This document shows, piece by piece, positions 1 through 64,000 of a stretch of DNA of 64,000 nucleotides. Where the stretch lies: contig JAHQWH010000189.1 of the NCBI GenBank assembly GCA_029856105.1, forward strand, positions 54,263 to 118,262, given 5' to 3'. The notes below the pieces were generated by a model. It made no database searches and was not told the origin of the DNA. It saw only the letters and a program-made list of their open reading frames with translations. Position 1 is the stretch's first letter; each line of letters opens with the position of its first letter. The translations under genes were made by a program, and so were the position numbers. The DNA comes from Promethearchaeia archaeon. Its GTDB lineage: Archaea; Asgardarchaeota; Lokiarchaeia; Sigyniarchaeales; SOKP01.

Positions 1-1
1 T

Positions 2-304
2 AGGTTCCTTAAAACCGGTGAAAAACGCCCAAAACATGGGTTAATTTTTCAGTGGAATTTGATTAGAGGAAGTAAAGCGTATAACCGTGGAAAAATCTCT
101 AGAGTGATTTCAGGGAAAATAGGAATTGCAACTAAAGTAGATTTTTTTAAAGGCGAGTTCATAGGAGATACTTTAGCAAAAGAAATTGAAGAAAAAATAA
201 AAGAGATTGAAAAAAAATATCCAAAACCTCCAACAAAAAAAAGTGAGCCCAAAACCAAAATAAAATCAAATAAAAAGCAAACAAATAAGAAAAGAAGGAG
301 GTAA
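2..304 (+). CDS. nop5: C/D box sRNP protein Nop5 (Nop56/58), C-terminal part, truncated by window start
   Basis: Frame is open from base 2: RFLKTGEKRPKHGLIFQW...RGKISRVISGKIGIATKVDFF, matching the Nop-domain PKHG motif, followed by a Lys-rich tail; lies directly upstream of fibrillarin. Confidence 0.93.
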   Translation, partial: RFLKTGEKRPKHGLIFQWNLIRGSKAYNRGKISRVISGKIGIATKVDFFKGEFIGDTLAKEIEEKIKEIEKKYPKPPTKKSEPKTKIKSNKKQTNKKRRR

Positions 305-311
305 AGTTAAT

Positions 312-1001
312 TTGAGCAATTTTAATATCAGAACACATCCAAAATACTCTAACGTTTATATATCTGGACCTCCACATAACCTAAAACTTTATTCTAAAAA
401 CCTAGTTCCGGGTAATAGAGTGTACGGTGAGAAGCTAAATACATTTAAAGGAGAAGAATATCGAGAATGGGACCCTCATAGAAGTAAATTAGCTGCAATG
501 ATATTGGAAAAACCTTCAGTGGATTTCTTATCTAGCGAATTAAAATGTTTGTATTTAGGAGCGTCATCCGGTACTACAATATCTCATCTTTCAGACATAG
601 TTTACAATGGAATTATTTATGGAGTAGAATTTGCTGAGCGTAGTATGCGACAATTAATTCAAAACACCAAAGATAGAAAAAATATTGTTCCAATATTAGG
701 AGACGCTAATTTTCCGGAAAAATATGCTAATTCCGTTTTTACTAATATTGATTTAGTTTATCAAGATATTGCTCAACCAAACCAAGCACAAATTGCTATT
801 GCGAACTGTAGTTATTATCTAAAGGATAAAGGAACTCTAATTCTTGCAATTAAATCTCAATCAATAGATAGTGTTCAAAAGCCTGAAAAAATATACATCC
901 AAGAGAGAAAGATTTTAGAAAAAGCGGGTTATAAAATAAGCGAAAGCTTCAACATTCATAAATACGCAGCGAATCACATTATTTTAATTGTCCACAAATA
1001 A
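312..1001 (+). CDS. flpA: Fibrillarin-like rRNA/tRNA 2'-O-methyltransferase
   Basis: VYGE, EYREWDPHRSKLAA, LYLGASSGTTISHLSD and QDIAQPNQ motifs; TTG start. Confidence 0.97.
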   Translation: MSNFNIRTHPKYSNVYISGPPHNLKLYSKNLVPGNRVYGEKLNTFKGEEYREWDPHRSKLAAMILEKPSVDFLSSELKCLYLGASSGTTISHLSDIVYNGIIYGVEFAERSMRQLIQNTKDRKNIVPILGDANFPEKYANSVFTNIDLVYQDIAQPNQAQIAIANCSYYLKDKGTLILAIKSQSIDSVQKPEKIYIQERKILEKAGYKISESFNIHKYAANHIILIVHK

Positions 1002-1041
1002 TTTAGGCAATATTTTTGTTAATATTCATTTTAAAAAAAAT

Positions 1042-1758
1042 TTATACAAAATCAGTAATTTTTTTCGAATATAATTCTTCTCTGATAATTTTTTTCGTAG
1101 TTTCCCATGATTTTCTCGCGATAGGTGGAGCTTTCTTATTCTTTCTTATCCATTCTCGAAGGAATGTAGTACTTCGTACATCTGAGGGATATCCTGAGCC
1201 AAAATCTCCATATTCTTTTTTTAATTCTTCAATGATTCTATCCCTCATATCTTTAGCGATAATTGAGCTCGCTGAAACTATTGGGTATAAATCGTCAGCC
1301 TTATGTTTAGAAATGATTTTTTTTGGTGAATAATTTAATAATGTTTGAATAGATGTTTTAAATCTATCTTCAATAACATCTGCTGCGTCTATATAAATTA
1401 CATCTGGTTTCAGTTCATTAATAATTTCTGCCATTTTCAGTTCTTCAAGTCTATTCAGTGTGATTTTCTTCTTTTCTCTTGCGTCTATTTCTTGAGCTCC
1501 AATAATTTTTGCTATATATGTTTTACAATTTCCTTTTATAATTTTAGCTAATTCACTTCGTCTTTTAGTAGATAATTTTTTTGAATCTTTAACCCCGATT
1601 TCTGTTAGAAGCCCCAATTTTGATTTAAGGAAGCACACACCACAAATAACCATAGGGCCCAAGACAGGCCCTCTACCCGCCTCGTCAATGCCACAAATAA
1701 CTTCTTGGTTAGTTCCCTGATTCTTGGATGAGCTCAACGAATTCCTCTTCATCATCAA
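1042..1758 (-). CDS. rnhB: Ribonuclease HII
   Basis: GIDEAGRGPVLGP, DSKKL, HKAD..YPIVSASSIIAK, GSGYPSD; exact start uncertain and overlaps the upstream gene. Confidence 0.97.
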   Translation of the reverse strand: MMMKRNSLSSSKNQGTNQEVICGIDEAGRGPVLGPMVICGVCFLKSKLGLLTEIGVKDSKKLSTKRRSELAKIIKGNCKTYIAKIIGAQEIDAREKKKITLNRLEELKMAEIINELKPDVIYIDAADVIEDRFKTSIQTLLNYSPKKIISKHKADDLYPIVSASSIIAKDMRDRIIEELKKEYGDFGSGYPSDVRSTTFLREWIRKNKKAPPIARKSWETTKKIIREELYSKKITDFV

Positions 1759-2719
1759 TTTTTTCTAGATTTCTAATTCTAATGATGGGAATTTTAATTT
1801 TTTTAAGAGAATCGGGTATTTTAATCTCATTGTTTACTATAAAAAGAGAATTTTTTTGAAACAGTTCAGTAAACATCTTCAAACATCTAAAACTAAGCTC
1901 GTTAATTTTTTTATCTTCTTCAGAAACTCCTGAAAAGAGAGGGTAAACGCTGCTTTCTTTATTCTCGTCAATATATTTAGAATATAACGATAGTTTGAAA
2001 GGAATTGAACCTTTCTTAGACCAATAAGAACAAATTCCAATGTCATTCAAAACTTCTTGAAGATGAGATTCAAAAGAGCTCAAATTGATATCTTCTTGCA
2101 GGTCTTTTCGATCCATACTAAAATTGAAATTCCAATCAAAAATGTTAATTCTTCTAAAAAGATCATTACATTCTAGTATTAATGAGATTTTATTAGCTAT
2201 TTTTTCAGAAGGTCGCATGCTTTCATTTTCATACGCACAGACAGTTCTTTTAGTAATTCCAAGTCTTCCAGATAGTTCTTTTCGTGAGATTGCTTGTTTT
2301 TCTCTCAAAGATTTCATTAAATTACCGTTTAAAAACATCACACCCCCTCCTCTTCTCGCTAGAATGTATGGATATAACTCTTTACTGAGAATATTTTCTA
2401 ATGTAGTTAAAGTTATAAACGGCAACCCCTCTCTAATGTAAATAGTGTTATCTTCTAATTTGTGATAACGATTTCTAATTCCTATTAACAAGGGTTTAGA
2501 TTTTAACAATAGGGATAAAGATTTTATATCGTTTATTATATCAGCGTTTAAATTATCAATATTGGAAAAAATTTTTACGCTAAAAACTAAATCATTTTTT
2601 TTTACTAATAAGTCAAAACAAAACTTGCTTTTTTTATTAGAAAAGGAATCTAAAATAAATGTCTCAAATTTAGCCCTTTTAAGCATATTATCTATTTTTT
2701 CAAGTACCGCTTCAATCAT
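1709..2719 (-). CDS. Archaeal cHTH (XRE-type) transcriptional regulator, COG1395-like
   Basis: N-terminal CFDLLVKK / NIDN domain, ARRGG linker, central HTH (ISRKELSGRLGITKRTVCAYEN). Confidence 0.85.
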   Translation of the reverse strand: MIEAVLEKIDNMLKRAKFETFILDSFSNKKSKFCFDLLVKKNDLVFSVKIFSNIDNLNADIINDIKSLSLLLKSKPLLIGIRNRYHKLEDNTIYIREGLPFITLTTLENILSKELYPYILARRGGGVMFLNGNLMKSLREKQAISRKELSGRLGITKRTVCAYENESMRPSEKIANKISLILECNDLFRRINIFDWNFNFSMDRKDLQEDINLSSFESHLQEVLNDIGICSYWSKKGSIPFKLSLYSKYIDENKESSVYPLFSGVSEEDKKINELSFRCLKMFTELFQKNSLFIVNNEIKIPDSLKKIKIPIIRIRNLEKIDDEEEFVELIQESGN

Positions 2720-2834
2720 ATATTCCCATTAATTAAAAGATAAATAGCTAATTAAATTTTTTTTTATTGTGATATTACCTTCAAACTAAATTAATTTAAT
2801 TGTTATTTTAATTTCTCTAAATGAAGATTAACCT

Positions 2835-3401
2835 TTAATTACTTGTGAGTTTAAGGAAATCAGCATCAGTTATAATTCCAATAAATACATTATTTTCTTT
2901 TACTAATACGGCAGAATATTTAATTAATAAATTTGATATGTCTTTAGCGTTCCAATTTTTTTCAACTTCTGGAAAGGGCAATTCTATAATAGTTAAAATA
3001 TCTGCGTTTATTAAATCTGGAGTTGTAGTAATATGTTTCTGAATTTTTTTGGCAGTTATACTTCCGAAATTATGGTTTTTTTCTAAAATCGGTATCTGTG
3101 AAAAATTGTATTTACTCATTAACGTAATAACATCCTTTATGGTCGAATCTGGTGTTATAGATATTATATTTGGAGTCATAATATCTTCTGCGTGCTTTTT
3201 TGAACTTTTTTTCTTCATTCTTTCATTTTCTAGAAATTCGATAATTTTTTTCACTTTAGAATAAGGTGGGTCCATGTCTCCATTTTCTATTCTTGAGATT
3301 GTAGATTGCGAAATATCTAATTTCTCACCTAATTCTTTTTGGCTAATGTTTAATTTTTTTCTTAAATATTTGATTTGAGATAAATTTGGCAAAACTTCCA
3401 T
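2835..3401 (-). CDS. XRE-HTH + CBS-pair transcriptional regulator (COG3620-like)
   Basis: ISQKELGEKLDISQSTISRIENGDMDP HTH followed by two CBS repeats (FSQIPIL, GIITDAD). Confidence 0.9.
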   Translation of the reverse strand: MEVLPNLSQIKYLRKKLNISQKELGEKLDISQSTISRIENGDMDPPYSKVKKIIEFLENERMKKKSSKKHAEDIMTPNIISITPDSTIKDVITLMSKYNFSQIPILEKNHNFGSITAKKIQKHITTTPDLINADILTIIELPFPEVEKNWNAKDISNLLIKYSAVLVKENNVFIGIITDADFLKLTSN

Positions 3402-3437
3402 TTTAGAATGCGTAAAACTTATTTAGTATAATTTAAG

Positions 3438-3464
3438 TGCATATTTCATGCAATATATGCATAT
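3438..3464. promoter_or_regulatory. Putative operator: overlapping TGCA-based palindromes between the HTH-CBS gene and mat
   Basis: TGCAT-N5-ATGCA (3438-3452) and ATATGCATAT (3455-3464) in an otherwise very AT-rich divergent intergenic region. Confidence 0.35.
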
Positions 3465-3553
3465 TATTATCAATAATTATTAATAATTATTATTAATTTA
3501 AAAAAAACATAATAAAATAATTATTTCTATAAATAAGAAAGAGTTTAATCAAA

Positions 3554-4795
3554 ATGTTGAAAATCACACAGGCTGACTTTTTACCTATTGAAAAAAGTAA
3601 ATTTCCTGAAATTTGCGAAAGAAAAGGAATAGGACATCCAGATAGCGTTTGCGATGCCGTTGCTGATGCTTGTTCGAGAGCGTTATGTGTTTACTATTTG
3701 GAACATTTCGATAGAGTGTATCATCACAACGTTGATAAGGCCGCTTTGGTTGGTGGTGTTGCCAAACCTGAATTCGGAGGAGGTATGATCATTCAACCAC
3801 AATATTTTTTAATAGTAGGAAGAGCTATACATCAAATTCTTACAGAATGTGGAACTGAGCATAAATTGGAATATGTACCTGTTGCTACTATTTGTCTTGA
3901 TACACAACGCCAAATACTCGCAAAAATATTTAGAAACCTTGATTTAGCTAGAGATATACAATTCGATTATGCAGTTCGACCAGGGTCTATAGATTTAACC
4001 GGAGTTTTTGACGAGTCTCATCATTCGGAAGAAATTCCCCTCTCAAATGATACAAGTTTTGGAGTAGGATACGCTCCATATTCAGATGTAGAAAAAATAA
4101 CGTTAGAAGCAGAATACCTTATTAATTCTCCGAGTTTCAAGGATAAATGTAAGGGATCGGGTGAAGATGTTAAGGTAATGGTTGAAAGAATTGATAACAA
4201 GGTTGGAATCACCATTGCGGCTGCAATGGTCAGCAAGTACATCAACGATGTTGATGAGTATATTAATTATACAAATCAAATTAAAGACGCTGTATTAGAT
4301 TTAGCGGCTAAAATCATCCCAGAACGCGAAGTCACTTGCCAAGTAAATGTAGCAGATATTCTAAAGAAAGAACTTTTGTTTCTTACCATAACGGGCACAT
4401 CGGCTGAGGCAGGCGATGACGGCGAAGTAGGACGTGGAAACCGGTCTAACGGTCTAATAACACCTTGCAGAACTATGAGTTTAGAGGCTGTTTGTGGAAA
4501 AAATCCAATTAATCATGTAGGTAAAATCTACAACATTTTAGGAACGGAGATCGCCAGAGAAATTTATAAGAGAGGAGAAGGTGACATTTTAGAGGCACAT
4601 GTGAAGCTTTTATCCCAAATCGGGCGCCCAATTACGGATCCATGGGTAAATTCGATAGAGTTAATTCCTGCTGAAAATGTTAATTTTGCTAGTATTGAAA
4701 AAATCGCGAAAGAAGTCTCTGAAGAAAAATTGAGCAAGGAGTCCATGATTGATCTAAGGAAGCGATTGATTGCAGGGAAAATACAAGTATTTTAA
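3554..4795 (+). CDS. mat: Archaeal S-adenosylmethionine synthetase
   Basis: ERKGIGHPDSVCD, HHNVDK, NDTSFGVG, GEDVKVM, GRGNR, GKNPINHVGKIYN. Confidence 0.97.
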   Translation: MLKITQADFLPIEKSKFPEICERKGIGHPDSVCDAVADACSRALCVYYLEHFDRVYHHNVDKAALVGGVAKPEFGGGMIIQPQYFLIVGRAIHQILTECGTEHKLEYVPVATICLDTQRQILAKIFRNLDLARDIQFDYAVRPGSIDLTGVFDESHHSEEIPLSNDTSFGVGYAPYSDVEKITLEAEYLINSPSFKDKCKGSGEDVKVMVERIDNKVGITIAAAMVSKYINDVDEYINYTNQIKDAVLDLAAKIIPEREVTCQVNVADILKKELLFLTITGTSAEAGDDGEVGRGNRSNGLITPCRTMSLEAVCGKNPINHVGKIYNILGTEIAREIYKRGEGDILEAHVKLLSQIGRPITDPWVNSIELIPAENVNFASIEKIAKEVSEEKLSKESMIDLRKRLIAGKIQVF

Positions 4796-4921
4796 TTTTT
4801 AAGTTTAGAATAGTAAAATTTTTTTATTCTTTTTTTATTAAATAATAGATCTGAATAGTAAAAAATAACTAGAAATTTTTGTGTAAGAAATTAAATAAAT
4901 TAAAATTGATGTGAGTTAAGT

Positions 4922-5176
4922 CTGGGATTAGAGAAGTGGATAAATCCAGAAGAAACTAAAAAAAAGCCAAAGATAAAAGATGGTACTAAAAAACCTAAAA
5001 AGACTGAATCTAAGTCTAAAGAAATAAAAGGTACAATAGGACCAAAAAATTTATTGAAATTCTACTTAGTGTGTCCAAAGGCAAAATGTAAATATCAAAA
5101 GACGATAAGAAAGAAAGAGTTAACAGATAAAGATAAAATCTGCCCTAGATGTAAAAGTATAATGAAAATCAAGTAA
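4922..5176 (+). CDS. Small basic zinc-finger protein (84 aa), probable CTG start; absent from ORF track
   Basis: (M)GLEKWINPEETKKK...CPKAKC...CPRC.. stop; in-frame TGA at 4907 and no ATG/GTG/TTG before the N-terminal half; GTGAG just upstream. Confidence 0.7.
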   Translation: MGLEKWINPEETKKKPKIKDGTKKPKKTESKSKEIKGTIGPKNLLKFYLVCPKAKCKYQKTIRKKELTDKDKICPRCKSIMKIK

Positions 5177-5179
5177 ATT

Positions 5180-5431
5180 TTAATTAGAAATATCTTGTTC
5201 TAAAATGTCTTTATCTGGAAGGTTCTCTAGATCAAATTGAGAATCACAATTAGGGCATCGGTCTTTCTTTTTACTATATTTCAAGATGAGATAAATGAAA
5301 ATCCCTAACCCGCAAGTTAGGATAACCATGAATGCCAATATCTCATGATAAATGTGTTCAAAATTCTTGCGTCTTAGTACGATTTTTTGTTCACATGTAG
5401 GACAATAAACAATTTTTTTCCCCGTAATAAT
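5180..5431 (-). CDS. LITAF-like zinc-ribbon membrane protein (about 83 aa), probable ATT start; absent from ORF track
   Basis: IVYCPTC - hydrophobic segment (EILAFMVILTCGLGIFIYLIL) - DRCPNC; in-frame TAA at 5450-5452 with no ATG/GTG/TTG before the first CxxC. Confidence 0.75.
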   Translation of the reverse strand: MITGKKIVYCPTCEQKIVLRRKNFEHIYHEILAFMVILTCGLGIFIYLILKYSKKKDRCPNCDSQFDLENLPDKDILEQDISN

Positions 5432-5680
5432 CGACCGTTTTTTGTTATTTTATATAATTAGATAGGTAAATTGTTAATTTAATTATTTTGTGTTATAATT
5501 GAAAAATTCAAAATTAAAGCTAAAAAGCTATTTATTCTTCATTTTTTCAATTTGTAATTTTATATTGAAATAAAAAAAAAATGTAATAAACATAGGCTAA
5601 ATATTATTAATGTTGAATTTTATATCATTAATAATATTTTTCAAATTAAAAATTAAAACAAATTAGAAAAGGTTTTAACA

Positions 5681-6628
5681 ATGCCAATTTGTTATCATTG
5701 TGGAGTGGAAGTCCCTGAAACATTCAACTGTACTAAATGTGGTCAAAATTATTGTTCTTTACATAAAAATCCTATTGATCACGAATGTAATATTGTAATC
5801 GAAAGTCAACATTTACAACAATATCAACAATCACCTCCTACTTATGTTGAAAGCTCTCAAATTCCGTTTTCTCAACAAGAGCATATGTATCAGCAACAAT
5901 TAACTCCAAGCGAAGTGCGTGGAACGACAGATGGGACTTATACGTGGTATCGGCAAGAACAAACAGTTCCAGAAAACGCTTTCGATCCAGACTCTGGAAT
6001 CTCGTTCAAGGGTATATTTCTGGCTCATAAATCTGAATTAACTCATTTCTTAATTGCAGGGATAATGATATATGCCATAGGATTGTTGAGCTTTTATAAC
6101 AGTTTAGGCCCTACATATTTTTGGACTTTATTTGTACTTGCTGCTTTTTATGTGACTGCTTTTCTCTTTCACGAATTAGGGCACCGCCAAGTAGCTGTTC
6201 ATTTTAAATTGCAAACAAAATTTAGATTACTTACATATGGTTTGCTGATGACATTAATCTCTCTTGGAAGGTTTGCTTTACCTGGAGCGGTTGTCGTTTT
6301 AGGTCTTGACAAGATTAGTAGAAAAACGGGATTATGTAAAGCAGCAGGTCCTTTCGTAAATTTGGTGTATGGCACACTATTGTTTCTAATTTCATTTATA
6401 GTTCCAAGGTCATTATATCCACTGAATTATATCTTTTGTATAGGAGCTTATTTAAATTTCATGTTAGGATCATTCAATATGATCCCTTTTGGAATTTTGG
6501 ATGGGCAAAATATATGGAAATGGAAAAAGAAAGTATATTTTGGATTGATTGGGTCATTAGTACCATTGCTTATTATAACAATGGTTATTACAAATACTTC
6601 CTTAAGTCTAAATCTCTATCATCCATAA
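5681..6628 (+). CDS. AN1-type zinc finger fused to M50 (site-2) intramembrane metalloprotease
   Basis: N-terminal CxxC..CxxC...C..H.....H.C; HELGH; AAGP; NMIPFGILDG. Confidence 0.88.
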   Translation: MPICYHCGVEVPETFNCTKCGQNYCSLHKNPIDHECNIVIESQHLQQYQQSPPTYVESSQIPFSQQEHMYQQQLTPSEVRGTTDGTYTWYRQEQTVPENAFDPDSGISFKGIFLAHKSELTHFLIAGIMIYAIGLLSFYNSLGPTYFWTLFVLAAFYVTAFLFHELGHRQVAVHFKLQTKFRLLTYGLLMTLISLGRFALPGAVVVLGLDKISRKTGLCKAAGPFVNLVYGTLLFLISFIVPRSLYPLNYIFCIGAYLNFMLGSFNMIPFGILDGQNIWKWKKKVYFGLIGSLVPLLIITMVITNTSLSLNLYHP

Positions 6629-6774
6629 CCTAAACGATAAAACCATAACTAGTTTAATTTCTTTAAAGTTCAATATTCTCTTGAAAGTCATAAAAAATTT
6701 TAAAAAAAATTATGTATGATGATAGTTTTAAAACATTAAATTAGATAAAATAAAGCGATTTTAAAAAAAAATTT

Positions 6775-7674
6775 ATGACATTTTGCGAACATTGTGGCGA
6801 AAAGATCACTTATTTACCTTTTAATTGTAAGTATTGTGGCGGAGTTTATTGTAAAAAACATAGACTACCAGAAAATCATCAATGTACTTTTGAAATCAAA
6901 CATGGACCTATTGTCCCTTTAAATTTGAGAGAAAGCCCTTCAAAAAGTGTTAATTCGCAAAAAACTCCAAGAGAATTTAAGAAATATATGAAAAGACAAG
7001 AAAAACAAAATCAAAGAACAATAAAATATTACGAAAGTTATGATAAAAAAACAACAAAAACCAACGGTACAACATTCTTAATTATCGCGATTTTTATCAT
7101 GTCTATAGCTGCTATGGGAGTCCCTTTATATTTAACTTTGAGTAGTTATAGCTTTATAGAATTATATTTGTGGACATTATTTACATCTCTTTTTGTTAGT
7201 TATACTTCTGACTTATTTGGATTGTTTTTTCTATTTATCTTAATAATATTTTTTAATATGATAATTAAAAATATAGAACGTGTGTTTGGAACTAAATTTT
7301 TATTGCAATTGTATTTTATTTGCGCTATTTTTACGGGATTAGTTTATATTTTATTATTACTCCTGTTACAATTGATTTACATACCATATGGAAGCTTGAT
7401 TTTTGTTCCATACGGTTTAGCCTCAGGTGCTCTATTAGGAGTCATATGCTTCATGATTTTTATGAACTGGGACCGAGAAATGACATTTTTATTATTCTTT
7501 TTTCCAATAAGGATGCGGGGAAAAACTATAATTACTTTCTTAGTTTTATTAAAAGTTGTTCCAGGTCTATTATTTGCAATTGGTGAACCACTTTATTTAC
7601 TTATTTATCTTCCTGATTTAGGAGGTATATTAGCGTCATACCTTGTTCATTACTATAAATTTAAGTATCGATAA
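6775..7674 (+). CDS. AN1-type zinc finger fused to rhomboid-family membrane domain, likely pseudoprotease
   Basis: CEHC..CKYC...CKKHRLPENHQC; WTLFTSLF, IERVFG, ASGA; PDLGG where active rhomboids have AHLGG. Confidence 0.8.
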   Translation: MTFCEHCGEKITYLPFNCKYCGGVYCKKHRLPENHQCTFEIKHGPIVPLNLRESPSKSVNSQKTPREFKKYMKRQEKQNQRTIKYYESYDKKTTKTNGTTFLIIAIFIMSIAAMGVPLYLTLSSYSFIELYLWTLFTSLFVSYTSDLFGLFFLFILIIFFNMIIKNIERVFGTKFLLQLYFICAIFTGLVYILLLLLLQLIYIPYGSLIFVPYGLASGALLGVICFMIFMNWDREMTFLLFFFPIRMRGKTIITFLVLLKVVPGLLFAIGEPLYLLIYLPDLGGILASYLVHYYKFKYR

Positions 7675-7690
7675 GAATAAACGAGTTAAA

Positions 7691-8347
7691 ATGCCAGAAG
7701 AAGGATTGTCAAAAATAATAGAATTAAACGAGGATTTAATCGAAAACAACGAGCGGTTAGCAGCCAAAAATAAAAAAGATTTTAGCAAATATAATATTCG
7801 CTCGTTTGATATTGTTGGAGCTATAGGAGCTGGAAAAACAGCCCTTTTAGAATCGATATCAGAGATGATTTCTAAAGAAAAAAGGGTTTTAGTAATAAAT
7901 GGAGATGTAGCTACAAGAATTGACGCTGATCGCATAGAGAAACATGGTGTAAAAACCATCCAAATTAATACAGGTCGAGAATGCGCTCTAAATTCTTATC
8001 ACATCTCTCAAGTAATAAAAAATCACGATTTAAGCAATTACGACGTCGTTTTTATAGAAAACGTGGGAAATCTTATTTGTCCCTCAGATTTTATCTTAGG
8101 AACCAATAAGCGTATTGTAGTAGTTTCCATTACCGAAGGTCCATGGGTAATTCGGAAGCATCCTTTATTGTTTAAATTTTCAGATATTGCAATTATTAAT
8201 AAAATTGATTTAATTGATGTGATTGACGTAAAAGTTGAAGAAATGATCAACGATGCCAAGGAAATAAATCCAAACATCAAAATAATTACAACAAGTGCAA
8301 TTACAGGAGAAAACATTCCTAACCTTATTCAATCCTTAGAAATATAG
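7691..8347 (+). CDS. hypB: Hydrogenase nickel-incorporation GTPase HypB
   Basis: GAIGAGKT, GDV...DA, ENVGNLICP, SITEG, NKID; ATG at 7691 preferred over 7643. Confidence 0.92.
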   Translation: MPEEGLSKIIELNEDLIENNERLAAKNKKDFSKYNIRSFDIVGAIGAGKTALLESISEMISKEKRVLVINGDVATRIDADRIEKHGVKTIQINTGRECALNSYHISQVIKNHDLSNYDVVFIENVGNLICPSDFILGTNKRIVVVSITEGPWVIRKHPLLFKFSDIAIINKIDLIDVIDVKVEEMINDAKEINPNIKIITTSAITGENIPNLIQSLEI

Positions 8348-8617
8348 GAGTTTAAGATTTTTTCTATACTTGTTAAATACAATGAAAGAGTATAAAACAT
8401 TTTAAAAAAGAAAGGAAAATAAGTTATACTCTTTATAATAAAAGAGCATAAAAAAATTATGGAACTACTTCTCCACTATGAAACATTTTTACTCACTCAT
8501 TTCGTTAATCTATTTTTTTCAATTTATTTTACAATATTATTTAAACCTAAAGTGAAACAACTGAAATTATAGATCAAAATATTTAAACTCCTAAAATTTC
8601 AACATATATTAATAATT

Positions 8618-9820
8618 TTACACCAAATCTGAGGGTAAAATCGGGTTAACGAGCAGATTTCGAAAGTCCTTAACTGAAGGGAATTCACCATATTTATTTA
8701 TTATGAGTTTTGCTCCAGAATTATAGGAAAAAACAGTTGTTGAGTATATAGGGTTAGAAAGTGAATTTATTTGATTTTTTATGTTTTCTTCGTTAAAAAT
8801 TTCAAAGTTTGTTGCATATTGAATTAAGTCCTCATTGTTCCACTCGTCAATAAGAGCATGATAAGCGAAATTATACCAAAAAAGCGATAATTTTCCTTTT
8901 ACTTTGCTTTGTGCTATTAATGCTTCAATAGAAGATTCTATTGACGGGTCTGGACATAATTCTTGTAAACTAACTTCAGCTTGTTCTTGATAGGAAGTAA
9001 AGAGCGCATTCGCGGCTAAATCTGCAATTCCTTCACTAATTATTAATTTAGGTGAATGTAGCAGCAATATTGAGTGTTCGAACTGATTTAACTCGCGATA
9101 TAACCTCTGTTCTTTGACCACAAATTCCGTGTGGTGTCCAGGATATCCTTCGTGAGTGGCAAAAAACAAAAACGCCGTCCAATACATACTATAATTCGGA
9201 TTGACTTCTAATCGTGAGCGAAAATTACCCAAGTACCATTCATAGCATGGGAATTTTATTTTTTGATTTTTTACTAACTCTACAATGATGTGTTCTTTTT
9301 TAGGTAGAAGATCGACAAACAATTCTTTAGTTTTCTTTTCTGCGATGTTAAGCGCTTTTTTAAACAATACAAAAACATTCGCTTCAGGAACCGTTCGTTG
9401 CACTCTTATTTCATTCATTCGCTCTTTTAAGCTTCCAGATCCCTTATAAGCCTCGTTAAACTCTTCTTTTAAGTTATCTAATTCAGATTCTTTAACGGGC
9501 CGTAAGGCTACATCGTATAACCTTAAAGCTTGTTCCTTAATAGTAATCTCGATACCGTTTAAAATCTCGATCGAAGTCCTCATCGCCGTTAACATCTTTT
9601 CTAAGTATCGCTCGCGATTTTTGTCGTAACCTTGTTTAAACAAATCTTTTTGTAAAGCTTTGCAATCGGTTAAAAGCTTGTTTGGTGAAATTATTACCTC
9701 ATTGTCAACGATTTTACGTAATTTTTTAGGACCAATATAAAAATCTACATATCCCTTATTGTGTTTGTCTATGTGAAGTGTTAAACACAGAAATCTTTTT
9801 CCATATTCAGATAATTTCAT
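8618..9820 (-). CDS. DUF885-like putative zinc metallopeptidase
   Basis: HEGYPGHH motif with downstream SEGIA and a late Y..G motif. Confidence 0.75.
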   Translation of the reverse strand: MKLSEYGKRFLCLTLHIDKHNKGYVDFYIGPKKLRKIVDNEVIISPNKLLTDCKALQKDLFKQGYDKNRERYLEKMLTAMRTSIEILNGIEITIKEQALRLYDVALRPVKESELDNLKEEFNEAYKGSGSLKERMNEIRVQRTVPEANVFVLFKKALNIAEKKTKELFVDLLPKKEHIIVELVKNQKIKFPCYEWYLGNFRSRLEVNPNYSMYWTAFLFFATHEGYPGHHTEFVVKEQRLYRELNQFEHSILLLHSPKLIISEGIADLAANALFTSYQEQAEVSLQELCPDPSIESSIEALIAQSKVKGKLSLFWYNFAYHALIDEWNNEDLIQYATNFEIFNEENIKNQINSLSNPIYSTTVFSYNSGAKLIINKYGEFPSVKDFRNLLVNPILPSDLV

Positions 9821-10170
9821 AGTTACACCCGGTAATTTTGTCTTTGTAAAAGTAAGTATTTTAATTATTAATAAATATTTAAGTTTTTAAATAAATATCT
9901 TATCTAATTACTTTTTTAAATTTCTCTTCATTAGCTTTCAAAGTTAATTAGAATTTTCTCCAAAACCTAATTGTGAACCATCTATTTTATTCTTAATTAT
10001 ATCGATTGCTTTTTCGAGCGCAATAACAAGGGAAAACATTCCAAAATTAGTAGAAATATTGTTCTCTAATTAATTAGAGTAAAGTTGAAATGTAATATTT
10101 AAATTAAAAATAAAAGGAAAAGACTATAATATTAATAATAATAATAAAAATTTATTGAAGGTGTTGATAT

Positions 10171-10590
10171 ATCAGTCTAAGACAATACAATACGGAATTA
10201 GGATTGCTCATAGATAAGATTGTTAAAGTATATCTAGAAAAAGACAAATTCTTTGTTGGACAATTAAAAGGCGTTTCGGAAGATAGTAACCTGATTTTAA
10301 ATAATGTGAAAAATGAAAAAGGTAAAACATTCCCAAAAATGTTGATAAGAAGTAGTTACTATCATTTTGTAACGGTAGAAGAGGAGCCGTTCCCAATGCA
10401 AGCTTTGGCAAATAGAATTGCTACAATTTTTTCAAAAGGACATGTGAACTATATTGACGATCAAAATATTATATCCATTTTGAATGGTAAAATCATTGTA
10501 GATGAGAACGGAGTGAGAGGGACTGGTCCTTCTGCTGATCGCGTAAAGAAGATATACGATCAATTTAATCTTGATTTAGAAAAGGACTAA
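10171..10590 (+). CDS. SmAP3-type Lsm RNA-binding protein (Sm fold + C-terminal extension), probable ATC start
   Basis: Sm1/Sm2-like GQLKGV..SNLILNNV and C-terminal V.E.GV.G.GP.ADR typical of SmAP3; N-terminal helix SLRQYNTELGLL lies upstream of the called TTG (10204); AAGGTG 7 nt before ATC. Confidence 0.85.
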   Translation: MSLRQYNTELGLLIDKIVKVYLEKDKFFVGQLKGVSEDSNLILNNVKNEKGKTFPKMLIRSSYYHFVTVEEEPFPMQALANRIATIFSKGHVNYIDDQNIISILNGKIIVDENGVRGTGPSADRVKKIYDQFNLDLEKD

Positions 10591-10617
10591 TTAATATCCT
10601 TATTTTTTTAAATTTTT

Positions 10618-11139
10618 TTAAGTAGATTCTTTTCCTTTGAACGCGTTTAATAAGTTTTTTAGGTTTAAGTCTTGAATTATATTTTTCAAGATTGCTTTTC
10701 CTAATGGGGTAATTTTTATTATATCTAGATCTTCTATTTTTCTTAAATAATCATTTTCAATTAGGAACTCAACATCAGTTGCCCAGACTTCCTTAAAAAT
10801 ATCTTTTAGATCACTAATCTTTATGTTTTCATCTACTTCCTTGCTGAGGGCAAGTATCAAAGCCAAAGTACCATATTGAGAAGGTGTAATGCTGTCATCT
10901 TTACCCTCAGAGGTTAAAACGTAGAACTTTTGATCTAAAAAATTAGATTTTATAAATTCAAAACCAATTTTCTTTAAATTTAAATAAACTGTGCTTATAA
11001 TTTGTTCAAAATCGAAATTTATACTTAAATTCTGGAGATCTTCTTCTCTAATCATTTTTTGGGGGCTTGTTAAAATAATTTTAGTAATATTTTTTACTGC
11101 TTCTTCAAAATTTGTAATTTCCATATTTTTTCTTATCAA
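10618..11139 (-). CDS. Tandem winged-helix protein, KITE-like (ScpB/MukE/Nse1-Nse3-like)
   Basis: FEQIISTVYLNLKKIGFEFIK..FYVL, TPSQYGTLALILAL, VEFLIENDYLRK..IKITPLG; 4-bp overlap with the SMC-like gene. Confidence 0.55.
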   Translation of the reverse strand: MIRKNMEITNFEEAVKNITKIILTSPQKMIREEDLQNLSINFDFEQIISTVYLNLKKIGFEFIKSNFLDQKFYVLTSEGKDDSITPSQYGTLALILALSKEVDENIKISDLKDIFKEVWATDVEFLIENDYLRKIEDLDIIKITPLGKAILKNIIQDLNLKNLLNAFKGKEST

Positions 11140-12785
11140 CTCTCTTCAACTTTTAAAACTTTTAAATTCTCAATTTCTTTTTTTAATTCTAAATTTGACA
11201 TAAGAAAGATTAGTTTAAAATTAGTTAGATTATCATTATTTTCTAATATTGGTAATATTTTTCTAATAGTTCTGTAAATGGAACCACCTTTATTATAAAC
11301 ATTAGGAATGAATAAATTTGAAAACAAGATATTTTCAGATTTCATAAGGATTTTGATAGAGATGAAAAAAGCAATTATGAAATAAATTTTTTCGGGAGTT
11401 GTTAATCCTTCAAAATTGACTTTCTCTTTGTAATTTCGTTTAAATTTTGTTTGGATAAGAAAAGCCATGTTATCGTTGCTAACTACGAGCTGATATATAA
11501 TTTCTAGATGAATTTCTTTTAAGAAGCTATTCAATAAAATTTCAAGATCGTTAATAATAATCTCAAAATTCTTAAAATTTTCAAAGCTTTTAGCAACTTC
11601 TTTTTCATTAGTAGAAATAATGATTTTATCACTACCAATTTTCAAAATATTATCAAACTCTCTCAATTTTTCAATTATTAGAGTTAAGTCGCTCAAATTA
11701 TGAACATTAAATGAATCTTCTGGAATCGAAATTTTATCTAACTCCGAGGTCGTTTTTCCAATCTCATCTTCAATCTCCACGGATGGTCGTACGGGTTTTA
11801 ACATTAAATTTTCAGGTTCTTCCTCTGGAGAGTCTGTATTTGTTTTTTTGTTTTTTTCGTAATTAGATTTTACTTCCTTTATTCTTTTTTCGTCCTTTTT
11901 TATTGTTTCTAAGAGTTCCTCATAATCATTTTTATATATTTCATAATGAGGAGTAAGATTTTCTTGTTTCACTTTAGTTTCATTTGTTCTTGATCGAATT
12001 TGTTTAATTTCGTATTGAGCTTCTTTCGCTTTTTTCTGAAGAGCTCGTATCTTTTCGGCGTTAGTAAGATTTACATTAATTCCTAATTTCGCAATTGAGT
12101 CGTTGTTTTTTTCATTTAAAGAACCCTCGATTTGTCGCGTAATTCTATTAATTTGATTAAAGCATTCTTTTTTAGTTTCGTTTAGATCTCGAATCTGTAG
12201 ATCATAATTTCTTAATTCTTTTTTTATTTGATCGATCTGGTTTTTTTGCTGAAAGTAATCCTCTTCTAAATAATTCAATTCTTTCCTATTTTTTATTATA
12301 GCCTCATTTAATTTTTTAATTAAGTCAATAATTGATGCTAGATCGCTTGATTTTTTGTAAAGTTTTGATAATTCTAATTCTTCAGATAACTGATTCTTTT
12401 TTTGCGTTAAGAAGATATATCTGAAAATTTTCAATAATATTTCAGTAAGCGAGTTAAAGTCAGAAAAAGTTTCTAAATTATATTCCATAATTTTGCGATA
12501 GTTAGATAAATAATCCAATATATTTAGAGATTTATCTAAGTTAGAAAAATTAATGTTTTGGTTTTGAAAAAGATTAATAAATTTTTTAACAGGGATTAAC
12601 TCTAAATTTTCGATAATTTCTAAGAAATCTTTATTCTTATATTGATTTAGAGCATCTTTTTTGAATTTACCAAGAATTAATGTAAATCTATCTTCTATTA
12701 ATATTTCTTTCGTTCCAACTGAAAGCTTAAAATTATTTAGACTAATAGGTAAATTCACTCCTGATTCTTTTTTAATCAGATTCAA
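11136..12785 (-). CDS. SMC/Rad50-like coiled-coil protein with degenerate ABC head
   Basis: N-terminal ISLNNFK...FTLILG without Walker A; long central coiled coil; C-terminal GLTTPEK..IIAFFISI at the signature position and ILFSN at Walker B. Confidence 0.65.
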   Translation of the reverse strand: MNLIKKESGVNLPISLNNFKLSVGTKEILIEDRFTLILGKFKKDALNQYKNKDFLEIIENLELIPVKKFINLFQNQNINFSNLDKSLNILDYLSNYRKIMEYNLETFSDFNSLTEILLKIFRYIFLTQKKNQLSEELELSKLYKKSSDLASIIDLIKKLNEAIIKNRKELNYLEEDYFQQKNQIDQIKKELRNYDLQIRDLNETKKECFNQINRITRQIEGSLNEKNNDSIAKLGINVNLTNAEKIRALQKKAKEAQYEIKQIRSRTNETKVKQENLTPHYEIYKNDYEELLETIKKDEKRIKEVKSNYEKNKKTNTDSPEEEPENLMLKPVRPSVEIEDEIGKTTSELDKISIPEDSFNVHNLSDLTLIIEKLREFDNILKIGSDKIIISTNEKEVAKSFENFKNFEIIINDLEILLNSFLKEIHLEIIYQLVVSNDNMAFLIQTKFKRNYKEKVNFEGLTTPEKIYFIIAFFISIKILMKSENILFSNLFIPNVYNKGGSIYRTIRKILPILENNDNLTNFKLIFLMSNLELKKEIENLKVLKVEES

Positions 12786-13809
12786 AATGATTTTTGAATT
12801 CTTTGTATTCTTTTTCTTTTTTTTTCTTTCTTTCTCTGATTAATTCGATAGGGTCTTTATCATTATCTTTTTGATTCAAATAATTTTCCTTAAAATTTTT
12901 ATCAAATTGCAATTTAAACTTTTGAATTTTCTCTGAAACTTCTTCTGAAAGTTCTAATTTCTTTTGATTTCCATTTACGATCACATCAGTTAATTTTTCA
13001 CGCTTTTTTTTTCGTTCTCTTCTTTCAAATTCTTTATCTGAGAATTTCAAGTAGTTTGTATAGGTTTCTGTTTGTTCTTCTTGTTTTTTTTTTAATTCTT
13101 CAATTTCACGTTTTTCTTTTCTTTTATTTACAAATTTTTTTTTTGCTAATAATTCTTCTTCCGTTAGTTTATTCTCAACAGTTTGTAAGAAATCTTCATA
13201 AGTTAACTCATGATTTAAATAGAATTGTTGTTCAAATTCTTTAATTAAAGAAGAATCTATACTGTCAGGAAATCTACTTAATTCGTCTTTTAATCTTTTA
13301 TCTATTAAATTACTATAATATTTTTTTAATTGTTCGACAGAACTTAAAAAGAGAGAATTTCGGTTTAGAGCATCTATTAATTCTAACCATTGATTTATTC
13401 CAATGGAAGAAATATAAGATGTTTGACTAATAATTTTACTAATTTTTCTATTTTCAATTAAATCTAAACCAATAATTCTAGTATTAATTTCATTTAAACT
13501 AATTAGCTTTAGATGCTCTTTAAAGTCATTTTTGTATTTATTAAGAAGTTTGTTTTGTAGGTCTAGAAATCTATTTATGTTATTGTTTGAGATCTTTTCT
13601 AAGTTTTGGTAGATATTACTTAGAAAATTTGTTAATTCGTTTAATTGATTACTAAACGATTCATCGTCGAAATATTGGGATATTAATCGTTTTTCTTCTT
13701 CTAATTTCTCAGCGATATTAGTTATTTGGTTAACTTTTCCTTGAAGATTTTCTATGGGAGATGTATAATCTCTAATTTTTTCGAGGTTAAATAATTGATT
13801 TTTCATCAT
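12772..13809 (-). CDS. Hypothetical helical/coiled-coil protein with highly charged C-terminus
   Basis: 345-aa ORF in operon; E/K-rich helical composition. Confidence 0.75.
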   Translation of the reverse strand: MMKNQLFNLEKIRDYTSPIENLQGKVNQITNIAEKLEEEKRLISQYFDDESFSNQLNELTNFLSNIYQNLEKISNNNINRFLDLQNKLLNKYKNDFKEHLKLISLNEINTRIIGLDLIENRKISKIISQTSYISSIGINQWLELIDALNRNSLFLSSVEQLKKYYSNLIDKRLKDELSRFPDSIDSSLIKEFEQQFYLNHELTYEDFLQTVENKLTEEELLAKKKFVNKRKEKREIEELKKKQEEQTETYTNYLKFSDKEFERRERKKKREKLTDVIVNGNQKKLELSEEVSEKIQKFKLQFDKNFKENYLNQKDNDKDPIELIRERKKKKEKEYKEFKNHFESD

Positions 13810-13856
13810 TTTTAGCTAAAAATTATATTTCGAAATTAGTATCTTCTAATACGTTA

Positions 13857-14975
13857 TTATATCTCTGGAGGACTAAATAATTTTTTATTATTATTTTCAG
13901 TTCTTTTCGTTCCTGTATAACTTTTATTCGGATTGCTTAAAACATCTTGTCTCTCAACATGAATTGCAGTGCCTCCAACTAATTTTAATGAATTGTAAAA
14001 ATGTTCATAAGTTAAACGTTCTGAATCAATAGCCTTCAATAAAGATACTTTCGTACCCCTTTCGATATCTGAGCCAGAATATCCAATAGTTAATTCGAGG
14101 AAGCCCTTTGCTTTGCTCTTTTTGTTGAGTTCATCCCATAATATATCATCTTTGAACTCAGTGATGGTATAACCTAATTTACTTTCTAAACTTATTGTAA
14201 TTGCCTTAAGTCTTTCGTATTCGTCATTTAAATTAGCTAAAATCGATTTATCAACCCCAATTTTTGCATTTTCTACCTTATTAAGGAAAGATTCAATGAT
14301 CTGCTTTCTTACATGAAAATCGGGGAATTCAAAGCTAAAATGAAAGGTAAATCGTCTCCAAATAGCTGAATCTAATTGGTTTTGATGATTTGTTGCCCCA
14401 AATATAGCTAAAGGTACGCCTTGATAATTTATTCTATCGATTGCTTGTAAAAATGATATAACCGCGCGTTTAATTTCACCAACTTCGTGAATGTTAGATC
14501 TTTCAGAACCAATAGAATCAATTTCATCGAAAAATAATATAAAAGCACCTCTTTCTTTCGCGATTTCAGCTGCTAAATCCACAACATTTCTAATTTGTTT
14601 AATTGTATCTCCTAATAATGGTGATACCAATCTATCAGTTTCTACTACACATATTGGAATTTCATAATGCTTTGCAAATCCTCTCGTAAGGGAAGTTTTA
14701 CCTGTGCCTGGAGGGCCATATAAAAGAACTGTTAAGCTGGGATTAAGTTTTGCTCCTTTTAACTGTTCCGTAAATTCATTATATTTTTTTAAAGCTTTGA
14801 AAAAATCATGTAATATTTCTTTTTTAACCTCGTTTCCTAAAATAGCGTCAATATTATCTTGAATGTCGAAAGGAAAATACACTGCTCCATATTTACCCAT
14901 CCTGTTTTTAATTACCTCGTCGGTATATGTTTTTATTTCTTCCACTTCTTCATTTGAATTGCTAATTTTTCTCAT
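13857..14975 (-). CDS. AAA+ ATPase (classic clade, single domain)
   Basis: YGPPGTGKT, ILFFDEID, GATNH..LDSAIWRRF, GYSGSDIE. Confidence 0.93.
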   Translation of the reverse strand: MRKISNSNEEVEEIKTYTDEVIKNRMGKYGAVYFPFDIQDNIDAILGNEVKKEILHDFFKALKKYNEFTEQLKGAKLNPSLTVLLYGPPGTGKTSLTRGFAKHYEIPICVVETDRLVSPLLGDTIKQIRNVVDLAAEIAKERGAFILFFDEIDSIGSERSNIHEVGEIKRAVISFLQAIDRINYQGVPLAIFGATNHQNQLDSAIWRRFTFHFSFEFPDFHVRKQIIESFLNKVENAKIGVDKSILANLNDEYERLKAITISLESKLGYTITEFKDDILWDELNKKSKAKGFLELTIGYSGSDIERGTKVSLLKAIDSERLTYEHFYNSLKLVGGTAIHVERQDVLSNPNKSYTGTKRTENNNKKLFSPPEI

Positions 14976-14991
14976 CTCATTTTATTGTAAT

Positions 14992-16308
14992 TTAATTATT
15001 TTTTCTTTCTTTATCAAATTTTTCACAATAATCTGCTATTTCATTAATAAATTCTTTAAGATTATCAATTTGAGAACCAATAAAGTTAAAAATTTCTTTT
15101 CTATATTGAGGGGAATCTCTTATCTTTAGTTTATCTAAACCTAAATAATTAGGAAAACATACGAGTTTCATTAAATAAGGTAGAACTTTCTCATTTGTTT
15201 GTAAATCTTTGAATATTGGATAAAAAATATTTTGATCAGATAATTTCCATTTTAAAATTCCCATGTAAATTAGAAAGGCAAAATTCATTGAAATCCAATT
15301 TATCAATTCTTTTGATAAAAATCCTCTCCTTTGTGAAGCTAACGCTAAATAATACAAAATTAAAGTTTCATTGCTCAATTTTGGTAATAATCTTATTTTT
15401 TCATCGGATTGTTTATTCTCACGTATGAAATTATTTTCTAGCATTATATCTACTAAATCTTCTTTTGGTGCAATGAAGATTTCGTCAATAACACGGAGTC
15501 CAATGCGCTCGGCAATTTGGTTTATAGCTTCTTCCTCAGCATTAGCGATTGAATCAATATATGGGTTAAAAACTTCAGTTTTTAATATCATAGGAAGTTC
15601 TTGATTACCTCTTTCAGGGAATTCTCCAAAATTTGGATCTAAATTGTAAAGAGAAGTTATATTGTTGATTAATTGATAAACTTTTGGAGACATACCAGGA
15701 ATTTCAAAAAAATCTGATCGTTCTAATTTTTCCCGATAATAAGTATGGGGTTGGAGTATATGTCGTTGGCACTCATATAAATCCGAAGAGTATTTTAGTA
15801 ATTTGTTATAAATAATCATTATATTTCTTCCTCGGGAAAATAATCTTTCTTCTATGAACTTCGTTAAAACATATAAAAATGTTTTTTCTAAACTTGATTC
15901 GTCTGGATTGGTAATATGCCGTAAAACATTCAATGCACCAATGGATTCGTACAAAAATTCAATGATATAATCTTTTATATCAATTATTGGAATGGTTTCC
16001 CTATACTTCAATATAAAATCTTTAATTATATCATAAACATTTGATCTATACATCGTATAAAATTCTGATAACGCTCTTACTTTTCGGATATTTCTTTTTT
16101 CTTCTTCTTGGCGAATTTTATCCAGGATTTCAATATCTAGTAGTAAGTCAGCGTCTAATTCGATAATTTTTCTCCTTGTTTCTCTAAGAATTGGGCGCAT
16201 ATGACTTATAAAAGTTAAATATCTAGGTAGAATATCAGTCCACTTCTCCCTTTTTCTACCTGATTTTACCATTCTAGTAGATTTTTTTTTGTAACTCATA
16301 GTTTTCAC
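14992..16308 (-). CDS. Hypothetical protein (438 aa) in operon
   Basis: Long ORF, 16-18 bp spacing to neighbours, no recognised motif. Confidence 0.8.
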   Translation of the reverse strand: MKTMSYKKKSTRMVKSGRKREKWTDILPRYLTFISHMRPILRETRRKIIELDADLLLDIEILDKIRQEEEKRNIRKVRALSEFYTMYRSNVYDIIKDFILKYRETIPIIDIKDYIIEFLYESIGALNVLRHITNPDESSLEKTFLYVLTKFIEERLFSRGRNIMIIYNKLLKYSSDLYECQRHILQPHTYYREKLERSDFFEIPGMSPKVYQLINNITSLYNLDPNFGEFPERGNQELPMILKTEVFNPYIDSIANAEEEAINQIAERIGLRVIDEIFIAPKEDLVDIMLENNFIRENKQSDEKIRLLPKLSNETLILYYLALASQRRGFLSKELINWISMNFAFLIYMGILKWKLSDQNIFYPIFKDLQTNEKVLPYLMKLVCFPNYLGLDKLKIRDSPQYRKEIFNFIGSQIDNLKEFINEIADYCEKFDKERKNN

Positions 16309-16326
16309 TCTTTTTTTTTAACTATA

Positions 16327-17475
16327 TTAACTTTCATCGTATCCTACTACTATTTCCGTGAATATATTAGCGATCTCCACGAAAATTGGTATTTCTACAC
16401 GCACCAACTCTCCGAGAATCCACTTGTTTACATCTTTCAACAAGAAACGTATCTGATTCATTATTTTTTTATTAATTTCTGAGTCTATTATTTTGGTTAA
16501 CCATAAACCTCCTCCTAACCTATAAGCAATAATTTTTATTAATGGTTCAAAAAGAGGGTCTAAGACTTGTCTCATCATCCACGATTTTGGAATAACACTC
16601 ATATTATCTTCGTTAAAATTAGGATCGTTGAGAATGGGGTTCGTCTCATCAACAGATAATTTTGGCATAAAGCTTAATAATAGAATTAAAGCAAATATAG
16701 CAGAGATGCCGTTTATTGTATAAGAGCCCCCAATCTTCTTAATATCGTCTCTATTTATTGAAACATTAGCTAAAAACATACAAATAAAAACATTTCTGTC
16801 GAAGGCATCAGACACATAAGCATAACCTAATTCCTCATCAATTATTAAATATTTTTCTTCAAGGATTTCAATAATATCATCTGGAAATGTGTAAAAAGTG
16901 TAAACTTTCTCTTCACTTCTTCTAACATCCTTTTTTACAACTAACTCTTTTGAAACCAAACCAAACATTTTAACAAGTTCTTCAAGTTGGTTTTTTATGT
17001 AATGACGAGGTTTATTTGGATCACCAAACATAGCATAAAATTGATGATCTATAATATTAAAATCATTTCTTTTACTAAAGGCTTCTACCATCCTATTTAT
17101 TATGGGGCCTTGTGTTCCTGAAGCGATTGCTTTCGCTTTTGATGTTACAAATCCATTTAATAACTCGTTTATAATAAAATCTTGTTCATGACTTCTAGAT
17201 TTTAATATTTTATCAAAAGCTTCAGAAAAAATTTTTGTATTTGGAAAAAATGCGTTTTGAATTTTATCATTTATTGATTTTATAAAAATATCTCCATTAT
17301 TCTTTGGAAAGTGGAGCTTCATATTATTCAGTCTTTGTACTAGAGCCTCTTTTGCCCCTGGAATGTTTTCCGCATCTCTTTTTTCCAATTCATCGATTGC
17401 TTTTTCTAACCCTTTATTAAATTGCTGAAGTAATTCTTTCCAAGTAGGATTTTGAATTTCTGCCATTTTTTTCAC
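16327..17475 (-). CDS. Hypothetical protein (382 aa), possible central winged helix
   Basis: Long ORF; YIKNQLEELVKMFGLVSK...YTFYTF resembles a wHTH recognition helix and wing. Confidence 0.75.
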   Translation of the reverse strand: MKKMAEIQNPTWKELLQQFNKGLEKAIDELEKRDAENIPGAKEALVQRLNNMKLHFPKNNGDIFIKSINDKIQNAFFPNTKIFSEAFDKILKSRSHEQDFIINELLNGFVTSKAKAIASGTQGPIINRMVEAFSKRNDFNIIDHQFYAMFGDPNKPRHYIKNQLEELVKMFGLVSKELVVKKDVRRSEEKVYTFYTFPDDIIEILEEKYLIIDEELGYAYVSDAFDRNVFICMFLANVSINRDDIKKIGGSYTINGISAIFALILLLSFMPKLSVDETNPILNDPNFNEDNMSVIPKSWMMRQVLDPLFEPLIKIIAYRLGGGLWLTKIIDSEINKKIMNQIRFLLKDVNKWILGELVRVEIPIFVEIANIFTEIVVGYDES

Positions 17476-17499
17476 TATAGATTATAATTATTTTAAAAT

Positions 17500-18453
17500 T
17501 TACCATTTTAATTCTGCTACAATTTTCTTTAAGGCATCAATTAATGGATTTAAAAGTTTTTTATCATAAAGGTTCGGAGAACTTACGCCTCTTTGGGCTT
17601 TCCAACCCATTTGTGTTCCCCCTCCCATTTCTCTTTTTCCATATTTTAGAATATTGCTTAGGTCTCGCATCCACCAATAAAATCTTAACCATTTTTTATT
17701 TGGATTATCTTTAGAATGAATAACTGCCAAAGCTTTCCATTCTCCCATTAACCACTTTACTGTAATACCGCTTACAGGTAAATAATAATTAATAGGAAAA
17801 TTAGTTTGAAAACTTAAATCGAGATCTTTAGAAATTATATTAAAGATTGGCTGGTTAAACCCTTCTAATATGACAATTTCTCCACAATGTTGACATTCAT
17901 AATGAGATTTCATTTTTTTCATTTTTTTTTGACATTTTGGGCATGTCCTGTTTTCAATAATTCTATATTTAATAATGTCTAAGTTTTTTTCTTTTTCTAA
18001 GGTTTCTTTTGTTTTAGGTTCTCGCTTTCCGTACTTTCCTTTCCAAGTCCATATCTCGTCGAAAGAGTCATCAATTTTTTCTAATGCGGAAATAAAGTTT
18101 TTCAGAACATCCTTATCATAAATTTTAAACATCCCCGCATGTTGATAACTTTTCCACCAAGAAAGTCTTACGTATTTCTCATTCTTTAAGTAAGCACTAT
18201 GACAAATCAAGACGGCGAATAAACGAGTATCACCCTTATTTATCACAATCCCTTTTTCTGCTATTTCATATTGTTTGTTTAAACTTACATTTTTATGAAA
18301 CCACTCTCCATCTAGAAAAGTTCCTATAGGGGATTCTTCTTTTATTTTTTCTACATCTATACTTTTTTCCTTAATGATTTTCTTACATTGTGGGCATTGA
18401 AAAATTCCCGTAATTAAGGGTTCCATTTCAACATTGCATGCAGAACATTTCAT
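17500..18453 (-). CDS. Duplicated [Zn ribbon + PC4-like] putative nucleic-acid-binding protein
   Basis: Two CxxC...CxxC ribbons, each followed by a similar unit (KYVRLSWWK...IYDKDVLKNFISALEKI and KWLRFYWW...LYDKKLLNPLIDALKKI). Confidence 0.7.
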   Translation of the reverse strand: MKCSACNVEMEPLITGIFQCPQCKKIIKEKSIDVEKIKEESPIGTFLDGEWFHKNVSLNKQYEIAEKGIVINKGDTRLFAVLICHSAYLKNEKYVRLSWWKSYQHAGMFKIYDKDVLKNFISALEKIDDSFDEIWTWKGKYGKREPKTKETLEKEKNLDIIKYRIIENRTCPKCQKKMKKMKSHYECQHCGEIVILEGFNQPIFNIISKDLDLSFQTNFPINYYLPVSGITVKWLMGEWKALAVIHSKDNPNKKWLRFYWWMRDLSNILKYGKREMGGGTQMGWKAQRGVSSPNLYDKKLLNPLIDALKKIVAELKW

Positions 18454-18455
18454 AT

Positions 18456-19556
18456 TTAGTCATCATTACTGGTTATAATATATCTTTCGTAATCTAAATT
18501 TAATAATTTTAATTCTTTCTTTGTAAATCTTGTAATCTTACTATTAATTTTTACCACATCTTCTCTAAGATCAATTAAAGCATTTTGAATATTATTTACA
18601 ATATTTTCTTCGTTAAAAGAAACTTTCTCGATGAATTCAAGATAATTGTACTTTTTTCCTTTTCCTGAATAATATAATTTAATTTCTGATAATTCAGTTT
18701 CAATTTGTTTCAATTGATATCTATATTTTAATAAAGATAATAAATTAGAATTCCAATTTTTAAAGATTGGATTTTCTTTATCAATTCCATCGTAATTAAA
18801 TTTCTCTGGAAGCTCTACTTTTTCATCTTTAAGAAATTGGATAATATCTTTATTTTCTTCAATAGCTTTATTTATTTTTCTAAAAACGATTTTATTTTTC
18901 AATTTAGGCTCAAAAATTTCAATAAATTCATCAATTTTGTCCTTAATCTCCAAAAATCTTTGGTAAAACCCTTCGACTGTAATCTCAATTTTAATAGCTT
19001 GAAAAATATTTCCATACTGGTCTAAAATATAATAAAGATCATCTGATATTTTAAAATCATGATCACCTATTTCAAAAACAAATGGGTGGATAATGTTACC
19101 TTTTTCGCATCTAACTCCTTTTAATTTATTTAAAGCCAGATTAAAATTCCGCTTGGTTAGAAACTTAAATTTTTTATTTATTAGTAAAAATAGTGTATGA
19201 TCTGGTACTGAAATTGTATTATTTTCTATCGTTACTGTCTCTTCTCCTAACCGGATTATAAAATCACCGTCTTTTTGTTCAAATTCTCTTATACTTCGTA
19301 TATTTTTAATTAAACCTAAATCAATCGCAATTTCAATAAATTCTTTACTCCAAAAGCTTATAATATTATCTTTATATATCTCATCTAATATTAGGACTCT
19401 CTCATATGATTTTATGAGTTCTTGATTACTAAAATCCTTGAATAAATCATTTCTGATGACATATAAAAACAAAATGATATATCTCATATCAATGTCGTCA
19501 AGAACTGTCTCTATCAAGTTCTTATCGTGATCCATCGACAAACCCGTATGTTCCAT
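18456..19556 (-). CDS. Hypothetical protein (366 aa), wHTH-like N-half + helical bundle; first gene of operon
   Basis: Long ORF, 2-bp gap to next gene; LTKRNFNLALNKL...FKISDD wHTH-like segment followed by coiled helices. Confidence 0.75.
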   Translation of the reverse strand: MEHTGLSMDHDKNLIETVLDDIDMRYIILFLYVIRNDLFKDFSNQELIKSYERVLILDEIYKDNIISFWSKEFIEIAIDLGLIKNIRSIREFEQKDGDFIIRLGEETVTIENNTISVPDHTLFLLINKKFKFLTKRNFNLALNKLKGVRCEKGNIIHPFVFEIGDHDFKISDDLYYILDQYGNIFQAIKIEITVEGFYQRFLEIKDKIDEFIEIFEPKLKNKIVFRKINKAIEENKDIIQFLKDEKVELPEKFNYDGIDKENPIFKNWNSNLLSLLKYRYQLKQIETELSEIKLYYSGKGKKYNYLEFIEKVSFNEENIVNNIQNALIDLREDVVKINSKITRFTKKELKLLNLDYERYIITSNDD

Positions 19557-19751
19557 GCCTAAAATCCACTTGCTATATTTAAAATGAATAATTTATATCA
19601 GTTAAAAAGAGTAATTAAATAAATTAAACATCCCTAAAAAATTTTTCGATTTCCGTCATTCTACGCATTGAAAAAGCTAAAATTTTTTAGTTTTAATCTC
19701 TTTTTACTTAATAATTAAGAAACTTAGTATTTATTAATCAGATGATTTTTT

Positions 19752-20365
19752 ATGGGAAGGAGAAAAAGAAAGCAACAATCTTATAAAAGAGTCAAAACAG
19801 TCCCCAAAATTTTTACTTGCCCAAACAGGTAATTATGGTTTTCCCATTTACCTTGGATTGTGGGGAAAAGGCAATAAAAGTAGAAAATTTACGAAAAAGT
19901 GTTATAGCTACAGTGAAATGTGGTCATTGTGGTTTAACAAAGGAAGTTCTGGTTAATTCCATATCAGAACCTGTTGATGCTTTTGGAGATTTTATTGATA
20001 TTCATTATGCTGATCAAGAACTTCAGAGATTAGAAAAACGCATTGAGAAATTAATAAAACAAAACGAATGGGGGGAACTTGCATTATCCTACTCAATTTT
20101 ATCGGATATTTGTAAACTTAAAGTTGTTCAAGCTTTAGAAGACGAAGATAAAGTAGATCTTGATGAGGTTAATAAATGGAAAATTAAAGTTGAAGAATAT
20201 AAAAGGCTTGAAAAAGATGCTCTACTTCAATTAGACACGCTTGAATTGGAAAAGGGTATTAGAACAGACGACGAATCTTTATTTTCAGAGCACGATGAGA
20301 GTGATATGAAAAAAGAAAAGAAAATTGAAGATATCTTTGACGATCCTGGTTTTCTTGAATTTTAA
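19752..20365 (+). CDS. elf1: Transcription elongation factor Elf1 with C-terminal extension; split gene join(19752..19826,19859..20365), 193 aa
   Basis: Exon 1 MGRRKRKQQSYKRVKTVPKIFTCPN + exon 2 CGEKAIKV...KCGHCGL...EPVDAFGDFID gives the Elf1 basic N-terminus, both CxxC knuckles and the EPVD..(G)DFID motif. Confidence 0.9.
19827..19858 (+). other. 32-nt bulge-helix-bulge intron in elf1 mRNA
   Basis: CCAA/TTGG 4-bp central helix, 3-nt bulges ACA and ATT, intron stem GGTAA/TTACC + ATGG/CCAT, exon stem CTTGC/GTGGG + TTTT/AAAA; removal restores the frame and CPNC. Confidence 0.88.
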
Positions 20366-20379
20366 ATAAATTGATTTCT

Positions 20380-22119
20380 TTAATTAAGCACTTTGTGTTC
20401 AATTCTCTTTTTAACGGTAAGCGGAATATGTTTCCAAATCGGAAGTTTTAAGATTAAATTGAAAAAGCGAGTTCGATTCAATTTTTTTTTTAAAATAAAG
20501 TAACTCCAGTTGTAAAATGCTAATTTATTAAAGAGATTCATTAAGTTCACACCAAATAGATTATATCTTGAAGTTAGAAAACTTGCTAAATATGCACCTA
20601 ATCGCTTATTTCGTGGGATTGATTCAGGATATACTGATTCTGATAGAGGTCTATTGAAAATTTCATAAATTGAAAAAATGGGTATAAGATCATCTAAATA
20701 TTCATTTACAATTATATTATAATTTGAGTTCTCTAACGATAAAGCAGAAAGCTCATTTAATTTTTTTAAGGCAAGATTAAATTGTTGTTCCTTAAAATAA
20801 AGCCACATAGTTCCCATTGTATCTCTCAATTTCACTAACTCATCGATAATTTCCTTTTCTTTAAAAGAAAATGAGTTTTTTTTCTCGAAATGTGTTATAT
20901 AAAGTAAAAATATTGAATAAATAGAGGTATTATCAAATTCAGTTAAAATATTATTTTCCTTAGCCTTTTGGAGATCAATTTCATTATTTGATTTATTATG
21001 GATAGAATGAGTATATAATGGTATTGTCCATAACATTTTCAAAATTTTTTCCATCAGTCGAATATGGAGCGTATATTCTTCAATTTTTGAAAATTTTTGA
21101 GATCGCTTCAAACTAGGAACTGAAAAGGTTTTAGATTGATCGATTCTAAATTTAAATCTATTAATTCTCTTTAATTTATTAATCAATTCTTTTCTTTGTT
21201 TTTTATTTATTAAAATCTTTTCAATTAGCAACTTCTTTATTGATATTAACTTCTTTATGTAGATATAGAAATCTACATTGTATTTTTTTACAATATAATC
21301 GTGCGTTATTAAAGGAATGCTTATTGTTTGTTTTTGGGTTTTAGTCTCAATACTCATTGCATGGTCCCCTATAGTATATGAAAATGTAATTGTTTCAAGA
21401 GCTTCTTCTAAACGGGAATATACACCTAACTTTTTTGGATCGTGTGTGAAATAACCGTGCAAGAGAGTATCGATTCCTTTAAACATATTATTTTCATATT
21501 TTGAAATTATAACAGATTCAAATTCACCAGGATGATGCCTTTTAATGCCGTACCGTTTACCCACAAGAAAGATTGCTTGATTAGCTCTATGACATATGGT
21601 ATGAGACCACCTAAACAATGGTTCTAATATTTTTCCAATTGTTAATAAATATCCATAAAATTCTGGTCCAAAATAGATAGGGAATCCAAAACCTCGAGAT
21701 GTTGAAAATGTAAATTGGAAAACATTCCTTGTTTTCTCACCTTTTAGAAATCCGGGAAATTTATAGTGTAAAGCTAATCTGGGATAAAGTGCTCCCAAAC
21801 CCAAATTCATCCACATCTCAAATAGAATTATGCTGTCAGGAAATTTGAATGAATCTTTTTTGATTAAGAAATCATCTCTCGATGTGTTTAACGCAGTTGG
21901 AATAGCGTAGAGCCAATCTTTATTGCTTTCTAAAGGATTTAGGCGGTTTTTAAACTTTTTTACCAACAATCGTTTTTTCTGGTTTTGTACTATAGCTTTT
22001 TTATAATAATAGTTATTCAGAACTCTAAAAAGAGAAGGAATTTCTAGGATTTGTCTTTGAAGATCATGAACTACTTTTACTTTAATAACTCCTGAATTCT
22101 TATTTGAGGATTGCTGCAC
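20380..22119 (-). CDS. Hypothetical protein (579 aa)
   Basis: Long uninterrupted ORF, no recognised motif. Confidence 0.75.
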   Translation of the reverse strand: MQQSSNKNSGVIKVKVVHDLQRQILEIPSLFRVLNNYYYKKAIVQNQKKRLLVKKFKNRLNPLESNKDWLYAIPTALNTSRDDFLIKKDSFKFPDSIILFEMWMNLGLGALYPRLALHYKFPGFLKGEKTRNVFQFTFSTSRGFGFPIYFGPEFYGYLLTIGKILEPLFRWSHTICHRANQAIFLVGKRYGIKRHHPGEFESVIISKYENNMFKGIDTLLHGYFTHDPKKLGVYSRLEEALETITFSYTIGDHAMSIETKTQKQTISIPLITHDYIVKKYNVDFYIYIKKLISIKKLLIEKILINKKQRKELINKLKRINRFKFRIDQSKTFSVPSLKRSQKFSKIEEYTLHIRLMEKILKMLWTIPLYTHSIHNKSNNEIDLQKAKENNILTEFDNTSIYSIFLLYITHFEKKNSFSFKEKEIIDELVKLRDTMGTMWLYFKEQQFNLALKKLNELSALSLENSNYNIIVNEYLDDLIPIFSIYEIFNRPLSESVYPESIPRNKRLGAYLASFLTSRYNLFGVNLMNLFNKLAFYNWSYFILKKKLNRTRFFNLILKLPIWKHIPLTVKKRIEHKVLN

Positions 22120-22293
22120 TGAATTAACCGAATTAAAAACAAATAATTTCTTACTTTGATATATTTGTTTATCAATTTTAATTTTAATTGATTTGAACTA
22201 TTCCTAAATTAAATTATTAAAAAGTGAAAATGAGTTGTTTTTCTAATCCCTATTTCCAAGTAAACTAAATGGATTTAAAGTTAAAATTGATTT

Positions 22294-22752
22294 TCATTGG
22301 GTGTTTCTTTTAGCGAATAAGGATTTTAACTCACCCATAATAGCCCCTCTTAAACTTACAGGGCTGGCTGGACGAGCTCCGCCAGGACCTCCGGGCGGTG
22401 GTGGACCTCCAGGTGGGCCTCCAGGTGGACCTCCAGGTGGACCTCCAGGTGGACCTCCAGGTGGGCCAGCTGGGGGCGGTGGGGCACTACTTGGGGCTGT
22501 AGGCGCAGCAATGACTGGAGCTGCCCCCGTACCTCTCGTTCTAAGTGCCGAAACATCATTATTTATAGAATTGATTCGCGATTCTAATGTTGACATTCTT
22601 TGACCAACAACCGCTAAAGATTGATCTACTAAATCTGGTATCCTTAGAATCATTGACATCATTTTTTCAACAATATCGCCAAACGTATTCAATTTTTCTT
22701 CAAGAGGGGCTTTTTTTGTTTCTTGCATGAAATTTGCGAATTCTTCGGCCAT
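22294..22752 (-). CDS. Coiled-coil + polyproline + C-terminal amphipathic helix protein (WASP/VASP-like architecture)
   Basis: N-terminal heptads, APPPPAGPPGGPPGG...PPPPGG tract, C-terminal LRGAIMGELKSLFAKR. Confidence 0.85.
   Translation of the reverse strand: MAEEFANFMQETKKAPLEEKLNTFGDIVEKMMSMILRIPDLVDQSLAVVGQRMSTLESRINSINNDVSALRTRGTGAAPVIAAPTAPSSAPPPPAGPPGGPPGGPPGGPPGGPPGGPPPPGGPGGARPASPVSLRGAIMGELKSLFAKRNTQ
22400..22467. repeat. Coding 12-bp tandem repeat (GGTGGACCTCCA) x about 5.7, encoding (GGPP)n
   Basis: Units start at 22400, 22412, 22424, 22436, 22448 and 22460, with A/G wobble variants. Confidence 0.95.
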
Positions 22753-22894
22753 TTTACTCTCTCTAGTTTTATTAATAACGAACTTTCTTGTTAATTTTCT
22801 ATTAATTATATATTTGAACTATTTAATAAATTTAAGCTCATACAAATTACAACTTAATTTAAAAAAAAATTATAAAAAAATATAAGGTATTTAC

Positions 22895-23518
22895 TTAACT
22901 AGTTTTATTGACGGCATTTTTTAAATTAACCCAGAGATCATCAACTTCATTCTTAACTTGTAAAAATTGATTAATTTTTTTTAATAATACATCCCTTGCG
23001 CGATCAAAATCTCTTTGGGAGTCGTTCAATTCAGCCTCTAATATGTTTATCTTTTCTCCTTCGATTAAATCGTTTTTCCTTTTTTCGACAGATAACGCTT
23101 TTTTAATAACAACGCTTCTTTTACTGGCTACATCGCCTAAGGCTGCAGCAAACTCATATTTTTTTTCAATTAAATATTCTTTTTTTACTGCGAGATCCTT
23201 TATTGAATCTATGTATTTTTTATTTACTTCGATATATTCGTCATTTTTATGGATGATTTCTTGAAAATATTTGACCTCCTCGTCTTTGATATTTGATCTT
23301 CTCTCTCTTACTAGAGTTTGCATTTGCTTTAATACATCTCTAAAAGTCCTATTAACCATATCTCGTGTAAGATTTACTTTTCTCAGGTTATCAGCGTATT
23401 TTTTTTGAGAATCGATTAATGTAGTCTGGGTTTTCGCTAATTTTTTTATTTGGCTTACTAGCGCCTTCTCCATGTTGGCAAGTTCTAGTTCGTCTTCATG
23501 CGTAATTATGGGGCTCAT
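22895..23518 (-). CDS. All-helical coiled-coil protein, BAR-domain-like
   Basis: About 200 aa of three long helices; C-terminal EKINILEAELNDSQRDFDRARDVLLKKINQF recalls helix 3 of SNX/Vps5-type BAR domains. Confidence 0.55.
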   Translation of the reverse strand: MSPIITHEDELELANMEKALVSQIKKLAKTQTTLIDSQKKYADNLRKVNLTRDMVNRTFRDVLKQMQTLVRERRSNIKDEEVKYFQEIIHKNDEYIEVNKKYIDSIKDLAVKKEYLIEKKYEFAAALGDVASKRSVVIKKALSVEKRKNDLIEGEKINILEAELNDSQRDFDRARDVLLKKINQFLQVKNEVDDLWVNLKNAVNKTS

Positions 23519-23781
23519 AAATTTATAAATCTCCTATGTTTTGAAAAAAAATTTTTATTCTATAGTATAATATAAATCCTTCTGATAAATATATCTTTTT
23601 TGTGCATTATTGCTGATTCAAGTTATAAGTAATCATCCATATCTTTCTGATTATCTTGAGTGTTAAAAAATTTATTATAATCTATTTTCGGGATTATAGG
23701 CAATCTTTTTATTTGACAAGTGATCATATTTAGTAGTTATATACTGTTGTATATATTGTATAATTCCATAATATTTACTTA

Positions 23782-24825
23782 CTATCTATAAGGAAAAATG
23801 GCAGTAAGAATATTATTTTTATAATTTGCTTTTATCACTTTAGCCTTAATATATTTTCCTATCAATACTTCGGAGAAAACGAGTGGTTTTTTCAATAATA
23901 TTTTAATTCCCAGAGAATCGTTGATTTTCCCTATGCACTCGTTTTTCCATCTTCCCCCGGAAACGATTTTTACTTTAATAAGGTCATCCTTCTTAAATTC
24001 TAACATGGATGTTTTCGTTCTTTTATGAATACCAAAGTCTCTAGGCCCAAGTTTTAGTTTTATTTCGTACTTTTTTTCTAGTTTGGATAATTGTAAATAA
24101 AAATAACCCCATGATTTTGGTCGAATTTTTTTTAATTTTCTACCTGTTTTGTAAATTAAATATTTTTGGATGCCAATTTGAATTTGTTTCTCAGAATAAC
24201 CTTCGCTTCTTAAATTAATGATCAACTTAATAATATCTTCTATATCTTTGTCGTTCTCTCCTGGAAACCAAACGGGTGCAATTAAAACATTAATGTTAGA
24301 ATCCAAGAGGGAATAAATATTTTTTAAAAGGCTACCAACATCATATTTTGCACAATTGCATAAATAACAAGCAGTTTCCTCCTTTAGGCTATTTAAACTT
24401 ATGTTAATTCGCGTTAAGTTGCTCTTTTTCAATTTATCAATAATATTTTTCGATAGTAATAATCCATTGCTTTGCATTGAAATAGTTGTTACTCCTTCGA
24501 TATCAGAAAGATTTTTTACCAAATTAAAGAGTTCCCTATATAACAACATTTCACCGTAAGGTGCCAGATGAATCTCGATGTTATAATTTCCTTTCATTGT
24601 TATGGCTTCTTTAACTTTATCTATTAAATAATTTGAATCTATCACGAAATTAGTGTCGTAATCACCAGAACTTACGAAACAATACCTACAACGCAAGTTA
24701 CACTGTGTTAAGGGTTTAAGTTCAAGAATGTTGGTCCCTCTGTCAATTATTCCTAGAAAATCAACGCCTGCTAGTGGAATTTCCGAAGTTCTATCGACAT
24801 AATTTATGTTTTCATTCATAATCAA
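23782..24825 (-). CDS. Radical SAM protein with C-terminal TRAM-like domain (COG2100-like)
   Basis: GIIDRGTN, CNLRCRYC, SMQSNG, beta-rich C-terminus. Confidence 0.9.
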   Translation of the reverse strand: MIMNENINYVDRTSEIPLAGVDFLGIIDRGTNILELKPLTQCNLRCRYCFVSSGDYDTNFVIDSNYLIDKVKEAITMKGNYNIEIHLAPYGEMLLYRELFNLVKNLSDIEGVTTISMQSNGLLLSKNIIDKLKKSNLTRINISLNSLKEETACYLCNCAKYDVGSLLKNIYSLLDSNINVLIAPVWFPGENDKDIEDIIKLIINLRSEGYSEKQIQIGIQKYLIYKTGRKLKKIRPKSWGYFYLQLSKLEKKYEIKLKLGPRDFGIHKRTKTSMLEFKKDDLIKVKIVSGGRWKNECIGKINDSLGIKILLKKPLVFSEVLIGKYIKAKVIKANYKNNILTAIFPYR

Positions 24826-24837
24826 AATTTTTCTTAT

Positions 24838-25911
24838 TTACATTTTATACCTTAAAATAGCAATCAGAGATCCTAAATTAATAATCTGTTGTCCTGTCGG
24901 GTGTTCACTACTTAAAATATGAACTTTACCGCCAATTTTTTCGACACCATTAATGATACTTTCGATTTTTAATTTTTGTTCTTTTGATGCCCCTCTAATT
25001 AAAATATCGGCGCAAAATAATTCCTTTACAGCACCTTTTTCTGTGGCATTAGAAATCTCGTCAAAACCAATGGCAATAATATCTGAGTTTGTACTAAACA
25101 AATTTAATATTTCTTCAATTTTTTCGGTTTCTTGTAATATTTTTACATTTTTTTTTATAATTTTTAATTCTTTTGATTTTAAAGTCTCTAATATGGCACT
25201 TTCAGTTCCGGAGCTGGCTTGAATGCTATAGATTTTTGGTAGATATGTAGATTGTGTTTTTTCTTTAAGAAATTGATTGAAATGATCCTTTGTACTTCCA
25301 GGGCCACATATAAGGATTGTGTTTATTTTTATATTCTTTATATTTTCGTCGATAAGTTTAAGAATCTCACCATAAAATTCTTCGTACGCTTTATTTCTAT
25401 AAGATTGTTCATATCTTTTACCAGGAATATTTTTTTTTATAGTGGCTAATCTATTATGACTGAAATTTGTTATTATAGCTATAGTAGCTAAACCTGTCTC
25501 AATTGCAATTATTAACATTATAAAATCAGTTTCGAATTTGGACGATTCATTAAGACGTTTTATTTCGCTCTTTAACCATTTTTCTTTAATTATTGTTAGT
25601 TTTTGGTTAGGTTCAATATTAAAAGTGTGATATTTTCCAAAAGTGATAAAATCCTCCGGGCCTTCTAAGATAGTACCTTTTACTCTTAATCTATTTGAAA
25701 ATTCATGAAAAGCGACTGATTCAACTTTTAATTTCAAGTACATTGGTTTTCTTTCTCCTTTAGAACCTTCCTTTAAAACAATTTTTCTGTACGTTCGTGC
25801 TGAAATTTTATCGTTTTTAGCTATTATGTTATAGAGCGTCCATAGATCGTTTAAGTCCTCTGTTTTAACAGTAATTACTTCTTTCTTTTTATCTATTTCC
25901 AGAATTTTCAA
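24838..25911 (-). CDS. pelA: mRNA surveillance protein Pelota
   Basis: EDLNDLWTLYN, FHEFSNRLRVKG, GKYHT, CGPG, SSEHPTG..I..LG...AILRY. Confidence 0.96.
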   Translation of the reverse strand: MKILEIDKKKEVITVKTEDLNDLWTLYNIIAKNDKISARTYRKIVLKEGSKGERKPMYLKLKVESVAFHEFSNRLRVKGTILEGPEDFITFGKYHTFNIEPNQKLTIIKEKWLKSEIKRLNESSKFETDFIMLIIAIETGLATIAIITNFSHNRLATIKKNIPGKRYEQSYRNKAYEEFYGEILKLIDENIKNIKINTILICGPGSTKDHFNQFLKEKTQSTYLPKIYSIQASSGTESAILETLKSKELKIIKKNVKILQETEKIEEILNLFSTNSDIIAIGFDEISNATEKGAVKELFCADILIRGASKEQKLKIESIINGVEKIGGKVHILSSEHPTGQQIINLGSLIAILRYKM

Positions 25912-26063
25912 ATAGATTATCTAACTCCAAATTTTAAATTTATATAATTAATGTATATATAATTAAGTATAGCATAAATCAAAAGACTAACTGTCTAAGG
26001 TTCTAATATCTTGGATAAAATAAAGAAAAAAAATAATAAAATACAACAAAAACAAAAAATTTG

Positions 26064-26216
26064 TTATTCTGCTCCTAAGGCTTTTTTGACCTTTTCTAAT
26101 TCTTCCATTCGTTTCTTTTTCTCTTCTTCGCGTTTTTTTAGTTCTTCATCGTCAACTTTTTGGAGCGAAACACCTTTTTTAATTTCTTCTTTTAATTCAT
26201 TACCTAATGGCGTCAT
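26064..26216 (-). CDS. 50-aa WH2/beta-thymosin-like peptide; below ORF-track cutoff
   Basis: ATG at 26216 with GGTG upstream; MTPLGNELKEEIKKGVSLQKVDDEELKKREEEKKKRMEELEKVKKALGAE. Confidence 0.8.
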   Translation of the reverse strand: MTPLGNELKEEIKKGVSLQKVDDEELKKREEEKKKRMEELEKVKKALGAE

Positions 26217-26324
26217 TGTTATTCAACACCTTTTATTTTAATTACTTTTTTGGGTACAATTTTAATACTTTTTATACACAAATTATAATAGAATTTATTT
26301 ATAAGTCTTGGTTTTTAGATAATA

Positions 26325-26771
26325 TTAAATATTCAAAATCATTAAATAAGCGCTTTTCTTTTGCCGGTAATAGTTCTCTATTTTCTGTACAATCCGGAAG
26401 CCAAATTTTTGATACAACCAAATGGCAACTTTATTTTTAGAGTTCACATTTAAAACTATTTCTTCAATATTGTTCATTTCTTTTATTTTATTTAAAGTAT
26501 ATTTTAATAGATATGATCCATAACCTTTATTCTGATATTGTTTTCTAATAAGTAAATTAATTAAATTTATTCGATCTTCTCGATCTTGAATAACAATAAT
26601 GAATCCAACAATTTTATTTGAAATATCATCTTCTATCAACTTTAAAAAGAAAGTGTTATTTATGATAAGATTGAGGATTGAATTTTTAGAAAAAGCATCT
26701 TTCTCGAAAGTATTATTTTCCAATCTGAATATTTCATCTAAATCCTTTATACTAACAGTGTTAATTCTCAT
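26325..26771 (-). CDS. rimI: RimI/Ard1-type N-terminal acetyltransferase (GNAT)
   Basis: YQNKGYGSYLL acetyl-CoA motif, LNVNSKN..AI.LY.KFGF, ENYY. Confidence 0.88.
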   Translation of the reverse strand: MRINTVSIKDLDEIFRLENNTFEKDAFSKNSILNLIINNTFFLKLIEDDISNKIVGFIIVIQDREDRINLINLLIRKQYQNKGYGSYLLKYTLNKIKEMNNIEEIVLNVNSKNKVAIWLYQKFGFRIVQKIENYYRQKKSAYLMILNI

Positions 26772-27913
26772 TAAACTCCCAACTCTTCCTTAAATACCTT
26801 GATTGGTGTTTTTTCGGTTATTTGTTGGTATTCCTCTTCTCGAAATGGTGTTATTTCTACGATATATCCTTTTAAATTATTTTGATCAATTAACTTTACC
26901 AAATCTTTCTCGATCGCGAATGATAATGGTAATTTTATATTTAACCCATCATAAGATAGAAACTTACGAGGGACTTTTAATTGATTTAATAATATATTCT
27001 TAAACTCTTTTATTTTTATTTTATCACCTTCTATTTGAGCGAATATTAACAAACCATCCTCATTTATTTCCTCATAAGGTAATTTTATAGTTTTTGCTCG
27101 CCTTAAGTACCTTTCCCTCAATTGCCAATAATCCTTGGCAATAATCGTACAAAAATGAATTTTTATCTTAACTTTTGGAGCGATTTTTTTTATTAAAGTA
27201 ATTGCAGTTTCATTACTATACTCTACAGAAGCTATTGTACCTTCTTTCAATTTAAAACCGCGTTCTTTTAAGCTTTGACTATTTGGTGAACAATACTCAA
27301 ATTCGTTCAAATTGATAAATTCTGCACCTATTTCATCTAAATAAAATATCAATTCTTCAAGATTTTCAACATATTCCTTTTCTGGAATTACCGGAACCTC
27401 AGCGCCTACAGACATACCCTTATCCAATGCGTATTTTATAACGTTCCAATTTTCTTTTGGTGGGTTGAATCTAATTTCGTCTAATCCTGCTCGAGCAAGA
27501 CTAATTGCTTTTGATTCGTTAAAATTAAGACCATTTGTATAAATGTGAACATGAAATTTTTTCCCCTTTTTCGCTTTAACATATTTAATAAATTCTATAG
27601 TGTTTTCGAAGTTGGGCTCAAATAAGGGATCCCCTCCAGTGATGCTCATACCTTTTGCTTTAATTTTATTAAGCTCGTCTAATAATTGCTCTTTAGAACT
27701 AATTTGAATTTCGTTAGCATAAGTTAAATTTTTATTTTTTCTCTTTTCAGATATCGGACAATACCACCAACAATGTTTTGGATTCTGACAGATTCCGTTT
27801 AGGAATAACACGGCTTTTGTGCCATTTAAACAGTACTGACACCCTTTGGGAATTCCCCTACTCTTTACGAAAAATGTATTTGATTTAGATTCTACTAGAT
27901 TAGGCTCGCTCAT
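26771..27913 (-). CDS. Radical SAM protein (COG2108-like)
   Basis: GIPKGCQYC, GICQNPKHCWWYCP, ITGGDP, HIYTNG, LDEIRF, NLNEFE, HFCT. Confidence 0.88.
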   Translation of the reverse strand: MSEPNLVESKSNTFFVKSRGIPKGCQYCLNGTKAVLFLNGICQNPKHCWWYCPISEKRKNKNLTYANEIQISSKEQLLDELNKIKAKGMSITGGDPLFEPNFENTIEFIKYVKAKKGKKFHVHIYTNGLNFNESKAISLARAGLDEIRFNPPKENWNVIKYALDKGMSVGAEVPVIPEKEYVENLEELIFYLDEIGAEFINLNEFEYCSPNSQSLKERGFKLKEGTIASVEYSNETAITLIKKIAPKVKIKIHFCTIIAKDYWQLRERYLRRAKTIKLPYEEINEDGLLIFAQIEGDKIKIKEFKNILLNQLKVPRKFLSYDGLNIKLPLSFAIEKDLVKLIDQNNLKGYIVEITPFREEEYQQITEKTPIKVFKEELGV

Positions 27914-28617
27914 TTTTGAAATAACTTCTTTCTCACAAAGGATTTTTTGTTTGCAAGTTTTTTTAGTACCACTTCGGTAGATTCGTTAAGATCAAGTAAT
28001 CTTTTTAGAAATACCCCCGTTCTACCGTGTTTTTCTCTTTTTAAAAGAACTCTTTTTCGTTCATTAATTAAATCAATACTTACATTTACTTGTTTTGCTG
28101 CCAAATGTTCGTTTCCAATTATTGAATACTCTTCATGACCTTCTAAGGTAGGTTTAATTAATACTAATCTCTTGTCTATTCCAGGGACTCTGAGATTATC
28201 TTCTAATTGGTTTAGATTGACCTTTCCTCCAAAATCATAAAATTCCTCTGATTTTTTATCAAACTTAGATAATGGAATAGTAATACTCTCTAACTCGTTT
28301 AAATATATGTACAATTTTAATGTATCCGTTGGTGTTGCCATTATAATTTCTCTAAAGTAATTGTTGATACCATATTTTTCAAGAATAATTTCTATTTGAT
28401 AAGGTGGTATTAATTGTAAAAAGATAATATCGATATCACTATCCTTATGAACATCTCCACGAGCAACACTTCCGTAGATAAACGGGTTTAAACCTTCTTT
28501 TGTAAACATCTCCAGTAATTCTCTAGACCGTTTTCTTTTTTGATTTAAGAGATTCAAATGATCTCTAGAGTATGCTACGGTATTATAATAATCTCTTAAA
28601 ATTGTATCTTTTTTCAT
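27910..28617 (-). CDS. Pol-beta-superfamily nucleotidyltransferase (COG2413-like)
   Basis: YGSVARGDVHKDSDIDI, RVPGIDKRL, GRTGVF. Confidence 0.9.
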   Translation of the reverse strand: MKKDTILRDYYNTVAYSRDHLNLLNQKRKRSRELLEMFTKEGLNPFIYGSVARGDVHKDSDIDIIFLQLIPPYQIEIILEKYGINNYFREIIMATPTDTLKLYIYLNELESITIPLSKFDKKSEEFYDFGGKVNLNQLEDNLRVPGIDKRLVLIKPTLEGHEEYSIIGNEHLAAKQVNVSIDLINERKRVLLKREKHGRTGVFLKRLLDLNESTEVVLKKLANKKSFVRKKLFQK

Positions 28618-28623
28618 CAGAAA

Positions 28624-29478
28624 TTATTCTTTTTTCTCTAATTTACTTATATTATCTATGTTTTTTATTAATATGCTTAAAAGTACCGTTTCGTAATATT
28701 TGAATGTGCTTTTTGCTTTTTGAATGGTACGATATTTGAATTTATTTGAATTTTTCAGGGTTTTATCGCTTAAAATCTTCTTATTTGAATTCCTATTTTT
28801 TAAAAATGGATTTAAACGCTCACTGAAAATAATAAATAATTGGAACTGTGGATTTGAAACAGTTTCTAAAGTTTGCATAATTATATGATTAGCCAAATTT
28901 AACCGTGGATTAATTAAAATTAGTTTAATGTTGTTTGAATCTTTTGTAATAAAATTATAGGGAAAGCTTTTTTTATCAAAATTCACGACAACATATTTCT
29001 GACTCAATAATTGAAATTCTTGGTTATAAATCGAGAAAAATGAAGGTATAATTTGTTGAGATTCTCTTTTAATATCTCTAATCGCTTTATTTTTTCCTTT
29101 ATCAGCTTTTATTTTAAGCCAGATGTTAACTACATTAAAACCATAAGTGCTTAAACCTTCCGTCAATATTTTCAATAACATTTGTTTTCTATGCGTTCTT
29201 ATTATAAAAATTGTAGGTTTAGACGAGATTTCTTCTTGAATTACTTTGGATTTAGTCAAATTCCACTTTTTTATGTAAATTGAGGGGCGATTTAAGTTAA
29301 AACTAAGAGCCTTAACCGTTGTTCGCGTCAAAAACTCGTTTGACAAAGAAAACCTCCATCTATACGCTTCTTTAAATATTTTTACGCTGATTAGAAGTAA
29401 AACTAACAAAAATATTATGATGGTATCAACTAAAATCCAATCCACTCGAAAGATATCAAAGGCCATAAGATTATCCAA
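28624..29478 (-). CDS. Hypothetical membrane-anchored protein, possibly degenerate alpha/beta-hydrolase fold
   Basis: N-terminal TM helix; LSTYGFNVV and KLILINP segments; no GxSxG. Confidence 0.6.
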   Translation of the reverse strand: MDNLMAFDIFRVDWILVDTIIIFLLVLLLISVKIFKEAYRWRFSLSNEFLTRTTVKALSFNLNRPSIYIKKWNLTKSKVIQEEISSKPTIFIIRTHRKQMLLKILTEGLSTYGFNVVNIWLKIKADKGKNKAIRDIKRESQQIIPSFFSIYNQEFQLLSQKYVVVNFDKKSFPYNFITKDSNNIKLILINPRLNLANHIIMQTLETVSNPQFQLFIIFSERLNPFLKNRNSNKKILSDKTLKNSNKFKYRTIQKAKSTFKYYETVLLSILIKNIDNISKLEKKE

Positions 29479-29488
29479 CTTTTATTAA

Positions 29489-29803
29489 TTAATCTACAAC
29501 TTCACTAATCCAATTTAAATACGTTTCGGAACCCTTATTAATCTTCAAACCAATGCATTCCGGTTCAGAATAGGAATGAAGTTCTTTAACTTTCTGAATT
29601 ATTAATTCTCCCTTGCTTTCCTTAGTTTTAATTATTAATAGATGTTCGTTGTCCTCTTCAATATTTCCTTTCCACGAATAAATTGATAGTATATTTTGAA
29701 TTATGTTTACGCATGCGGCTAGCTTACTTTTAACCAAAACTCTTGCTATTTTTTTACCTTCTTCAATATTTGGAACTGTAACTAAAAAAACATAAAAATC
29801 CAT
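29489..29803 (-). CDS. cutA: Divalent-cation tolerance protein CutA
   Basis: LAACVNI, SIYSWKG, HSYSEPE, YLNW. Confidence 0.95.
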   Translation of the reverse strand: MDFYVFLVTVPNIEEGKKIARVLVKSKLAACVNIIQNILSIYSWKGNIEEDNEHLLIIKTKESKGELIIQKVKELHSYSEPECIGLKINKGSETYLNWISEVVD

Positions 29804-29935
29804 TTTAATCCCTTAGTCGTTATATCTAATATTTTATAATGTACATCTTAATTTCAATTTATTTAAGAAATTAGCGCCATTAGAAAATTGATTTATTCTG
29901 TAGTATTTAAATACATTATTTTGAATACATTATAA

Positions 29936-30568
29936 ATGATAATCTCTTTTTTTTTAATCACAATCAATCAACCTATAAATAATTTAGAAGAATGGCTAAA
30001 AGTGATTGATAATTCTTTTATTGCATTTAATTCCTTTGTAGAATTGTTATTTGGGTATTTTAAATACATTTTTTTTGGAATTTTATTAATTATTGGAATT
30101 TTAACTCTGTTAAGTTTAAGAGGTACTTACTTTTTAGAAAGAATCAGATATAGTAAGGAAGAAAAGTTAGAAGATAATCCTATGACTAAACCACGATTAA
30201 TCTTAGGCACAAGTTATATTATAATATCTTTTGGAATTCTATTCGATTGGTTCACATACTTTTTGATTGTTGTTTTAGATCCCTTGCCAGATCGTCTAAT
30301 TTTCAATTTTATCCAATTATCGGATACAATTAACCTGTTTGATCTCAACAGAATTTCTGATATTAGTCAAGTAATTTACCCATACGAGAAAACAATATAT
30401 TACATCGTTGCTTTATTCTCACTTGGTGCCATAATAGATATAACAATAAACATTTGTCAGATAATTAACGCTCGAAAAAGCGTAAGGAAATATTTTTTTT
30501 TTTTAATCGGTGGAATCGTAGACGGGATATTAACTGGCTTTACAACTTGCCTTCCATTATTCCTTTAA
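29936..30568 (+). CDS. Hypothetical multi-pass membrane protein
   Basis: About 4 hydrophobic segments. Confidence 0.75.
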   Translation: MIISFFLITINQPINNLEEWLKVIDNSFIAFNSFVELLFGYFKYIFFGILLIIGILTLLSLRGTYFLERIRYSKEEKLEDNPMTKPRLILGTSYIIISFGILFDWFTYFLIVVLDPLPDRLIFNFIQLSDTINLFDLNRISDISQVIYPYEKTIYYIVALFSLGAIIDITINICQIINARKSVRKYFFFLIGGIVDGILTGFTTCLPLFL

Positions 30569-30688
30569 TTAAAATTTCCCTTTTTCTTATTTTTTTTTGA
30601 TTTTAAAACCGGTTTTAACAAAAAATGAAGATATAAATTATTAAAATTTATATAAATAATAAAAAAAAAATTATTATACTTTGAGGAG

Positions 30689-31420
30689 TTGATTGTAATC
30701 CTTCACAACGTTTACCTAATATCAAATTTTACGGGCATTTGTTTAGTTCATAGGAAGTATGGGACTATAGAGTTTAACCAAGATTTAGTATCTGGTTTTT
30801 TAACAGCATTAAAAGATTTTTCAGTAGAGTTCTCGAAAGGATCGGGCGAATTGAAAATCATTGATATGCAAATATTTTATCTCCTTCTTGTTTTTAAGGA
30901 AGGAATCCTGTGCACAGCAGCAGCTGATAAAAATGATGATGCAAAAATAACCCATAAAGTTCTTAGTGAGATTATAGATAACTTCCTGGAAAAGTTTGGA
31001 AACCTAATGGACTGGTCAGGAGATGTCAGGATGTTCAAGGGTTTTGAAAATGTTATGGATGTTATGCTAAAGGACGGTCATGTGTCAGAAGTCCCCTTAA
31101 AGATTCCCATCCTGAAGATATTTGAGAAAGATTTTGTAAAATCACGGAAGCAGATCGCTAAAAAAGGACTGGTATTGTCAGAAGAGGATTTAAGGGACGC
31201 TCAGAACCAGAAACCGATGTGGACATCAAAGCGACTTCCCTCCCAAGTAATTACACAAGGATTCTTGAATAAGGAACAATTTAAAATTGCTCATTTAGCG
31301 GATGGATTTCACACTATTTCGGATATCGCGGAGGAAGCAGGGGTGCCACGATCAGAGATAGATGTAATGATCGATGATCTGGATGACTTAGGGCTTTTAA
31401 AGTTTATCGATATTAAATAA
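30689..31420 (+). CDS. Longin-like domain protein with C-terminal winged helix
   Basis: VYLIS..TGICLVHRKY...DLVSGFLTALKDFS.E (Asgard longin pattern); C-terminal ADGFHTISDIAEEAGVP...LDDLGLL. Confidence 0.8.
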   Translation: MIVILHNVYLISNFTGICLVHRKYGTIEFNQDLVSGFLTALKDFSVEFSKGSGELKIIDMQIFYLLLVFKEGILCTAAADKNDDAKITHKVLSEIIDNFLEKFGNLMDWSGDVRMFKGFENVMDVMLKDGHVSEVPLKIPILKIFEKDFVKSRKQIAKKGLVLSEEDLRDAQNQKPMWTSKRLPSQVITQGFLNKEQFKIAHLADGFHTISDIAEEAGVPRSEIDVMIDDLDDLGLLKFIDIK

Positions 31421-31592
31421 GCAGTAATGGTTTTCTTTTTATCTAATTTCGGGAAATAAGAAATTGGGTTTAATTTTAAATTCCTCATTATATTTTAAAA
31501 AAAAATCTTCGATAAGATTTTTTAAATTATTTCTTGGTTTTAAAAGTCGTAAACATAAAATTTATGAAAATAATTTCACTTATTTAGTTAGT

Positions 31593-33065
31593 ATGAATGT
31601 AATTAAGATTGATGAGAACATTTACGAAATACCGCCAAAAACTTTAATGGCGCGTGTAGAAGGCAAAATCGCGAAGTTTCAAATGAAAGTGCCGGTACAT
31701 ATTTATGCGAACGAGTACATATTGGAAAAGATCAAGAACGACAGAACGCTTGATCAGATTAGCAACGTTGCTTGTCTTCCAGGAATACAGAAGCATGCAA
31801 TTGCGCTCTCCGATGCTCATCAAGGATATGGATTTTGTATAGGGGGTGTTGCTGGAACTGACGCCGAATCGGGTATGATTTCGCCGGGGGGTGTAGGATA
31901 CGATATTAATTGTGGTGTAAGGTTATTAAGGACAAACCTTCACCTTAAAGACATCAATAGCTCAATTCCCAGTTTATTAAATGTTATTTTTAAGAATATA
32001 CCATCAGGTTTAGGAAGTAAAGGTAAATTAAATATAAGTTATTCAGATTTAGATAATGTATTAGATAATGGTTTGAATTGGGCTTTAGAAAATGGTTATG
32101 CGATTGAAGAGGATATATTGCACTGTGAAGAAAACGGTTTTTTAAAGGATGCTAATTCAAAAGTGGTTTCCCAGAAAGCTAAGCAGAGGGGGTTAAAGCA
32201 ACTTGGTTCTTTAGGAAGTGGCAATCATTTTATAGAAATCCAGAAGGTTGATAAAATCTACAATGATTCTATCGCAAAAAAATTAGGAATTTTTGATAAG
32301 GATCAAATAACAGTTATGGTTCATACAGGGTCGCGAGCTCTTGGTCATCAAGTATGCACCGATTCTTTACGAAATGTCGAACAGGCAATGAAAAAATACG
32401 ATATCAAAGTTCCTGATCGCGAATTAGCTTGTGTACCAGCTGATACTCCCGAAGCAAAAAATTATTTAAGTAGCATGGCGTCTGCTGCAAATTTTGGGTT
32501 CAACAACCGTCAATTAATTACCCATTGGTTAAGACAATCTTTTCAAGATTATTTTAGAAAGAGTTTAGACGAGCTAGACTTTAAATTAATTTATGGTGTA
32601 TGTCATAATATTTTAAAAATAGAGGAACACGAAGTTAATGGTAAAAAAATGAAATTAAATGTTCATAGAAAAGGAGCAACCAGAGCTTTTCCACCAGGAC
32701 ACCGAGATCTACCGCAAGATTATAAAAATATTGGTCAACCAGCTTTGATTCCTGGTACTATGGGATCAGCTTCCTACTTATGCGTTGGAAGGCCAAAAGC
32801 GATGGATCTTTCTTTTGGATCCACCGCTCATGGATCTGGTAGAGTAATGTCAAGATCCAAAGCTAAAAAAATATATTGGGGTTCTAAAGTTAAAGAAGAT
32901 TTAAAAAATAGAGGAATAATTGTTAAAGCTGCTTCACCTAAAATAATTGCTGAGGAAGCTCCAGGGGCATACAAAGATATAGATCAAGTAGTACAAGTAA
33001 GTCAAGACCTTGGAATCATAGAAAAAATTGTAAGGTTAATCCCAATAGGGGTTGTAAAAGGTTAA
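31593..33065 (+). CDS. rtcB: tRNA-splicing ligase RtcB
   Basis: DAHQGYGFCIGG, GGVGYDINCG, GSGNHF, HTGSR, HRKGAT, HGSGR, EEAPGAYKD; ATG at 31593 preferred over TTG at 31464. Confidence 0.97.
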   Translation: MNVIKIDENIYEIPPKTLMARVEGKIAKFQMKVPVHIYANEYILEKIKNDRTLDQISNVACLPGIQKHAIALSDAHQGYGFCIGGVAGTDAESGMISPGGVGYDINCGVRLLRTNLHLKDINSSIPSLLNVIFKNIPSGLGSKGKLNISYSDLDNVLDNGLNWALENGYAIEEDILHCEENGFLKDANSKVVSQKAKQRGLKQLGSLGSGNHFIEIQKVDKIYNDSIAKKLGIFDKDQITVMVHTGSRALGHQVCTDSLRNVEQAMKKYDIKVPDRELACVPADTPEAKNYLSSMASAANFGFNNRQLITHWLRQSFQDYFRKSLDELDFKLIYGVCHNILKIEEHEVNGKKMKLNVHRKGATRAFPPGHRDLPQDYKNIGQPALIPGTMGSASYLCVGRPKAMDLSFGSTAHGSGRVMSRSKAKKIYWGSKVKEDLKNRGIIVKAASPKIIAEEAPGAYKDIDQVVQVSQDLGIIEKIVRLIPIGVVKG

Positions 33066-33110
33066 ATTTTTATTTTATTTATTTTCCTATATGAAAAAAT
33101 TATTTTAAAG

Positions 33111-33548
33111 TTAAATATCAAATACTATATCAATTATGGTGCTTGCGTGTTTTTCTACTATATTCATAAAGGAATAAGTTATAGCCTTAACTTCAATTCC
33201 TATTTCGTGTTTATCCAAATCGAATTTTTCACCTTTTAGAGTAGCTTGCAACTTGTAATTATCGTTGAATTTTTCAATTTTACTTACATAGATTTGACTA
33301 AAAACAAGCTCATCTACATCAAAAATATACAAAAATTCCGAGAGAAAATCAAATAATAGGGCTTCTTTATCCTCAGCCTTAATTGTTATTTTTTTTTCGA
33401 TTTTAGGAGTTATTTTTTTTAAGTCTGGCGTTATAGTCGCCATTAAACTATAAGCGGTTTGCGAAAAGGCTTCTTCTAATGATGAGCCCCAACTTCTTAC
33501 CTGAACATCTGCAGTATGCTCTCTAAACTCAAATCCGGCTTTTTTCAT
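33111..33548 (-). CDS. Archease (RtcB cofactor)
   Basis: EHTADV, EVKAITY, C-terminal FDI; adjacent to rtcB. Confidence 0.95.
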   Translation of the reverse strand: MKKAGFEFREHTADVQVRSWGSSLEEAFSQTAYSLMATITPDLKKITPKIEKKITIKAEDKEALLFDFLSEFLYIFDVDELVFSQIYVSKIEKFNDNYKLQATLKGEKFDLDKHEIGIEVKAITYSFMNIVEKHASTIIDIVFDI

Positions 33549-33668
33549 ACGAATCGTATTATTTTTAGTATAGATTTACTATAAATAGTCTCGTTTAAAA
33601 TTAAATCTTTTGTTGTTTAATTTAATTTTCCTAGGAGTTTAAAATAATAGGTCTGAAATTGTAATTAT

Positions 33669-34184
33669 ATGTTGAGTACAATTCAAAGTATGTTTATTGA
33701 TAACTTGCTTCTTTATCAAAAATTGGATATGAGAAAAATATTTTCTAACAATGAACTTTTACTTTTTCACTTCTTCCATGATATAACCAACATTTTTCCC
33801 CATAACATTATTATCGTTAAAGATATTGTGTTTTTCTTCCTTGATAACGAAAATTATTTTGAAGCGAAAATGAAATTGCCATACCTTCGAAAGAAATTTC
33901 AGCACAGAAGAATTGTCCTTGTTCGGGAAGAAAATATATTAGTTAATTTGATTTTTGGTTTTTTTCCTGATCCATATATTCATAAATTAAGAATAGAAAG
34001 AAATATTTATACTGGAAAAATAGAAATTATTGTGGGATTTCTCTCTTACGAAGAACGAGGAATTGCAGTAGGTTGTAATGGCGATTATATTAAAGCTGTG
34101 AACGAAATCTTCGATACTCAGATTAAGTTTGCGGAATATCAAGGATTTCCGGTAAGAATAAAATGTGAAGTAGTTAAGTTATAA
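33669..34184 (+). CDS. Divergent archaeal NusA-like KH-domain protein
   Basis: C-terminal KH motif ERGIAVGCNGDYIK; first KH domain lacks GxxG. Confidence 0.6.
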   Translation: MLSTIQSMFIDNLLLYQKLDMRKIFSNNELLLFHFFHDITNIFPHNIIIVKDIVFFFLDNENYFEAKMKLPYLRKKFQHRRIVLVREENILVNLIFGFFPDPYIHKLRIERNIYTGKIEIIVGFLSYEERGIAVGCNGDYIKAVNEIFDTQIKFAEYQGFPVRIKCEVVKL

Positions 34185-34190
34185 ATGAAA

Positions 34191-34970
34191 TTACCAAGGA
34201 ACATCTTTTAATTTTATTAGATAAGCAATTGTGTTAGCAATAAGGCTAACAGACGGAGTTAGAATTAGTAGAAAAATTATAATATTGATATCTGGGATAA
34301 CATAAAAACCCGGAAAAAATAAAGCAGGTATTGAGGCAAAAACAATAGCCCCTACAGCAAAATCTAATTGATCTACAACCCAAAAAGGTGCGCCACTTTT
34401 TATATTAAACCTTCTCTTGAGAAAAGATCCTGCTAAGTCTCCAAATGCAGCACCGTACGAGCAAAAAATTATTCTAAAGCCCAGCATCAATATCCCTATT
34501 GGAAAAGGTCCACCTATAAAATAATACTGATAATAGGAAATGTCAGAGTACAATTTATAAATCCCTAATGTTGCTCCCGTTATTGGGATCTGTTGTATAG
34601 CGGGCCAAAGCACTATAAATAGCAAAAACAATGCGCAACTTAATGGAATACCAATGAATAACGGTCCTTTAATAAGTCCAGAAACGGTTTTATGATCTCC
34701 TAACATTCTTCTTCCATCACGCCAATTTTTTCCACGATCTAAAGGTTTTCCGCCGCCAACGATGACCATTCCAGCATTCGAGAAATATGCGGGAACGATA
34801 AAAAGCATGCTAAATATAAGGGTCGCCACCCAATCGGACCAAGTAAATAATACGGAAACAATTAAAAAGTTTAAAAATAGTAAGCACATAAAAATTACAG
34901 TTAAAAGTATTGCAAATTTTATATTTCTTCTCTTGTTATCTCTCTTATCACTATGTGTCGACATTATCAT
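34191..34970 (-). CDS. carS: CDP-archaeol synthase
   Basis: PAYFSNA, PLD.G..W.DGRR.LGDHKT..G, GDL.GSFLKRR, DQLDF, LKDVPW. Confidence 0.94.
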   Translation of the reverse strand: MIMSTHSDKRDNKRRNIKFAILLTVIFMCLLFLNFLIVSVLFTWSDWVATLIFSMLFIVPAYFSNAGMVIVGGGKPLDRGKNWRDGRRMLGDHKTVSGLIKGPLFIGIPLSCALFLLFIVLWPAIQQIPITGATLGIYKLYSDISYYQYYFIGGPFPIGILMLGFRIIFCSYGAAFGDLAGSFLKRRFNIKSGAPFWVVDQLDFAVGAIVFASIPALFFPGFYVIPDINIIIFLLILTPSVSLIANTIAYLIKLKDVPW

Positions 34971-35204
34971 TCCTATAAATAAAAAATTAGATTGAATAAT
35001 TTTTAATTAAAATTAAATTTTGGTAAATATAACTGAATATACTAAACCCTTAATAATATTGCTCCTTAAATAATTATCTTTTAATATTCCGACAATAATA
35101 ATATAAATTATTGCTTAGATTGTTGCAAATCGAATAAAACGAGAAAAATGTATTAAAGCTTTAACATTTTATCAATAATTTTTCGATTAATAATTAAGTT
35201 TAAA

Positions 35205-35251
35205 TAGAGTGGAATCGAAATATTTTATTATGCGATATTTCGAGTGGAAAC
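35205..35251 (+). promoter_or_regulatory. Two mini-ORB-like motifs upstream of cdc6
   Basis: TAGAGTGGAATC (35205-35216) and TTTCGAGTGGAAAC (35238-35251) resemble the ORB core TTCCAGTGGAAAC; preceded by an AT-rich tract. Confidence 0.45.
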
Positions 35252-35271
35252 TATATTCATGGTGTGATTAA

Positions 35272-36594
35272 ATGTTGACGAATCAAAACGGTAATAACAC
35301 ATATTCTTTTAATATCGATAAGTTTTACCGAAATTACTTAAAAGGTCCAAATCTTTTTAGGAAGCGCGAAGCTCTCGAACCTTCATTCATTCCTGATGAA
35401 TTACCACATCGAAACTCTGAGATTGAAAAGATTGCGGGTATAACTGCGTGTGCTTTAAAAGGGGATGTTCCACCCAATTTCTTATGTTATGGGATGACTG
35501 GAACGGGTAAAACTGCCACCGTCCGTTATGTTTCACAAAAATTAGCTCAACATTGCACTAATAATCCTCCATGGTGGATATATATCAATTGTACTGTAGT
35601 TTCAACGCCTTATAGAATTCTAGCTCATATCTATAACACTATTGTCGGAAGAGAGAAAATCCCAGCGACGGGTTTGCCTAAAGATGTTATTCTCAAAAAA
35701 TTACTTGGTTTATTGGATCAAAAAGTTAAAAATAGTGTATGCTTTCTTGTTTTAGATGAAATCGATATCTTAATAGAAAAAAAAGGAGGAAATGAAATTC
35801 TTTATACTTTAACTAGACTTAATGAAAGCTTAGATTTATGTAGAACAAGTGTTATTGGAATCTCTAACAAACTAAAGTTTATGGAATATTTAGATTCAAG
35901 AGTTACATCGAATTTAGATGAAGAAGAACCAATTGTTTTTCACCCTTATAATGCAAACGAATTGGCAGATATTCTAAAATTAAGAGCTAAGATTGCATTT
36001 CATGAAGGTATTATCGAAGAAGGGGTAATAAAGTTGTGTGCGGGGCTCGCTGCAAGGGAGCATGGAGATGCAAGAAAGGCACTACAATTACTAAGAAAAG
36101 CAGGAGAGATTGCGGAAAGAAATCAAAACAAAAAAATTTTTGAAAAACATGTAGAAAATGCCCAAAAAGATATTGATAAGGATCACATCGTCGAATATAT
36201 GTTATCAATGCCACTTCAAGCTCAATTAACGTTAACAGCTATTTTTTTGTTATCTAAGTATACCCGAGAACACATAATAACTTCGGGAGATATTTACGAT
36301 GTTCATTCAGAACTTACAAATAAAGTTCCGGGCGTGAAACAATTAACTCATAGAAGAATAAGTGATTATATTAATGAGTTAGCATTATCAGGTTTAATTA
36401 CTGCCAACACGAGGTCTATGGGACATTATGGGCGCACTAAAATAATAAATCTCGATATAGAAAGTGAGTTAGTAGAACGAGTTTTATCTCAAATTAAGAA
36501 AATACAGGATTATAAATTGTTAAATTACAAACCTATTTTGCTTCAAACTGATAAAGTTAAAGTAAAGAATATTGTTTTTAAAAAGTTAATTTAA
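35272..36594 (+). CDS. cdc6: Orc1/Cdc6 replication initiator
   Basis: PDELPHR, YGMTGTGKT, YINC, LDEID, HGDARKAL, C-terminal wHTH with GHYGRT. Confidence 0.96.
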   Translation: MLTNQNGNNTYSFNIDKFYRNYLKGPNLFRKREALEPSFIPDELPHRNSEIEKIAGITACALKGDVPPNFLCYGMTGTGKTATVRYVSQKLAQHCTNNPPWWIYINCTVVSTPYRILAHIYNTIVGREKIPATGLPKDVILKKLLGLLDQKVKNSVCFLVLDEIDILIEKKGGNEILYTLTRLNESLDLCRTSVIGISNKLKFMEYLDSRVTSNLDEEEPIVFHPYNANELADILKLRAKIAFHEGIIEEGVIKLCAGLAAREHGDARKALQLLRKAGEIAERNQNKKIFEKHVENAQKDIDKDHIVEYMLSMPLQAQLTLTAIFLLSKYTREHIITSGDIYDVHSELTNKVPGVKQLTHRRISDYINELALSGLITANTRSMGHYGRTKIINLDIESELVERVLSQIKKIQDYKLLNYKPILLQTDKVKVKNIVFKKLI

Positions 36595-37274
36595 CTTAAA
36601 AAATCCCAATTATTAATTTCATTAGTAATACTTTCAAGAAAAAATGAAGCCGATTTTTCATTTTTTTTCTTTAAAAGTAAAAATAACTTTGCTAAATGTT
36701 TACAGAATTTTTTGTTCTCAGCTCTATTAGTTTGGAAATCATGGCAATTATGCTTAATGAATTTATCATTTATGGATATTTCAATATTATATGGAGCATC
36801 TTTAGAGCCTTTAACTTCAGCTTTAATGATCTTACCCTTAGGATCGAATTTAATTATATTAAATGCGCTATCTGATACGGTGACTGCTCTGTTTATAGTT
36901 CCTTTATCTAAAAACGCTTTTAATAGAGTATTAAACTTATTTAAATTATTTTTATCAAAGTTATCTATTTCTTGTGTTTCCTTTTTGGAAGATTCGATTT
37001 TTTTTAAAATTTGAGCTTTTCTTTTTATGTGCCAATTCTTTAATTTTTGTTCTAAATTATTTGATAATTTAAACATATTGTTAGGGATTTCTATTAAAAA
37101 ATTGTTGTCAATAACCTTTTGTATGAATTGATTTGCGCCGTTAGGTGAAAAAAGGAATAATTCAAACGATAATTCATACAGTAAGTCACTTAGAGATATA
37201 GATGGGAGCTCAATAATTTTCCAAATATATAAAACCATCTCAGAATTGTTATTTCTTGGGATTGCAAAGTTCAC
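36591..37274 (-). CDS. SWIM zinc-finger protein with N-terminal helical domain
   Basis: VKGS..PY.I...HNCHDF...FCKHL. Confidence 0.8.
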   Translation of the reverse strand: MNFAIPRNNNSEMVLYIWKIIELPSISLSDLLYELSFELFLFSPNGANQFIQKVIDNNFLIEIPNNMFKLSNNLEQKLKNWHIKRKAQILKKIESSKKETQEIDNFDKNNLNKFNTLLKAFLDKGTINRAVTVSDSAFNIIKFDPKGKIIKAEVKGSKDAPYNIEISINDKFIKHNCHDFQTNRAENKKFCKHLAKLFLLLKKKNEKSASFFLESITNEINNWDFLS

Positions 37275-37306
37275 TTAAAACTACCTATTTCATTTTATTT
37301 TAACAA

Positions 37307-39094
37307 CTAATCAATTTTTTTAAAATCTAATGTAAAGAAGTTTAACGTGTCTAATTCAACAATGGGTACTATTCCTGGAGTAGGTATTATTCCAAAACTT
37401 CTCATATAATCAGTTTGAGCTTGAAAGCATCCTGAATTAACCAAAGTCACATTCCTATATTTTCCAGTCCCGTTAATATGTACATGACCTGTATGAAAAA
37501 TGTCGGGAATCTTATCTAATAAAAGCAGATCTTTGTTAATAGGGGCCAATTGGGTTTTTTCTCCAAAGGTTGGCGCGAGATGTCTACAAATAAGAAATTC
37601 CTTCATGGTTTCAATGGGGTCGTTAATATCTAAATCGGGGATTAACATATTCATGTCATGCATACTCTCCCCATGATATATAAGAGTATTAACATTATGA
37701 GTTTTTATCAAAGAGGGGTTACCCAAACATTTTATTCCCAAATTAATTAAATCTTCACAATATTTTTTTGGTACCGCGGGTAGAGGTAATGCGTTTCTTA
37801 CTGGTTCGTGGTTTCCAGACACATAAAAAATTTTAATGTAATCTGGAATTTCTGAAAGTAAATCTGAAGCTTTTTTAAACTGTTTATATATATCCGTTAT
37901 AATCAAATCTTTTTGTTGGTTTGGATAAATTCCGATGCCATCAACTAAATCACCGTTAATAACGAGGTATTTTATTTTTCCCGCAATATCTCTTAAATTT
38001 TTATTATTACTTTTACCGTTTAAAAAATTTAGAAATTTTTTAAATAACCCTTCTTCAAATTCTTTACTACCAATATGAATATCCGAAATTAACGCGATAG
38101 ATAAAGGATCTGGAGACATGTTTGGTTGAAAATTAGTCGGAATATCGATTTTTGAAATGGAATTGGCAAAAATAATCCCCCTTCTACCTTTTTCACCAGG
38201 ATTAAAGGTTCCTTTGACAAACAACATCTGATCTTTGATAGTTCTTTCAATAATTTTGATATAATCCAAGTTATCAGAGTTGTTTTGAATTAAAACACTA
38301 ATTATGCCTGTTAAATCCTCCAAAGTTAATAAATAATTTCCCTTTTTTGTTATATAAATGTTATTTACTAAACCTATTGTAGAGATTTCAGCGCTATTCG
38401 ACAACCTAAAAATATTGTTAATATTAGTCGCTGAATTTACTTCTGGTCTTCTTCTAATAAGTTTTCGAAGTTGGTTAAATTTATCGAGCGTTAATTCGTA
38501 AAATTCATCGTACTTTCCATTCGTGTGCAATTTGCTCGTTGGATCTTTTAAAATTTCGAAAATGAAATCATAATCCTTTGCTACTGGTTTAAAAATAAAA
38601 GTTGATTTGGTAGATTCGTGTGTTTTGGTTTTAATTTTCTTCTTTGCGGGTATTTTTTCTAATTGAGTATATGTTGGAGTAGACTGAGTTCGATCTTCAG
38701 ATTTCGAAGTTCTGATTTGGGTTTCAGAGGATATTGATGTAACTTCGTTGTTAAACAATTTAGTAACTGGTTTGCTTGATGAATTGAGAACATCTTTTGT
38801 GTCTATGGATTTCACATCCATAGAGAGCGAATTAGATCTGGAAATTATTCGCTTTAATGCCCTTTGTATTTCTTCGTTTGAAATTTCTTTTAAGACGGTT
38901 TCTGTTAAATGATTTTTAAAAGTTGGGATGAAACTAGTTTCTTTAATAATAATATTTAAGTTTTTCATCGGATTCTCGAGATTTACTATCCAGTCTAACA
39001 TTGTAGGAGTAATATTAATTCCTGAGTTTACCAACTTATCTAAGATAACCCGTTTCTGCTCAGATTTTTCGTTTTTCAAATCCTTTTCTTCCAA
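37307..39094 (-). CDS. polB: DNA polymerase D small subunit DP1
   Basis: OB fold (LEDLTG), SDIHIGS, GDLVDGIGIYP, GNHE, YHG, RHLAP, GHVH, NSGCFQAQT. Confidence 0.96.
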   Translation of the reverse strand: MEEKDLKNEKSEQKRVILDKLVNSGINITPTMLDWIVNLENPMKNLNIIIKETSFIPTFKNHLTETVLKEISNEEIQRALKRIISRSNSLSMDVKSIDTKDVLNSSSKPVTKLFNNEVTSISSETQIRTSKSEDRTQSTPTYTQLEKIPAKKKIKTKTHESTKSTFIFKPVAKDYDFIFEILKDPTSKLHTNGKYDEFYELTLDKFNQLRKLIRRRPEVNSATNINNIFRLSNSAEISTIGLVNNIYITKKGNYLLTLEDLTGIISVLIQNNSDNLDYIKIIERTIKDQMLFVKGTFNPGEKGRRGIIFANSISKIDIPTNFQPNMSPDPLSIALISDIHIGSKEFEEGLFKKFLNFLNGKSNNKNLRDIAGKIKYLVINGDLVDGIGIYPNQQKDLIITDIYKQFKKASDLLSEIPDYIKIFYVSGNHEPVRNALPLPAVPKKYCEDLINLGIKCLGNPSLIKTHNVNTLIYHGESMHDMNMLIPDLDINDPIETMKEFLICRHLAPTFGEKTQLAPINKDLLLLDKIPDIFHTGHVHINGTGKYRNVTLVNSGCFQAQTDYMRSFGIIPTPGIVPIVELDTLNFFTLDFKKID

Positions 39095-39350
39095 AATAGA
39101 ATTATTATAATTATAATGGGATTAAGTTAAAATGTTTGTTATTAAAGAAAAAACAAATTTTTTTTTAAATATTAGGGGCTGTATTAATTCTCATAACATC
39201 ATTATAAATTGGAAATCTCTTCAAATTAAAATAACATAATTCAATCAGCCTATTAATAAAATAATTTATTTTGAAAGTGAATATTTTGAATAATATATCC
39301 CTTTTTTCTGCATTGAGATTTTTATAGTAATTTTAAGGTGTATATATTTT

Positions 39351-42300
39351 ATGGTAGAAATGAGCAAGGAAATGGAAGCGTATTTTTCACAAATACAAAA
39401 TGATGTAGATAAATGTTACGAGATCGCAGATAATGCTCGTCTAAAAGGATTGGATCCTGAAATTTTCGTAGAATCGCCCCAAGCTAAGGATTTGGCGGGA
39501 AGGGTTGAGAAGCTCGTAGGGCCAGAAGGTGTAGCTGAAGTAATAAGAAGTTTAAAAAAGCAAGGTAAAACTGACGATGAGATAGTGTTTCAAGTAGTTT
39601 CTGACATCCTTGACCAGAAAATAGTGAAGATTACATCATTAGAGGCTAGGGTTGAGAGAGCCATTCGAGTTGGGCTCGCTATAAAAACGATGGGCGTCGT
39701 TAGTGCTCCACTTGAAGGAATTTCTAAAATTTTAATTCGAGAAGATCGCCAACATAACAAATATTTATCATTATATTTTTCTGGTCCTATTAGAGCCGCA
39801 GGAGGAACAACAGCTGCGTTATGTGTGTTAATCGCAGATTATGTAAGAAAAAAATCAAATATTCCAAAGTATGAAGCGACTGAGGGGGAAATTGGGAGAT
39901 ATGTTGAAGAAGTCAAGTTGTATGATAGAAGAGTGCATTTACAATATCCTTCCTCAAATGATGAAATACGATTTGCTGTAGATCATTTACCCGTGGAAAT
40001 AAATGGAGATCCTACGGAAGATGAAGAGGTTTCTGCTTTTCGAAAATTGCCTAGAATAGAAACGAATAAAATACGGGGGGGTGCTTGTTTAGTTTTAAAT
40101 GACGGGATACTTCTTAAGGCACCAAAACTCCTAAAAATAGCAAAAAACATGAACTTAGAAGGTTGGGATTGGTTAGCAAAATTAAAAAAGATTTCTCAAA
40201 GGGATGAGAAAACAAGAAAGTTAGACATAAAAAATAAAGAAGAAAATTTCATAATTCCACCTAATTCAAAGTATGTTTCTGATATTATCGCTGGAAGAGC
40301 CGTATTTAGCCATCCTTCTAAAATTGGGGGGCATAGAATTCGATATGGGAGATCTCGTAACACAGGGTTAGCTGCTGCTGGTTTACACCCCGCAACAATG
40401 GTTGTATTAGATAATTTTATAGCAATCGGAACGCAATTGAGAATTGAGAGACCGGGAAAAAGTGCCAGTATATGTCCTGTTAGTTCTATAGAACCCCCCA
40501 TCGTGAAGCTTAAAAATGGAAACGTAATTAGGATTTCAAATGTAAAAATAGCAAAAGAAGCGTTTCCAAATATTGAAGAAATCTTGTTTTTAGGTGATAT
40601 TCTCTTTGGCTTTGGTGAATTTGCTGAAAATAATCATAGATTGGTTCCATCTGGTTATGTAGAAGAATGGTGGGCGTTAGAGTTAGAGAATGCAATAGAA
40701 GTTGAAGGAAATTTTAATTCAGAGATATACGAGTTTGTAAAAAACCCTTTTAAAAAGATTCCCTCTGCCAAGGAAGCCTTAACTCTAGCAAAAAACTATA
40801 ATATACCGTTGCATCCACTTTATACTGATTTTTGGGGAAATCTCTCAATAAGTGAGTTGCAAGTTCTAATGGAAGCTTTAATTAATGGATTTGATGAAGT
40901 CAATAAATCAATCGAATTAAAAAATGAAAAGGGATTGAAACAGATATTAGAAAAAGCATTTATTCTTCATACTATTAAAGAAAGTAACATCATTCTAAAT
41001 AAGACTACAATTGAAGTTTTTAATACAATTTTCAATTTAGAAGATAAAAAAATCGTTGATATAGGTAAAGACGACGATGTTTTCTCCTATTTCTCTAAAA
41101 TCTCTCCCATAATTATTAGAAATAAAGCCCCCTTTTTCATGGGTACTCGTATGGGTCGACCCGAAAAGTCTGAAAGAAAAAGCATGAAAGGCGTCCATAC
41201 GCTATTTCCTCTCAGCGATAAAGTTGGAAACACGAGGTTGGTCGAGAAAGCAATTGAAATTGGAAAAGTGAAAATTGACCTTTGTAGAAAAAAATGCCCC
41301 AATTGCGGAACAGTCACTCCCTTTAATCTTTGTCCTAAATGTAGAACACATACAGAATTTCAGAAGATATGTCTCAACTGTAATAAAAAACTATTTCACA
41401 AAAACGAAGAAAAATGTCCTCAATGCGGTAGCGAATTAAAATTTTCTGCAGAAGCTGGTTTTAATATAAAAAATTATGTCAAATCTGTATTAAGTTCATT
41501 GAAAACAACATTACCAAATAAATTTAAGGGTATTTTTGGATTAACCAATAAATTTAAAGTTCCAGAACCCCTTGAAAAAGGAGTTCTTCGAGCTAAAAAT
41601 GGTTTACTTGTGTATAAAACGGCTGAAATTCGCTACGATGCTACTGATATTCCATTAACACATTTTAAACCAAAAGAAATAAAAATATCAATTAACCGGT
41701 TAAAAGAATTAGGATATAAAAAAGACTATAAAGGGAAAGATTTAATTGATGAAAATCAGATTTTAGAACTTAAGGTTCAAGATGTTATTCTCTCTGAAGA
41801 TTGCGCAGACTATTTCATAAAACTTGCTAATTTTTTAGATGACGAATTGGAATTCTTATATGATATGAACAGGTTCTTTAATGTCCTAAAGAGAGAAGAT
41901 CTAATTGGACATTCAGTAGTAGGTCTCGCCCCTCATACTAGTGCGGGAATTGTTGGTAGGATAATTGGTTTTACTCTGGCACGATCTATTTATGCCCATC
42001 CTTTTTGGCATGCAGCAAAAAGACGTAACTGCGATGGAGACGAAGATGGTATTATGCTACTTTTGGATCCTTTATTAAATTTTTCGAGATATTATTTACC
42101 AAGTAAAATTGGAGGTAGAATGGACGCAACTTTAGTAATTTCTTCAATTTTGGACCCAAATGAAATAGATGGTGAGGCTCATAATATTGATACTCTTTTT
42201 AAGTATCCTTTAGAGTTTTATATAGCAACCCAAAATTTTAATATGCCGTCAGAAATTGAAGAAAAAATGGATTTAGTTATAGATCGCTTAGGAACTTCAA

Positions 42301-42788
42301 ACCAATTTGAAAATATTGGTTTTAACATACCAACAAAAGATATCAATGAGGGTCCTAAGATGACATCATACAAAACTCATAAATCAATGGAAGAAAAAAT
42401 TGATGCCCAATTACACCTCGCAAAGATCATTCGAGCGGTCAATGATAAAAAAGTCGCTGAGAAGATTTTATCTACACATTTCAATCCAGACATATTAGGA
42501 AATTTAAGAAAATTTGCTATACAGAGTTTTAGATGTGTAAAATGTAACGAAAAATTTAGACGGCCACCACTTTCAAATGCAGGAAAATGTCCAAAATGTG
42601 GAAATAAAGTGATATTGACTGTTAATCGAGGAGGTATAGAAAAATATATCCCTAGAGCTATAAAAATTTGTAATGATTTTAATTTAGATAATTATACAAT
42701 TCAAAGAATGGAATTAATAAAAGAATATGTTGAAAGTCTTACCAATAACCCTAAAATTAAGCAGCAACAGTTATCAAATTTCTTCTGA
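39351..42788 (+). CDS. polC: DNA polymerase D large subunit DP2, no intein
   Basis: AKDLAGRVE, GPIRAAGGT, RYGRSR, RMGRPEK, HAAKRRNCDGDED, GGRMDA, Zn clusters. Confidence 0.98.
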   Translation: MVEMSKEMEAYFSQIQNDVDKCYEIADNARLKGLDPEIFVESPQAKDLAGRVEKLVGPEGVAEVIRSLKKQGKTDDEIVFQVVSDILDQKIVKITSLEARVERAIRVGLAIKTMGVVSAPLEGISKILIREDRQHNKYLSLYFSGPIRAAGGTTAALCVLIADYVRKKSNIPKYEATEGEIGRYVEEVKLYDRRVHLQYPSSNDEIRFAVDHLPVEINGDPTEDEEVSAFRKLPRIETNKIRGGACLVLNDGILLKAPKLLKIAKNMNLEGWDWLAKLKKISQRDEKTRKLDIKNKEENFIIPPNSKYVSDIIAGRAVFSHPSKIGGHRIRYGRSRNTGLAAAGLHPATMVVLDNFIAIGTQLRIERPGKSASICPVSSIEPPIVKLKNGNVIRISNVKIAKEAFPNIEEILFLGDILFGFGEFAENNHRLVPSGYVEEWWALELENAIEVEGNFNSEIYEFVKNPFKKIPSAKEALTLAKNYNIPLHPLYTDFWGNLSISELQVLMEALINGFDEVNKSIELKNEKGLKQILEKAFILHTIKESNIILNKTTIEVFNTIFNLEDKKIVDIGKDDDVFSYFSKISPIIIRNKAPFFMGTRMGRPEKSERKSMKGVHTLFPLSDKVGNTRLVEKAIEIGKVKIDLCRKKCPNCGTVTPFNLCPKCRTHTEFQKICLNCNKKLFHKNEEKCPQCGSELKFSAEAGFNIKNYVKSVLSSLKTTLPNKFKGIFGLTNKFKVPEPLEKGVLRAKNGLLVYKTAEIRYDATDIPLTHFKPKEIKISINRLKELGYKKDYKGKDLIDENQILELKVQDVILSEDCADYFIKLANFLDDELEFLYDMNRFFNVLKREDLIGHSVVGLAPHTSAGIVGRIIGFTLARSIYAHPFWHAAKRRNCDGDEDGIMLLLDPLLNFSRYYLPSKIGGRMDATLVISSILDPNEIDGEAHNIDTLFKYPLEFYIATQNFNMPSEIEEKMDLVIDRLGTSNQFENIGFNIPTKDINEGPKMTSYKTHKSMEEKIDAQLHLAKIIRAVNDKKVAEKILSTHFNPDILGNLRKFAIQSFRCVKCNEKFRRPPLSNAGKCPKCGNKVILTVNRGGIEKYIPRAIKICNDFNLDNYTIQRMELIKEYVESLTNNPKIKQQQLSNFF

Positions 42789-42859
42789 ATAGAAACTCAT
42801 TGAATCAATTGATCTTATTGTATGGAACCATTTTTTGTTTATTTAATTTTTTAAAAAAA

Positions 42860-42977
42860 TGCAGGAGGTGGGAGATTCAATCGTTGTCGATGCGACTAAA
42901 AGCGTTTTTGAACCCACGAAGACCTATGTCACTAGAACCTCAATCTAGCGCCGTAGACCAGGCTTGGCAACTCCTGC
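42860..42977 (-). tRNA. tRNA-Leu(GAG) with 33-nt T-loop intron (42874..42906, position 59/60)
   Basis: GCAGGAG/CTCCTGC acceptor stem, CTAGA-TTGAGGT-TCTAG arm, long variable arm; BHB TTCA/TGAA with bulges AAA and TCT; splicing yields GTGGG-TTCAAAT-CCCAC. Confidence 0.93.
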
Positions 42978-43248
42978 ATGAATTAAGAAGATCAATTTAC
43001 TTAAGTTCTCTATAAATTCTTAAAGCATACAAAAAATTATATAATGAAAATAAATTAAAGCAATTTTAAAAATTTTCTTTTTGTTTGCCTTCTCTAGTAA
43101 TTTAATTATAAATTAATTTATTTCTTAAATTTATAAATGAAAATTCTATTAGGTTTCTTATTTAAATAAATTTTTATTAAAAAGTTTTAACTATTTATAT
43201 ATTATTAATTTAAAATTTGATTGAACAAAAAGGAGAAATTGGGAAAGG

Positions 43249-44265
43249 TTGTCAGTTGACACAAAAAAGTTAGCAGCATTGCTCCAATGGTATAAACAGA
43301 GCCTTGGAAGTGATTTAGTCGCAGTTTTAGTAGTAAATAGAGACGGATTGATTATGGATTCTTTAATGGGTTCATCAGAAAAATCGCTGGATGAAGAAAT
43401 TATTGGTGGTGTAAGTGCTTTAGTAGAACCTGTACTAACTAGAATTACCGACGAATTCAGTTCAGGATCCTTTGGAACGGGAACTTTTGATACCGAAGAA
43501 TATAGATTCATTTTCTGTGAAGCTGGACCTGAAGCCGTTTTTGTTACGGTTTTGGATGCTATCGCGGGTGTAGATCCCGTTTTTCCTTACGCTTATTTAG
43601 CTGCTGAAAAGATTGCTCGAATTTTCGACGGAAGAACCGTAAGTCCCGTTATTCCAAAGCTAATTTCTGAGCAAGATGTAAAGCATATCCAACGAAAAGT
43701 GGATAAACTTCAAAAAATTAAAATAAAATCAGGAGAATACGCTTTTAAGTTAATTCTTGGAGGAGATGGCGCTGTTGGTAAAACGAGTATGGTACACAGA
43801 TATGTTGAAGATTATTTTGGCACTGATTATAAATCTACGATTGGTACTTCAATTATGAAAAAGAAATGCTCATTTGAAGGGCTTAAAAGTACTGTGAAGT
43901 TTGTAATATGGGATTTAGCCGGGCAAGCTCAATTTAAACGCGTTAGACAATCGTACTTAGCTAATGCAGAAGCAGGAATTTTAGTTTATGATGTAACAAA
44001 TCGAATATCTTTTGAAAATGTCAACAAGAATTGGTATGGTGAAATTAAAAAAGTGTCTCCTAACATTTCGCTTATTTTGGTTGGAAATAAGATAGATTTA
44101 GAAAATGATAGAGTAGTTTCTACTAAAGAGGGGGAATCACTAGCGGAAGAATTAAAGTTATCGTACATAGAAACATCTGCTAAAACTGGAGAAAATATAA
44201 ATGATGCTTTCAAAATGCTTGCTTTACAAATAATAAAAAAGTTTATAGTAATGGAGGATGTGTAA
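43249..44265 (+). CDS. Roadblock/LAMTOR-like domain fused to Rab-like small GTPase
   Basis: N-terminal VLVVNRDGLIMDS; GDGAVGKT, STIG, WDLAGQ, GNKID, ETSAK. Confidence 0.92.
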   Translation: MSVDTKKLAALLQWYKQSLGSDLVAVLVVNRDGLIMDSLMGSSEKSLDEEIIGGVSALVEPVLTRITDEFSSGSFGTGTFDTEEYRFIFCEAGPEAVFVTVLDAIAGVDPVFPYAYLAAEKIARIFDGRTVSPVIPKLISEQDVKHIQRKVDKLQKIKIKSGEYAFKLILGGDGAVGKTSMVHRYVEDYFGTDYKSTIGTSIMKKKCSFEGLKSTVKFVIWDLAGQAQFKRVRQSYLANAEAGILVYDVTNRISFENVNKNWYGEIKKVSPNISLILVGNKIDLENDRVVSTKEGESLAEELKLSYIETSAKTGENINDAFKMLALQIIKKFIVMEDV

Positions 44266-44269
44266 ATAG

Positions 44270-44368
44270 AGCCTCTGGGGGGAGTTGAACCCCCGGCCTA
44301 CTGATGATTCGAACCAGTTGATTGGTTGATTTTACGAATCAGTCGCTCTACGACTAAGCCACAAAGGC
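44270..44368 (-). tRNA. tRNA-Thr(CGT) with 27-nt canonical 37/38 intron (44306..44332)
   Basis: GCCTTTG/CAGAGGC acceptor stem, discriminator U; BHB TTCG/CGAA with bulges TAA and TCA; spliced loop TTCGTAA. Confidence 0.93.
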
Positions 44369-44420
44369 GAAATATTTAATATATTAAATATAAATATTAG
44401 AAAATTATAAAATTTTACCA

Positions 44421-45437
44421 ATGAATAACAACGATTATATTAGTTCAATAGGAGAAATAACATTAATAAGCATTATAGAAGAATTAATTTTTGAAAAAAC
44501 TGGAAGAAAATTAATTAGAGACGATTCTTTTTTTTTTAAAATTATAGAGGAAGATATCCTAAAAAATATCGTTCTTAACTCGGACATGTTCAATGCAGCA
44601 ACAGATGCTCCAGAACAAATGTCCTTTTATCAGATGGGACGAAAATCTGTTCTTATGAATATAAGTGACCTTGTTGTTAAGGGCGTTAAACCCCAAGGTG
44701 TTATTATTTCTCTAGGACTTCCTGAAAATTTAAAAGTTATAGATTTTAAATATTTGATTGAAGGAATTATCGATTATGTAAAATTGTGGAATATCAATTA
44801 TCTAGGGGGAGATATTAACAAATCTAAAGAAATAATTATAAATCCGACTGTATTTGGTTTTAAGGATCCAAAAAAAATAATTTATCGAAAAGGTTTAAAA
44901 CCAGACGATTTAGTTTTAATAAACGATAAATTCGGCTTAACTGGCGTAGGATTTGATATAATTTTAAATAGAAAAGAGAAAATAGAGGACTTTTCTAGAT
45001 ATAGTAGAGCTATCAAAAGTGTATTAGAACCAAACGATATAGGAATGGAAGGTATTATTATGGCGGATAACCAACTAGCAACGGCTAGTATTGATTCTTC
45101 TGATGGATTATCTAAATCTTTAAAAGATTTACTTTTGTCAAATCCTAAAATGGGGTTTGAAATTGAATTTAATGAAAACTTAATTCATCAAGATTCGATA
45201 AAATATTCAATAGAATACAATACCTCGTTAGAAAAATTAGTCTTTAATGGAGGAGAAGAATTTATTCATCTATTTACAATCGATGCCAAAAATATTAAAG
45301 CGGCTCAAAAATTCGTCAATTCGAGGGGTGGAAAATTGTTCAAGATCGGAAAGGTAATTTCTGAGGAAAAAATCTATTTTTTAAAAGAAGGTAAAAGAAT
45401 TGAATTAAAGAGTCAAGGTTATGAACATTTTAAATAA
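44421..45437 (+). CDS. thiL: Thiamine-monophosphate kinase
   Basis: GE..LI, DDS, NISDL..KG..P, GGD, SIDSSDGL, GGEEF. Confidence 0.93.
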   Translation: MNNNDYISSIGEITLISIIEELIFEKTGRKLIRDDSFFFKIIEEDILKNIVLNSDMFNAATDAPEQMSFYQMGRKSVLMNISDLVVKGVKPQGVIISLGLPENLKVIDFKYLIEGIIDYVKLWNINYLGGDINKSKEIIINPTVFGFKDPKKIIYRKGLKPDDLVLINDKFGLTGVGFDIILNRKEKIEDFSRYSRAIKSVLEPNDIGMEGIIMADNQLATASIDSSDGLSKSLKDLLLSNPKMGFEIEFNENLIHQDSIKYSIEYNTSLEKLVFNGGEEFIHLFTIDAKNIKAAQKFVNSRGGKLFKIGKVISEEKIYFLKEGKRIELKSQGYEHFK

Positions 45438-45592
45438 TTTACCTTAATGAAAACATTCAAGGAATATAGAACAGAAACGACTACAGAAAAAGTTATAAAT
45501 TATTATAGATTTTATCCATTACAATTTTACTTAAATTTTAACTTTTTAACAAGAATTAAAACATTTGATCTCATTATTATTCTATTAGCACA

Positions 45593-45696
45593 GGGCCATT
45601 AGCGCAGGCAGGTAGCGCAGCAGGCTTTTAACCTGAAGGTCGTGGGTTCGATATGCTCGCTCGAAAAGATCGGGTGCGAAATTCCCACATGGCCCG
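45593..45696 (+). tRNA. tRNA-Lys(TTT) with 30-nt T-loop intron (45653..45682, position 59/60)
   Basis: GGGCCAT/ATGGCCC acceptor stem, CAGG-CTTTTAA-CCTG arm; BHB TTCG/CGAA with bulges ATA and ATT; splicing yields GTGGG-TTCGATT-CCCAC. Confidence 0.93.
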
Positions 45697-45839
45697 CTAA
45701 TTTTTTACTCTTGGTAAAGGCTGAGTCAAAATTAATTATTAAAAGAAAAGTTTTGCATGAAATAATTAATTGAGTATGCATTAAAGGTAAATATTAAGAT
45801 AGATCGTTAAAACGAATAAACTCTCTTACAGCTAAAAAA

Positions 45840-46850
45840 ATGGTTGATATAGAATTTAAATTACCATCTGATGAACCCGAGCAATTAATAATTAAATCCC
45901 AAGGCACTACTAACGAAGAATATGGGTGTGAACCGGACAAAAGAGACATAGAAACCCTCTTAAAATATGGTGTTATAAATTTAAATAAACCTAGTGGCCC
46001 AACAAGCCATGAAGTAGTCTCTTGGGCCCGTAAAATTTTAGGGATTGATAACACAGGACATGGTGGGACTTTAGATCCAAAGGTTACTGGAATATTACCT
46101 TGTGCGCTTGGTAAAGCTACAAGAGTTTTGTCGGCATTATTGTATGCGGGTAAAGAATATGTAGGAGTTATGTACTTGCACACACCTGAGAAATTAAAAA
46201 AAATAGAAAAAGTATTTAATATATTCACTGGTAAAATTTATCAATTCCCTCCTATAAAATCATCAGTAGTTAGAAAATTGAGAATAAGAGAGATATATTA
46301 TGCTAAAGTGCTTGAGGTAAACAAGAATCATGTATTATTTAAAGTCGGATGCGAAGCAGGTACATACATCCGAAAATTATGTTTTGATATGGGAGAAGCT
46401 TTATGTTCAGGAGGGCATATGTTAGAATTAAGACGAACGAGAGTAGGGAATTTTATAGAAGATAAGAGCCATGTAAATCTTCATAATTTAAAAGACGCAT
46501 ATTCTATATACCGTGAAGAAGGTGATGACTATTATTTGAGGAAAATAATTTCTCCTATGGAAAAAATGGTATCGCATTTGCCAAAAATATATGTAAGAGA
46601 TACTGCTGTTGATGCTTTATGTCATGGTGCAGATTTAGCTTCTGCTGGAACATGTTATGTAGATGCACGAATCAATAGTAATATGCAAATAGTTTACATG
46701 ACGCTTAAAAAGGAATTAATTGGTTTTGGTACTGCTAAAATGAATGCAATGAAGATTTATAAGGCAAAATCTGGAATTGTGGCTAAAACTAATAAAATAT
46801 TTATGGAACGAGGCATTTATCCTCGGTGGAACGAAATAAACAAAAAGTAA
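45840..46850 (+). CDS. cbf5: H/ACA pseudouridine synthase Cbf5
   Basis: NKPSGPTSHEV, GHGGTLDPKVTG, KEY, GTYIRKLC, ELRRTR, C-terminal PUA domain. Confidence 0.97.
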   Translation: MVDIEFKLPSDEPEQLIIKSQGTTNEEYGCEPDKRDIETLLKYGVINLNKPSGPTSHEVVSWARKILGIDNTGHGGTLDPKVTGILPCALGKATRVLSALLYAGKEYVGVMYLHTPEKLKKIEKVFNIFTGKIYQFPPIKSSVVRKLRIREIYYAKVLEVNKNHVLFKVGCEAGTYIRKLCFDMGEALCSGGHMLELRRTRVGNFIEDKSHVNLHNLKDAYSIYREEGDDYYLRKIISPMEKMVSHLPKIYVRDTAVDALCHGADLASAGTCYVDARINSNMQIVYMTLKKELIGFGTAKMNAMKIYKAKSGIVAKTNKIFMERGIYPRWNEINKK

Positions 46851-46863
46851 GAAATATAAAAAT

Positions 46864-47502
46864 ATGAAGCAAAAAAACCAACATTATTCTACTCAGTTCC
46901 CAGATGTAAAGATTAAAGTTTATTCCGTTCCAGAAAGTTTAAAACAGCATTTATTTATTTTTAAAACTATCACGGGAGTTTTTTCATTTAAAAAATTAGA
47001 TTTAGGAACTAAGGTTTTTATTGAGCACATGACCGTCCCAAAAAAAAAGAGCGTTGTACTTGATCTAGGGTGTGGGTATGGTGCGATTGGAATTGTGTTA
47101 GCGTATATATCACCTCAAAGTACAGTTTATCTAATTGATACAAATAAAAGAGCAATCTGGTGCACTAGGGAAAATATAAAATATAATTTATTGGATAGGA
47201 CAAATAAAGTTATTACTTTATCAGGAAACTATTTTAAACCTATAAAAAATAAAAACATAAAGTTTGATGGAATTTATATGAATCCACCTTTACGCAATGG
47301 TAGAAAAGAATTTCTCAAGTTATGTGAAGAGGTTCCTTATTTTTTAAAACCAAAAGGACTATTTCAATTCGTAATAAAAAAAAAAATGGGCGCAGAATAT
47401 GTATTAAAATACATAAATAGCAATTTTTCAAATATATTTGATATCAAGATAATTTGTAAGAGATCTGGGTACTGGGTTTTTGATCTAACTTTATTAGATT
47501 AG
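46864..47502 (+). CDS. Class I SAM-dependent methyltransferase (RsmC/MTS-like)
   Basis: GVFS..LDLGT, LDLGCGYG, NPP. Confidence 0.9.
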   Translation: MKQKNQHYSTQFPDVKIKVYSVPESLKQHLFIFKTITGVFSFKKLDLGTKVFIEHMTVPKKKSVVLDLGCGYGAIGIVLAYISPQSTVYLIDTNKRAIWCTRENIKYNLLDRTNKVITLSGNYFKPIKNKNIKFDGIYMNPPLRNGRKEFLKLCEEVPYFLKPKGLFQFVIKKKMGAEYVLKYINSNFSNIFDIKIICKRSGYWVFDLTLLD

Positions 47503-47619
47503 AGTAATAATTTTGATTTTATTATAATAAAATTCAATAAAATTATTTTGTAAAAATGGAAAATTTTTTTACAAATCGAATATTCTTTTAAAAAATACAG
47601 CAAGGAAAGAGGATTTTTT

Positions 47620-47877
47620 TTGACTAAAAAAAGAAAGATAGATGTTCTACTTCATGAGCTGGTTCCCAAACATTACCTTTTAACAAAAGAAGAATCGCAA
47701 AATTTGTTAGAAAAATATAAAATACATATTTCTGATTTGCCTCAAATGTTTGAAAAAGATCCAGTAGCAATTGCGATTGGTGCAAAAGAAGGTGATATTG
47801 TTAAGATTGTTAGAGATTCTCGCACAACAGTAAAATTCATAAATTATTATCGTTATGTCAAAAAAGAAAAAGTGTAA
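47620..47877 (+). CDS. rpoH: RNA polymerase subunit H (Rpo5)
   Basis: HELVPKH, LPQM...DPVA..IGAK.GDIVKIVR, YRYV. Confidence 0.97.
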   Translation: MTKKRKIDVLLHELVPKHYLLTKEESQNLLEKYKIHISDLPQMFEKDPVAIAIGAKEGDIVKIVRDSRTTVKFINYYRYVKKEKV

Positions 47878-47922
47878 TTAATCTCTTTTATTGAAATTAA
47901 TTTTAAATAGGTTAGGCAAAAA

Positions 47923-50900
47923 TTGAGTGCTGAAAGATTATCTAATAAAGATAAATGGGTCGTTTTAAAAAGCTTATTTGATGAGAAGGGTCTAGTGCGT
48001 CAACATCTCGATTCTTATAATATTTTTATTCAAGATGAAATGCAAAATATAGTAGATGAATCGAATGAAGTAGTACCTGATATTCCCGGCTTTAAAATAA
48101 GCTTTGGAAAAATTAAAGTTGGGGTGCCTAAAGTCAGGGAAGCTGACGGTGCCACGATGGAAATCACACCTATTGAGGCTAGAATTCGAGAATTAAGTTA
48201 TGCTGCGGATATTATCTTAGAAATGACGCCCATAACTATTGATGAACGAACTCAAAGGGAGGAAGCGGAAGAAACGCTTGATATCTATATTGGTAAAATA
48301 CCTATTATGCTAAAAAGTTGTCGTTGCCCTTTGGAAAACTTAACAGAACAAGAATTAATTAACCGAGGAGAAGACCCACTTGATCCCGGTGGATATTTTA
48401 TAATAAATGGGACTGAGCGCGTACTGGTGACGCAAGAAGATTTAGCTCCCAATAGAATTTTAGCGGAAGAGGCAAGTAGAAGTTCAAGTGCTACACATCA
48501 AGCAAAGGTATTTTCTACGAGAAGTGGTTTTCGAGCACCTGTAACTATCGAAAGAAAGAAAGACGGAAATTTAAGAGTCTCGTTTCCTTCTGTTCCAGGT
48601 AAAATTCCGCTAGCGATCTTAATGCGTGCCTTGGGGTTACACTCTGATAGAGAAATTTTTGAAGCTATTTCAGAAAATGATGATATTCAGAAAGAATTGA
48701 TTCCAGTTATAGATGTTGCTTCGGAAATTCAAGTATTAAAAGACCCTGAAAAATCTCAACAAAATGCTTTAGATTATATAGGAAAGAGAGTCGCAATTGG
48801 GCAAACAAAGGATTACCGAATTAGAAGAGCACTTCAGGTTTTAGATAGATACCTTTTACCACATATTGGAAATGCGGAAGAGGATCGAATAAAGAAAGCT
48901 TATTATTTAGGTCAAATGGCTCAAAAAGTTATGGAACTCGCCTTAAAATTTCGTGAGTCTGATGATAAAGATCACTATGCCAATAAAAGATTGAAATTAG
49001 CTGGTGAATTATTTACATCCCTATTTAGAGTTGCGTTTTTAAATCTTGTAAAAGATATAAAATACCAACTAGAACGTACCGCTGTTCGAGGGAGAGCTCC
49101 TAATATCAAAACTGCTGTGAGAGCAGATGTAATTACTGAAAGAATAAGACATGCTTTAGCAACAGGCAACTGGGTTGGAGGTAAAGCCGGTGTTAGTCAA
49201 TTGTTGAATAGAACAAATCATGTTGGAACATTAAGTCATTTAAGGAGAGTAATTTCGCCATTAAGTAGAAGTCAACCGCATTTTGAAGCGAGAGATTTAC
49301 ATCCCACCCAATGGGGTAAAATATGTCCTGCGGAAACTCCAGAAGGGCCAAATTGTGGTTTGGTTAAAAACCTTGGATTAGCCTCTATTATTTCTGTTGG
49401 CGCCGATGAGCGAATTATTGAAAACATATTAATAGATTTAGGAGTAGTTCCAATTAATGAAGTAAAAAGAGTAAAGGGAGAAAAGGTAAATGTATTTCTT
49501 AATGGCAAATTAGTTGGTATTCATCAAAAATATAATCCCTTTTTGAACCAACTTAGAGAAAAGAGACGTAAAGGCGAGATTGGTCAACATGTGAATCTTG
49601 GATATTATTACGATTCTAAAGAGATTCAGATAAATTGTGATGCAGGGAGAGCGACTAGACCTTTATTTATTATTAAGAACAAACAAATTCTCATTACTAA
49701 AGAAGATATAGAGAAAATTAAACAAAGTAAGTATGCGTGGACAGATTTGATTGAGAAAGGTGTTATTGAATATCTAGACGCAGAAGAAGAAGAGAATGCA
49801 TATATTGCTATGTTTGAAGAAGATATTACGGCTGAACATACACATTTAGAGATTTCTCCTGCGGCTATTTTAGGAATATGCGCTTCAATAATTCCATTTC
49901 CAGAACATAATCAATCTCCACGAAATACATACGAAGCGGGAATGGTTAAACAAGCATTAGGACTATTTGCTGCAAATATGCATTTAAAACTTGATACGCG
50001 TGGTCATACGCTTCATTATCCTCAACAACCATTAGTTATAACGAGCCCAATGAAGATAATCGGAATTAATCGCCGACCAGCGGGACAAAACTTCATAGTT
50101 GGTATGATGAGTTTTGAAGGTTATAATATTGAAGACGCAATTATTATAAACAAATCCTCAATAGAACGCGGTCTCGCACGCAGTCATTTCTTCAGAACTT
50201 ATGATGCCGAAGAAAGGAAATATCCCGGAGGAGAATTGGATAAGTTCGAAATACCAGAAAGAGGTGTGAGAGGTTATAAATCCGCTGAATCTTATCGATT
50301 ATTATCTGAAGATGACGGAATTATCGAACCTGAAACCACTGTAAATGGGGGTGATGTTTTAATAGGACGCACATCTCCTCCACGATTTATTAAATCTTAC
50401 GAAGAATTTGAATTGATGCAACCAAATAGAAGAGAAACTTCAAAAAATATGCGTCACAATGAGAAAGGAATTGTAGATACCGTAATTATTTCTGAAACTG
50501 TTGATGGTAATAAATTAGTTAAAATTAAAGTAAGAGACCTACGTATTCCTGAATTAGGAGATAAATTCTCTTCACGACATGGTCAGAAGGGAGTACTGGG
50601 GTTAGTCCAACCGGCTGAGGACATGCCTTTCACTTCAAATGGAGTAATTCCAGATATTATTGTAAACCCTCATGCTATGCCATCAAGAATGACCTTAGGA
50701 CAGCTCTTTGAAGGAATTAGTGGTAAAATTGCGTGTACAACCGGAGAATTAGGTGATGCAACAGCATTCGAATGGAAAGATATCACGAAACTTCAAGATC
50801 AATTAGTAGAAGCAGGATTTGAATTTAATGGAAGAGAAGTAATGTATAATGGAATTACAGGGGAAAAATACGAAGCAGGAATTTACTGCGCCCCAATTTA

Positions 50901-51294
50901 TTATCAAAAATTGTATCATCTTGTTGCAGACAAACTTCACGCAAGAGCAAGGGGTCCTGTTCAAATTCTAACTAGGCAACCAACGGAAGGAAGAGCAAGA
51001 GAAGGAGGTTTACGATTCGGCGAGATGGAACGAGATTGCTTAGTGGGCCATGGGTCCGCTTTATTATTAAAGGAAAGATTGCTTGATGAGTCTGATAGAA
51101 CTGTAATTTTAGTTTGTGAGAAATGTGGGCTTTTAGCAGTTTACGATCGAAACAAAGATAAAAGATATTGTCCTGTATGTGGACAAGGAACTGTAATATC
51201 AAAAGTAGTATGTTCTTATGCTTTTAAACTGCTACTTCAAGAAATGATGAGTTTAGGACTTGCGCCACGTCTAAAATTAAAAGAAAAAATTTAA
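47923..51294 (+). CDS. rpoB: RNA polymerase subunit B (Rpo2), unsplit
   Basis: GGYFIINGTERV, ETPEGPNCGLVKNL, GDKFSSRHGQKG, REGGLRFGEMERD. Confidence 0.99.
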   Translation: MSAERLSNKDKWVVLKSLFDEKGLVRQHLDSYNIFIQDEMQNIVDESNEVVPDIPGFKISFGKIKVGVPKVREADGATMEITPIEARIRELSYAADIILEMTPITIDERTQREEAEETLDIYIGKIPIMLKSCRCPLENLTEQELINRGEDPLDPGGYFIINGTERVLVTQEDLAPNRILAEEASRSSSATHQAKVFSTRSGFRAPVTIERKKDGNLRVSFPSVPGKIPLAILMRALGLHSDREIFEAISENDDIQKELIPVIDVASEIQVLKDPEKSQQNALDYIGKRVAIGQTKDYRIRRALQVLDRYLLPHIGNAEEDRIKKAYYLGQMAQKVMELALKFRESDDKDHYANKRLKLAGELFTSLFRVAFLNLVKDIKYQLERTAVRGRAPNIKTAVRADVITERIRHALATGNWVGGKAGVSQLLNRTNHVGTLSHLRRVISPLSRSQPHFEARDLHPTQWGKICPAETPEGPNCGLVKNLGLASIISVGADERIIENILIDLGVVPINEVKRVKGEKVNVFLNGKLVGIHQKYNPFLNQLREKRRKGEIGQHVNLGYYYDSKEIQINCDAGRATRPLFIIKNKQILITKEDIEKIKQSKYAWTDLIEKGVIEYLDAEEEENAYIAMFEEDITAEHTHLEISPAAILGICASIIPFPEHNQSPRNTYEAGMVKQALGLFAANMHLKLDTRGHTLHYPQQPLVITSPMKIIGINRRPAGQNFIVGMMSFEGYNIEDAIIINKSSIERGLARSHFFRTYDAEERKYPGGELDKFEIPERGVRGYKSAESYRLLSEDDGIIEPETTVNGGDVLIGRTSPPRFIKSYEEFELMQPNRRETSKNMRHNEKGIVDTVIISETVDGNKLVKIKVRDLRIPELGDKFSSRHGQKGVLGLVQPAEDMPFTSNGVIPDIIVNPHAMPSRMTLGQLFEGISGKIACTTGELGDATAFEWKDITKLQDQLVEAGFEFNGREVMYNGITGEKYEAGIYCAPIYYQKLYHLVADKLHARARGPVQILTRQPTEGRAREGGLRFGEMERDCLVGHGSALLLKERLLDESDRTVILVCEKCGLLAVYDRNKDKRYCPVCGQGTVISKVVCSYAFKLLLQEMMSLGLAPRLKLKEKI

Positions 51295-51384
51295 GCAAAT
51301 TATCTCATTTTTACTCTATTTTCTATAATATATCAATTAAATAACCAAACCTCAATTATAATTGTAAAATAAAAAAAAATAGAT

Positions 51385-51810
51385 TTAAAGGCCAAATCCT
51401 AGGAATCCATAAAGTTCTGGTATCATAGTATAGAGAAGAAACAAGAAAAATAATGTTAGTAAAGATATCCATACGGCTTGATCCCAAGAAAGGTCGATTA
51501 AAAATTTTGTTAAAATCAAAATAATTAGAAATCCAATGATAGGCGTTAATTGAGTTAAATAGTTTGAGCCACTAAAAGCTATTAAATTACCAATTGCTCC
51601 TAATACTGAATTTATTGCTCCCAGAATTATTGGTATTATTAAGACGCAAATAAAAGCTAAGAGAATAATTATATATTTTTTATCAGAAGCTTTAGTTTTA
51701 GAACCAATAAGCAAAACCGAGATGTAAATGATTAACGCGACAATTACAGTTGCTAGTATTAGCCACAAAATAAATAATAAAGTAGCTTCTCCTTGAAATA
51801 ACATTTTCAA
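51385..51810 (-). CDS. Hypothetical 4-TM membrane protein
   Basis: Four hydrophobic segments. Confidence 0.75.
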   Translation of the reverse strand: MKMLFQGEATLLFILWLILATVIVALIIYISVLLIGSKTKASDKKYIIILLAFICVLIIPIILGAINSVLGAIGNLIAFSGSNYLTQLTPIIGFLIILILTKFLIDLSWDQAVWISLLTLFFLFLLYTMIPELYGFLGFGL

Positions 51811-51996
51811 AACTCCATTTTAATTTTTAAGTTTGGTAAAATAATTATTTATAAGAAAAAAATTCTCCTTCTTTTATAAATGTTGATCATATTTACTATT
51901 GATTAACTTTGAGATTAGACTAATTTTAAAATTAGTAATGGGTTAAGGATTTTACAAAGTTGAAAAAAAATTAAAATTAAGTGCTTTTGTAATTAA

Positions 51997-52227
51997 TTAT
52001 ATACCAAACGAAATAAGGAAGAAATGGAACGCGAAACCTAGAAATACGGCTGCAAAGGTTATTGAAAGGATCGAGAGTTTAATTGATAATTCCCTGCCAT
52101 ATCTTGTATAAACTATTAAAATCGTCAAACTAAACAATCCAACTATTAGAAAAATCCACGCCAATATCCAAATAGTTAATGAAGGAATCAGAAAATCATT
52201 AATTTGAAGTAATATAAACAACATCAA
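51997..52227 (-). CDS. Small 2-TM membrane protein
   Basis: Two hydrophobic segments around YTRYGRE. Confidence 0.6.
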   Translation of the reverse strand: MMLFILLQINDFLIPSLTIWILAWIFLIVGLFSLTILIVYTRYGRELSIKLSILSITFAAVFLGFAFHFFLISFGI

Positions 52228-52424
52228 TAATCGCTAAATATTTTTATGATTTAAATTTATGTTATCTTTTATTTTTTTTTAACTTTATTAATGTTCTCAA
52301 AAATAGCATCTTTTGACTTAATTTTAGTCACTTCTTACTAAATAAATTAAAATTTAAAGTTATATTCTATTTATATTATCATTATTCAGATCTATATTAT
52401 TAAAGGAAAATTAATGAGATAAAA

Positions 52425-53207
52425 ATGCATTTTTTAAGTAGATTAATTGAAACCCCAATTTTGGAAGATCCTGCAAAAAATCATATGAACATTCATAGAC
52501 ATTTCTACAGGTATTCTAAAGGAGATTTTATTGGTCCCGCAATAAAAATCACTAAAACTAAAGCAAAAATAACTTTGAAAGGAACTCATGAATATGAAGA
52601 TTCAATTTCAGAAATTATCGCAAAAACTATTTCTGATCCACAAAAAAGTTTTGAAGTGAAAGGAACACTAATTACTGGCGTGGACTTATCAGAGGCCATT
52701 ACGGATTTAGGGTTAAATTGGATTTTAAAAAAATCTACGGGTAAAACAAAGAATTACAAAGCAGATATTATTGATCAAATTAGCAAAAATCAGTTACTCC
52801 AAGCAATTGATGTATTTCGAGAAAATAGTTATTTGTTACTCTCCTTTATTATTAACACAACCACTAAAGTCACAACTAAAAAGAAGATCCCTCAACCATC
52901 TAAAAAGAAGGCTGAAGATGATGATTTAAGTAAAAGAATTCAGTTTTGTACTGGAACTATGAGTAATACAGATGCAAATATTAAGATGGTTTTAGATTCA
53001 GTTGCTTCTGATTTTAAAACGGACATCCCTAATAACTGGAAAACTATAATTTTGCTCAATAACTACAACATAACTGAGATTGTAATTCCAAAAAACATCA
53101 AGGACTCTCGCTTATTAAGGATTATGGCCATTAGGAAAGGGAAAATGTTTCGATCAATCAATATAGATGGAGAACTAATAGAAAAACAGTATTCAATCTT
53201 TGTTTAA
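52425..53207 (+). CDS. Conserved-looking archaeal hypothetical protein
   Basis: 260-aa ORF, IHRHFYRYSKGDF and AIRKGK motifs, function not recognised. Confidence 0.75.
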   Translation: MHFLSRLIETPILEDPAKNHMNIHRHFYRYSKGDFIGPAIKITKTKAKITLKGTHEYEDSISEIIAKTISDPQKSFEVKGTLITGVDLSEAITDLGLNWILKKSTGKTKNYKADIIDQISKNQLLQAIDVFRENSYLLLSFIINTTTKVTTKKKIPQPSKKKAEDDDLSKRIQFCTGTMSNTDANIKMVLDSVASDFKTDIPNNWKTIILLNNYNITEIVIPKNIKDSRLLRIMAIRKGKMFRSINIDGELIEKQYSIFV

Positions 53208-53309
53208 TTTTTTTGAAGTTAAATTCCATCATTTAAAAATTCAAAAAATTTAATTTTTAAAAAGGTTTATGTAAATTATTAATAGAAAAAATATGGAATA
53301 TTACGGATT

Positions 53310-53900
53310 ATGAAGGAATTAAATCCTTTGTTAAGATCGCTTTTATATATAATAGGTGGAGATATTGCCATGGAAGTAGGAATTCAGTTATTGAACACTG
53401 AAAACGAAGATATAACTGATGAAGATATAACAGAAAATATTAAAGAACGAATTAAAAGCGGAGATTATAAAATAGATATTGACCCAGATGATACTGTTAT
53501 TTTAAAATTAAATACAGTAAGAAAAACCTTATACACATTATATAGTGCAAAATTAGCTCAATTTAGAAGAATACGTGATAAGTCTACAGGTTGGTTTATA
53601 TATTACTGGTGGCATGAATTTGATTTGTTGGAAGAAATCTTAATGGAAAAAAAGAGATTAGCAGAAAGAAAGTTAAGAGAAAGGTTAGAATTTGAAGAAA
53701 ATAACTATTTTTTTATATGTAAGAATTGTCGAGATTTAAATATTAAATATAATTTTGACACGGCATTTGAATTAAATTTCAGATGTCCGAATTGTGGAGA
53801 TCCATTAGAAGCTCAAGACAATCAAAATTTTATTCAGTTTTTAAAAGAAAAAATAGTTTCAATTGAAAATGCTGACTTATCAATTGACTCAGAAATTTAA
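53310..53900 (+). CDS. tfe: Transcription factor E (TFE alpha)
   Basis: ITDEDI...KLNTVRKTLY.LY, R.RDKSTGWFIYYW, F.CxxC...F.CPNCG. Confidence 0.95.
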   Translation: MKELNPLLRSLLYIIGGDIAMEVGIQLLNTENEDITDEDITENIKERIKSGDYKIDIDPDDTVILKLNTVRKTLYTLYSAKLAQFRRIRDKSTGWFIYYWWHEFDLLEEILMEKKRLAERKLRERLEFEENNYFFICKNCRDLNIKYNFDTAFELNFRCPNCGDPLEAQDNQNFIQFLKEKIVSIENADLSIDSEI

Positions 53901-53973
53901 TTACTTCTCAATACAGCACCAAAAAAGAATAACTTCTAATAAAAATTATCTAAATTTCCAAGGCGTTTAAAAG

Positions 53974-54510
53974 TTAATCTTTCTTTTTTGTTATAAAAGC
54001 AATATCACCAAGAGAGGAACCACGAGATTTTTTCATATATTTGCTTTGTTTGGCACTTGGTTCAATTTCATCTACTTTTTTTAGAAGCGTAATATTGTAG
54101 ACTTTTTCTATTTTTTTTGCTAATTTTATAGTTGGTTCAACTTTTCCGGCTTCGATTCTTCTTAGTAAAGAAGGTTTCTCGTTTAGTTTTTGAGCAAATT
54201 GATCTTGATTAAATCCACGGGAATTTCGAGCGTTTCTAATTCTTTTCGCGTAATCATGAACAATTTCAATATTTTCATCGCCATCTCTTTTTGGTACAAA
54301 TTTTTTCACGGGACTCTTAAGTTTAACATATGTCTGCTGTTGAGAATCAGATTTTTTAGGTTCACTCCTGATTTTTTTACCATATTGGGCACAACTTTGA
54401 CACACAGTAATTTTTGCTTCTTCTATTAAAACTTTTTGTCCTTTTCCCCATATTTTACCTCCACATATGGGGCATTCCTTATCAAATTGATTCGATACTT
54501 TTTTTGACAT
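53974..54510 (-). CDS. mbf1: Multiprotein bridging factor aMBF1
   Basis: CPICG...VCQSC..YG Zn ribbon; HTH IRNAR...QDQFA..LNEK.S.LRRIE.G; SLGD. Confidence 0.95.
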   Translation of the reverse strand: MSKKVSNQFDKECPICGGKIWGKGQKVLIEEAKITVCQSCAQYGKKIRSEPKKSDSQQQTYVKLKSPVKKFVPKRDGDENIEIVHDYAKRIRNARNSRGFNQDQFAQKLNEKPSLLRRIEAGKVEPTIKLAKKIEKVYNITLLKKVDEIEPSAKQSKYMKKSRGSSLGDIAFITKKKD

Positions 54511-54750
54511 AATACAATCTTATACAATAATTTCTAAGGAAAAGTACTATATATAATGAATTGGATGTAGAACTCTTAAAATTTTCTGTTTAAAGCTAAA
54601 AATCGTTATAAAATATAACCTATAAATTTTTTAGAAATCGATATTTTTATCATATTAGTGTATTACCTTAAATTTAAATGAATAAATAGTTATTAATAAA
54701 TTAGAAAATTTTCTTAAATTTAAATAAATAAAAGATGGGGTATTTTCTTT

Positions 54751-55959
54751 TTGACAACAACCAAAGAAAGGAGAAAAAAGGAAGAAACTAAGGATGAAGA
54801 GTATTTAATTACTTATACAAGGCACCTGGAAAAGAGATTAAGAAATTTAGAGACTGAAAAACAGTTGTTAGATGCTGAACGTCTAAGATTGGAACAAGAA
54901 CTACATAGTTTAAGAAATGAGATTGATCGGTTAAGAGAACCTCCTTTAGTATCTGCTACTGTAATTGACATGTTAGATGAAACGGGTAAAGTTATTGTAA
55001 AAAGTTCTACTGGGCCTAGTTTCGTTGTTAACCCTAGTAGAAAGGTTAAAAACGAAAATTTATCTCCGGGAATGAGAGTTGCTTTAAACCAGAGAACTTT
55101 CGCAATAATGGAAATCTTACCAACGAAATTAGATCCTTTTGTAAAAGGAATGGAAGTTATAGATGCAATTCCTAATATTAGTTACGAAGATGTCGGTGGT
55201 TTAGATGAACAAATACTAGAGGTAAGAGAAACTGTTGAATTACCTCTGCTAAAACCAGAATTATTTAAAAGAATAGGGATTGATCCGCCTAACGGTGTTT
55301 TACTTTTTGGACCTCCAGGGACCGGTAAAACATTAGTTGCGAAAGCGGTTGCCCATGAAACAAACGCTACATTCATTAGAATAATAGGATCGGAGTTAGT
55401 TCAAAAGTTTATTGGTGAAGGTGCTCGTTTGGTTAGAGAGATATTTAATTTAGCAAAACAAAAAGCCCCCGCTATATTATTTATAGATGAGTTAGATGCT
55501 ATCGGGTCTCAAAGATTAAAAATTGCTACATCTGGCGATAGAGAAGTACAAAGGACTTTAATGCAATTATTAAGTGAATTAGATGGATTTGAAGAAAGAG
55601 GAGATGTAAAAATAATTGGCGCAACAAATAGAATTGATATTTTAGATCCGGCTTTGTTAAGACCAGGTAGATTTGACAGAATGATTGATTTTCCAATCCC
55701 AGATGGGGAGGCTAGAACTTCAATCTTTAAAATTCACTCAAGAAATTTAAGCATTGAGGGAGAAATAAACTTTAAAAAGTTGGTTGAGTTAACTGAAGGC
55801 GCGACGGGTGCAGACATAAAAGCAATCTGCACTGAAGCTGGAATGTTTGCAATAAGAAAAGAAGCTGAAGCAATTATTAAAGACGACTTTATTGAAGCAA
55901 TAAATAAAGTTATGAATAAAATGAAAGATAAAGCTATTGAATCTAAGTTATACTCTTAA
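54751..55959 (+). CDS. pan: Proteasome-activating nucleotidase
   Basis: N-terminal coiled coil + OB fold, GPPGTGKT, FIDELD, DREVQRT, RPGRFDR, C-terminal HbYX (LYS). Confidence 0.97.
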   Translation: MTTTKERRKKEETKDEEYLITYTRHLEKRLRNLETEKQLLDAERLRLEQELHSLRNEIDRLREPPLVSATVIDMLDETGKVIVKSSTGPSFVVNPSRKVKNENLSPGMRVALNQRTFAIMEILPTKLDPFVKGMEVIDAIPNISYEDVGGLDEQILEVRETVELPLLKPELFKRIGIDPPNGVLLFGPPGTGKTLVAKAVAHETNATFIRIIGSELVQKFIGEGARLVREIFNLAKQKAPAILFIDELDAIGSQRLKIATSGDREVQRTLMQLLSELDGFEERGDVKIIGATNRIDILDPALLRPGRFDRMIDFPIPDGEARTSIFKIHSRNLSIEGEINFKKLVELTEGATGADIKAICTEAGMFAIRKEAEAIIKDDFIEAINKVMNKMKDKAIESKLYS

Positions 55960-56028
55960 TCTTCCTTTTTACAAACATATTAAATATTTATAACTTTATT
56001 TTTATGTAAATAGTTGCAGTAATTTAAT

Positions 56029-56520
56029 ATGGAAAACAAATTATTCTTTGCTTTAAGAAAAGTAAAGGCTATTTCTGATTACCAATTTGGACAAACAGTA
56101 ACAAATATTTTATTTGAAAATGATAATGATATTCATATTGAGTTTTCTAAAAATACGGATAAAATAAAGCACATATATTACGATGAAAATCTTTTGCTAA
56201 ATTTGAGACCGACTAATGGATTCTTAACGTTAAGTTTATTTGCAGCTAATAAAATAATTAAAAACATTTCAACACCGAGATTGAGAGCAGTCGTGTTGAA
56301 TGATATATCTGACTTTATTAGAAAAGGTCGTAACGTATTTTGTAAACATGTTTTAGATATAGATGATAATTTAAGACCTTTAGATGAGATTATTGTTGTT
56401 AATCAAAAGAATAACCTTTTGGCAATTGGAAGACTAGCGATCCCCGTTCCTTATGTTCGAAGTTTTAAAACTGGAATCGCAATAAAAGTTCGGAAAGGAA
56501 ACGATAAATCAAAATTATAA
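56029..56520 (+). CDS. PUA-domain RNA-binding protein (archaeosine TGT C-terminal-like)
   Basis: DYQFG, LRPTNG, GRNVFCKHV, G.A.KVR. Confidence 0.88.
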   Translation: MENKLFFALRKVKAISDYQFGQTVTNILFENDNDIHIEFSKNTDKIKHIYYDENLLLNLRPTNGFLTLSLFAANKIIKNISTPRLRAVVLNDISDFIRKGRNVFCKHVLDIDDNLRPLDEIIVVNQKNNLLAIGRLAIPVPYVRSFKTGIAIKVRKGNDKSKL

Positions 56521-56570
56521 GCCTTAATAAATTTTAATATAACATATAGTTAGGAGTTATTGAGAAAAAA

Positions 56571-57050
56571 ATGGTAAAATTACCAAAAGAGATGCAAAAA
56601 AGAGAAAACAGCAAACCTAAGCGCCCTCAAGCAACAAAAAAGAGAGAAGGGCAACAAATTGCTTCAAGACAAATGCGTCGCCGAATGCAACAGCAAGGAG
56701 TTGAAATGGATCAAATTAATGCTACTCGAGTAATAATAGAAGGAGTAGAAAAAACGCTCGTAATTGATCAACCAGAAGTTGTTTTAATGAAGCAAATGGG
56801 ACAAGAAATTTATCAAGTAATTGGTGAAGCACAAGAATATTCTCCAGGGGATGTTTTAATTGGAGAAAAGGAAGATGTTGAGACTACGGAACTTGTTGAA
56901 GAATCTGAAACAAAACCAATGATTACTGAAAATGATATAATGCTAGTAGCTGCTCAAGCAAATGTCAATAAAGAAGAGGCGAATGCAGCATTAATTGATA
57001 GTGAAGGAGATATAGCAAAAGCTATTTTATTTCTGAAAAATAGACCTTAA
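56571..57050 (+). CDS. nac: Nascent polypeptide-associated complex protein
   Basis: QMRRRMQQQG, NAC barrel (YQVIG), C-terminal UBA (DI.LVA.QA.V...A..AL....GDIAKAI). Confidence 0.94.
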   Translation: MVKLPKEMQKRENSKPKRPQATKKREGQQIASRQMRRRMQQQGVEMDQINATRVIIEGVEKTLVIDQPEVVLMKQMGQEIYQVIGEAQEYSPGDVLIGEKEDVETTELVEESETKPMITENDIMLVAAQANVNKEEANAALIDSEGDIAKAILFLKNRP

Positions 57051-57135
57051 TAAACTATCAAATAAAATTAGCAAAAAAAAAGAATTAAGAATCATAAACC
57101 ATTCACTGTTATATAAATAATTTGGTAAGAATGAT

Positions 57136-57489
57136 ATGTCAAAAGTAAAGAAAAAACCTACTGGGCTACATGGAGGCTTATCTGAAGAAGAAGTAAAATT
57201 CGAGAAAATTATCCAATTTTCAGGTTGGATATTTTTAATCGCTCTAATTCTATTAATGGGGGCGTTTTTTATTTTTGATTCTGTATTAGGGATAATTGAA
57301 TTAGAATTAAATGCATCAACATTTACGTTAATTATTTTTTTCGGTACTAATTCTGCAATAAGTTTTGGATTAGCTACAAGAATTAAAAAAAATAGAGATC
57401 AAAAAAAGAAATTGTTCTTTGATTGGTTAATGGGCGAATTTCTACTTGGCATAATTGCTATTTTTGCTGTAGCTGTTTACCAATGGTAA
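57136..57489 (+). CDS. Hypothetical 3-TM membrane protein
   Basis: Three hydrophobic segments. Confidence 0.72.
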   Translation: MSKVKKKPTGLHGGLSEEEVKFEKIIQFSGWIFLIALILLMGAFFIFDSVLGIIELELNASTFTLIIFFGTNSAISFGLATRIKKNRDQKKKLFFDWLMGEFLLGIIAIFAVAVYQW

Positions 57490-57523
57490 TCATTTTTTAT
57501 TACATTTCGATTACCAACTATAT

Positions 57524-57853
57524 TTATTTATAATCTTCTCTTGCTGGACTAAATACATCTATGACATCCGTATCTTCCAATATTATCGCCCCGTGTTTTT
57601 CGTTAGAATCAAAAACATAACTATCTCCTTCTTTTGCCATAAATTCTCCATTTTCAGTAATAAATTTTAATTTGCCCTTTAACACATATCCAATTTGATG
57701 TTCTTTATGTGAATGTAAGGGAATTTTTGAGCCTTTATTTAGAATAAAATGGCATAACATCATATTCTTGTTATAGGTTAAAGTTTTTCTATATATTCCG
57801 TGTAAAATTTCTACTGAATCAACAGAATTTTTGCTTACGAGGTTTTTTCTCAT
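57524..57853 (-). CDS. Cupin domain protein
   Basis: IPLHSH.EHQ.GYVLKG, GDSY......H, DVFSP.R.DY. Confidence 0.92.
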   Translation of the reverse strand: MRKNLVSKNSVDSVEILHGIYRKTLTYNKNMMLCHFILNKGSKIPLHSHKEHQIGYVLKGKLKFITENGEFMAKEGDSYVFDSNEKHGAIILEDTDVIDVFSPAREDYK

Positions 57854-58277
57854 CTAAATAACACTTTTAATTTGATTTCATCGATTTTTTATTTAAATAT
57901 ACTCATAGTCTTTAATTTTTAAATTTTATATACTCAATTGAAAATTACAAAATCAGTAAAGACGACATTAATTTATTTAAGGATAAAATTACGAGATTAA
58001 ATATTGTTCTTTCGAATTTTTCTGAAAAAGTATGGAGCTTTCTGCGGTTTAATTAACTGGTGTTTTAAATTGCAAATCAAGAGTTAATAAATTAAGTTTA
58101 AATTGGAAAAAATAATACATTTTTATATCAAAAGAGGTAAAATATAAACGATAACAAATAATTATTAAGGGTATTGTTTCAGTTCATAGTGCCGACAAAA
58201 ATATTTAGCTTTTAACCTGATAGTATACCTTTATCTCTTATTAGAATATTATAAATTAAAATTTGTGATGGATTGCT

Positions 58278-60407
58278 ATGGTCTTGATTCCAAAATCTGA
58301 AACAACTGAAGTCAATAAAGGTTTAAGAAGTGGTTTTTTAAAAAATTTATTACCAAGAGTTTCCCGAACTGAAGGTGATGTAGTCCCTTTTGAACCTCTA
58401 AAAATAAAACAGAGTATTGTTAAAGAAACAGGGTTAAACGATAAAGTCGCTGATAGCATAACTGAATTAGCGGTTAGAAGAATTATATCCTCAGGCATAA
58501 TGTTTCTTTCTGGTCCGCACATTAGGGAAATAGTCTGTTCAATATTATCTGAACAACATTTTGAAGATGAACGAAAGCTATATACCCGAATAGGAATGCC
58601 GTTGATGGACTACGAAGCAATTTTAGAGAAGGGCGTGAATGAAAATGCTAATCAAGATATGAATCCTGAGAGCATCCATCATTGGGCTGCTAATAGAATA
58701 TCTGACGAATATGCGCTTTTAAGAATTTTAGATTCAGAAGAAGCTCATGCTCATCTTTATGGAGATATTCATGTACATATGCTCAGGTATTTTGATTTAC
58801 GGCCTTTCTGCCAAGAATGGGACCCTCGTATGATTCTTGAGCATGGACTTCCCCCTGTCGATAGTTGGGCCCATTGTAGCAAATCTGGTCCAGCAGGAAG
58901 TTTACGAGTGGCAGTTACACACTTAGCAAAATGGTTAGGGATTATTCAAGGAGAATTTTCAGGAGGGCAAGGTTACGATTATATTACCACTTTTCTTGCA
59001 CCTTATGTACGAGGGCTTTCTCAAAAAGAAATTGAGCAATCAATGCAGTGTTTAATATTCGAAACGAATCAAATTTTTGCGGCAAGAGGTGGACAAGTAC
59101 CGTTTACATCGATTTCATGCACTCCTACAGTTCCAGATGGTTTATTAAATATTCCTGCTATTGGTCCTCATGGAAAAAATATTGGTTTATATGGAGATTA
59201 TAAAGAAGAATGTCTAAAGCTTTTTGATGCTTTAACAGAAGTTTATATAAAAGGAGATTACAACGGAAAACTATTTGCATTTCCAAAGCATGAAGTAAAA
59301 ATAAAAAAAGAGTGGCTTAAAGAATTCGAACCATCTTACATTAAAATAATGGAAGAAGTAGCTACGATGGGGACTCCATATTTTCTAAATATGTGCCCAG
59401 ATTGGATGCCAGACGAAATTCATAGTCAATGTTGTAGAAAATTTCTAAGTGGGAATCAAATTATAAATCAATGTATTGTAGATCCTAAAAAAAGGAAAAA
59501 TGCAAACATATGGGAAAATTATGTTACCATTGGCTCACTTCAAAGCGTTAGTCTAAATTTACCTAGATACGCATATATGTCCAACAATGAAGACGATTAC
59601 ATTAGGATTTTAGGGGAAAAAATGGAGCTTTCAGCTAGAATCCTAAAGAAAAAATGGGATTTAATGGAAAGGCGATTAAAAACAGGGCATCTACCCTTAT
59701 GTAGTGGCAAAATTAATGGTAAGCCAATTTTTAAATTGCGAGAGCAAAATCTTTCAATAGGTTTTACTGGCTTGAATGAAGCCGTAAAAAGTATGACCGG
59801 CTTTGAATTGCATGAACATGATACAACATATAACCTTGGGAAAAGAATATTAGAATTTATGGTTGCTAAGTGTAATACAATGACAGAAAGAGATGGGATA
59901 TCCTATTCACTTTGGGAACAACCGTCTGAATCATCAAGTAATCGTTTTGCAAAATTAGATTTAAAACATTTCCCTCAAAAAGCTATTCCTCAATCAAATG
60001 GAGTTTCTGCATATTATACAAATTCAGGTCATTTCCGGTATGATGCGGATATACCGTTATCTGAAAGAATTCGAAAACAAGGAGATTATCATCCTATTGT
60101 AAATGGAGGTGTAATTACACATATTTGGTTAGGGGAACAAAAACCGGATATTCAGGCTCTTTGGGAACTCACAAAAAATATTTGTCTTAATACAAATACT
60201 GCATATTTTGCATATACTACAGATTTTATATATTGTCCGTCCTGTCGTAAGATGTATCGAGGAAGTCAATTTACATGTCCTCAATGTTATTCTGAAGATG
60301 TGAAAGTGTATTCAAGAGTAACGGGATATTACAGTGAAGTAAATAGATATAATTTAGGAAAAAGAGCGGAATGGGAAGCAAGAAAACGAGAAAATTTATT
60401 TAAATAA
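58278..60407 (+). CDS. nrdD: Anaerobic (class III) ribonucleoside-triphosphate reductase with ATP cone
   Basis: N-terminal ATP cone, ENAN, GGQ, SQCCR finger loop, CxxC...CxxC, YSRVTGY glycyl-radical motif. Confidence 0.96.
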   Translation: MVLIPKSETTEVNKGLRSGFLKNLLPRVSRTEGDVVPFEPLKIKQSIVKETGLNDKVADSITELAVRRIISSGIMFLSGPHIREIVCSILSEQHFEDERKLYTRIGMPLMDYEAILEKGVNENANQDMNPESIHHWAANRISDEYALLRILDSEEAHAHLYGDIHVHMLRYFDLRPFCQEWDPRMILEHGLPPVDSWAHCSKSGPAGSLRVAVTHLAKWLGIIQGEFSGGQGYDYITTFLAPYVRGLSQKEIEQSMQCLIFETNQIFAARGGQVPFTSISCTPTVPDGLLNIPAIGPHGKNIGLYGDYKEECLKLFDALTEVYIKGDYNGKLFAFPKHEVKIKKEWLKEFEPSYIKIMEEVATMGTPYFLNMCPDWMPDEIHSQCCRKFLSGNQIINQCIVDPKKRKNANIWENYVTIGSLQSVSLNLPRYAYMSNNEDDYIRILGEKMELSARILKKKWDLMERRLKTGHLPLCSGKINGKPIFKLREQNLSIGFTGLNEAVKSMTGFELHEHDTTYNLGKRILEFMVAKCNTMTERDGISYSLWEQPSESSSNRFAKLDLKHFPQKAIPQSNGVSAYYTNSGHFRYDADIPLSERIRKQGDYHPIVNGGVITHIWLGEQKPDIQALWELTKNICLNTNTAYFAYTTDFIYCPSCRKMYRGSQFTCPQCYSEDVKVYSRVTGYYSEVNRYNLGKRAEWEARKRENLFK

Positions 60408-60453
60408 TTTCTCTTTTTTAATTTTTTAAATATTTTTGAATCTTACTAAATGT

Positions 60454-60771
60454 ATGAACAAAGAATTATCACTTAAAGAATTTCAACAACAAATTGACGA
60501 ATGGATTCTCAATCACGGGGGTTATTGGCCTCCTCTTTCTATGCTTGGTGCAATTATAGAAGAAGTAGGAGAATTAGCAAGAGAAATCAACCATCTTGAA
60601 GGTTTCAAACCAAAGAAGTCTGGCGAAATAAATTTAAATATTGGTGAAGAGCTCGCAGATGTCATTTTTGCGACAATCTGTGTTGCTAATTATTACAAAG
60701 TAAATATTAATTGGGAATTAGCCAAGGTTATTGAAAAATATACAAAAAGAGATTCAAAGAGATTTTTATAA
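60454..60771 (+). CDS. MazG-like nucleotide pyrophosphohydrolase
   Basis: EEVGELAR, EELADV, KY..RD. Confidence 0.9.
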   Translation: MNKELSLKEFQQQIDEWILNHGGYWPPLSMLGAIIEEVGELAREINHLEGFKPKKSGEINLNIGEELADVIFATICVANYYKVNINWELAKVIEKYTKRDSKRFL

Positions 60772-60909
60772 TTAAAAAGAAGAGCACAAATTTTTAAACA
60801 ATTTTATTAAGAAAGCTCTATCAATTTGAAAAATTTTAATCCTTTTATGCGTTTTATTTTTTTAAAACATGAATAATGATAATAACAACAACTAATTTAT
60901 AATAAAAAG

Positions 60910-62085
60910 ATGTTAAAAGAAGGATTAGAGAAACAAGAAATACTCAAATTACTTGAGAAAAAGTTAGAGAAAGATCTTTCGTACGATTCAGGCTTTATTT
61001 TAGGGTCCATGTGCACAGAACCTTTAGATTTCGCTAAGAAAATTTATATTAAATATATTTCTAAAAATTTAGGAGATCCCGGATTATTTTTAGGGACTGC
61101 AGCCTTAGAAGATGAATTAATTCTTGAAATTGGTGAGTTATTTGGAGATAAAGATATAATCGGAACATTTACTACTGGAGGTTCAGAATCTAATTTAATC
61201 GCTATGAGGATTGCTAAAAAATTACGCCCTGAAATAAAAAATCCCGAAGTTGTAGTTTCGGCTTCGGCTCATATTTCCTTCGATAAAGCAGCCGATATAT
61301 TGGGTATTACACTTAGGAAGGTACAAATAAGGGATAATTTTGAATTAGATTTAAACCATTTCGAATCTCTTATCAATAAAAATACTTGTGGAGTTGTTGG
61401 AATAGCTGGTACAACCTCGCTAGGTTTAATTGACCCAATCAAAGATATGGGTAAAATTATCGAAGGAAAGAATATTTTCTATCACATTGATGCCGCTTTT
61501 GGGGGATTTGTGTTACCATTTCTAAAAAAACTAAATTATAATATTCCTCCATGGGATTTCTCAGTAAAGCCTGTAAGTTCAATTACAGCCGATCCCCATA
61601 AAATGGGTTTAGGTGTAATACCTTCTGGGGGATTTTTCGTTAGAGATGCGTCTATACTACAAAAAACGGGTTTTGAAATTCCTTATTTAGCAGGAGGAAA
61701 TTTTAAGCACTTTCATATGGTTGGAACTAGACCAGGAGGTCCAATTATCGCATTTTGGGTAATATTGAAAGCTTTAGGTATTAACGGTTTTATTGAGATC
61801 GTAAAAAAATGTATGGATAATGCTAAATATTTAGCAAAAAGGATATCTGAAATTAATGGGATAAAATTAGCTGCTAACCCCGTTATGAACGTAGTAGGAA
61901 TAACAACAGAGAATGGAAAAAGTATATGTGAAATTGATGAAGCATTACGCAATAACAAGTGGATGTTAGGTAAATTTGTAGATTTTAATTTAATTAGAGT
62001 CGTACTAATGCCACATGTAAAAAGAGAACACATATCTAGTTTTACTTCTGATTTGGAAAAAGTAGTAAAAAAACTAAATTTATAA
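60910..62085 (+). CDS. mfnA: L-tyrosine/L-aspartate decarboxylase (group II PLP)
   Basis: ILGSMCT, NLGDPGLF, GGSESN, HISFDKA, HIDAAFGG, ADPHKMG, GTRPG. Confidence 0.94.
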   Translation: MLKEGLEKQEILKLLEKKLEKDLSYDSGFILGSMCTEPLDFAKKIYIKYISKNLGDPGLFLGTAALEDELILEIGELFGDKDIIGTFTTGGSESNLIAMRIAKKLRPEIKNPEVVVSASAHISFDKAADILGITLRKVQIRDNFELDLNHFESLINKNTCGVVGIAGTTSLGLIDPIKDMGKIIEGKNIFYHIDAAFGGFVLPFLKKLNYNIPPWDFSVKPVSSITADPHKMGLGVIPSGGFFVRDASILQKTGFEIPYLAGGNFKHFHMVGTRPGGPIIAFWVILKALGINGFIEIVKKCMDNAKYLAKRISEINGIKLAANPVMNVVGITTENGKSICEIDEALRNNKWMLGKFVDFNLIRVVLMPHVKREHISSFTSDLEKVVKKLNL

Positions 62086-62206
62086 TATGTTTAGTTAAAT
62101 AAAAATTTTATAATATCCATCAGAAATATATTTATAAACCAAAAAATAATTTAATAATTTATATAGATTTATTAGGGTTTAATCTCTCTTAAGAAATGAA
62201 ATAGGA

Positions 62207-63076
62207 ATGGGAAAAAAAAAAAAATCACTTGGAATAAAGACAACAAGATATTTTACCAAAACTTGTACTAAATGTAAGTTTGAATACCCAAATTGGTTTA
62301 CGAATTGCCCTAAATGCGGTGCTGCTTGGGATTCTGTAGAAGCAGAAAAGACTACTGGTGCAAAAGAGGCGCTAAAGAAAACAATAAAAATTGTTGTTAA
62401 AATAACGGAAGAAGATTTTAATAATACATTAGAGAGAGTTAAATTAATTTTTAGCGCTGACCAAGGCCGATCTTGGTATCAAATGGAAATGGAGAACCAA
62501 TTGGACTTTTTTATAGCAGAAATTACTGATGTTCCTGTTGGATCTGATATTATTTATTACATTGAAGTTATATTAATTCATGGTGAGCAAGTTATTGAAA
62601 ATAATGAGGGCAATTATTTTCATTATAAAGTTGGCCTACCTATCGAAGATTTAGAAAAAGATCAACAAATTTCTAAAGGAAAAATCGAAAATCATGCGAA
62701 GAAACAACTAAATAAATCTGTAAATGAATATAACGAGGTTTTAGAAGATTTTACTTTATCGAAAACACAAATCACAAATGATTTAGTCCAAAAACCACCG
62801 AAACCACAACCTGAATATTTTAAACCTAAATCAGAATCGAATGCAAATTCAAAAAAGGAAATGATTGACAATTCAACTGAAATCTCTCAAATTTTTATTA
62901 ATAAACCTAGTATACAACCATCTCAGCATCCAAAAGAATATAGCGCTGAAGATAATATTACTATATTTGGAAGACTTCAAACTAAAATTGATCCAGATTT
63001 AAAATTATGTCCTTATTGTAATTCTAAAATCAAAAAAATATGGAGCACATGCCCCATCTGTGGTAAGAATCTTTAG
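62207..63076 (+). CDS. Zn-ribbon protein with central beta domain and low-complexity linker
   Basis: N-terminal CTKC..CPKC and C-terminal CPYC..CPIC. Confidence 0.8.
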   Translation: MGKKKKSLGIKTTRYFTKTCTKCKFEYPNWFTNCPKCGAAWDSVEAEKTTGAKEALKKTIKIVVKITEEDFNNTLERVKLIFSADQGRSWYQMEMENQLDFFIAEITDVPVGSDIIYYIEVILIHGEQVIENNEGNYFHYKVGLPIEDLEKDQQISKGKIENHAKKQLNKSVNEYNEVLEDFTLSKTQITNDLVQKPPKPQPEYFKPKSESNANSKKEMIDNSTEISQIFINKPSIQPSQHPKEYSAEDNITIFGRLQTKIDPDLKLCPYCNSKIKKIWSTCPICGKNL

Positions 63077-63102
63077 AATATTATTTTAGAATTAGAAAAA
63101 AA

Positions 63103-63999
63103 TTACAATTTACTACCACACTTATTACAAAACGCATAATCAGAAGATAAAATTGCCCCACATTGTTCACAAACTAAGAGATCTTTAGATTTTAGCTCAT
63201 TTTTCTCTTCTTGATCAGTTTGGGTGGAAGTAATTGCTGTAAAGTTACTAGGTTCGCTTTCTATATCCGCAACATTAGGAATTATTCTCAGTTTAGATTT
63301 TTCTTCTTCAGATTTTTTGGTGGCACTAAATGGTATGAAGGGAATACTTTGACTAATAGAATCTTCTTCAAATTTTTGAGTGAGTGTTTGAAATAGTGAA
63401 CTTGCTTCGTGTGTTGTGTCTAAAGGGGGAGTGGGAGGGATTGATTTTGAAGTTTTATGTTCAATTTGTTTTTCTTTCTTTTCTTTCTTTTCTTTCTTTT
63501 CTTTCTTTAATTTTTTCATATCCTCAAGTAAATTTTCTTGCTTTTCCCGTGCTTCGAGGGTTTTCTTTTCTTTTTCTTGTTTCTTTTTCCCTTTAGCAAG
63601 TTTTTTCAATTCTTTTTTAGATAAAATATTTTGAGGCATATAATCGATTAGTGATTCTGATGAAGAGGGTTGAGTGGTTGAAGTTTGAAAAAGTGGAGTT
63701 GCGCTTGTTGGTTCAGCTTTTGGTTCCGGAACAGGCTCAAATGTCATAGAAGCAGGTTGAGGCTTGGGTGGTTCCTCTCTTTTCATTACGCGAAATGGTG
63801 TCTGAGTTGAAGAACCTACTTCCGATTTTTCAGGTTGATTTGTTTGAAATTCCTTGGGTGGAGTTGCCGGCACGGGAATATTTGACGAAAATGGTATTGT
63901 TTGGGGTTTATAAACTTCATTTTCAATAGTTGAGGATTCTGGAAATATTGAAGGAAGTATTTCAGGTTCTGATTTCTCAGTTTTTTGAAGCAAAATTTC
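63103..63999 (-). CDS. P/S/E/K-rich protein with C-terminal Zn ribbon; N-terminus beyond window end
   Basis: Frame is open to the window edge; ends CEQCG......FCNKCGSKL. Confidence 0.8.
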   Translation of the reverse strand, partial: EILLQKTEKSEPEILPSIFPESSTIENEVYKPQTIPFSSNIPVPATPPKEFQTNQPEKSEVGSSTQTPFRVMKREEPPKPQPASMTFEPVPEPKAEPTSATPLFQTSTTQPSSSESLIDYMPQNILSKKELKKLAKGKKKQEKEKKTLEAREKQENLLEDMKKLKKEKKEKKEKKEKQIEHKTSKSIPPTPPLDTTHEASSLFQTLTQKFEEDSISQSIPFIPFSATKKSEEEKSKLRIIPNVADIESEPSNFTAITSTQTDQEEKNELKSKDLLVCEQCGAILSSDYAFCNKCGSKL

Positions 64000-64000
64000 A

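Follow-up and report, generated by a model that had tools for sequence, protein, structure and literature searches.

SMC complexes are universal chromosome organisers, and KITE proteins bind the middle of the kleisin and dimerise. To our knowledge, all described SMC complexes run on the ABC ATPase of the SMC protein itself. The Asgard archaea are the prokaryotic lineage closest to eukaryotes. In archaea, "SMC5/6-related" SMC-kleisin-kite operons have been described (preprint 10.1101/2024.01.07.573240; PMC8665677). The first-pass annotation of the locus studied here held that no SMC complex has a dedicated classic AAA+ ATPase, and none is described in the searchable literature, where we also found no publication describing the present operon.

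The window, the whole 64,000-nucleotide stretch of DNA that was analysed, carries eight co-oriented ORFs on the minus strand at 10618-19556, flanked by housekeeping genes. From the upstream flank to the downstream flank, the features are as follows:

19817..20365, plus strand: Elf1-like Zn-ribbon gene (PF05129, E 2.8e-9), divergently oriented flank outside the system
18456..19556, minus strand: g1, 366 aa, orphan, first gene of the operon (ORF)
17500..18453, minus strand: g2, 317 aa, two CxxC...CxxC zinc ribbons (Zn-ribbon Pfam matches)
16327..17475, minus strand: g3, 382 aa, most conserved of the orphans (identity of ~80% within the genus)
14992..16308, minus strand: g4, 438 aa, orphan, likely paralog of g3
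13857..14975, minus strand: g5, 372 aa, classic-clade AAA+ with a single AAA module (PF00004, E 2.4e-25)
12772..13809, minus strand: g6, 345 aa, helical N-terminal region and K/E-rich tail, lineage-specific
11136..12785, minus strand: g7, 549 aa, SMC-derived predicted pseudo-ATPase
10618..11139, minus strand: g8, 173 aa, tandem winged-helix kite, Nse1/Nse3-like (structural matches)
10204..10590, plus strand: Lsm/SmAP gene with an Lsm_C domain (PF14894, PF01423), syntenic flank outside the system

Successive gaps from g1 to g6 measure 2, 24, 18, 16, and 47 nt, the widest lying between g5 and g6, and g6/g7 and g7/g8 overlap by 14 and 4 nt, respectively, which confirmed the eight-gene operon proposed earlier. 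The eight genes and their flanks are syntenic in 10 divergent genomes of one genus (the Elf1-like flank in every member examined), and the synteny extends to other genera of the family and to a sister family. Therefore, the arrangement is not a matter of chance; the gene order is shared by two families within a single Asgard order. The operon was present in 118 of 134 genomes of family f1, 13 of 14 of f2, and both genomes of f32, and in none of about 250 genomes from other families. The cluster is thus core to its lineage rather than patchy: the short form found in the window is nearly universal and single-copy, with a fixed position between the Elf1 and Lsm genes in two families. We conclude that the operon is characteristic of Loki-type Asgard archaea and vertically inherited. 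One carrier family, f2, includes complete single-contig genomes.

The structure model of g7 and its structural matches revealed an SMC/Rad50-type split ABC head with a short antiparallel coiled coil, so that the 549-aa protein has the head fold expected of it, with eroded ATPase motifs. In the model, the N-lobe spans about aa 16-82, the coiled coil 83-425, and the C-lobe 426-549; the apex comprises just 22 residues (aa 220-241) between helices 83-219 and 242-314, the former about 137 residues and an estimated ~20 nm long. This apex contains no hinge and no CxxC, and no SMC_hinge Pfam match was obtained. Three remnants mark the positions of the ATPase motifs:

12654..12680, minus strand: LILGKFKKD (aa 36-44), degenerate P-loop replacing GxxGxGK[ST] (ortholog alignments)
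11388..11405, minus strand: LTTPEK (aa 461-466), what remains of the ABC signature, invariant within f1
11310..11330, minus strand: ILFSNLF (aa 486-492), Walker B position without an acidic residue (ortholog alignment)

In alignments with the full-size SMCs described below, LTTPEK corresponds to HSSGQKQ and ILFSNLF to ITAIDEF; the P-loop region is in register with TVLTGK just before the full-size P-loop, at an E-value (0.03) that is not significant alone. None of the 17 g7 orthologs keeps Walker A, the signature, or Walker B, and these regions are still more degenerate in the sister family. Overall, g7 is homologous to the C-terminal half of a full-size SMC (hhalign probability 94.6%, partly owed to the coiled coil); the head C-lobe alone reached E 7e-4, and the N-lobe alone was not significant. 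The annotated TTG start at 12785 probably lies some 10-20 codons upstream of the true one, judging from one ortholog with an in-frame stop at codon 6 and from conservation that starts near residue 17. Divergence of g6 and g7 is rapid (identity of 35-50% within the genus; dN/dS about 0.3), and dN/dS indicates purifying selection on g6, g7, and g8 alike. On contig C20, the same genome encodes a separate SMC of ~1,160 aa with an SMC_hinge match. Assignment of the operon to Wadjet or Lamassu was rejected: the PADLOC JetC and LmuB models matched coiled-coil segments only (E 0.004-0.04), JetA, JetD, and LmuA were not found, and the g7 motifs are absent.

For g8, two independent aligners recovered a kite fold, in agreement with the earlier description of a KITE-like, tandem winged-helix protein. 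Its best matches were Nse3/MAGE-G1 and Nse1, two-domain matches also included ScpB, JetB, and MukE, and all of these ranked well ahead of the ESCRT-II tandem winged-helix proteins. It is under strong purifying selection (dN/dS 0.03-0.06). The neighbouring g6 (dN/dS 0.25-0.39) is shorter in the sister family, where the aligned forms of 230-271 aa lack most of the tail. The first-pass annotation regarded one of the helical proteins as a kleisin/MukF equivalent. This proposal lost ground, as none of 20 g6 orthologs matched a kleisin Pfam family and neither the candidate kleisin nor the winged-helix partner of ~300 aa in the full-size operons showed profile similarity to g6; a search of the Atlas gave no usable match. 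We treat g6 as the operon's sole candidate linker, and as no more than a hypothetical kleisin.

The AAA+ domain of g5 scored 90 bits against PF00004 (cut-off, 21.2), and its nucleotide-binding motifs were located as follows:

14694-14717, minus strand: g5 Walker A
14517-14534, minus strand: g5 Walker B

Walker A, Walker B, the sensor-1 Asn, the SRH arginine fingers, and sensor-2 are all intact, and 15 orthologs drawn from both operon types show no variation in GPPGTGKT, (F)FDE.D, ATNH, WRRF, or D..R, which upholds the classic-clade assignment. The nearest PDB relatives, VAT, Afg2, Cdc48/p97, and NSF, share PF00004 with these same elements. On this basis, g5 is predicted to be a working Cdc48/VAT-like AAA+ motor. 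Unlike Cdc48 and NSF, it lacks their N-domains; unlike classic-clade unfoldases, it has one AAA module, flanked at the N- and C-termini by short regions unique to it, and "LLG" at the pore-loop-1 position instead of the aromatic-hydrophobic-Gly motif. IetA was the best library model (189 bits in PADLOC, 171 bits in NCBIfam), and NCBIfam also scored CdvC/Vps4 at 79 bits. We rejected g5 as the IetA of an IetAS system, as the NCBIfam score is far below the equivalog cut-off of 510 and no peptidase family, such as an IetS-type protease or subtilase partner, was matched in the operon.

Among the remaining genes, g1 had no Pfam, PADLOC, or NCBIfam match and no detectable relation to g3 or g4; the gene that opens the full-size-SMC operons belongs to the g1 family (jackhmmer E 2e-79 and 3e-76), and the g1 HMM also matched in L068. 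The twin Zn-ribbon label given earlier to g2 was borne out by Pfam matches and by an internal tandem duplication, the halves of which align at E 2e-5: the ribbons occupy aa 3-23 and 171-190, a beta-rich domain lies behind each, and the invariant cysteines are C3, C6, C20, C23, C171, C174, C187, and C190. Only 42 clusters of g3 were found among 1.84 billion representative proteins. Comparison of g3 with g4 (hhalign 72%, E 3.5e-5 over 191 columns, with HMM cross-hits) suggests that the two are likely paralogs. The g4 profile was found in 62 of 68 f1 and 6 of 7 f2 genomes and was absent from all of the roughly 225 genomes that represented other families of the phylum.

The same genes accompany a full-size SMC in a rarer operon type, which was found in G032, G318, L058, L064, L068, and L070 (in L066 and L060, the operon is truncated at the AAA+ gene or shortly beyond it). 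The carriers are Helarchaeota, other Promethearchaeota MAGs, and two genomes of the window's own order. Here, the g1/g3/g4/AAA+ genes precede the SMC gene, behind which lie three partner genes: one for a protein of ~300 aa with hints of winged helices, one for a candidate kleisin, called from one sub-threshold Nse4_C match (E 1.3e-3), and one for a kite homologous to g8. Counterparts of g1, g3, g4, and g5 are homologous between the two types, and g2 homologs are present in G032, G318, and L068; g1, g2, g3, and g4 form a module together with g5. The full-size SMCs have intact Walker A, signature, and Walker B motifs and a hinge-like segment; one exceeds the Pfam SMC_N threshold, and the best PDB matches are Smc6 (6e-27) and Smc5 (1e-23). 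One full-size operon sits between an Mrr-type nuclease (Mrr_cat) gene and a Cas02710/Csm6-like gene, and another is flanked by an NYN-domain gene.

Phylogenies of g3 and the AAA+ placed the short type as one clade nested among the full-size forms (support, 94/98 and 99/99, respectively), so that the form in the window is derived. These trees indicate that its operon descends from the rarer one, with a full-size SMC5/6-like SMC beside the same module. Within the order, the full-size form is patchy (2 of 121 genomes), and its sequences group with those of other full-SMC MAGs, not with the short type of the host family. As the same AAA+ module stands beside motif-intact SMCs, the AAA+ partnership predates head inactivation. 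This weakens the earlier claim that the AAA+ supplies the energy that the dead head cannot.

We propose, with a probability of roughly 60%, that the operon specifies a reduced form derived from an SMC5/6-like complex that is AAA+-linked and specific to Asgard archaea. In this reduced form, g7 and g8, perhaps with g6 as a linker, would make up a passive scaffold for binding or bridging DNA that could no longer cycle on ATP, and the AAA+ ring, directed by g1, g3, and g4, would assemble, remodel, or strip this scaffold. The ring may act by threading an unstructured segment, for which the K/E-rich tail of g6 would be the obvious handle. Owing to its vertical inheritance, near-universality in two families, and housekeeping neighbours, we infer that the likeliest role is chromosome maintenance or organisation, not mobile defence. 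A bolder version, which we regard as tentative and on balance doubtful, is that g1, g2, g3, g4, and the AAA+ constitute a hitherto unknown remodeller (loader, unloader, or recycler) dedicated to SMC5/6-type complexes, which would have arisen in Asgard archaea, and that in most Lokiarchaeales this module gained full control and the SMC became a passive DNA-binding rod; the SMC would have given up its ATPase and hinge, and an unfoldase would set the assembly state of the rod externally.

Defence against viruses or plasmids in the manner of Wadjet, Lamassu, or the restriction of extrachromosomal DNA by eukaryotic Smc5/6, with the SMC-like protein and kite sensing DNA and the IetA-like AAA+ acting as effector or switch, seems unlikely. 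It would account for the best scores of the AAA domain, which fall on IetA anti-phage ATPase models, for partial LmuB and JetC matches of both g7 and the full-size SMCs, and for the Mrr_cat/Cas02710-like and NYN-domain neighbours of two full-size operons; an arms race would fit the much faster divergence of g6 and g7 than of the other genes, and the patchy full-size form (2/121) groups in trees as if exchanged. However, the PADLOC SMC-type matches span only coiled-coil or P-loop segments, the IetA score is 171 against 510 bits with no IetS-like subtilase present, and no nuclease, protease, Toprim, or other effector was found in the operon. Moreover, nearly every genome of two families carries the short form, as a single copy in a fixed place between Elf1 and Lsm, and the kite is strongly constrained (dN/dS 0.03-0.06). 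The defence alternative raised in the first-pass annotation is thus not favoured, given the vertical inheritance, the housekeeping neighbourhood, and the lack of a nuclease or protease effector.

It is improbable that the operon encodes a machine unrelated to DNA, such as a cytoskeletal or membrane coiled-coil scaffold disassembled by the AAA+ as in NSF-SNARE or Vps4-ESCRT-III, with winged-helix adaptors as in ESCRT-II. Although NSF is among the nearest solved relatives of g5, CdvC/Vps4 scores 79 bits (NCBIfam), and the weaker structural matches of g8 include ESCRT-II proteins, its two-domain matches are kites (Nse3, Nse1, ScpB, JetB, and MukE), with ESCRT-II far behind. Furthermore, the ABC head fold of g7 sets it apart from a simple coiled coil, the SMCs of ancestral-type operons are genuine ones in which the motifs are intact and a hinge-like segment is present, and no gene matched a Snf7, Vps, or SNARE family in Pfam. 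We give very little credence to the idea that the eight genes are neighbours by descent without a single function, for example as sub-operons g1-g5 and g6-g8. The widest gap (47 nt) does fall between g5 and g6, g6-g8 evolves differently from g1-g5, and g6-g8 is not recognisable behind g5 in G048; however, spacing is tight, with overlaps, all along the operon, and the module and an SMC-type set recur in at least six very divergent lineages with varied SMC sizes and rearranged details, which is hard to explain without functional coupling.

As a reduced SMC5/6-like derivative, the operon would permanently tie a Cdc48/VAT-like motor, along with several proteins that lack known relatives, to an SMC5/6-like set, and it would provide candidates for a new class of SMC regulators. 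Most carriers have an SMC that is an ATPase-dead, hinge-less stub yet under purifying selection, which offers a natural experiment on the capacities of an SMC scaffold and kite without ATP. The locus also adds a data point for an SMC5/6 branch, including Nse1/3-type kites, that was diversifying before eukaryotes. If true, the remodeller version would describe an SMC-derived machine working on a principle known for no SMC complex. The system would be open to experiment if any carrier is cultured.

Like Wadjet (JetABCD) and Lamassu (LmuACB), the operon joins an SMC-family protein to a kite (JetB) or accessory subunits, and the structural matches of g7 and g8 include JetC, LmuB, and JetB alongside further SMC and kite proteins. 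In contrast to those systems, it contains no JetD/Toprim, LmuA-type effector, or recognisable kleisin (JetA), g7 lacks the ATPase motifs that both systems require, and the window's cluster, rather than being carried on islands, is vertically inherited and part of the core. A further comparison is with eukaryotic Smc5/6-Nse1-Nse3-Nse4 and the archaeal SMC5/6-related operons. The tandem winged-helix kite fold of g8 is shared, with Nse3/MAGE-G1 and Nse1 as its best matches; the full-size SMCs in the position of g7 match Smc6 and Smc5 best by sequence and are followed by the winged-helix-hint protein, the weak Nse4_C protein, and the g8 homolog. An SMC-type head and antiparallel coiled coil are retained in g7, whereas it is half-size and has lost the hinge, Walker A, signature, and Walker B, and the window's operon has one kite gene and no recognisable kleisin. 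Compared with described SMC complexes, the operon adds a predicted active AAA+ and four proteins that have no counterpart there.

The eight-gene operon proposed in the first-pass annotation was matched exactly by the ORF listing, which places all eight genes on the minus strand of the window (G+C ~30%). In transcription order, they are:

18456–19556, minus strand: g1, orphan
17500–18453, minus strand: g2, zinc-ribbon protein
16327–17475, minus strand: g3, orphan
14992–16308, minus strand: g4, orphan
13857–14975, minus strand: g5, AAA+ ATPase
12772–13809, minus strand: g6, protein with a K/E-rich tail
11136–12785, minus strand: g7, 549-aa SMC-like protein
10618–11139, minus strand: g8, putative kite protein

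From g1 to g6, successive genes are 2, 24, 18, 16, and 47 nt apart; g6 and g7 overlap by 14 nt, and g7 and g8 by 4 nt. Both neighbors are housekeeping genes, one encoding an Elf1-type zinc-ribbon protein and the other an Lsm/SmAP protein. Translation of g7 probably starts downstream of the TTG at 12785 (window 12740–12785); distant orthologs begin 10–30 codons later, that of genome G008 carries an in-frame stop (TAA) at codon 6, and conservation extends from approximately residue 17.

All eight genes and both flanks are syntenic in 10 divergent members of the genus, and the gene order is thus conserved. Identity to the window in these genomes is approximately 80% for g3 and g4, 70% for g5, and 65% for g1, g2, and g8, and only 35–50% for g6 and g7; g7 is present in 23 of the 24 other genomes of the genus (35–91% identity). 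A g4 profile recovered the gene in 62/68 genomes of the window's family (f1) and 6/7 of its sister family (f2), with no match in ~225 genomes from 28 other families of the phylum. When a broad g3 profile was applied to 400 genomes of the phylum, the module was found in f1 (118/134), f2 (13/14), and a further family, f32 (2/2), and in none of the other sampled families. The sister family keeps the eight-gene layout (369, 309, 377, 415, 355, 265, 539, and 170 aa), and some of its carrier genomes, of 4.3 and 6.0 Mb, are complete in a single contig; the source names of close relatives are Lokiarchaeota or Promethearchaeota. These counts, together with the synteny, indicate that the cluster is vertically inherited and near-universal in one Asgard order, rather than a patchy island. 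In genome G070 (contig C4, locus L047), g4 (44817–46076) and g3 (54917–56026) are ~8.8 kb apart instead of 18–30 nt, as if an insertion had split the operon. At locus L046 (G048:C7:13000–30000), g5 is a 412-aa ORF, g6, g7, and g8 were not recognizable downstream by tblastn, and a second Elf1-like fragment lies ~7 kb downstream.

Neither the sequence nor the profile of g7 gave a significant match to PDB sequences, and its matches in library scans were limited to coiled-coil segments of SMC, Rad50, and JetC models. A confident structural model was obtained using AlphaFold2 with a 17-sequence alignment (pLDDT 83). In it, N-terminal strands are followed by an antiparallel coiled coil (helices 83–219 and 242–314, joined by a 22-residue apex), by more helices, and by a beta/alpha lobe at the C terminus; hinge and zinc hook are both absent. 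The best Foldseek matches of this model all belong to the SMC superfamily (probability 0.99–1.0), including Rad50 (7.8e-9), JetC, the Pyrococcus Smc head (4e-6), MukB, Smc5/6, and LmuB, which argues for the ABC-head fold anticipated for this protein. The Walker A, signature, and Walker B motifs are kept in none of the 17 aligned orthologs: these positions read LILGKFKKD, LTTPEK, and ILFSNLF in g7, and all three are more degenerate still in the f2 orthologs. The gene is not decaying, because its dN/dS against three close genomes is 0.29–0.36. Its modeled fold and eroded motifs mark g7 as an SMC-derived pseudo-ATPase.

The AlphaFold2 model of g8, built from 21 sequences (pLDDT 86), consists of two winged helices. 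Its Foldseek leaders were MAGE-G1/Nse3 (5e-5), Nse1 (TM 0.52–0.56), archaeal ScpB, JetB, and MukE, with ESCRT-II and MarR-type regulators ranking below these kite proteins, and the predicted fold of g8 is accordingly that of a kite. In the ESM Atlas, g6 had no match and g8 had weak ones only (MAGE 0.78); in a large word-indexed search, the g8 profile recovered close relatives annotated as 'hypothetical protein' and no remote ones. g8 is under strong constraint (dN/dS 0.03–0.06); the values for g6 are 0.25–0.39. An ESCRT-like reading of the operon (Vps4, Vps25) was rejected on the basis of the g8 fold ranking and the ABC head of g7.

Searches of all eight proteins against Pfam, PADLOC, and NCBIfam supplied names for the AAA+ protein and the zinc ribbons only, and g5 alone was named with confidence, as a classic AAA protein (PF00004, E 2.4e-25). 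Across 15 orthologs, GPPGTGKT, (F)FDE.D, ATNH, WRRF, and the sensor-2 D..R are invariant and a family-specific segment, EVGEIKR, is common to all; the pore-loop position is LLG. By its motifs, the AAA+ appears to be live. Its nearest solved relatives, VAT, Afg2, Cdc48/p97, and NSF, are substrate-threading unfoldases. g2 carries two zinc ribbons (Pfam) that arose by internal duplication, with halves aligning at E 2e-5 and eight invariant cysteines. A paralogous relationship is probable between g3 and g4 (hhalign 72%, E 3.5e-5, 191 columns; cross-hits in three distant operons), and no relation of g1 to either was detected. The sequences and profiles of g2, g3, and g4 found nothing significant among PDB sequences.

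An exhaustive g3 profile search returned just 42 clusters in 1.84 billion representative proteins, and the contexts of the distant family members repeat the layout of a second, full-size form of the module, which has a long SMC with intact motifs. This form occurs in the same neighborhood of G032, a complete f2 genome, where homologs of g1, g3, g4, and g5 accompany a 1,057-aa ABC/SMC protein with a P-loop and further genes of 322 aa, 313 aa (weak Nse4_C match), and 176 aa. The same set is found in G318, and these two are the only carriers within the order among 121 genomes. The distant loci are annotated at source as Candidatus Helarchaeota and Promethearchaeota MAGs, and four of them read as follows.

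Full-size operons at distant loci (lengths in aa)
L058: g1-like absent from locus; g3-like 350, g4-like 408, AAA+ 314, SMC 1200; then 279, 280, 175
L064: g1-like 420, g3-like 359, g4-like 457, AAA+ 330, SMC 1072; then 308, 321, 178
L068: g1-like 392, g3-like 386, g4-like 402, AAA+ 378, SMC 1075; then 289, contig end
L070: g1-like 381, g3-like 373, g4-like 407, AAA+ 343, SMC 1053; then 292, 281, 162

L066 and L060 carry the same module, their contigs ending at or shortly past the AAA+ gene. L060 additionally encodes a 997-aa SMC_N protein (885–3878, minus; g7 HMM match 1.6e-6), on the strand opposite to the module and the truncated ORF downstream of it, an arrangement unlike other full-size operons. 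A 947-aa NYN-domain gene lies upstream at L068, and the L064 operon sits in a defense-island-like neighborhood, between Mrr_cat/NA-iREase1 nuclease and Cas_Cas02710/Csm6-like genes (3636–4607; 19310–20665). A further variant is found on L063, a JGI metagenome contig (1212–6629), where two ~710-aa proteins, each with a g4-like domain, flank a weakly g3-like one (347 aa), with no AAA+ or SMC gene nearby.

The full-size SMCs retain GxNGSGKS, SSGQ, DE, and a hinge-like segment, and one clears the Pfam SMC_N threshold. The best matches of their profile were Smc6 (6e-27) and Smc5 (1e-23), followed by archaeal Smc (4e-21), with cohesin/condensin SMCs at 1e-11 or weaker. We infer that the middle SMC partner of these operons is a kleisin; the profile of this candidate gave one sub-threshold Nse4_C match against PDB and Pfam and nothing else. 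The families of g1, g3, g4, and g5 take in full-size-operon proteins at E 1e-49 to 1e-122, and the gene that closes these operons is a g8 homolog (hhalign 97.3%, E 1.7e-11, 139 columns; direct HMM match 1.9e-11). BLASTP of g6 and g8 against the SMC partners of G032 found no match, so that the g8 link required profiles, and profile comparison detected no relation of g6 to either of the ~300-aa partners. The alignment of g7 covers the C-terminal half of these full-size proteins (94.6%, E 6.7e-8, 211 columns) and pairs LTTPEK with HSSGQKQ and ILFSNLF with ITAIDEF. When the coiled coil was left out, the C-lobe by itself still gave E 7e-4 over 137 columns, and the N-lobe matched in register over a short stretch only (E 0.03; cross-controls E 0.45–0.74); therefore, the sequence link is moderate, and it is backed by fold and gene position.

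In the g3 and AAA+ trees, which are unrooted and have several long branches, the short-SMC operons fall together in a single clade (94/98 and 99/99) surrounded by long-branched lineages of the full-size type, and the G032/G318 genes join other full-size-type MAG sequences, away from their own family's short type. Relative to standard f2 counterparts, g2 of G032 is ~59–60% identical and g3, g4, and g5 only 23–37%, a pattern that would fit replacement, or old paralogy with differential loss. Since intact ATPase motifs cannot plausibly have been regained, the short form is derived, and the AAA+ was already associated with the SMC before the SMC ATPase was lost.

The window's genome (92% complete) encodes a hinge-bearing ~1,160-aa SMC on another contig, C20 (L056:4729–7929). 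None of the 13 high-quality genomes of the genus has an SMC above the TIGR02169 cut-off for the canonical type; they carry only ~1,487-aa and ~1,160-aa paralogs. Complete f2 genomes have three full-size paralogs, the canonical one (>800 bits) and others of ~1,490 and ~1,187 aa. Within the family, a canonical SMC (>790 bits) was found in 5/41 genomes only (genera g14, g16, and g18), and the condensin-type protein may have undergone lineage-specific loss or replacement. The C20 SMC is followed by ORFs of 216 and 186 aa, the latter weakly g8-like (hhalign 39%, E 3e-4). Upstream, a 429-aa ORF (L056:8241–9530, minus) without a Pfam match is weakly similar, in register, to the g5 family over its lid region (hhalign E 0.0025, probability 12%). 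Because other full-size SMCs exist in the same genomes, the mini-SMC operon is an addition to other SMC systems and not the sole one.

It had been proposed that the AAA+ supplies the energy that the SMC head cannot. This idea receives only partial support, since ATP-competent SMCs are accompanied by the same AAA+ as well. We favor a mechanism in which g7 and g8 would form a passive scaffold on DNA, and the AAA+, targeted by g1, g3, and g4, would assemble or dismantle it by threading an unstructured segment; g6, with its K/E-rich tail, is a candidate for providing the handle. A defense role for the operon seems unlikely: the cluster is core, positionally fixed, and effector-less, although the AAA domain is IetA-like (the best library models are of the anti-phage IetA/IteA family, at 171 bits against an equivalog cut-off of 510), g6 and g7 evolve fast, and the L064 neighborhood is defense-like. 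Membership in IetAS, Wadjet, or Lamassu was rejected, given the lack of effectors and the sub-threshold PADLOC and NCBIfam scores.

Literature searches returned nothing closer to the operon described here, with its AAA+ and predicted pseudo-ATPase, than one preprint (10.1101/2024.01.07.573240). Neither an AAA ATPase nor a degenerate SMC is named anywhere in it; it describes in some Asgard archaea a third kite paralog, near Nse3, that is co-localized with further SMC and kleisin genes.

What the first reader, a model, noticed from the sequence alone, without database searches (positions are those of the whole stretch)
19752..20365. A tRNA-type (BHB) intron interrupts the mRNA of elf1: evidence for mRNA splicing in an Asgard archaeon
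Seen in sequence: the ATG at 19752 encodes a typical Elf1 N-terminus (MGRRKRK...PKIFTCPN) that stops at TAA 19830. The rest of Elf1 (CGEKAIK...CGHC...EPVDAFGDFID) continues in another frame. The junction folds into a strict bulge-helix-bulge: exon stem TTTT-A-CTTGC/GTGGG-G-AAAA, central helix CCAA(19821-24)/TTGG(19853-56), bulges ACA and ATT, intron stem GGTAA/TTACC + ATGG/CCAT. Established: the archaeal EndA endonuclease cuts after the second nucleotide of each bulge. Applying that rule with no adjustment excises 19827-19858 (32 nt) and joins TGC CCA AAC | TGT GGG, giving the zinc knuckle CPNC in frame and a 193-aa protein. BHB introns in mRNA are established mainly for crenarchaeal cbf5. I do not know of one in elf1 or in Asgard mRNAs, but I cannot check the literature. 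Gene callers would report a false TTG-start ORF at 19817 lacking the first Cys pair.
Basis: partly seen in the sequence, partly recalled or inferred. Interest (0 to 1): 0.97.

Follow-up and report, generated by a model that had tools for sequence, protein, structure and literature searches.

The report
tRNA-type mini-intron splitting Asgard elf1
The only gene for transcription elongation factor Elf1 in this Loki-type Asgard archaeon is broken by a 32-base insert with the shape that archaeal tRNA-splicing enzymes cut. Comparison with about 60 related genomes indicates it has to be removed from the mRNA; the papers I could search report this inside only one other archaeal coding sequence (cbf5), and direct RNA proof is still missing.

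Summary
Exon 1 (19752-19826) matches positions 1-27 of the Pfam Elf1 profile and exon 2 (19859-20365) matches positions 28-76. The 32 nt between them (19827-19858) sit in a strict 3-4-3 bulge-helix-bulge. Cutting after the second base of each bulge gives CPN|CGEK and a 193-aa Elf1.

I read 62 related elf1 loci. 34 carry a 28-32 nt insert at exactly this codon boundary, and all 34 block translation. The rest have none, and their sequence equals the predicted join. One intronless allele is nested (100/100) inside the 32-nt clade, which indicates a precise loss.

In insert-bearing genomes exon 1 stays under purifying selection (pN/pS 0.07). Four helix pairs show compensatory changes. The genome encodes alpha and beta EndA subunits, RtcB and archease, and this is its only elf1.

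I found no RNA evidence. Two metagenome scans for the spliced junction returned nothing or only genomic intronless alleles.

Seven literature searches found only cbf5 (coding) and a Haloferax 5' UTR as archaeal mRNA BHB introns, and none in Asgard or elf1.

This scan has already noted the elf1 intron in at least 35 other genomes.

Verdict: a real mRNA intron that is very probably spliced by EndA and RtcB, and a new member of a known kind.

The parts
19752..19826 (+). elf1 exon 1: 25 codons, MGRRKRK...PKIFTCPN, carrying the first Cys of the first CxxC zinc knuckle
   Evidence: Pfam PF05129 profile positions 1-27. pN/pS 0.068 among 16 insert-bearing congeners.
19827..19858 (+). 32-nt BHB intron in phase 0. 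It carries TAA at 19830-32 in the exon-1 frame, and an ATG at 19835 that gene callers take as the start.
   Evidence: It is absent, to the nucleotide, from intronless orthologues. It is single-copy in the genome.
19859..20365 (+). elf1 exon 2: 168 codons plus TAA, starting with the second Cys of the knuckle (CGEK...) and carrying the second CxxC (CGHC)
   Evidence: Pfam PF05129 profile positions 28-76, 36.3 bits.
19811..19820 (+). 5' strand of the outer (exon-exon) helix of the BHB
   Evidence: It pairs with 19860-19869. It is made of conserved coding sequence for IFTC.
19821..19824 (+). 5' strand of the 4-bp central helix (CCAA), which lies in exon 1
   Evidence: It pairs with 19853-19856. 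An A-U to G-C double change occurs in L007.
19825..19827 (+). Bulge 1 (ACA). The predicted 5' cut is between 19826 and 19827.
   Evidence: The cut rule is as stated in PMC2738675.
19828..19852 (+). Intron hairpin: GGTAA/TTACC plus ATGG/CCAT, with a 5-nt loop
   Evidence: 91.9% of cells are paired and 3 pairs show double changes.
19853..19856 (+). 3' strand of the central helix (TTGG), which lies in the intron
19857..19859 (+). Bulge 2 (ATT). The predicted 3' cut is between 19858 and 19859.
19860..19869 (+). 3' strand of the outer helix, in exon 2 (coding for CGEK)
31755..33062 (+). RtcB RNA ligase gene, the presumed exon-joining enzyme
   Evidence: PF01139, 558.8 bits, at G000:C191:86017-87324
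33114..33533 (-). Archease gene (RtcB activator), next to rtcB
   Evidence: PF01951, 143.1 bits, at G000:C191:87376-87795

Best explanation
The 32 nt at 19827-19858 are a tRNA-type (bulge-helix-bulge) intron inside the coding sequence of the genome's only elf1 gene.

Proposed mechanism:
1. In the pre-mRNA, exon 1 and exon 2 pair with each other (outer helix).
2. The last bases of exon 1 pair with the last bases of the intron (4-bp central helix).
3. The rest of the intron folds into a hairpin, leaving two 3-nt bulges.
4. The heteromeric (alpha-beta)2 splicing endonuclease EndA cuts after the second base of each bulge.
5. RtcB, with archease, joins the exons and probably circularises the intron.
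6. This restores TGC CCA AAC|TGT GGG and a 193-aa Elf1 with an intact CxxC...CxxC zinc ribbon.

Unspliced RNA can give only a 26-aa peptide, or an N-terminally truncated product that lacks the first Cys pair.

Shown here: the anatomy, the conservation of the site, the exact match to intronless alleles, selection on both exons, covariation in the helices, and the presence of the enzymes.

Inferred: the cleavage and ligation themselves.
For: 1. Strict 3-4-3 BHB whose rule-based cuts restore the frame. The Pfam Elf1 profile is contiguous across the join, 1-27 then 28-76.
2. A 95%-identical intronless orthologue matches the profile end to end (1-76, 65.6 bits). It also aligns over its whole zinc ribbon with eukaryotic Elf1 chains from solved structures such as 8tvy_O and 6ir9_M.
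3. In the own genus, 16 of 37 readable loci carry a homologous insert of 28, 30, 31 or 32 nt at the same codon boundary. The other 21 have none, and their sequence equals the predicted join.
4. Intronless L004 is nested with 100/100 support inside the 32-nt clade, which indicates a precise loss. Metagenome scaffolds L047 and L048 are further intronless alleles with the same neighbouring genes.
5. Two other genera of the family carry 30-32 nt inserts at the same site: g16 in 4 of 4 loci sampled and g22 in 14 of 14. The codon-boundary register is always the best BHB register.
6. All 34 inserts block translation, by an in-frame stop or a frameshift.
7. Exon 1 pN/pS is 0.068 in insert-bearing genomes against 0.057 in intronless ones. 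15 of its 18 variable codons change only synonymously.
8. 85.4% of cells are paired, against 33-59% when partners are slid. Four pairs show changes on both sides, one of them an exon/intron pair of the central helix.
9. In the 30-nt clade the unconstrained minimum-energy fold is essentially the BHB-type fold.
10. The genome encodes two EndA-domain proteins of about 200 aa. This fits the (alpha-beta)2 type with broad specificity reported for Asgard (PMC5829648). It also encodes RtcB and archease.
11. No other elf1 in the genome scores above the Pfam cut-off.
Against: - I found no RNA-derived sequence. The spliced junction of the own clade has 0 exact matches in JGI contigs. The junction of the 30-nt clade matches only five contigs of 2-17 kb, which I read as genomic.
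- The 193-aa products closest to this gene come from metagenome scaffolds that also carry the neighbouring genes.
- In the 32-nt clade an alternative fold is 0.8-2.3 kcal/mol more stable than the BHB fold in a 70-nt context. It pairs the intron loop region with exon 2.
- The 30/31-nt forms have an A.A mismatch in the central helix.
- My genome-wide screen for strict BHBs that rescue ORFs showed no excess over decoy bulge sizes (120 against 102-141). That screen therefore gives no independent support for a genome-wide system.
Confidence: 0.88

Rival explanations
1. Recoding instead of splicing. The ribosome changes frame at the slippery-looking heptamer C CCA AAC (19820-26), stimulated by the hairpin just downstream, or hops over the insert. 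The mRNA is never cut.
For: The sequence fits the X XXY YYZ pattern, and a hairpin follows within a few bases. A -1 shift there enters the exon-2 frame.
Against: - The product would carry 11 extra residues inside the CxxC knuckle.
- The heptamer is simply the codons for Cys-Pro-Asn, and it is also present in intronless genes.
- Related inserts of 30 nt are in frame with a TAA or TGA, and those of 28 and 31 nt need a different shift. No single recoding event fits all forms, whereas excision at the BHB fits all 34.
- No take-off/landing codon pair exists: AAY is not matched by the GAT, GAC or GAA that precedes exon 2.
Confidence: 0.03
2. A tolerated insertion without splicing. The gene is expressed as two pieces, a 26-aa N-terminal peptide and a 176-aa protein from the ATG at 19835 or the TTG two codons before exon 2. 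Alternatively only the truncated protein is made.
For: An in-frame ATG or TTG lies two codons upstream of exon 2 in all 16 alleles of the genus. Gene callers predict the 176-aa product.
Against: - That start is a by-product of the central-helix strand plus bulge (T/A-TGG-AT).
- The truncated protein lacks two of the four zinc ligands.
- Exon 1 is kept under the same purifying selection as in intronless genomes and always at exactly 75 nt. That selection on exon 1 would hold for a separate peptide too, but not the conserved BHB geometry and compensatory changes.
Confidence: 0.05
3. Pseudogene: elf1 is dead in this lineage and the insert is debris.
For: The reading frame is broken in the DNA.
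Against: - Both exons are conserved, with pN/pS about 0.07.
- 34 independent assemblies in three genera keep the gene open on both sides of the insert.
- It is the only elf1 in the genome.
- elf1 was found in 38 of 41 relatives sampled.
Confidence: 0.03
4. Assembly or sequencing artefact.
For: None specific.
Against: The identical 32-mer is present in five independently assembled genomes, and variant forms in 29 more. It is also present in many public contigs, which yield the truncated 176-aa product.
Confidence: 0.01

Closest known systems
BHB intron in the cbf5 (pseudouridine synthase) pre-mRNA of Crenarchaeota (Desulfurococcales and Sulfolobales; Watanabe 2002, Yoshinari 2006, Yokobori 2009 = PMC2738675)
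   Same: - A short intron inside a coding sequence.
- BHB-type structure at the exon-intron borders, with cuts between the second and third bulge residues.
- Dependence on a hetero-oligomeric EndA.
- Lineage-specific gain and precise loss.
- Gene callers mis-predict the gene.
   Different: - A different gene (elf1) and a different phylum (Asgard).
- The intron sits in phase 0 inside a zinc knuckle, not in the catalytic Asp codon.
- The copy in this window has a strict rather than an unconventional BHB.
- cbf5 splicing is proven by cDNA and by in vitro cleavage. Here it is only inferred.
BHB intron in the 5' UTR of HVO_1309 mRNA, Haloferax volcanii (PMC7714728)
   Same: An mRNA substrate of the archaeal splicing endonuclease, outside tRNA and rRNA.
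   Different: It lies in the untranslated leader and does not interrupt a reading frame. It is cut by a homodimeric alpha'2 enzyme and has been shown experimentally.
Asgard tRNA introns (bioRxiv 10.64898/2026.10.13.758758)
   Same: The same host group, the same motif and presumably the same enzymes. They show repeated gains at sites able to form a BHB. Their size class matches that of the tRNA insert in this window.
   Different: That study covers tRNA genes only. It does not mention mRNA, and 'protein-coding' appears once, only for neighbouring genes.
Unconventional XBP1/HAC1 mRNA splicing in eukaryotes (IRE1 plus RtcB or Trl1)
   Same: A non-spliceosomal, protein-enzyme-catalysed removal of a very short intron (26 nt in XBP1) from a coding sequence. 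It changes the reading frame, and in metazoa the exons are joined by RtcB (abstracts listed).
   Different: The endonuclease is IRE1, which recognises twin stem-loops rather than a BHB cut by EndA. It is a stress-regulated switch. No regulation is shown here.

Membership tests
Archaeal BHB (EndA-dependent) intron | Two 3-nt bulges on opposite strands, separated by a 4-bp helix | tested here: met
   Bulges at 19825-27 and 19857-59. Central helix 19821-24/19853-56, all four pairs Watson-Crick.
Archaeal BHB (EndA-dependent) intron | Flanking helices on both sides of the motif (hBHBh') | tested here: met
   Outer helix of 5 + 4 bp and inner helix of 5 + 4 bp. Outer helix of at least 3 bp in all 16 alleles of the genus.
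Archaeal BHB (EndA-dependent) intron | Cuts after the second base of each bulge yield a functional mature RNA | tested here: met
   The spliced ORF is 193 aa. The Pfam profile is contiguous across the join. The junction is identical to intronless orthologues.
Archaeal BHB (EndA-dependent) intron | Structure conserved with compensatory changes in relatives | tested here: met
   85.4% of cells paired against 33-59% when slid. 4 pairs have changes on both sides.
Archaeal BHB (EndA-dependent) intron | Host encodes the splicing endonuclease and an RNA ligase | tested here: met
   Two EndA-domain ORFs, RtcB and archease.
Archaeal BHB (EndA-dependent) intron | Intron is actually excised and the exons ligated in RNA | tested here: inconclusive
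   No spliced transcript was found in JGI contigs or among the public products looked up. The library type of short contigs cannot be told. This needs RNA data.
Elf1 (Pfam PF05129, Zn_ribbon_Elf1) | Match above the curated cut-off | tested here: met
   Exon 2 alone scores 36.3 bits against a cut-off of 29.8. Intronless orthologue P0005 scores 65.6 bits over profile positions 1-76.
Elf1 (Pfam PF05129, Zn_ribbon_Elf1) | Four-Cys zinc ribbon (CxxC...CxxC) | tested here: met
   Cys23, Cys26, Cys46 and Cys49, but only in the spliced product. The first pair aligns with the first Cys pair of Elf1 chain 8tvy_O.
Programmed -1 ribosomal frameshift site | The same frame change is required, and conserved, across homologues | tested here: not met
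   Inserts of 28, 30, 31 and 32 nt need different shifts. The 30-nt form is in frame but carries a stop.

The most novel reading that the evidence does not exclude
The elf1 intron is one instance of a general mRNA-splicing layer in this family of Lokiarchaeia-type Asgard archaea. In this reading, EndA, RtcB and archease routinely process dozens of protein-coding transcripts. New mini-introns arise repeatedly at sites where conserved coding sequence can already form the exon-exon helix; here TTTTCAC (Ile-Phe-Thr) pairs with GTGAAAA (Gly-Glu-Lys). The introns are also lost precisely through copies of spliced RNA. Expression of a core transcription factor would then depend on, and could be tuned by, tRNA-splicing capacity in the closest prokaryotic relatives of eukaryotes.
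Probability: 0.45. Interest if true: 0.92.

Novelty: new member of a known kind. Interest (0 to 1): 0.8.

Why it matters
- Splicing inside an archaeal coding sequence by the tRNA-splicing enzymes is documented in print for one gene family only (cbf5, Crenarchaeota).
[quoted passage not shown] It also shows gain, divergence and precise loss among close relatives.
- It shows that standard gene callers systematically truncate the protein. About half of the public products of this clade that I fetched start inside the intron and lack the first zinc-ligand pair.
- It gives a compact substrate of about 70 nt for a direct test with recombinant Asgard EndA and RtcB.
- If earlier notes of this scan on other genes hold, non-spliceosomal mRNA splicing is a regular part of gene expression in these organisms. 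That would bear on gene annotation and on discussions of how intron-containing genes became tolerable before the spliceosome.

Tried and rejected
1. Thermodynamic folding as evidence. The 70-nt region does not fold better than shuffles (z = -0.29), and the minimum-energy fold in the 32-nt clade is not the BHB. I did not use it as support.
2. RNA evidence. An exact-pattern scan of JGI contigs for the own-clade spliced junction gave 0 hits. The scan for the 30-nt-clade junction gave 5 hits, on contigs of 2-17 kb that I read as genomic. The 193-aa products closest to this gene are METAG scaffolds with neighbouring genes. Three more short contigs with near-full-length products of 190-193 aa could not be assigned to RNA or DNA libraries.
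3. Intron as a repeated or mobile element. The 32-mer has no second copy in the genome.
4. Link to a homing enzyme (lead e1-5527138). Both neighbouring ORFs (366 aa and 579 aa) have no Pfam family. The 366-aa neighbour also flanks an intronless allele, L048. The lead is not supported at this locus.
5. Regulated splicing through competing pairings (lead e1-5701535). The competing fold exists only in the 32-nt clade and by a margin of 0.8-2.3 kcal/mol. In the 30-nt clade the minimum-energy fold is BHB-like. It is probably incidental.
6. Genome-wide count of BHB-interrupted genes. Strict BHB geometry plus an ORF-rescue test gave 120 sites, against 102-141 for decoy bulge sizes of 1, 2, 4 and 5 nt. 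The screen is too unspecific without homology data. Three top candidates checked with Pfam were inconclusive.
7. Frameshifting, hopping, a split protein, a pseudogene and an artefact are treated under the rival explanations.

Full report
**Observation.**
ATG 19752 opens 25 codons that read MGRRKRK...PKIFTCPN, followed by AGG and TAA (19830-32). A second frame, which contains TGT 19859, reads CGEKAIK...CGHCG...EPVDAFGDFID and ends at TAA 20363-65.

Pfam's Elf1 model (PF05129) matches exon 1 at profile positions 1-27 and exon 2 at positions 28-76. The two pieces therefore abut exactly in the profile.

- outer helix 19811-14/19866-69 and 19816-20/19860-64;
- central helix 19821-24/19853-56;
- bulges 19825-27 and 19857-59;
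- inner helix 19828-32/19848-52, plus hairpin 19835-38/19844-47.

Cutting after the second base of each bulge removes 19827-19858 (32 nt). This is the rule stated for cbf5 in PMC2738675. The result is a 193-aa protein with Cys23, Cys26, Cys46 and Cys49.

**Chance.**
Strict BHB geometry occurs at about 1e-4 of all (position, length) combinations in this window (649 of about 5.8 million). Hitting the single combination that restores the gene is therefore unlikely by chance. Folding energy alone says nothing (z = -0.29).

**Organism and gene.**
The closest public products are named Candidatus Lokiarchaeota or Promethearchaeota MAG proteins, or 'transcription elongation factor Elf1'. An intronless orthologue that is 95% identical (P0005) matches the Pfam profile end to end (65.6 bits). 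It also aligns over the whole zinc ribbon with eukaryotic Elf1 chains from solved structures such as 8tvy_O and 6ir9_M, and the intron site falls inside the first CxxC. No other elf1 in the genome scores above the Pfam cut-off.

**Comparative evidence within the genus.**
I searched 42 genomes of the genus. The 5' part of elf1 could be read in 37 of them.
- 16 carry an insert at exactly the boundary of codons 25 and 26. The lengths are 32 nt (5 genomes), 30 nt (9), 28 nt (1) and 31 nt (1).
- 21 have no insert, and there the sequence is the predicted join, for example CCA AAT|TGT GGG in L004.
- The inserts are homologous to each other: they share the TAA..ATGG-loop-CCCATT core.
- All 16 block translation, by TAA or TGA within three codons or by a frameshift.

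On a maximum-likelihood tree of the spliced coding sequences, 15 insert-bearing genes and 3 intronless genes form one clade (92/93). Intronless L004 is nested with 100/100 support among the five 32-nt alleles. The simplest reading is a precise loss. The tree needs at least four changes in all.

Two metagenome scaffolds (L047, L048) are further intronless alleles with 95% protein identity and the same neighbouring genes.

**Beyond the genus.**
- Five genomes of a sister family have no insert.
- Within the own family, genus g16 (4 of 4 sampled) has 30-nt inserts at the same codon boundary. Genus g22 (14 of 14 sampled) has 31-32 nt inserts there.
- 13 of the 14 g22 loci were chosen because their open frame was short, so these counts are not prevalence estimates.
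- The inserts in those genera have little sequence resemblance to the inserts of my genus.
- Single loci sampled from g21 and g23 have none.
- Where the splice site is ambiguous by a few bases, the codon-boundary register is always the best BHB register: 3 of 4 central pairs plus a 4-bp outer helix in 17 of these 18 inserts, and 2 of 4 central pairs in the other (L077).

**Selection and structure.**
Exon 1 would be a stranded 25-codon fragment if nothing joined it to exon 2. Yet its pN/pS is 0.068 in insert-bearing genomes against 0.057 in intronless ones. 15 of its 18 variable codons change only synonymously.

On the alignment of the 16 alleles:
- 85.4% of cells form standard pairs, against 33-59% when the partners are slid by one to three columns.
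- Four pairs have changes on both sides. These include the exon/intron pair A-U to G-C of the central helix in L007, and G-C against A-U at the first inner pair.
- Loop positions vary freely.

Only the 32-nt and 28-nt forms have a perfect 4-bp central helix. The 30- and 31-nt forms have an A.A next to bulge 1, which makes them a relaxed motif.

In the 30-nt clade the unconstrained minimum-energy fold is essentially the BHB-type fold. In the 32-nt clade an alternative fold is 0.8-2.3 kcal/mol better.

The outer helix is built from coding sequence for conserved residues (TTTTCAC for Ile-Phe-Thr, GTGAAAA for Gly-Glu-Lys). It is also present in intronless genes. This may explain why the site is used in several genera.

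**Enzymes.**
The genome encodes two EndA-domain proteins of 200 and 201 aa, each with an N-terminal and a catalytic-type domain.
- One keeps a His in the ...EHSAF... stretch and a Lys further on, where I recall the catalytic triad from memory. The other lacks that His.
- This fits the (alpha-beta)2 enzyme with broad specificity that PMC5829648 reports for Asgard.

RtcB (window 31755-33062) and archease (33114-33533) lie side by side, 12 kb downstream of elf1.

**What is missing.**
I found no RNA-derived sequence.
- The own-clade spliced junction has no exact match in JGI contigs.
- The 30-nt-clade junction matches five contigs of 2-17 kb, which I read as genomic intronless alleles.
- Splicing is therefore inferred, not shown.
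- My genome-wide motif screen showed no excess over decoys, so it adds nothing either way.

**Rivals.**
- A -1 frameshift at C CCA AAC with the downstream hairpin would work for the 32-nt form only. It would also insert 11 residues into the zinc knuckle. The 28-, 30- and 31-nt forms rule out a common recoding mechanism.
- A split or truncated protein, a pseudogene and an artefact are each contradicted by selection on exon 1, the conserved geometry and the 34 independent alleles.

**Known and new.**
Seven full-text searches found two archaeal mRNA BHB introns:
- cbf5 in Crenarchaeota (coding; PMC2738675);
- the 5' UTR of HVO_1309 in Haloferax. That paper states that cbf5 was the only earlier case (PMC7714728).

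A 2026 preprint on Asgard tRNA introns does not mention mRNA. I found nothing on elf1 or on Asgard mRNAs.

Earlier notes of this same scan already describe the elf1 intron in at least 35 other genomes, and other interrupted genes in this genome. These are AI notes, not publications. What I tested myself agrees with them, except that I found no homing-enzyme neighbour here.

**Verdict.**
[quoted passage not shown] It is a new member of the cbf5 kind, in a new gene and a new phylum, and its interest is high pending RNA proof.

Noticed in passing
window 44270-44368 (-): Rfam finds one tRNA that spans 99 nt for a 71-position model, so it carries an insert of about 27 nt. ARAGORN finds no tRNA at all in the 64 kb. 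Standard tRNA finders seem to miss them.
   Followed up: partly
window 31755-33062 (+) and 33114-33533 (-): The rtcB and archease genes lie next to each other in convergent orientation, 12 kb from the interrupted elf1.
   Followed up: partly
G000:C10:60290-60319 (+), also on C26 (L052:990-1019): A 30-nt strict BHB with a 7-bp outer and a 10-bp inner helix would join a 280-codon ORF (DUF2229, CoA-enzyme-activase type) to a 116-codon ORF. The second ORF weakly matches the C-terminal end of HGD-D. This is a candidate further mRNA intron. The Pfam evidence is inconclusive.
   Followed up: partly
L060-L063 (genus g16), L064-L077 (genus g22): The same codon boundary of elf1 is occupied by 30-32 nt inserts in two other genera. 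Their sequences hardly resemble those of my genus. This points either to one old, fast-diverging intron or to repeated gains at a favoured site.
   Followed up: partly
window 19811-19817 with 19863-19869; the same in intronless L009 and L039: The exon-exon helix of the BHB is made of conserved coding sequence (TTTTCAC for Ile-Phe-Thr against GTGAAAA or GGGAAAA for Gly-Glu-Lys). It also exists in genes without the intron, so it is a possible pre-existing 'proto-splice site'.
   Followed up: no
all 34 inserts (L001-L036, L060-L077): 33 of the 34 inserts put a stop codon in the exon-1 frame within their first three codons; in several it is the very first codon (TGA, TAA). Unspliced RNA can then yield only a peptide of 25-27 residues. 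The exception is the 28-nt insert (L006), which blocks translation by a frameshift.
   Followed up: no
L060-L063: In genus g16 the position of the elf1 start codon reads TTG in three genomes and ATA in one (L063).
   Followed up: no
P0004 (JGI contig, 198 aa): In one close relative the gene call reads from an upstream ATG straight into the exon-2 frame, and about 28 nt of exon 1 are missing. This is either a damaged allele or an assembly error.
   Followed up: no

Follow-up and report, generated by a model that had tools for sequence, protein, structure and literature searches.

Among described actin-binding proteins, those closest to the protein reported here are the WH2 domains (PF02205), as in N-WASP, WAVE, WIP, MIM and Spire, and the beta-thymosins (PF01290), exemplified by thymosin beta4, ciboulot and actobindin-type proteins. 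Archaeal actins have described partners as well. The two-domain gelsolins of Asgard archaea carry WH2-like linkers (LRRV, LKHV, LVDV and LKDV) that contact actin (PMC7444086, PMC9433394), and the WH2-binding cleft of Lokiactin is established (PMC9433394). In Pyrobaculum, arcadin-2 sequesters an archaeal actin by means of a helix that docks into its hydrophobic groove, and has been described as a functional analogue of thymosin beta4; this helix forms the C-terminus of the roughly 200-aa protein, is oriented in reverse to thymosin, and shows neither sequence likeness to eukaryotic sequesterers nor an LKKT motif (PMC5173319).

The window analysed here, a stretch of 64,000 nucleotides from a Promethearchaeia archaeon of the order Sigyniarchaeales, holds a gene for a 50-aa protein, and no paper describing its family was found in the literature searched. 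With WH2, the family shares an amphipathic helix (L-x3-I-x2-G) followed by L-x-K-V, the lack of a fold of its own, and occurrence as single copies, as tandem arrays and beside profilin-related parts. It differs in scoring below the Pfam cut-off, in not conserving the first basic residue of LKKT, in a conserved helix of 27 residues that follows directly and is missing from canonical WH2, and in having a gene to itself, where WH2 is a motif within a large nucleation-promoting factor. The beta-thymosins resemble it in being stand-alone proteins of 43–58 residues that run from a helix through an LKKT-like stretch to a C-terminal helix, in single and tandem forms. However, the family lacks an LPSKE-type segment, the Pfam thymosin model misses it in 154 genomes, and the Loki form has its 27-residue helix, starting two residues after LQKV, in the place where thymosins have an extended linker and then a short C-terminal helix that caps the pointed end. 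The gelsolin linkers share the four-residue LKKT-like motif and show that a Lokiactin surface is available for binding, but they connect gelsolin domains and have no free WH2 helix at an N-terminus, whereas the 50-aa module is a separate gene with no gelsolin domain. Arcadin-2 is likewise an archaeal actin-binding helix, from which the 50-aa family differs by its free helix-LKKT layout. Finally, a 488-aa relative with about 10 units, which co-purifies with actin, recalls the tandem-WH2 nucleators Spire and Cordon-bleu; it has more units, joined by continuous helices instead of short linkers, and is absent from the source genome. The 50-aa family probably represents a regulator of archaeal actin that has not been described before and whose direct binding is putative.

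A short gene between GNAT and pelota

The 50 residues quoted in the original prediction, which had proposed a standalone ATG ORF and named no strand, match exactly a reading frame on the minus strand (Table 1). The GGTG that it had placed upstream is present at −14 to −11, and a neighbouring element, TTGA(G)/GTGA, which spans roughly −10 to −7, is better kept in relatives. A scan for bacterial-type promoters and terminators at the gene found none above shuffled sequences. The ORF had been thought too short for gene callers, but the exact protein is present in NCBI, JGI, ENA and Logan sets; its relatives are annotated as hypothetical proteins, with labels of Lokiarchaeota or Promethearchaeota on the close ones.

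Table 1. Locations of the 50-aa protein gene, its parts, its neighbours and related loci (plain coordinates are those of the window)
Feature	Location	Strand	Basis or remark
50-aa protein gene	26064..26216	minus	ATG to TAA; 14 K/R and 14 D/E, net charge 0
Helix 1, residues 3–14, amphipathic, WH2-like front	26175..26210	minus	AF2, conservation, N-WASP WH2 alignment
LQKV, residues 18–21, inside extended linker	26154..26165	minus	AF2, conservation
Helix 2, residues 23–49, N-cap D22	26070..26150	minus	AF2, conservation
GGTG-TTGA upstream of ATG	26223..26230	minus	putative ribosome-binding site
T-rich tract directly after stop	26020..26062	minus	resembles archaeal oligo-T terminator; putative function, from sequence
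RimI-like GNAT acetyltransferase, upstream neighbour	26325..26771	minus	Pfam PF00583, synteny
Pelota/Dom34, downstream neighbour	24838..25911	minus	eRF1 domains 1–3
207-aa coiled-coil protein	22895-23518	minus	
152-aa polyproline protein	22294-22752	minus	
Homologue of 152-aa protein	L166:1501-1959	plus	
Second Lokiactin region, source genome	L052:1501-2619 and 2701-3942	plus	
Tandem protein	L163:6361-7827 (G055), L031-L034, L177-L180	minus (L163)	
Profilin fusions	L182-L185, P0200, P0164, P0173		
Ribbon-helix-helix (NikA/CopG-like) fusions	L045:1934-2287, L046:1884-2273, P0201, P0174	minus (L045, L046)	
Hermodarchaeia stand-alone relative	L187:1471-1644, L199-L226	plus (L187)	GAGGTGA ribosome-binding site
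Frame in genus g79	L188:1171-1971; L193:1102-2013	plus; minus	267–304 aa
FolE of G055	L173:9241-9780	plus	GNAMCCOK_04250

That this frame is a gene is supported by its conservation, for which the original prediction had called. A family profile recovers the protein from 142 of the order's 153 other genomes; 246 genomes from outside the order give no match at E ≤ 0.001. All 42 short homologues that were inspected keep a start codon, a stop and a similar length. Comparison with 24 relatives gives a pN/pS of 0.146, indicative of purifying selection, and mismatches at codon positions 1, 2 and 3 number 112, 27 and 311. A WH2-like regular expression, composed after the motif had been seen, matches once in the 945,220 residues of the source genome's long ORFs. 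Translation, on which the original prediction had also depended, is documented for the short homologue of Ca. Lokiarchaeum ossiferum B35 (genome G055), UYP46132.1 (NEF87_002417). The supplement of 10.1101/2025.11.30.690169 lists this protein as GNAMCCOK_02436, an assignment that follows from the accession offset and from its mass of 8.24 kDa; the neighbours PorC (24.81) and PorA (47.57) agree with the mapping. It was detected in 16 of 16 proteome columns with a mean log2 of 18.4 (actin, 21.7); its detection by mass spectrometry comprises 5 peptides and 43.5% coverage. One might read the 50 codons as an accidental frame in AT-rich DNA between genes, or as the shadow of an opposite-strand ORF (26011-26241), given that the frame is short and of low complexity and is overlapped by a 76-codon ORF on the plus strand. 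The selection, the third-position bias, the constant start and stop, and the proteomics speak against this, and the opposite frame is open merely as the mirror of conserved codons. The chance of a non-gene is practically nil; proteomics and codon pattern have already refuted it.

The neighbours of the gene belong to translation and not to the cytoskeleton, which counts against a role with actin. Pelota lies 130–260 nt downstream in all 30 loci of the genus and in some genomes of families f2 and f3, and the GNAT gene adjoins the 50-aa gene in most of the genus's loci, as well as in several f2 and f3 genomes, including L. ossiferum. This conserved place suits the proposal that the protein has nothing to do with actin, being either a ribosome or translation factor (for instance a partner of pelota in hibernation or rescue) or a generic helical module for docking or oligomerisation, its likeness to WH2 then amounting to convergent noise. 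However, the gene is not linked to pelota any more in L. ossiferum, in family f4 and in Hermodarchaeia, and it has RBS-like and terminator-like signals of its own. We consider a protein unrelated to actin unlikely, and further evidence on both sides is given below.

The source genome has five actin-family genes, among them a 381-aa Lokiactin. A second Lokiactin copy, 85% identical, is followed by what looks by eye like a profilin-like domain fused to a TrmB-like helix-turn-helix region. Farther downstream in the window, a 207-aa all-helical coiled-coil protein that matched no Pfam family lies between a radical SAM gene and a gene for a 152-aa polyproline protein. The latter, of which 4 of 5 distant genomes keep a homologue, has a coiled-coil-like N-terminal helix, a long GPPGG polyproline tract and an amphipathic C-terminal helix (SLRGAIMGELK), a layout that is VASP/WASP-like by eye; its SLR-x2-IM-x-ELK motif also precedes the WH2-like module in fusions with LRR and RHH domains. 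Its L. ossiferum homologue, probably GNAMCCOK_02219, is expressed (log2 18.5) and is absent among the Co-IP rows examined.

Anatomy of the peptide and its likeness to WH2 and beta-thymosin

The AF2 model shows a helix at residues 3–14, an extended linker at 15–22 and a second helix at 23–49, without tertiary packing (pTM 0.40). A Foldseek search of this model against the PDB returned no match, which for two loose helices is uninformative. The residues on which the original prediction had staked its motif are kept across 58 diverse short members: position 8 is hydrophobic in 86% and position 12 (I12) in 98%, G15 follows in 90%, and within LQKV L18 is kept in 98%, K20 in 84% and V21 in 76%. Position 19 varies among Q, E, A and K, with K in just 11 of 58, a departure from LKKT, in which the corresponding residue is usually basic; the LKKT-like stretch contains one conserved basic residue only.

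The back of the peptide had been described as a plain charged single helix. In fact, the residues with the highest invariance lie there: E32, K33, K35, R36, E39 and L40 are near-invariant, positions 43 and 47 are hydrophobic, and R29, R36, L40, V43 and L47 share one face. Across short, repeat and fusion copies alike, R36 and L18 are the only residues conserved in at least 90%. Since E32, R36, E39 and L40 are held fixed, helix 2 is more than a simple charged helix, and this pattern suggests that it probably carries a binding face. The weight of invariance in helix 2 also fits a different proposal, in which the module would bind actin mainly as filaments, through the R36 face and not through a WH2 contact. 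Its repeats of 45–46 residues would then run along F-actin as a ruler of the nebulin or tropomyosin type, with the single copy acting as a weak side-binder or competitor. We regard this as quite improbable.

The helix with its L/I spacing and G15 stands as predicted, and the LKKT-like stretch agrees in L18, K20 and V21 but not at position 19. Formal membership of the Pfam WH2 or thymosin families does not stand: the peptide has no Pfam WH2 match at E ≤ 10, and only 2 of 31 and 4 of 54 family members reach E 0.03–0.04. The gathering thresholds of PF02205 (23.1 bits; family members score about 13–14) and PF01290 (24.8 bits) are exceeded in none of 154 genomes, and the 50-aa locus is not among the PF01290 matches at E ≤ 1 in this set. 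Such sub-threshold scores suit a protein unrelated to actin. A blind Pfam WH2 scan of the 154 genomes gave 37 weak matches, of which at least 5 fall on the WH2-like family, which makes up about 1e-5 of the search space, the matched kin not being independent of each other.

N-WASP WH2 tops 177,635 PDB sequences for profiles A1 and A3 (E 0.026 and 0.045), and the archaea-only profile A6 has 5 PDB matches at E ≤ 10, of which 4 are WH2 constructs (N-WASP 3M3N at E 0.0011, N-WASP 2VCP, Spire 3UE5 and Spire 3MN7); these E-values sum tandem WH2 copies, single stretches are not significant, and the matches are therefore suggestive only. The front half of the module alone retrieves WH2 structures in the A6 search, which argues against binding through helix 2 on filaments. 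In the ESM Atlas, where similarity is to be taken as a lead only, the best named cluster for the peptide is thymosin (0.86). A search of 1.84 billion representatives with the family profile gave 81 matches, among which one protein, P0184, is clearly eukaryote-like; the matching part consists of repeats to which Pfam gives weak WH2 scores. P0184 has FHA, PP1-binding and SAP domains in a Ki-67-like layout, with about 12 short WH2-like repeats.

Other assignments were considered and set aside. Some members have a K-P-D-x2-E-L-x2-R spacing that recalls the RPEL motif (PF02755), R-P-x3-E-L-x2-R/K-x-I-L with invariant RP, but most have K-V, and no RPEL match came up when 31 and 54 members were run against Pfam. 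Pfam and PDB searches with the family found no likeness to a gelsolin domain or to the C-terminus of arcadin-2. The DUF3006 and Phlebovirus NSM matches of the peptide in Pfam are sub-threshold and probably compositional, and an hhalign comparison of profiles A3 and A7 was circular and was disregarded.

Tandem arrays, fusions and spread of the module

Besides the short form, the module is reused in larger proteins. The tandem protein of about 490 aa (488 in L. ossiferum) with its ten or so copies, at a period of 45–46 residues, occurs in part of family f2 only, and the HMM of the short family scores 137.7 bits on the L. ossiferum tandem protein against at most 0.5 in 1000 shuffles. In the AF2 model of this protein (pTM 0.17), helix 2 of one unit continues into helix 1 of the next, giving single helices of 36–37 residues broken by linkers of 9–10 residues, without a fold. 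Its gene in L. ossiferum adjoins the thermosome and YggS genes. The source genome has a single short copy and no array. A search for "longer" homologues, itself a weak one, returned one repeat protein only.

These arrays bear on the filament proposal in both directions. A helix of 36–37 residues would measure about 55 Å, one subunit step on a long-pitch strand, to which the linker adds 9–10 residues, and the helices of the array run continuously. However, the array is limited to part of f2, against a stand-alone form that is near-universal in the order. For a protein unrelated to actin, in turn, the ten tandem copies are awkward, being a better fit to a polymeric partner than to the ribosome.

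In genus g27 and others, a profilin domain is followed by one to four copies of the module and a conserved, unassigned domain of 50 aa at the C-terminus; the profilin domain of P0200 matches the Asgard profilin structures 5ZZA, 7PBH and 5YED at E 1e-9 to 7e-7. The profilin fusion points to monomers, and thus away from filaments. Other fusion partners of the module are LRR and ribbon-helix-helix domains, an arrangement that would suit generic docking, as would the fusion of profilin-like domains in these genomes to unrelated domains, such as that next to the second Lokiactin copy.

Beyond the order, a broader profile finds a stand-alone relative of 53–59 aa in a second class, Hermodarchaeia, where 19 of 19 genomes have it. 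This relative has the front motif in common with the Loki form, and its C-terminal tail in common with members of the L. ossiferum type; a linker and short helix, which by eye give the thymosin layout, replace the E32/R36 helix, and the LKKT-like stretch has no conserved basic residue. The retention of the front half and the loss of E32 and R36 weigh against filament binding by helix 2. An HMM built from the Hermodarchaeia peptides alone scores above 12 bits on 17 of the 58 Loki members, compared with 1 of 2900 shuffled sequences; across all six frames of the source genome, the 50-aa peptide of the window comes second (E 0.22). In the ESM Atlas, again a lead only, the Hermodarchaeia peptide scores 0.89 for thymosin with 171 shared features, and its nearest clusters are the three of the 50-aa peptide. 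From these similarities, the Hermodarchaeia peptide may tentatively be taken as a homologue of the Loki family. A gene of about 95–150 aa directly upstream of it is conserved in 18 of 19 genomes and has no Pfam or PDB match.

In the other Asgard archaea searched, the combined Loki and Hermodarchaeia profile found nothing better than E 0.007, and no tie to the Heimdall lineage nearest eukaryotes was found. Weak matches in families f13, f31, f11, f14 and f15 were rejected, as they have E > 0.007 or are partial and lie in unrelated long ORFs. The exception is genus g79 of family f31, in which a frame of 267–304 aa holds an internal stretch very close to residues 7–24 of the 50-aa peptide, without the R36 helix. 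The restriction to one order suggested by the first family profile is thus probably too narrow. With a family present in two classes and not found in the other Asgard archaea searched, either common descent with WH2 or convergence may account for the likeness.

Co-purification with Lokiactin and a model for the peptide

Data from cells come from a published Lokiactin Co-IP in L. ossiferum (10.1101/2025.11.30.690169, Supp. Table 2), for which cells were crosslinked with formaldehyde. The tandem protein is GNAMCCOK_04085 (56.41 kDa), identified by mass and neighbours, with the thermosome protein 04087 confirming the register. It is enriched at log2 4.53 (23-fold; adjusted p 0.002; 44 peptides, 366 spectra), next to 4.44 (22-fold) for actin and 3.97 for 2DGel1, and stands above every gelsolin. 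It is the fourth-ranked non-contaminant, and among non-contaminants above log2 2.5 it has the highest spectral count after actin. No mention of it was found in the passages of the preprint or in the Nature version (PMC13716822) that were searched.

The short homologue behaves differently. GNAMCCOK_02436, quantified in 3 of 3 actin IPs and 1 of 3 IgG controls, reaches log2 0.57 (1.5-fold; adjusted p 0.105), which is not significant and within the background set by Elf1 (1.36) and a coiled-coil neighbour (0.70); two profilins are also low (1.07 and 0.31). That the array is enriched with actin and the single copy is not agrees with filament binding. The top ranks include the non-cytoskeletal proteins FolE (5.11) and uL1 (2.69), matches which suit a protein unrelated to actin; with these and the crosslinking, a high rank alone is no proof of actin binding. 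On the other hand, enrichment of the array as strong as that of the bait is hard to reconcile with such a protein.

As a check for antibody cross-reaction, the best ungapped epitope score of the tandem protein against the antibody peptides is not above that of background proteins. The protein contains K-I-D-x-x-E three times, a pattern with a loose resemblance to part of an antibody peptide; none of 558 background proteins has three, the motif having been picked after the fact. As a separate observation, the GEDPDR of FolE (GTP cyclohydrolase I, 34-fold enriched) is close to the GEDQPR of the second antibody peptide, with a borderline epitope score, and its enrichment possibly stems from cross-reaction. 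Altogether, the Co-IP data show that the array of the module associates with actin in cells, and direct binding by the short peptide is putative.

Three separate lines thus point to actin, namely the motif, the profilin fusion and the Co-IP of the array, and together they tell against an actin-unrelated protein. The reading that we favour, with fair rather than high confidence, is that the 50-aa protein is an intrinsically unfolded, WH2/beta-thymosin-like peptide that would bind Lokiactin. It agrees with the lack of a self-fold in the AF2 models of peptide and array, and with the WH2-binding cleft, whose residues are kept in the Lokiactin of the source genome. Against it, the pull-down evidence is from another family than that of the source genome, which lacks the array. 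Helix 1 would sit in the cleft between subdomains 1 and 3 of the Lokiactin monomer, LQKV would lie beside the acidic loop of Lokiactin, and helix 2 would extend toward the pointed end, as in a thymosin-like monomer buffer. The single copy would thereby buffer or sequester monomers, to which we give about two thirds of the weight of this reading, or else deliver them to barbed ends, which takes the remaining third. Nucleation by a single copy, which the original prediction had offered as an alternative to sequestering, finds no support in these data. The ten-copy protein may bind several actins by avidity, as a nucleator or as a filament-side binder, and such avidity would account for the array, and not the single copy, surviving the pull-down.

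A bolder version of this model, which we think unlikely, makes the module a true homologue of WH2/beta-thymosin, inherited from an Asgard ancestor and deployed as a buffer, a tandem nucleator, a profilin hand-over and an RHH sensor of G-actin analogous to RPEL/MRTF. If the module does bind actin, the ribbon-helix-helix fusion would be a candidate actin-sensing transcription regulator, and the stand-alone peptide with its ten-copy relative would add a third class of regulator, one that could act as the monomer buffer or the filament nucleator so far missing. Should binding hold, one would next ask whether WH2 is older than eukaryotes or evolved on two occasions.
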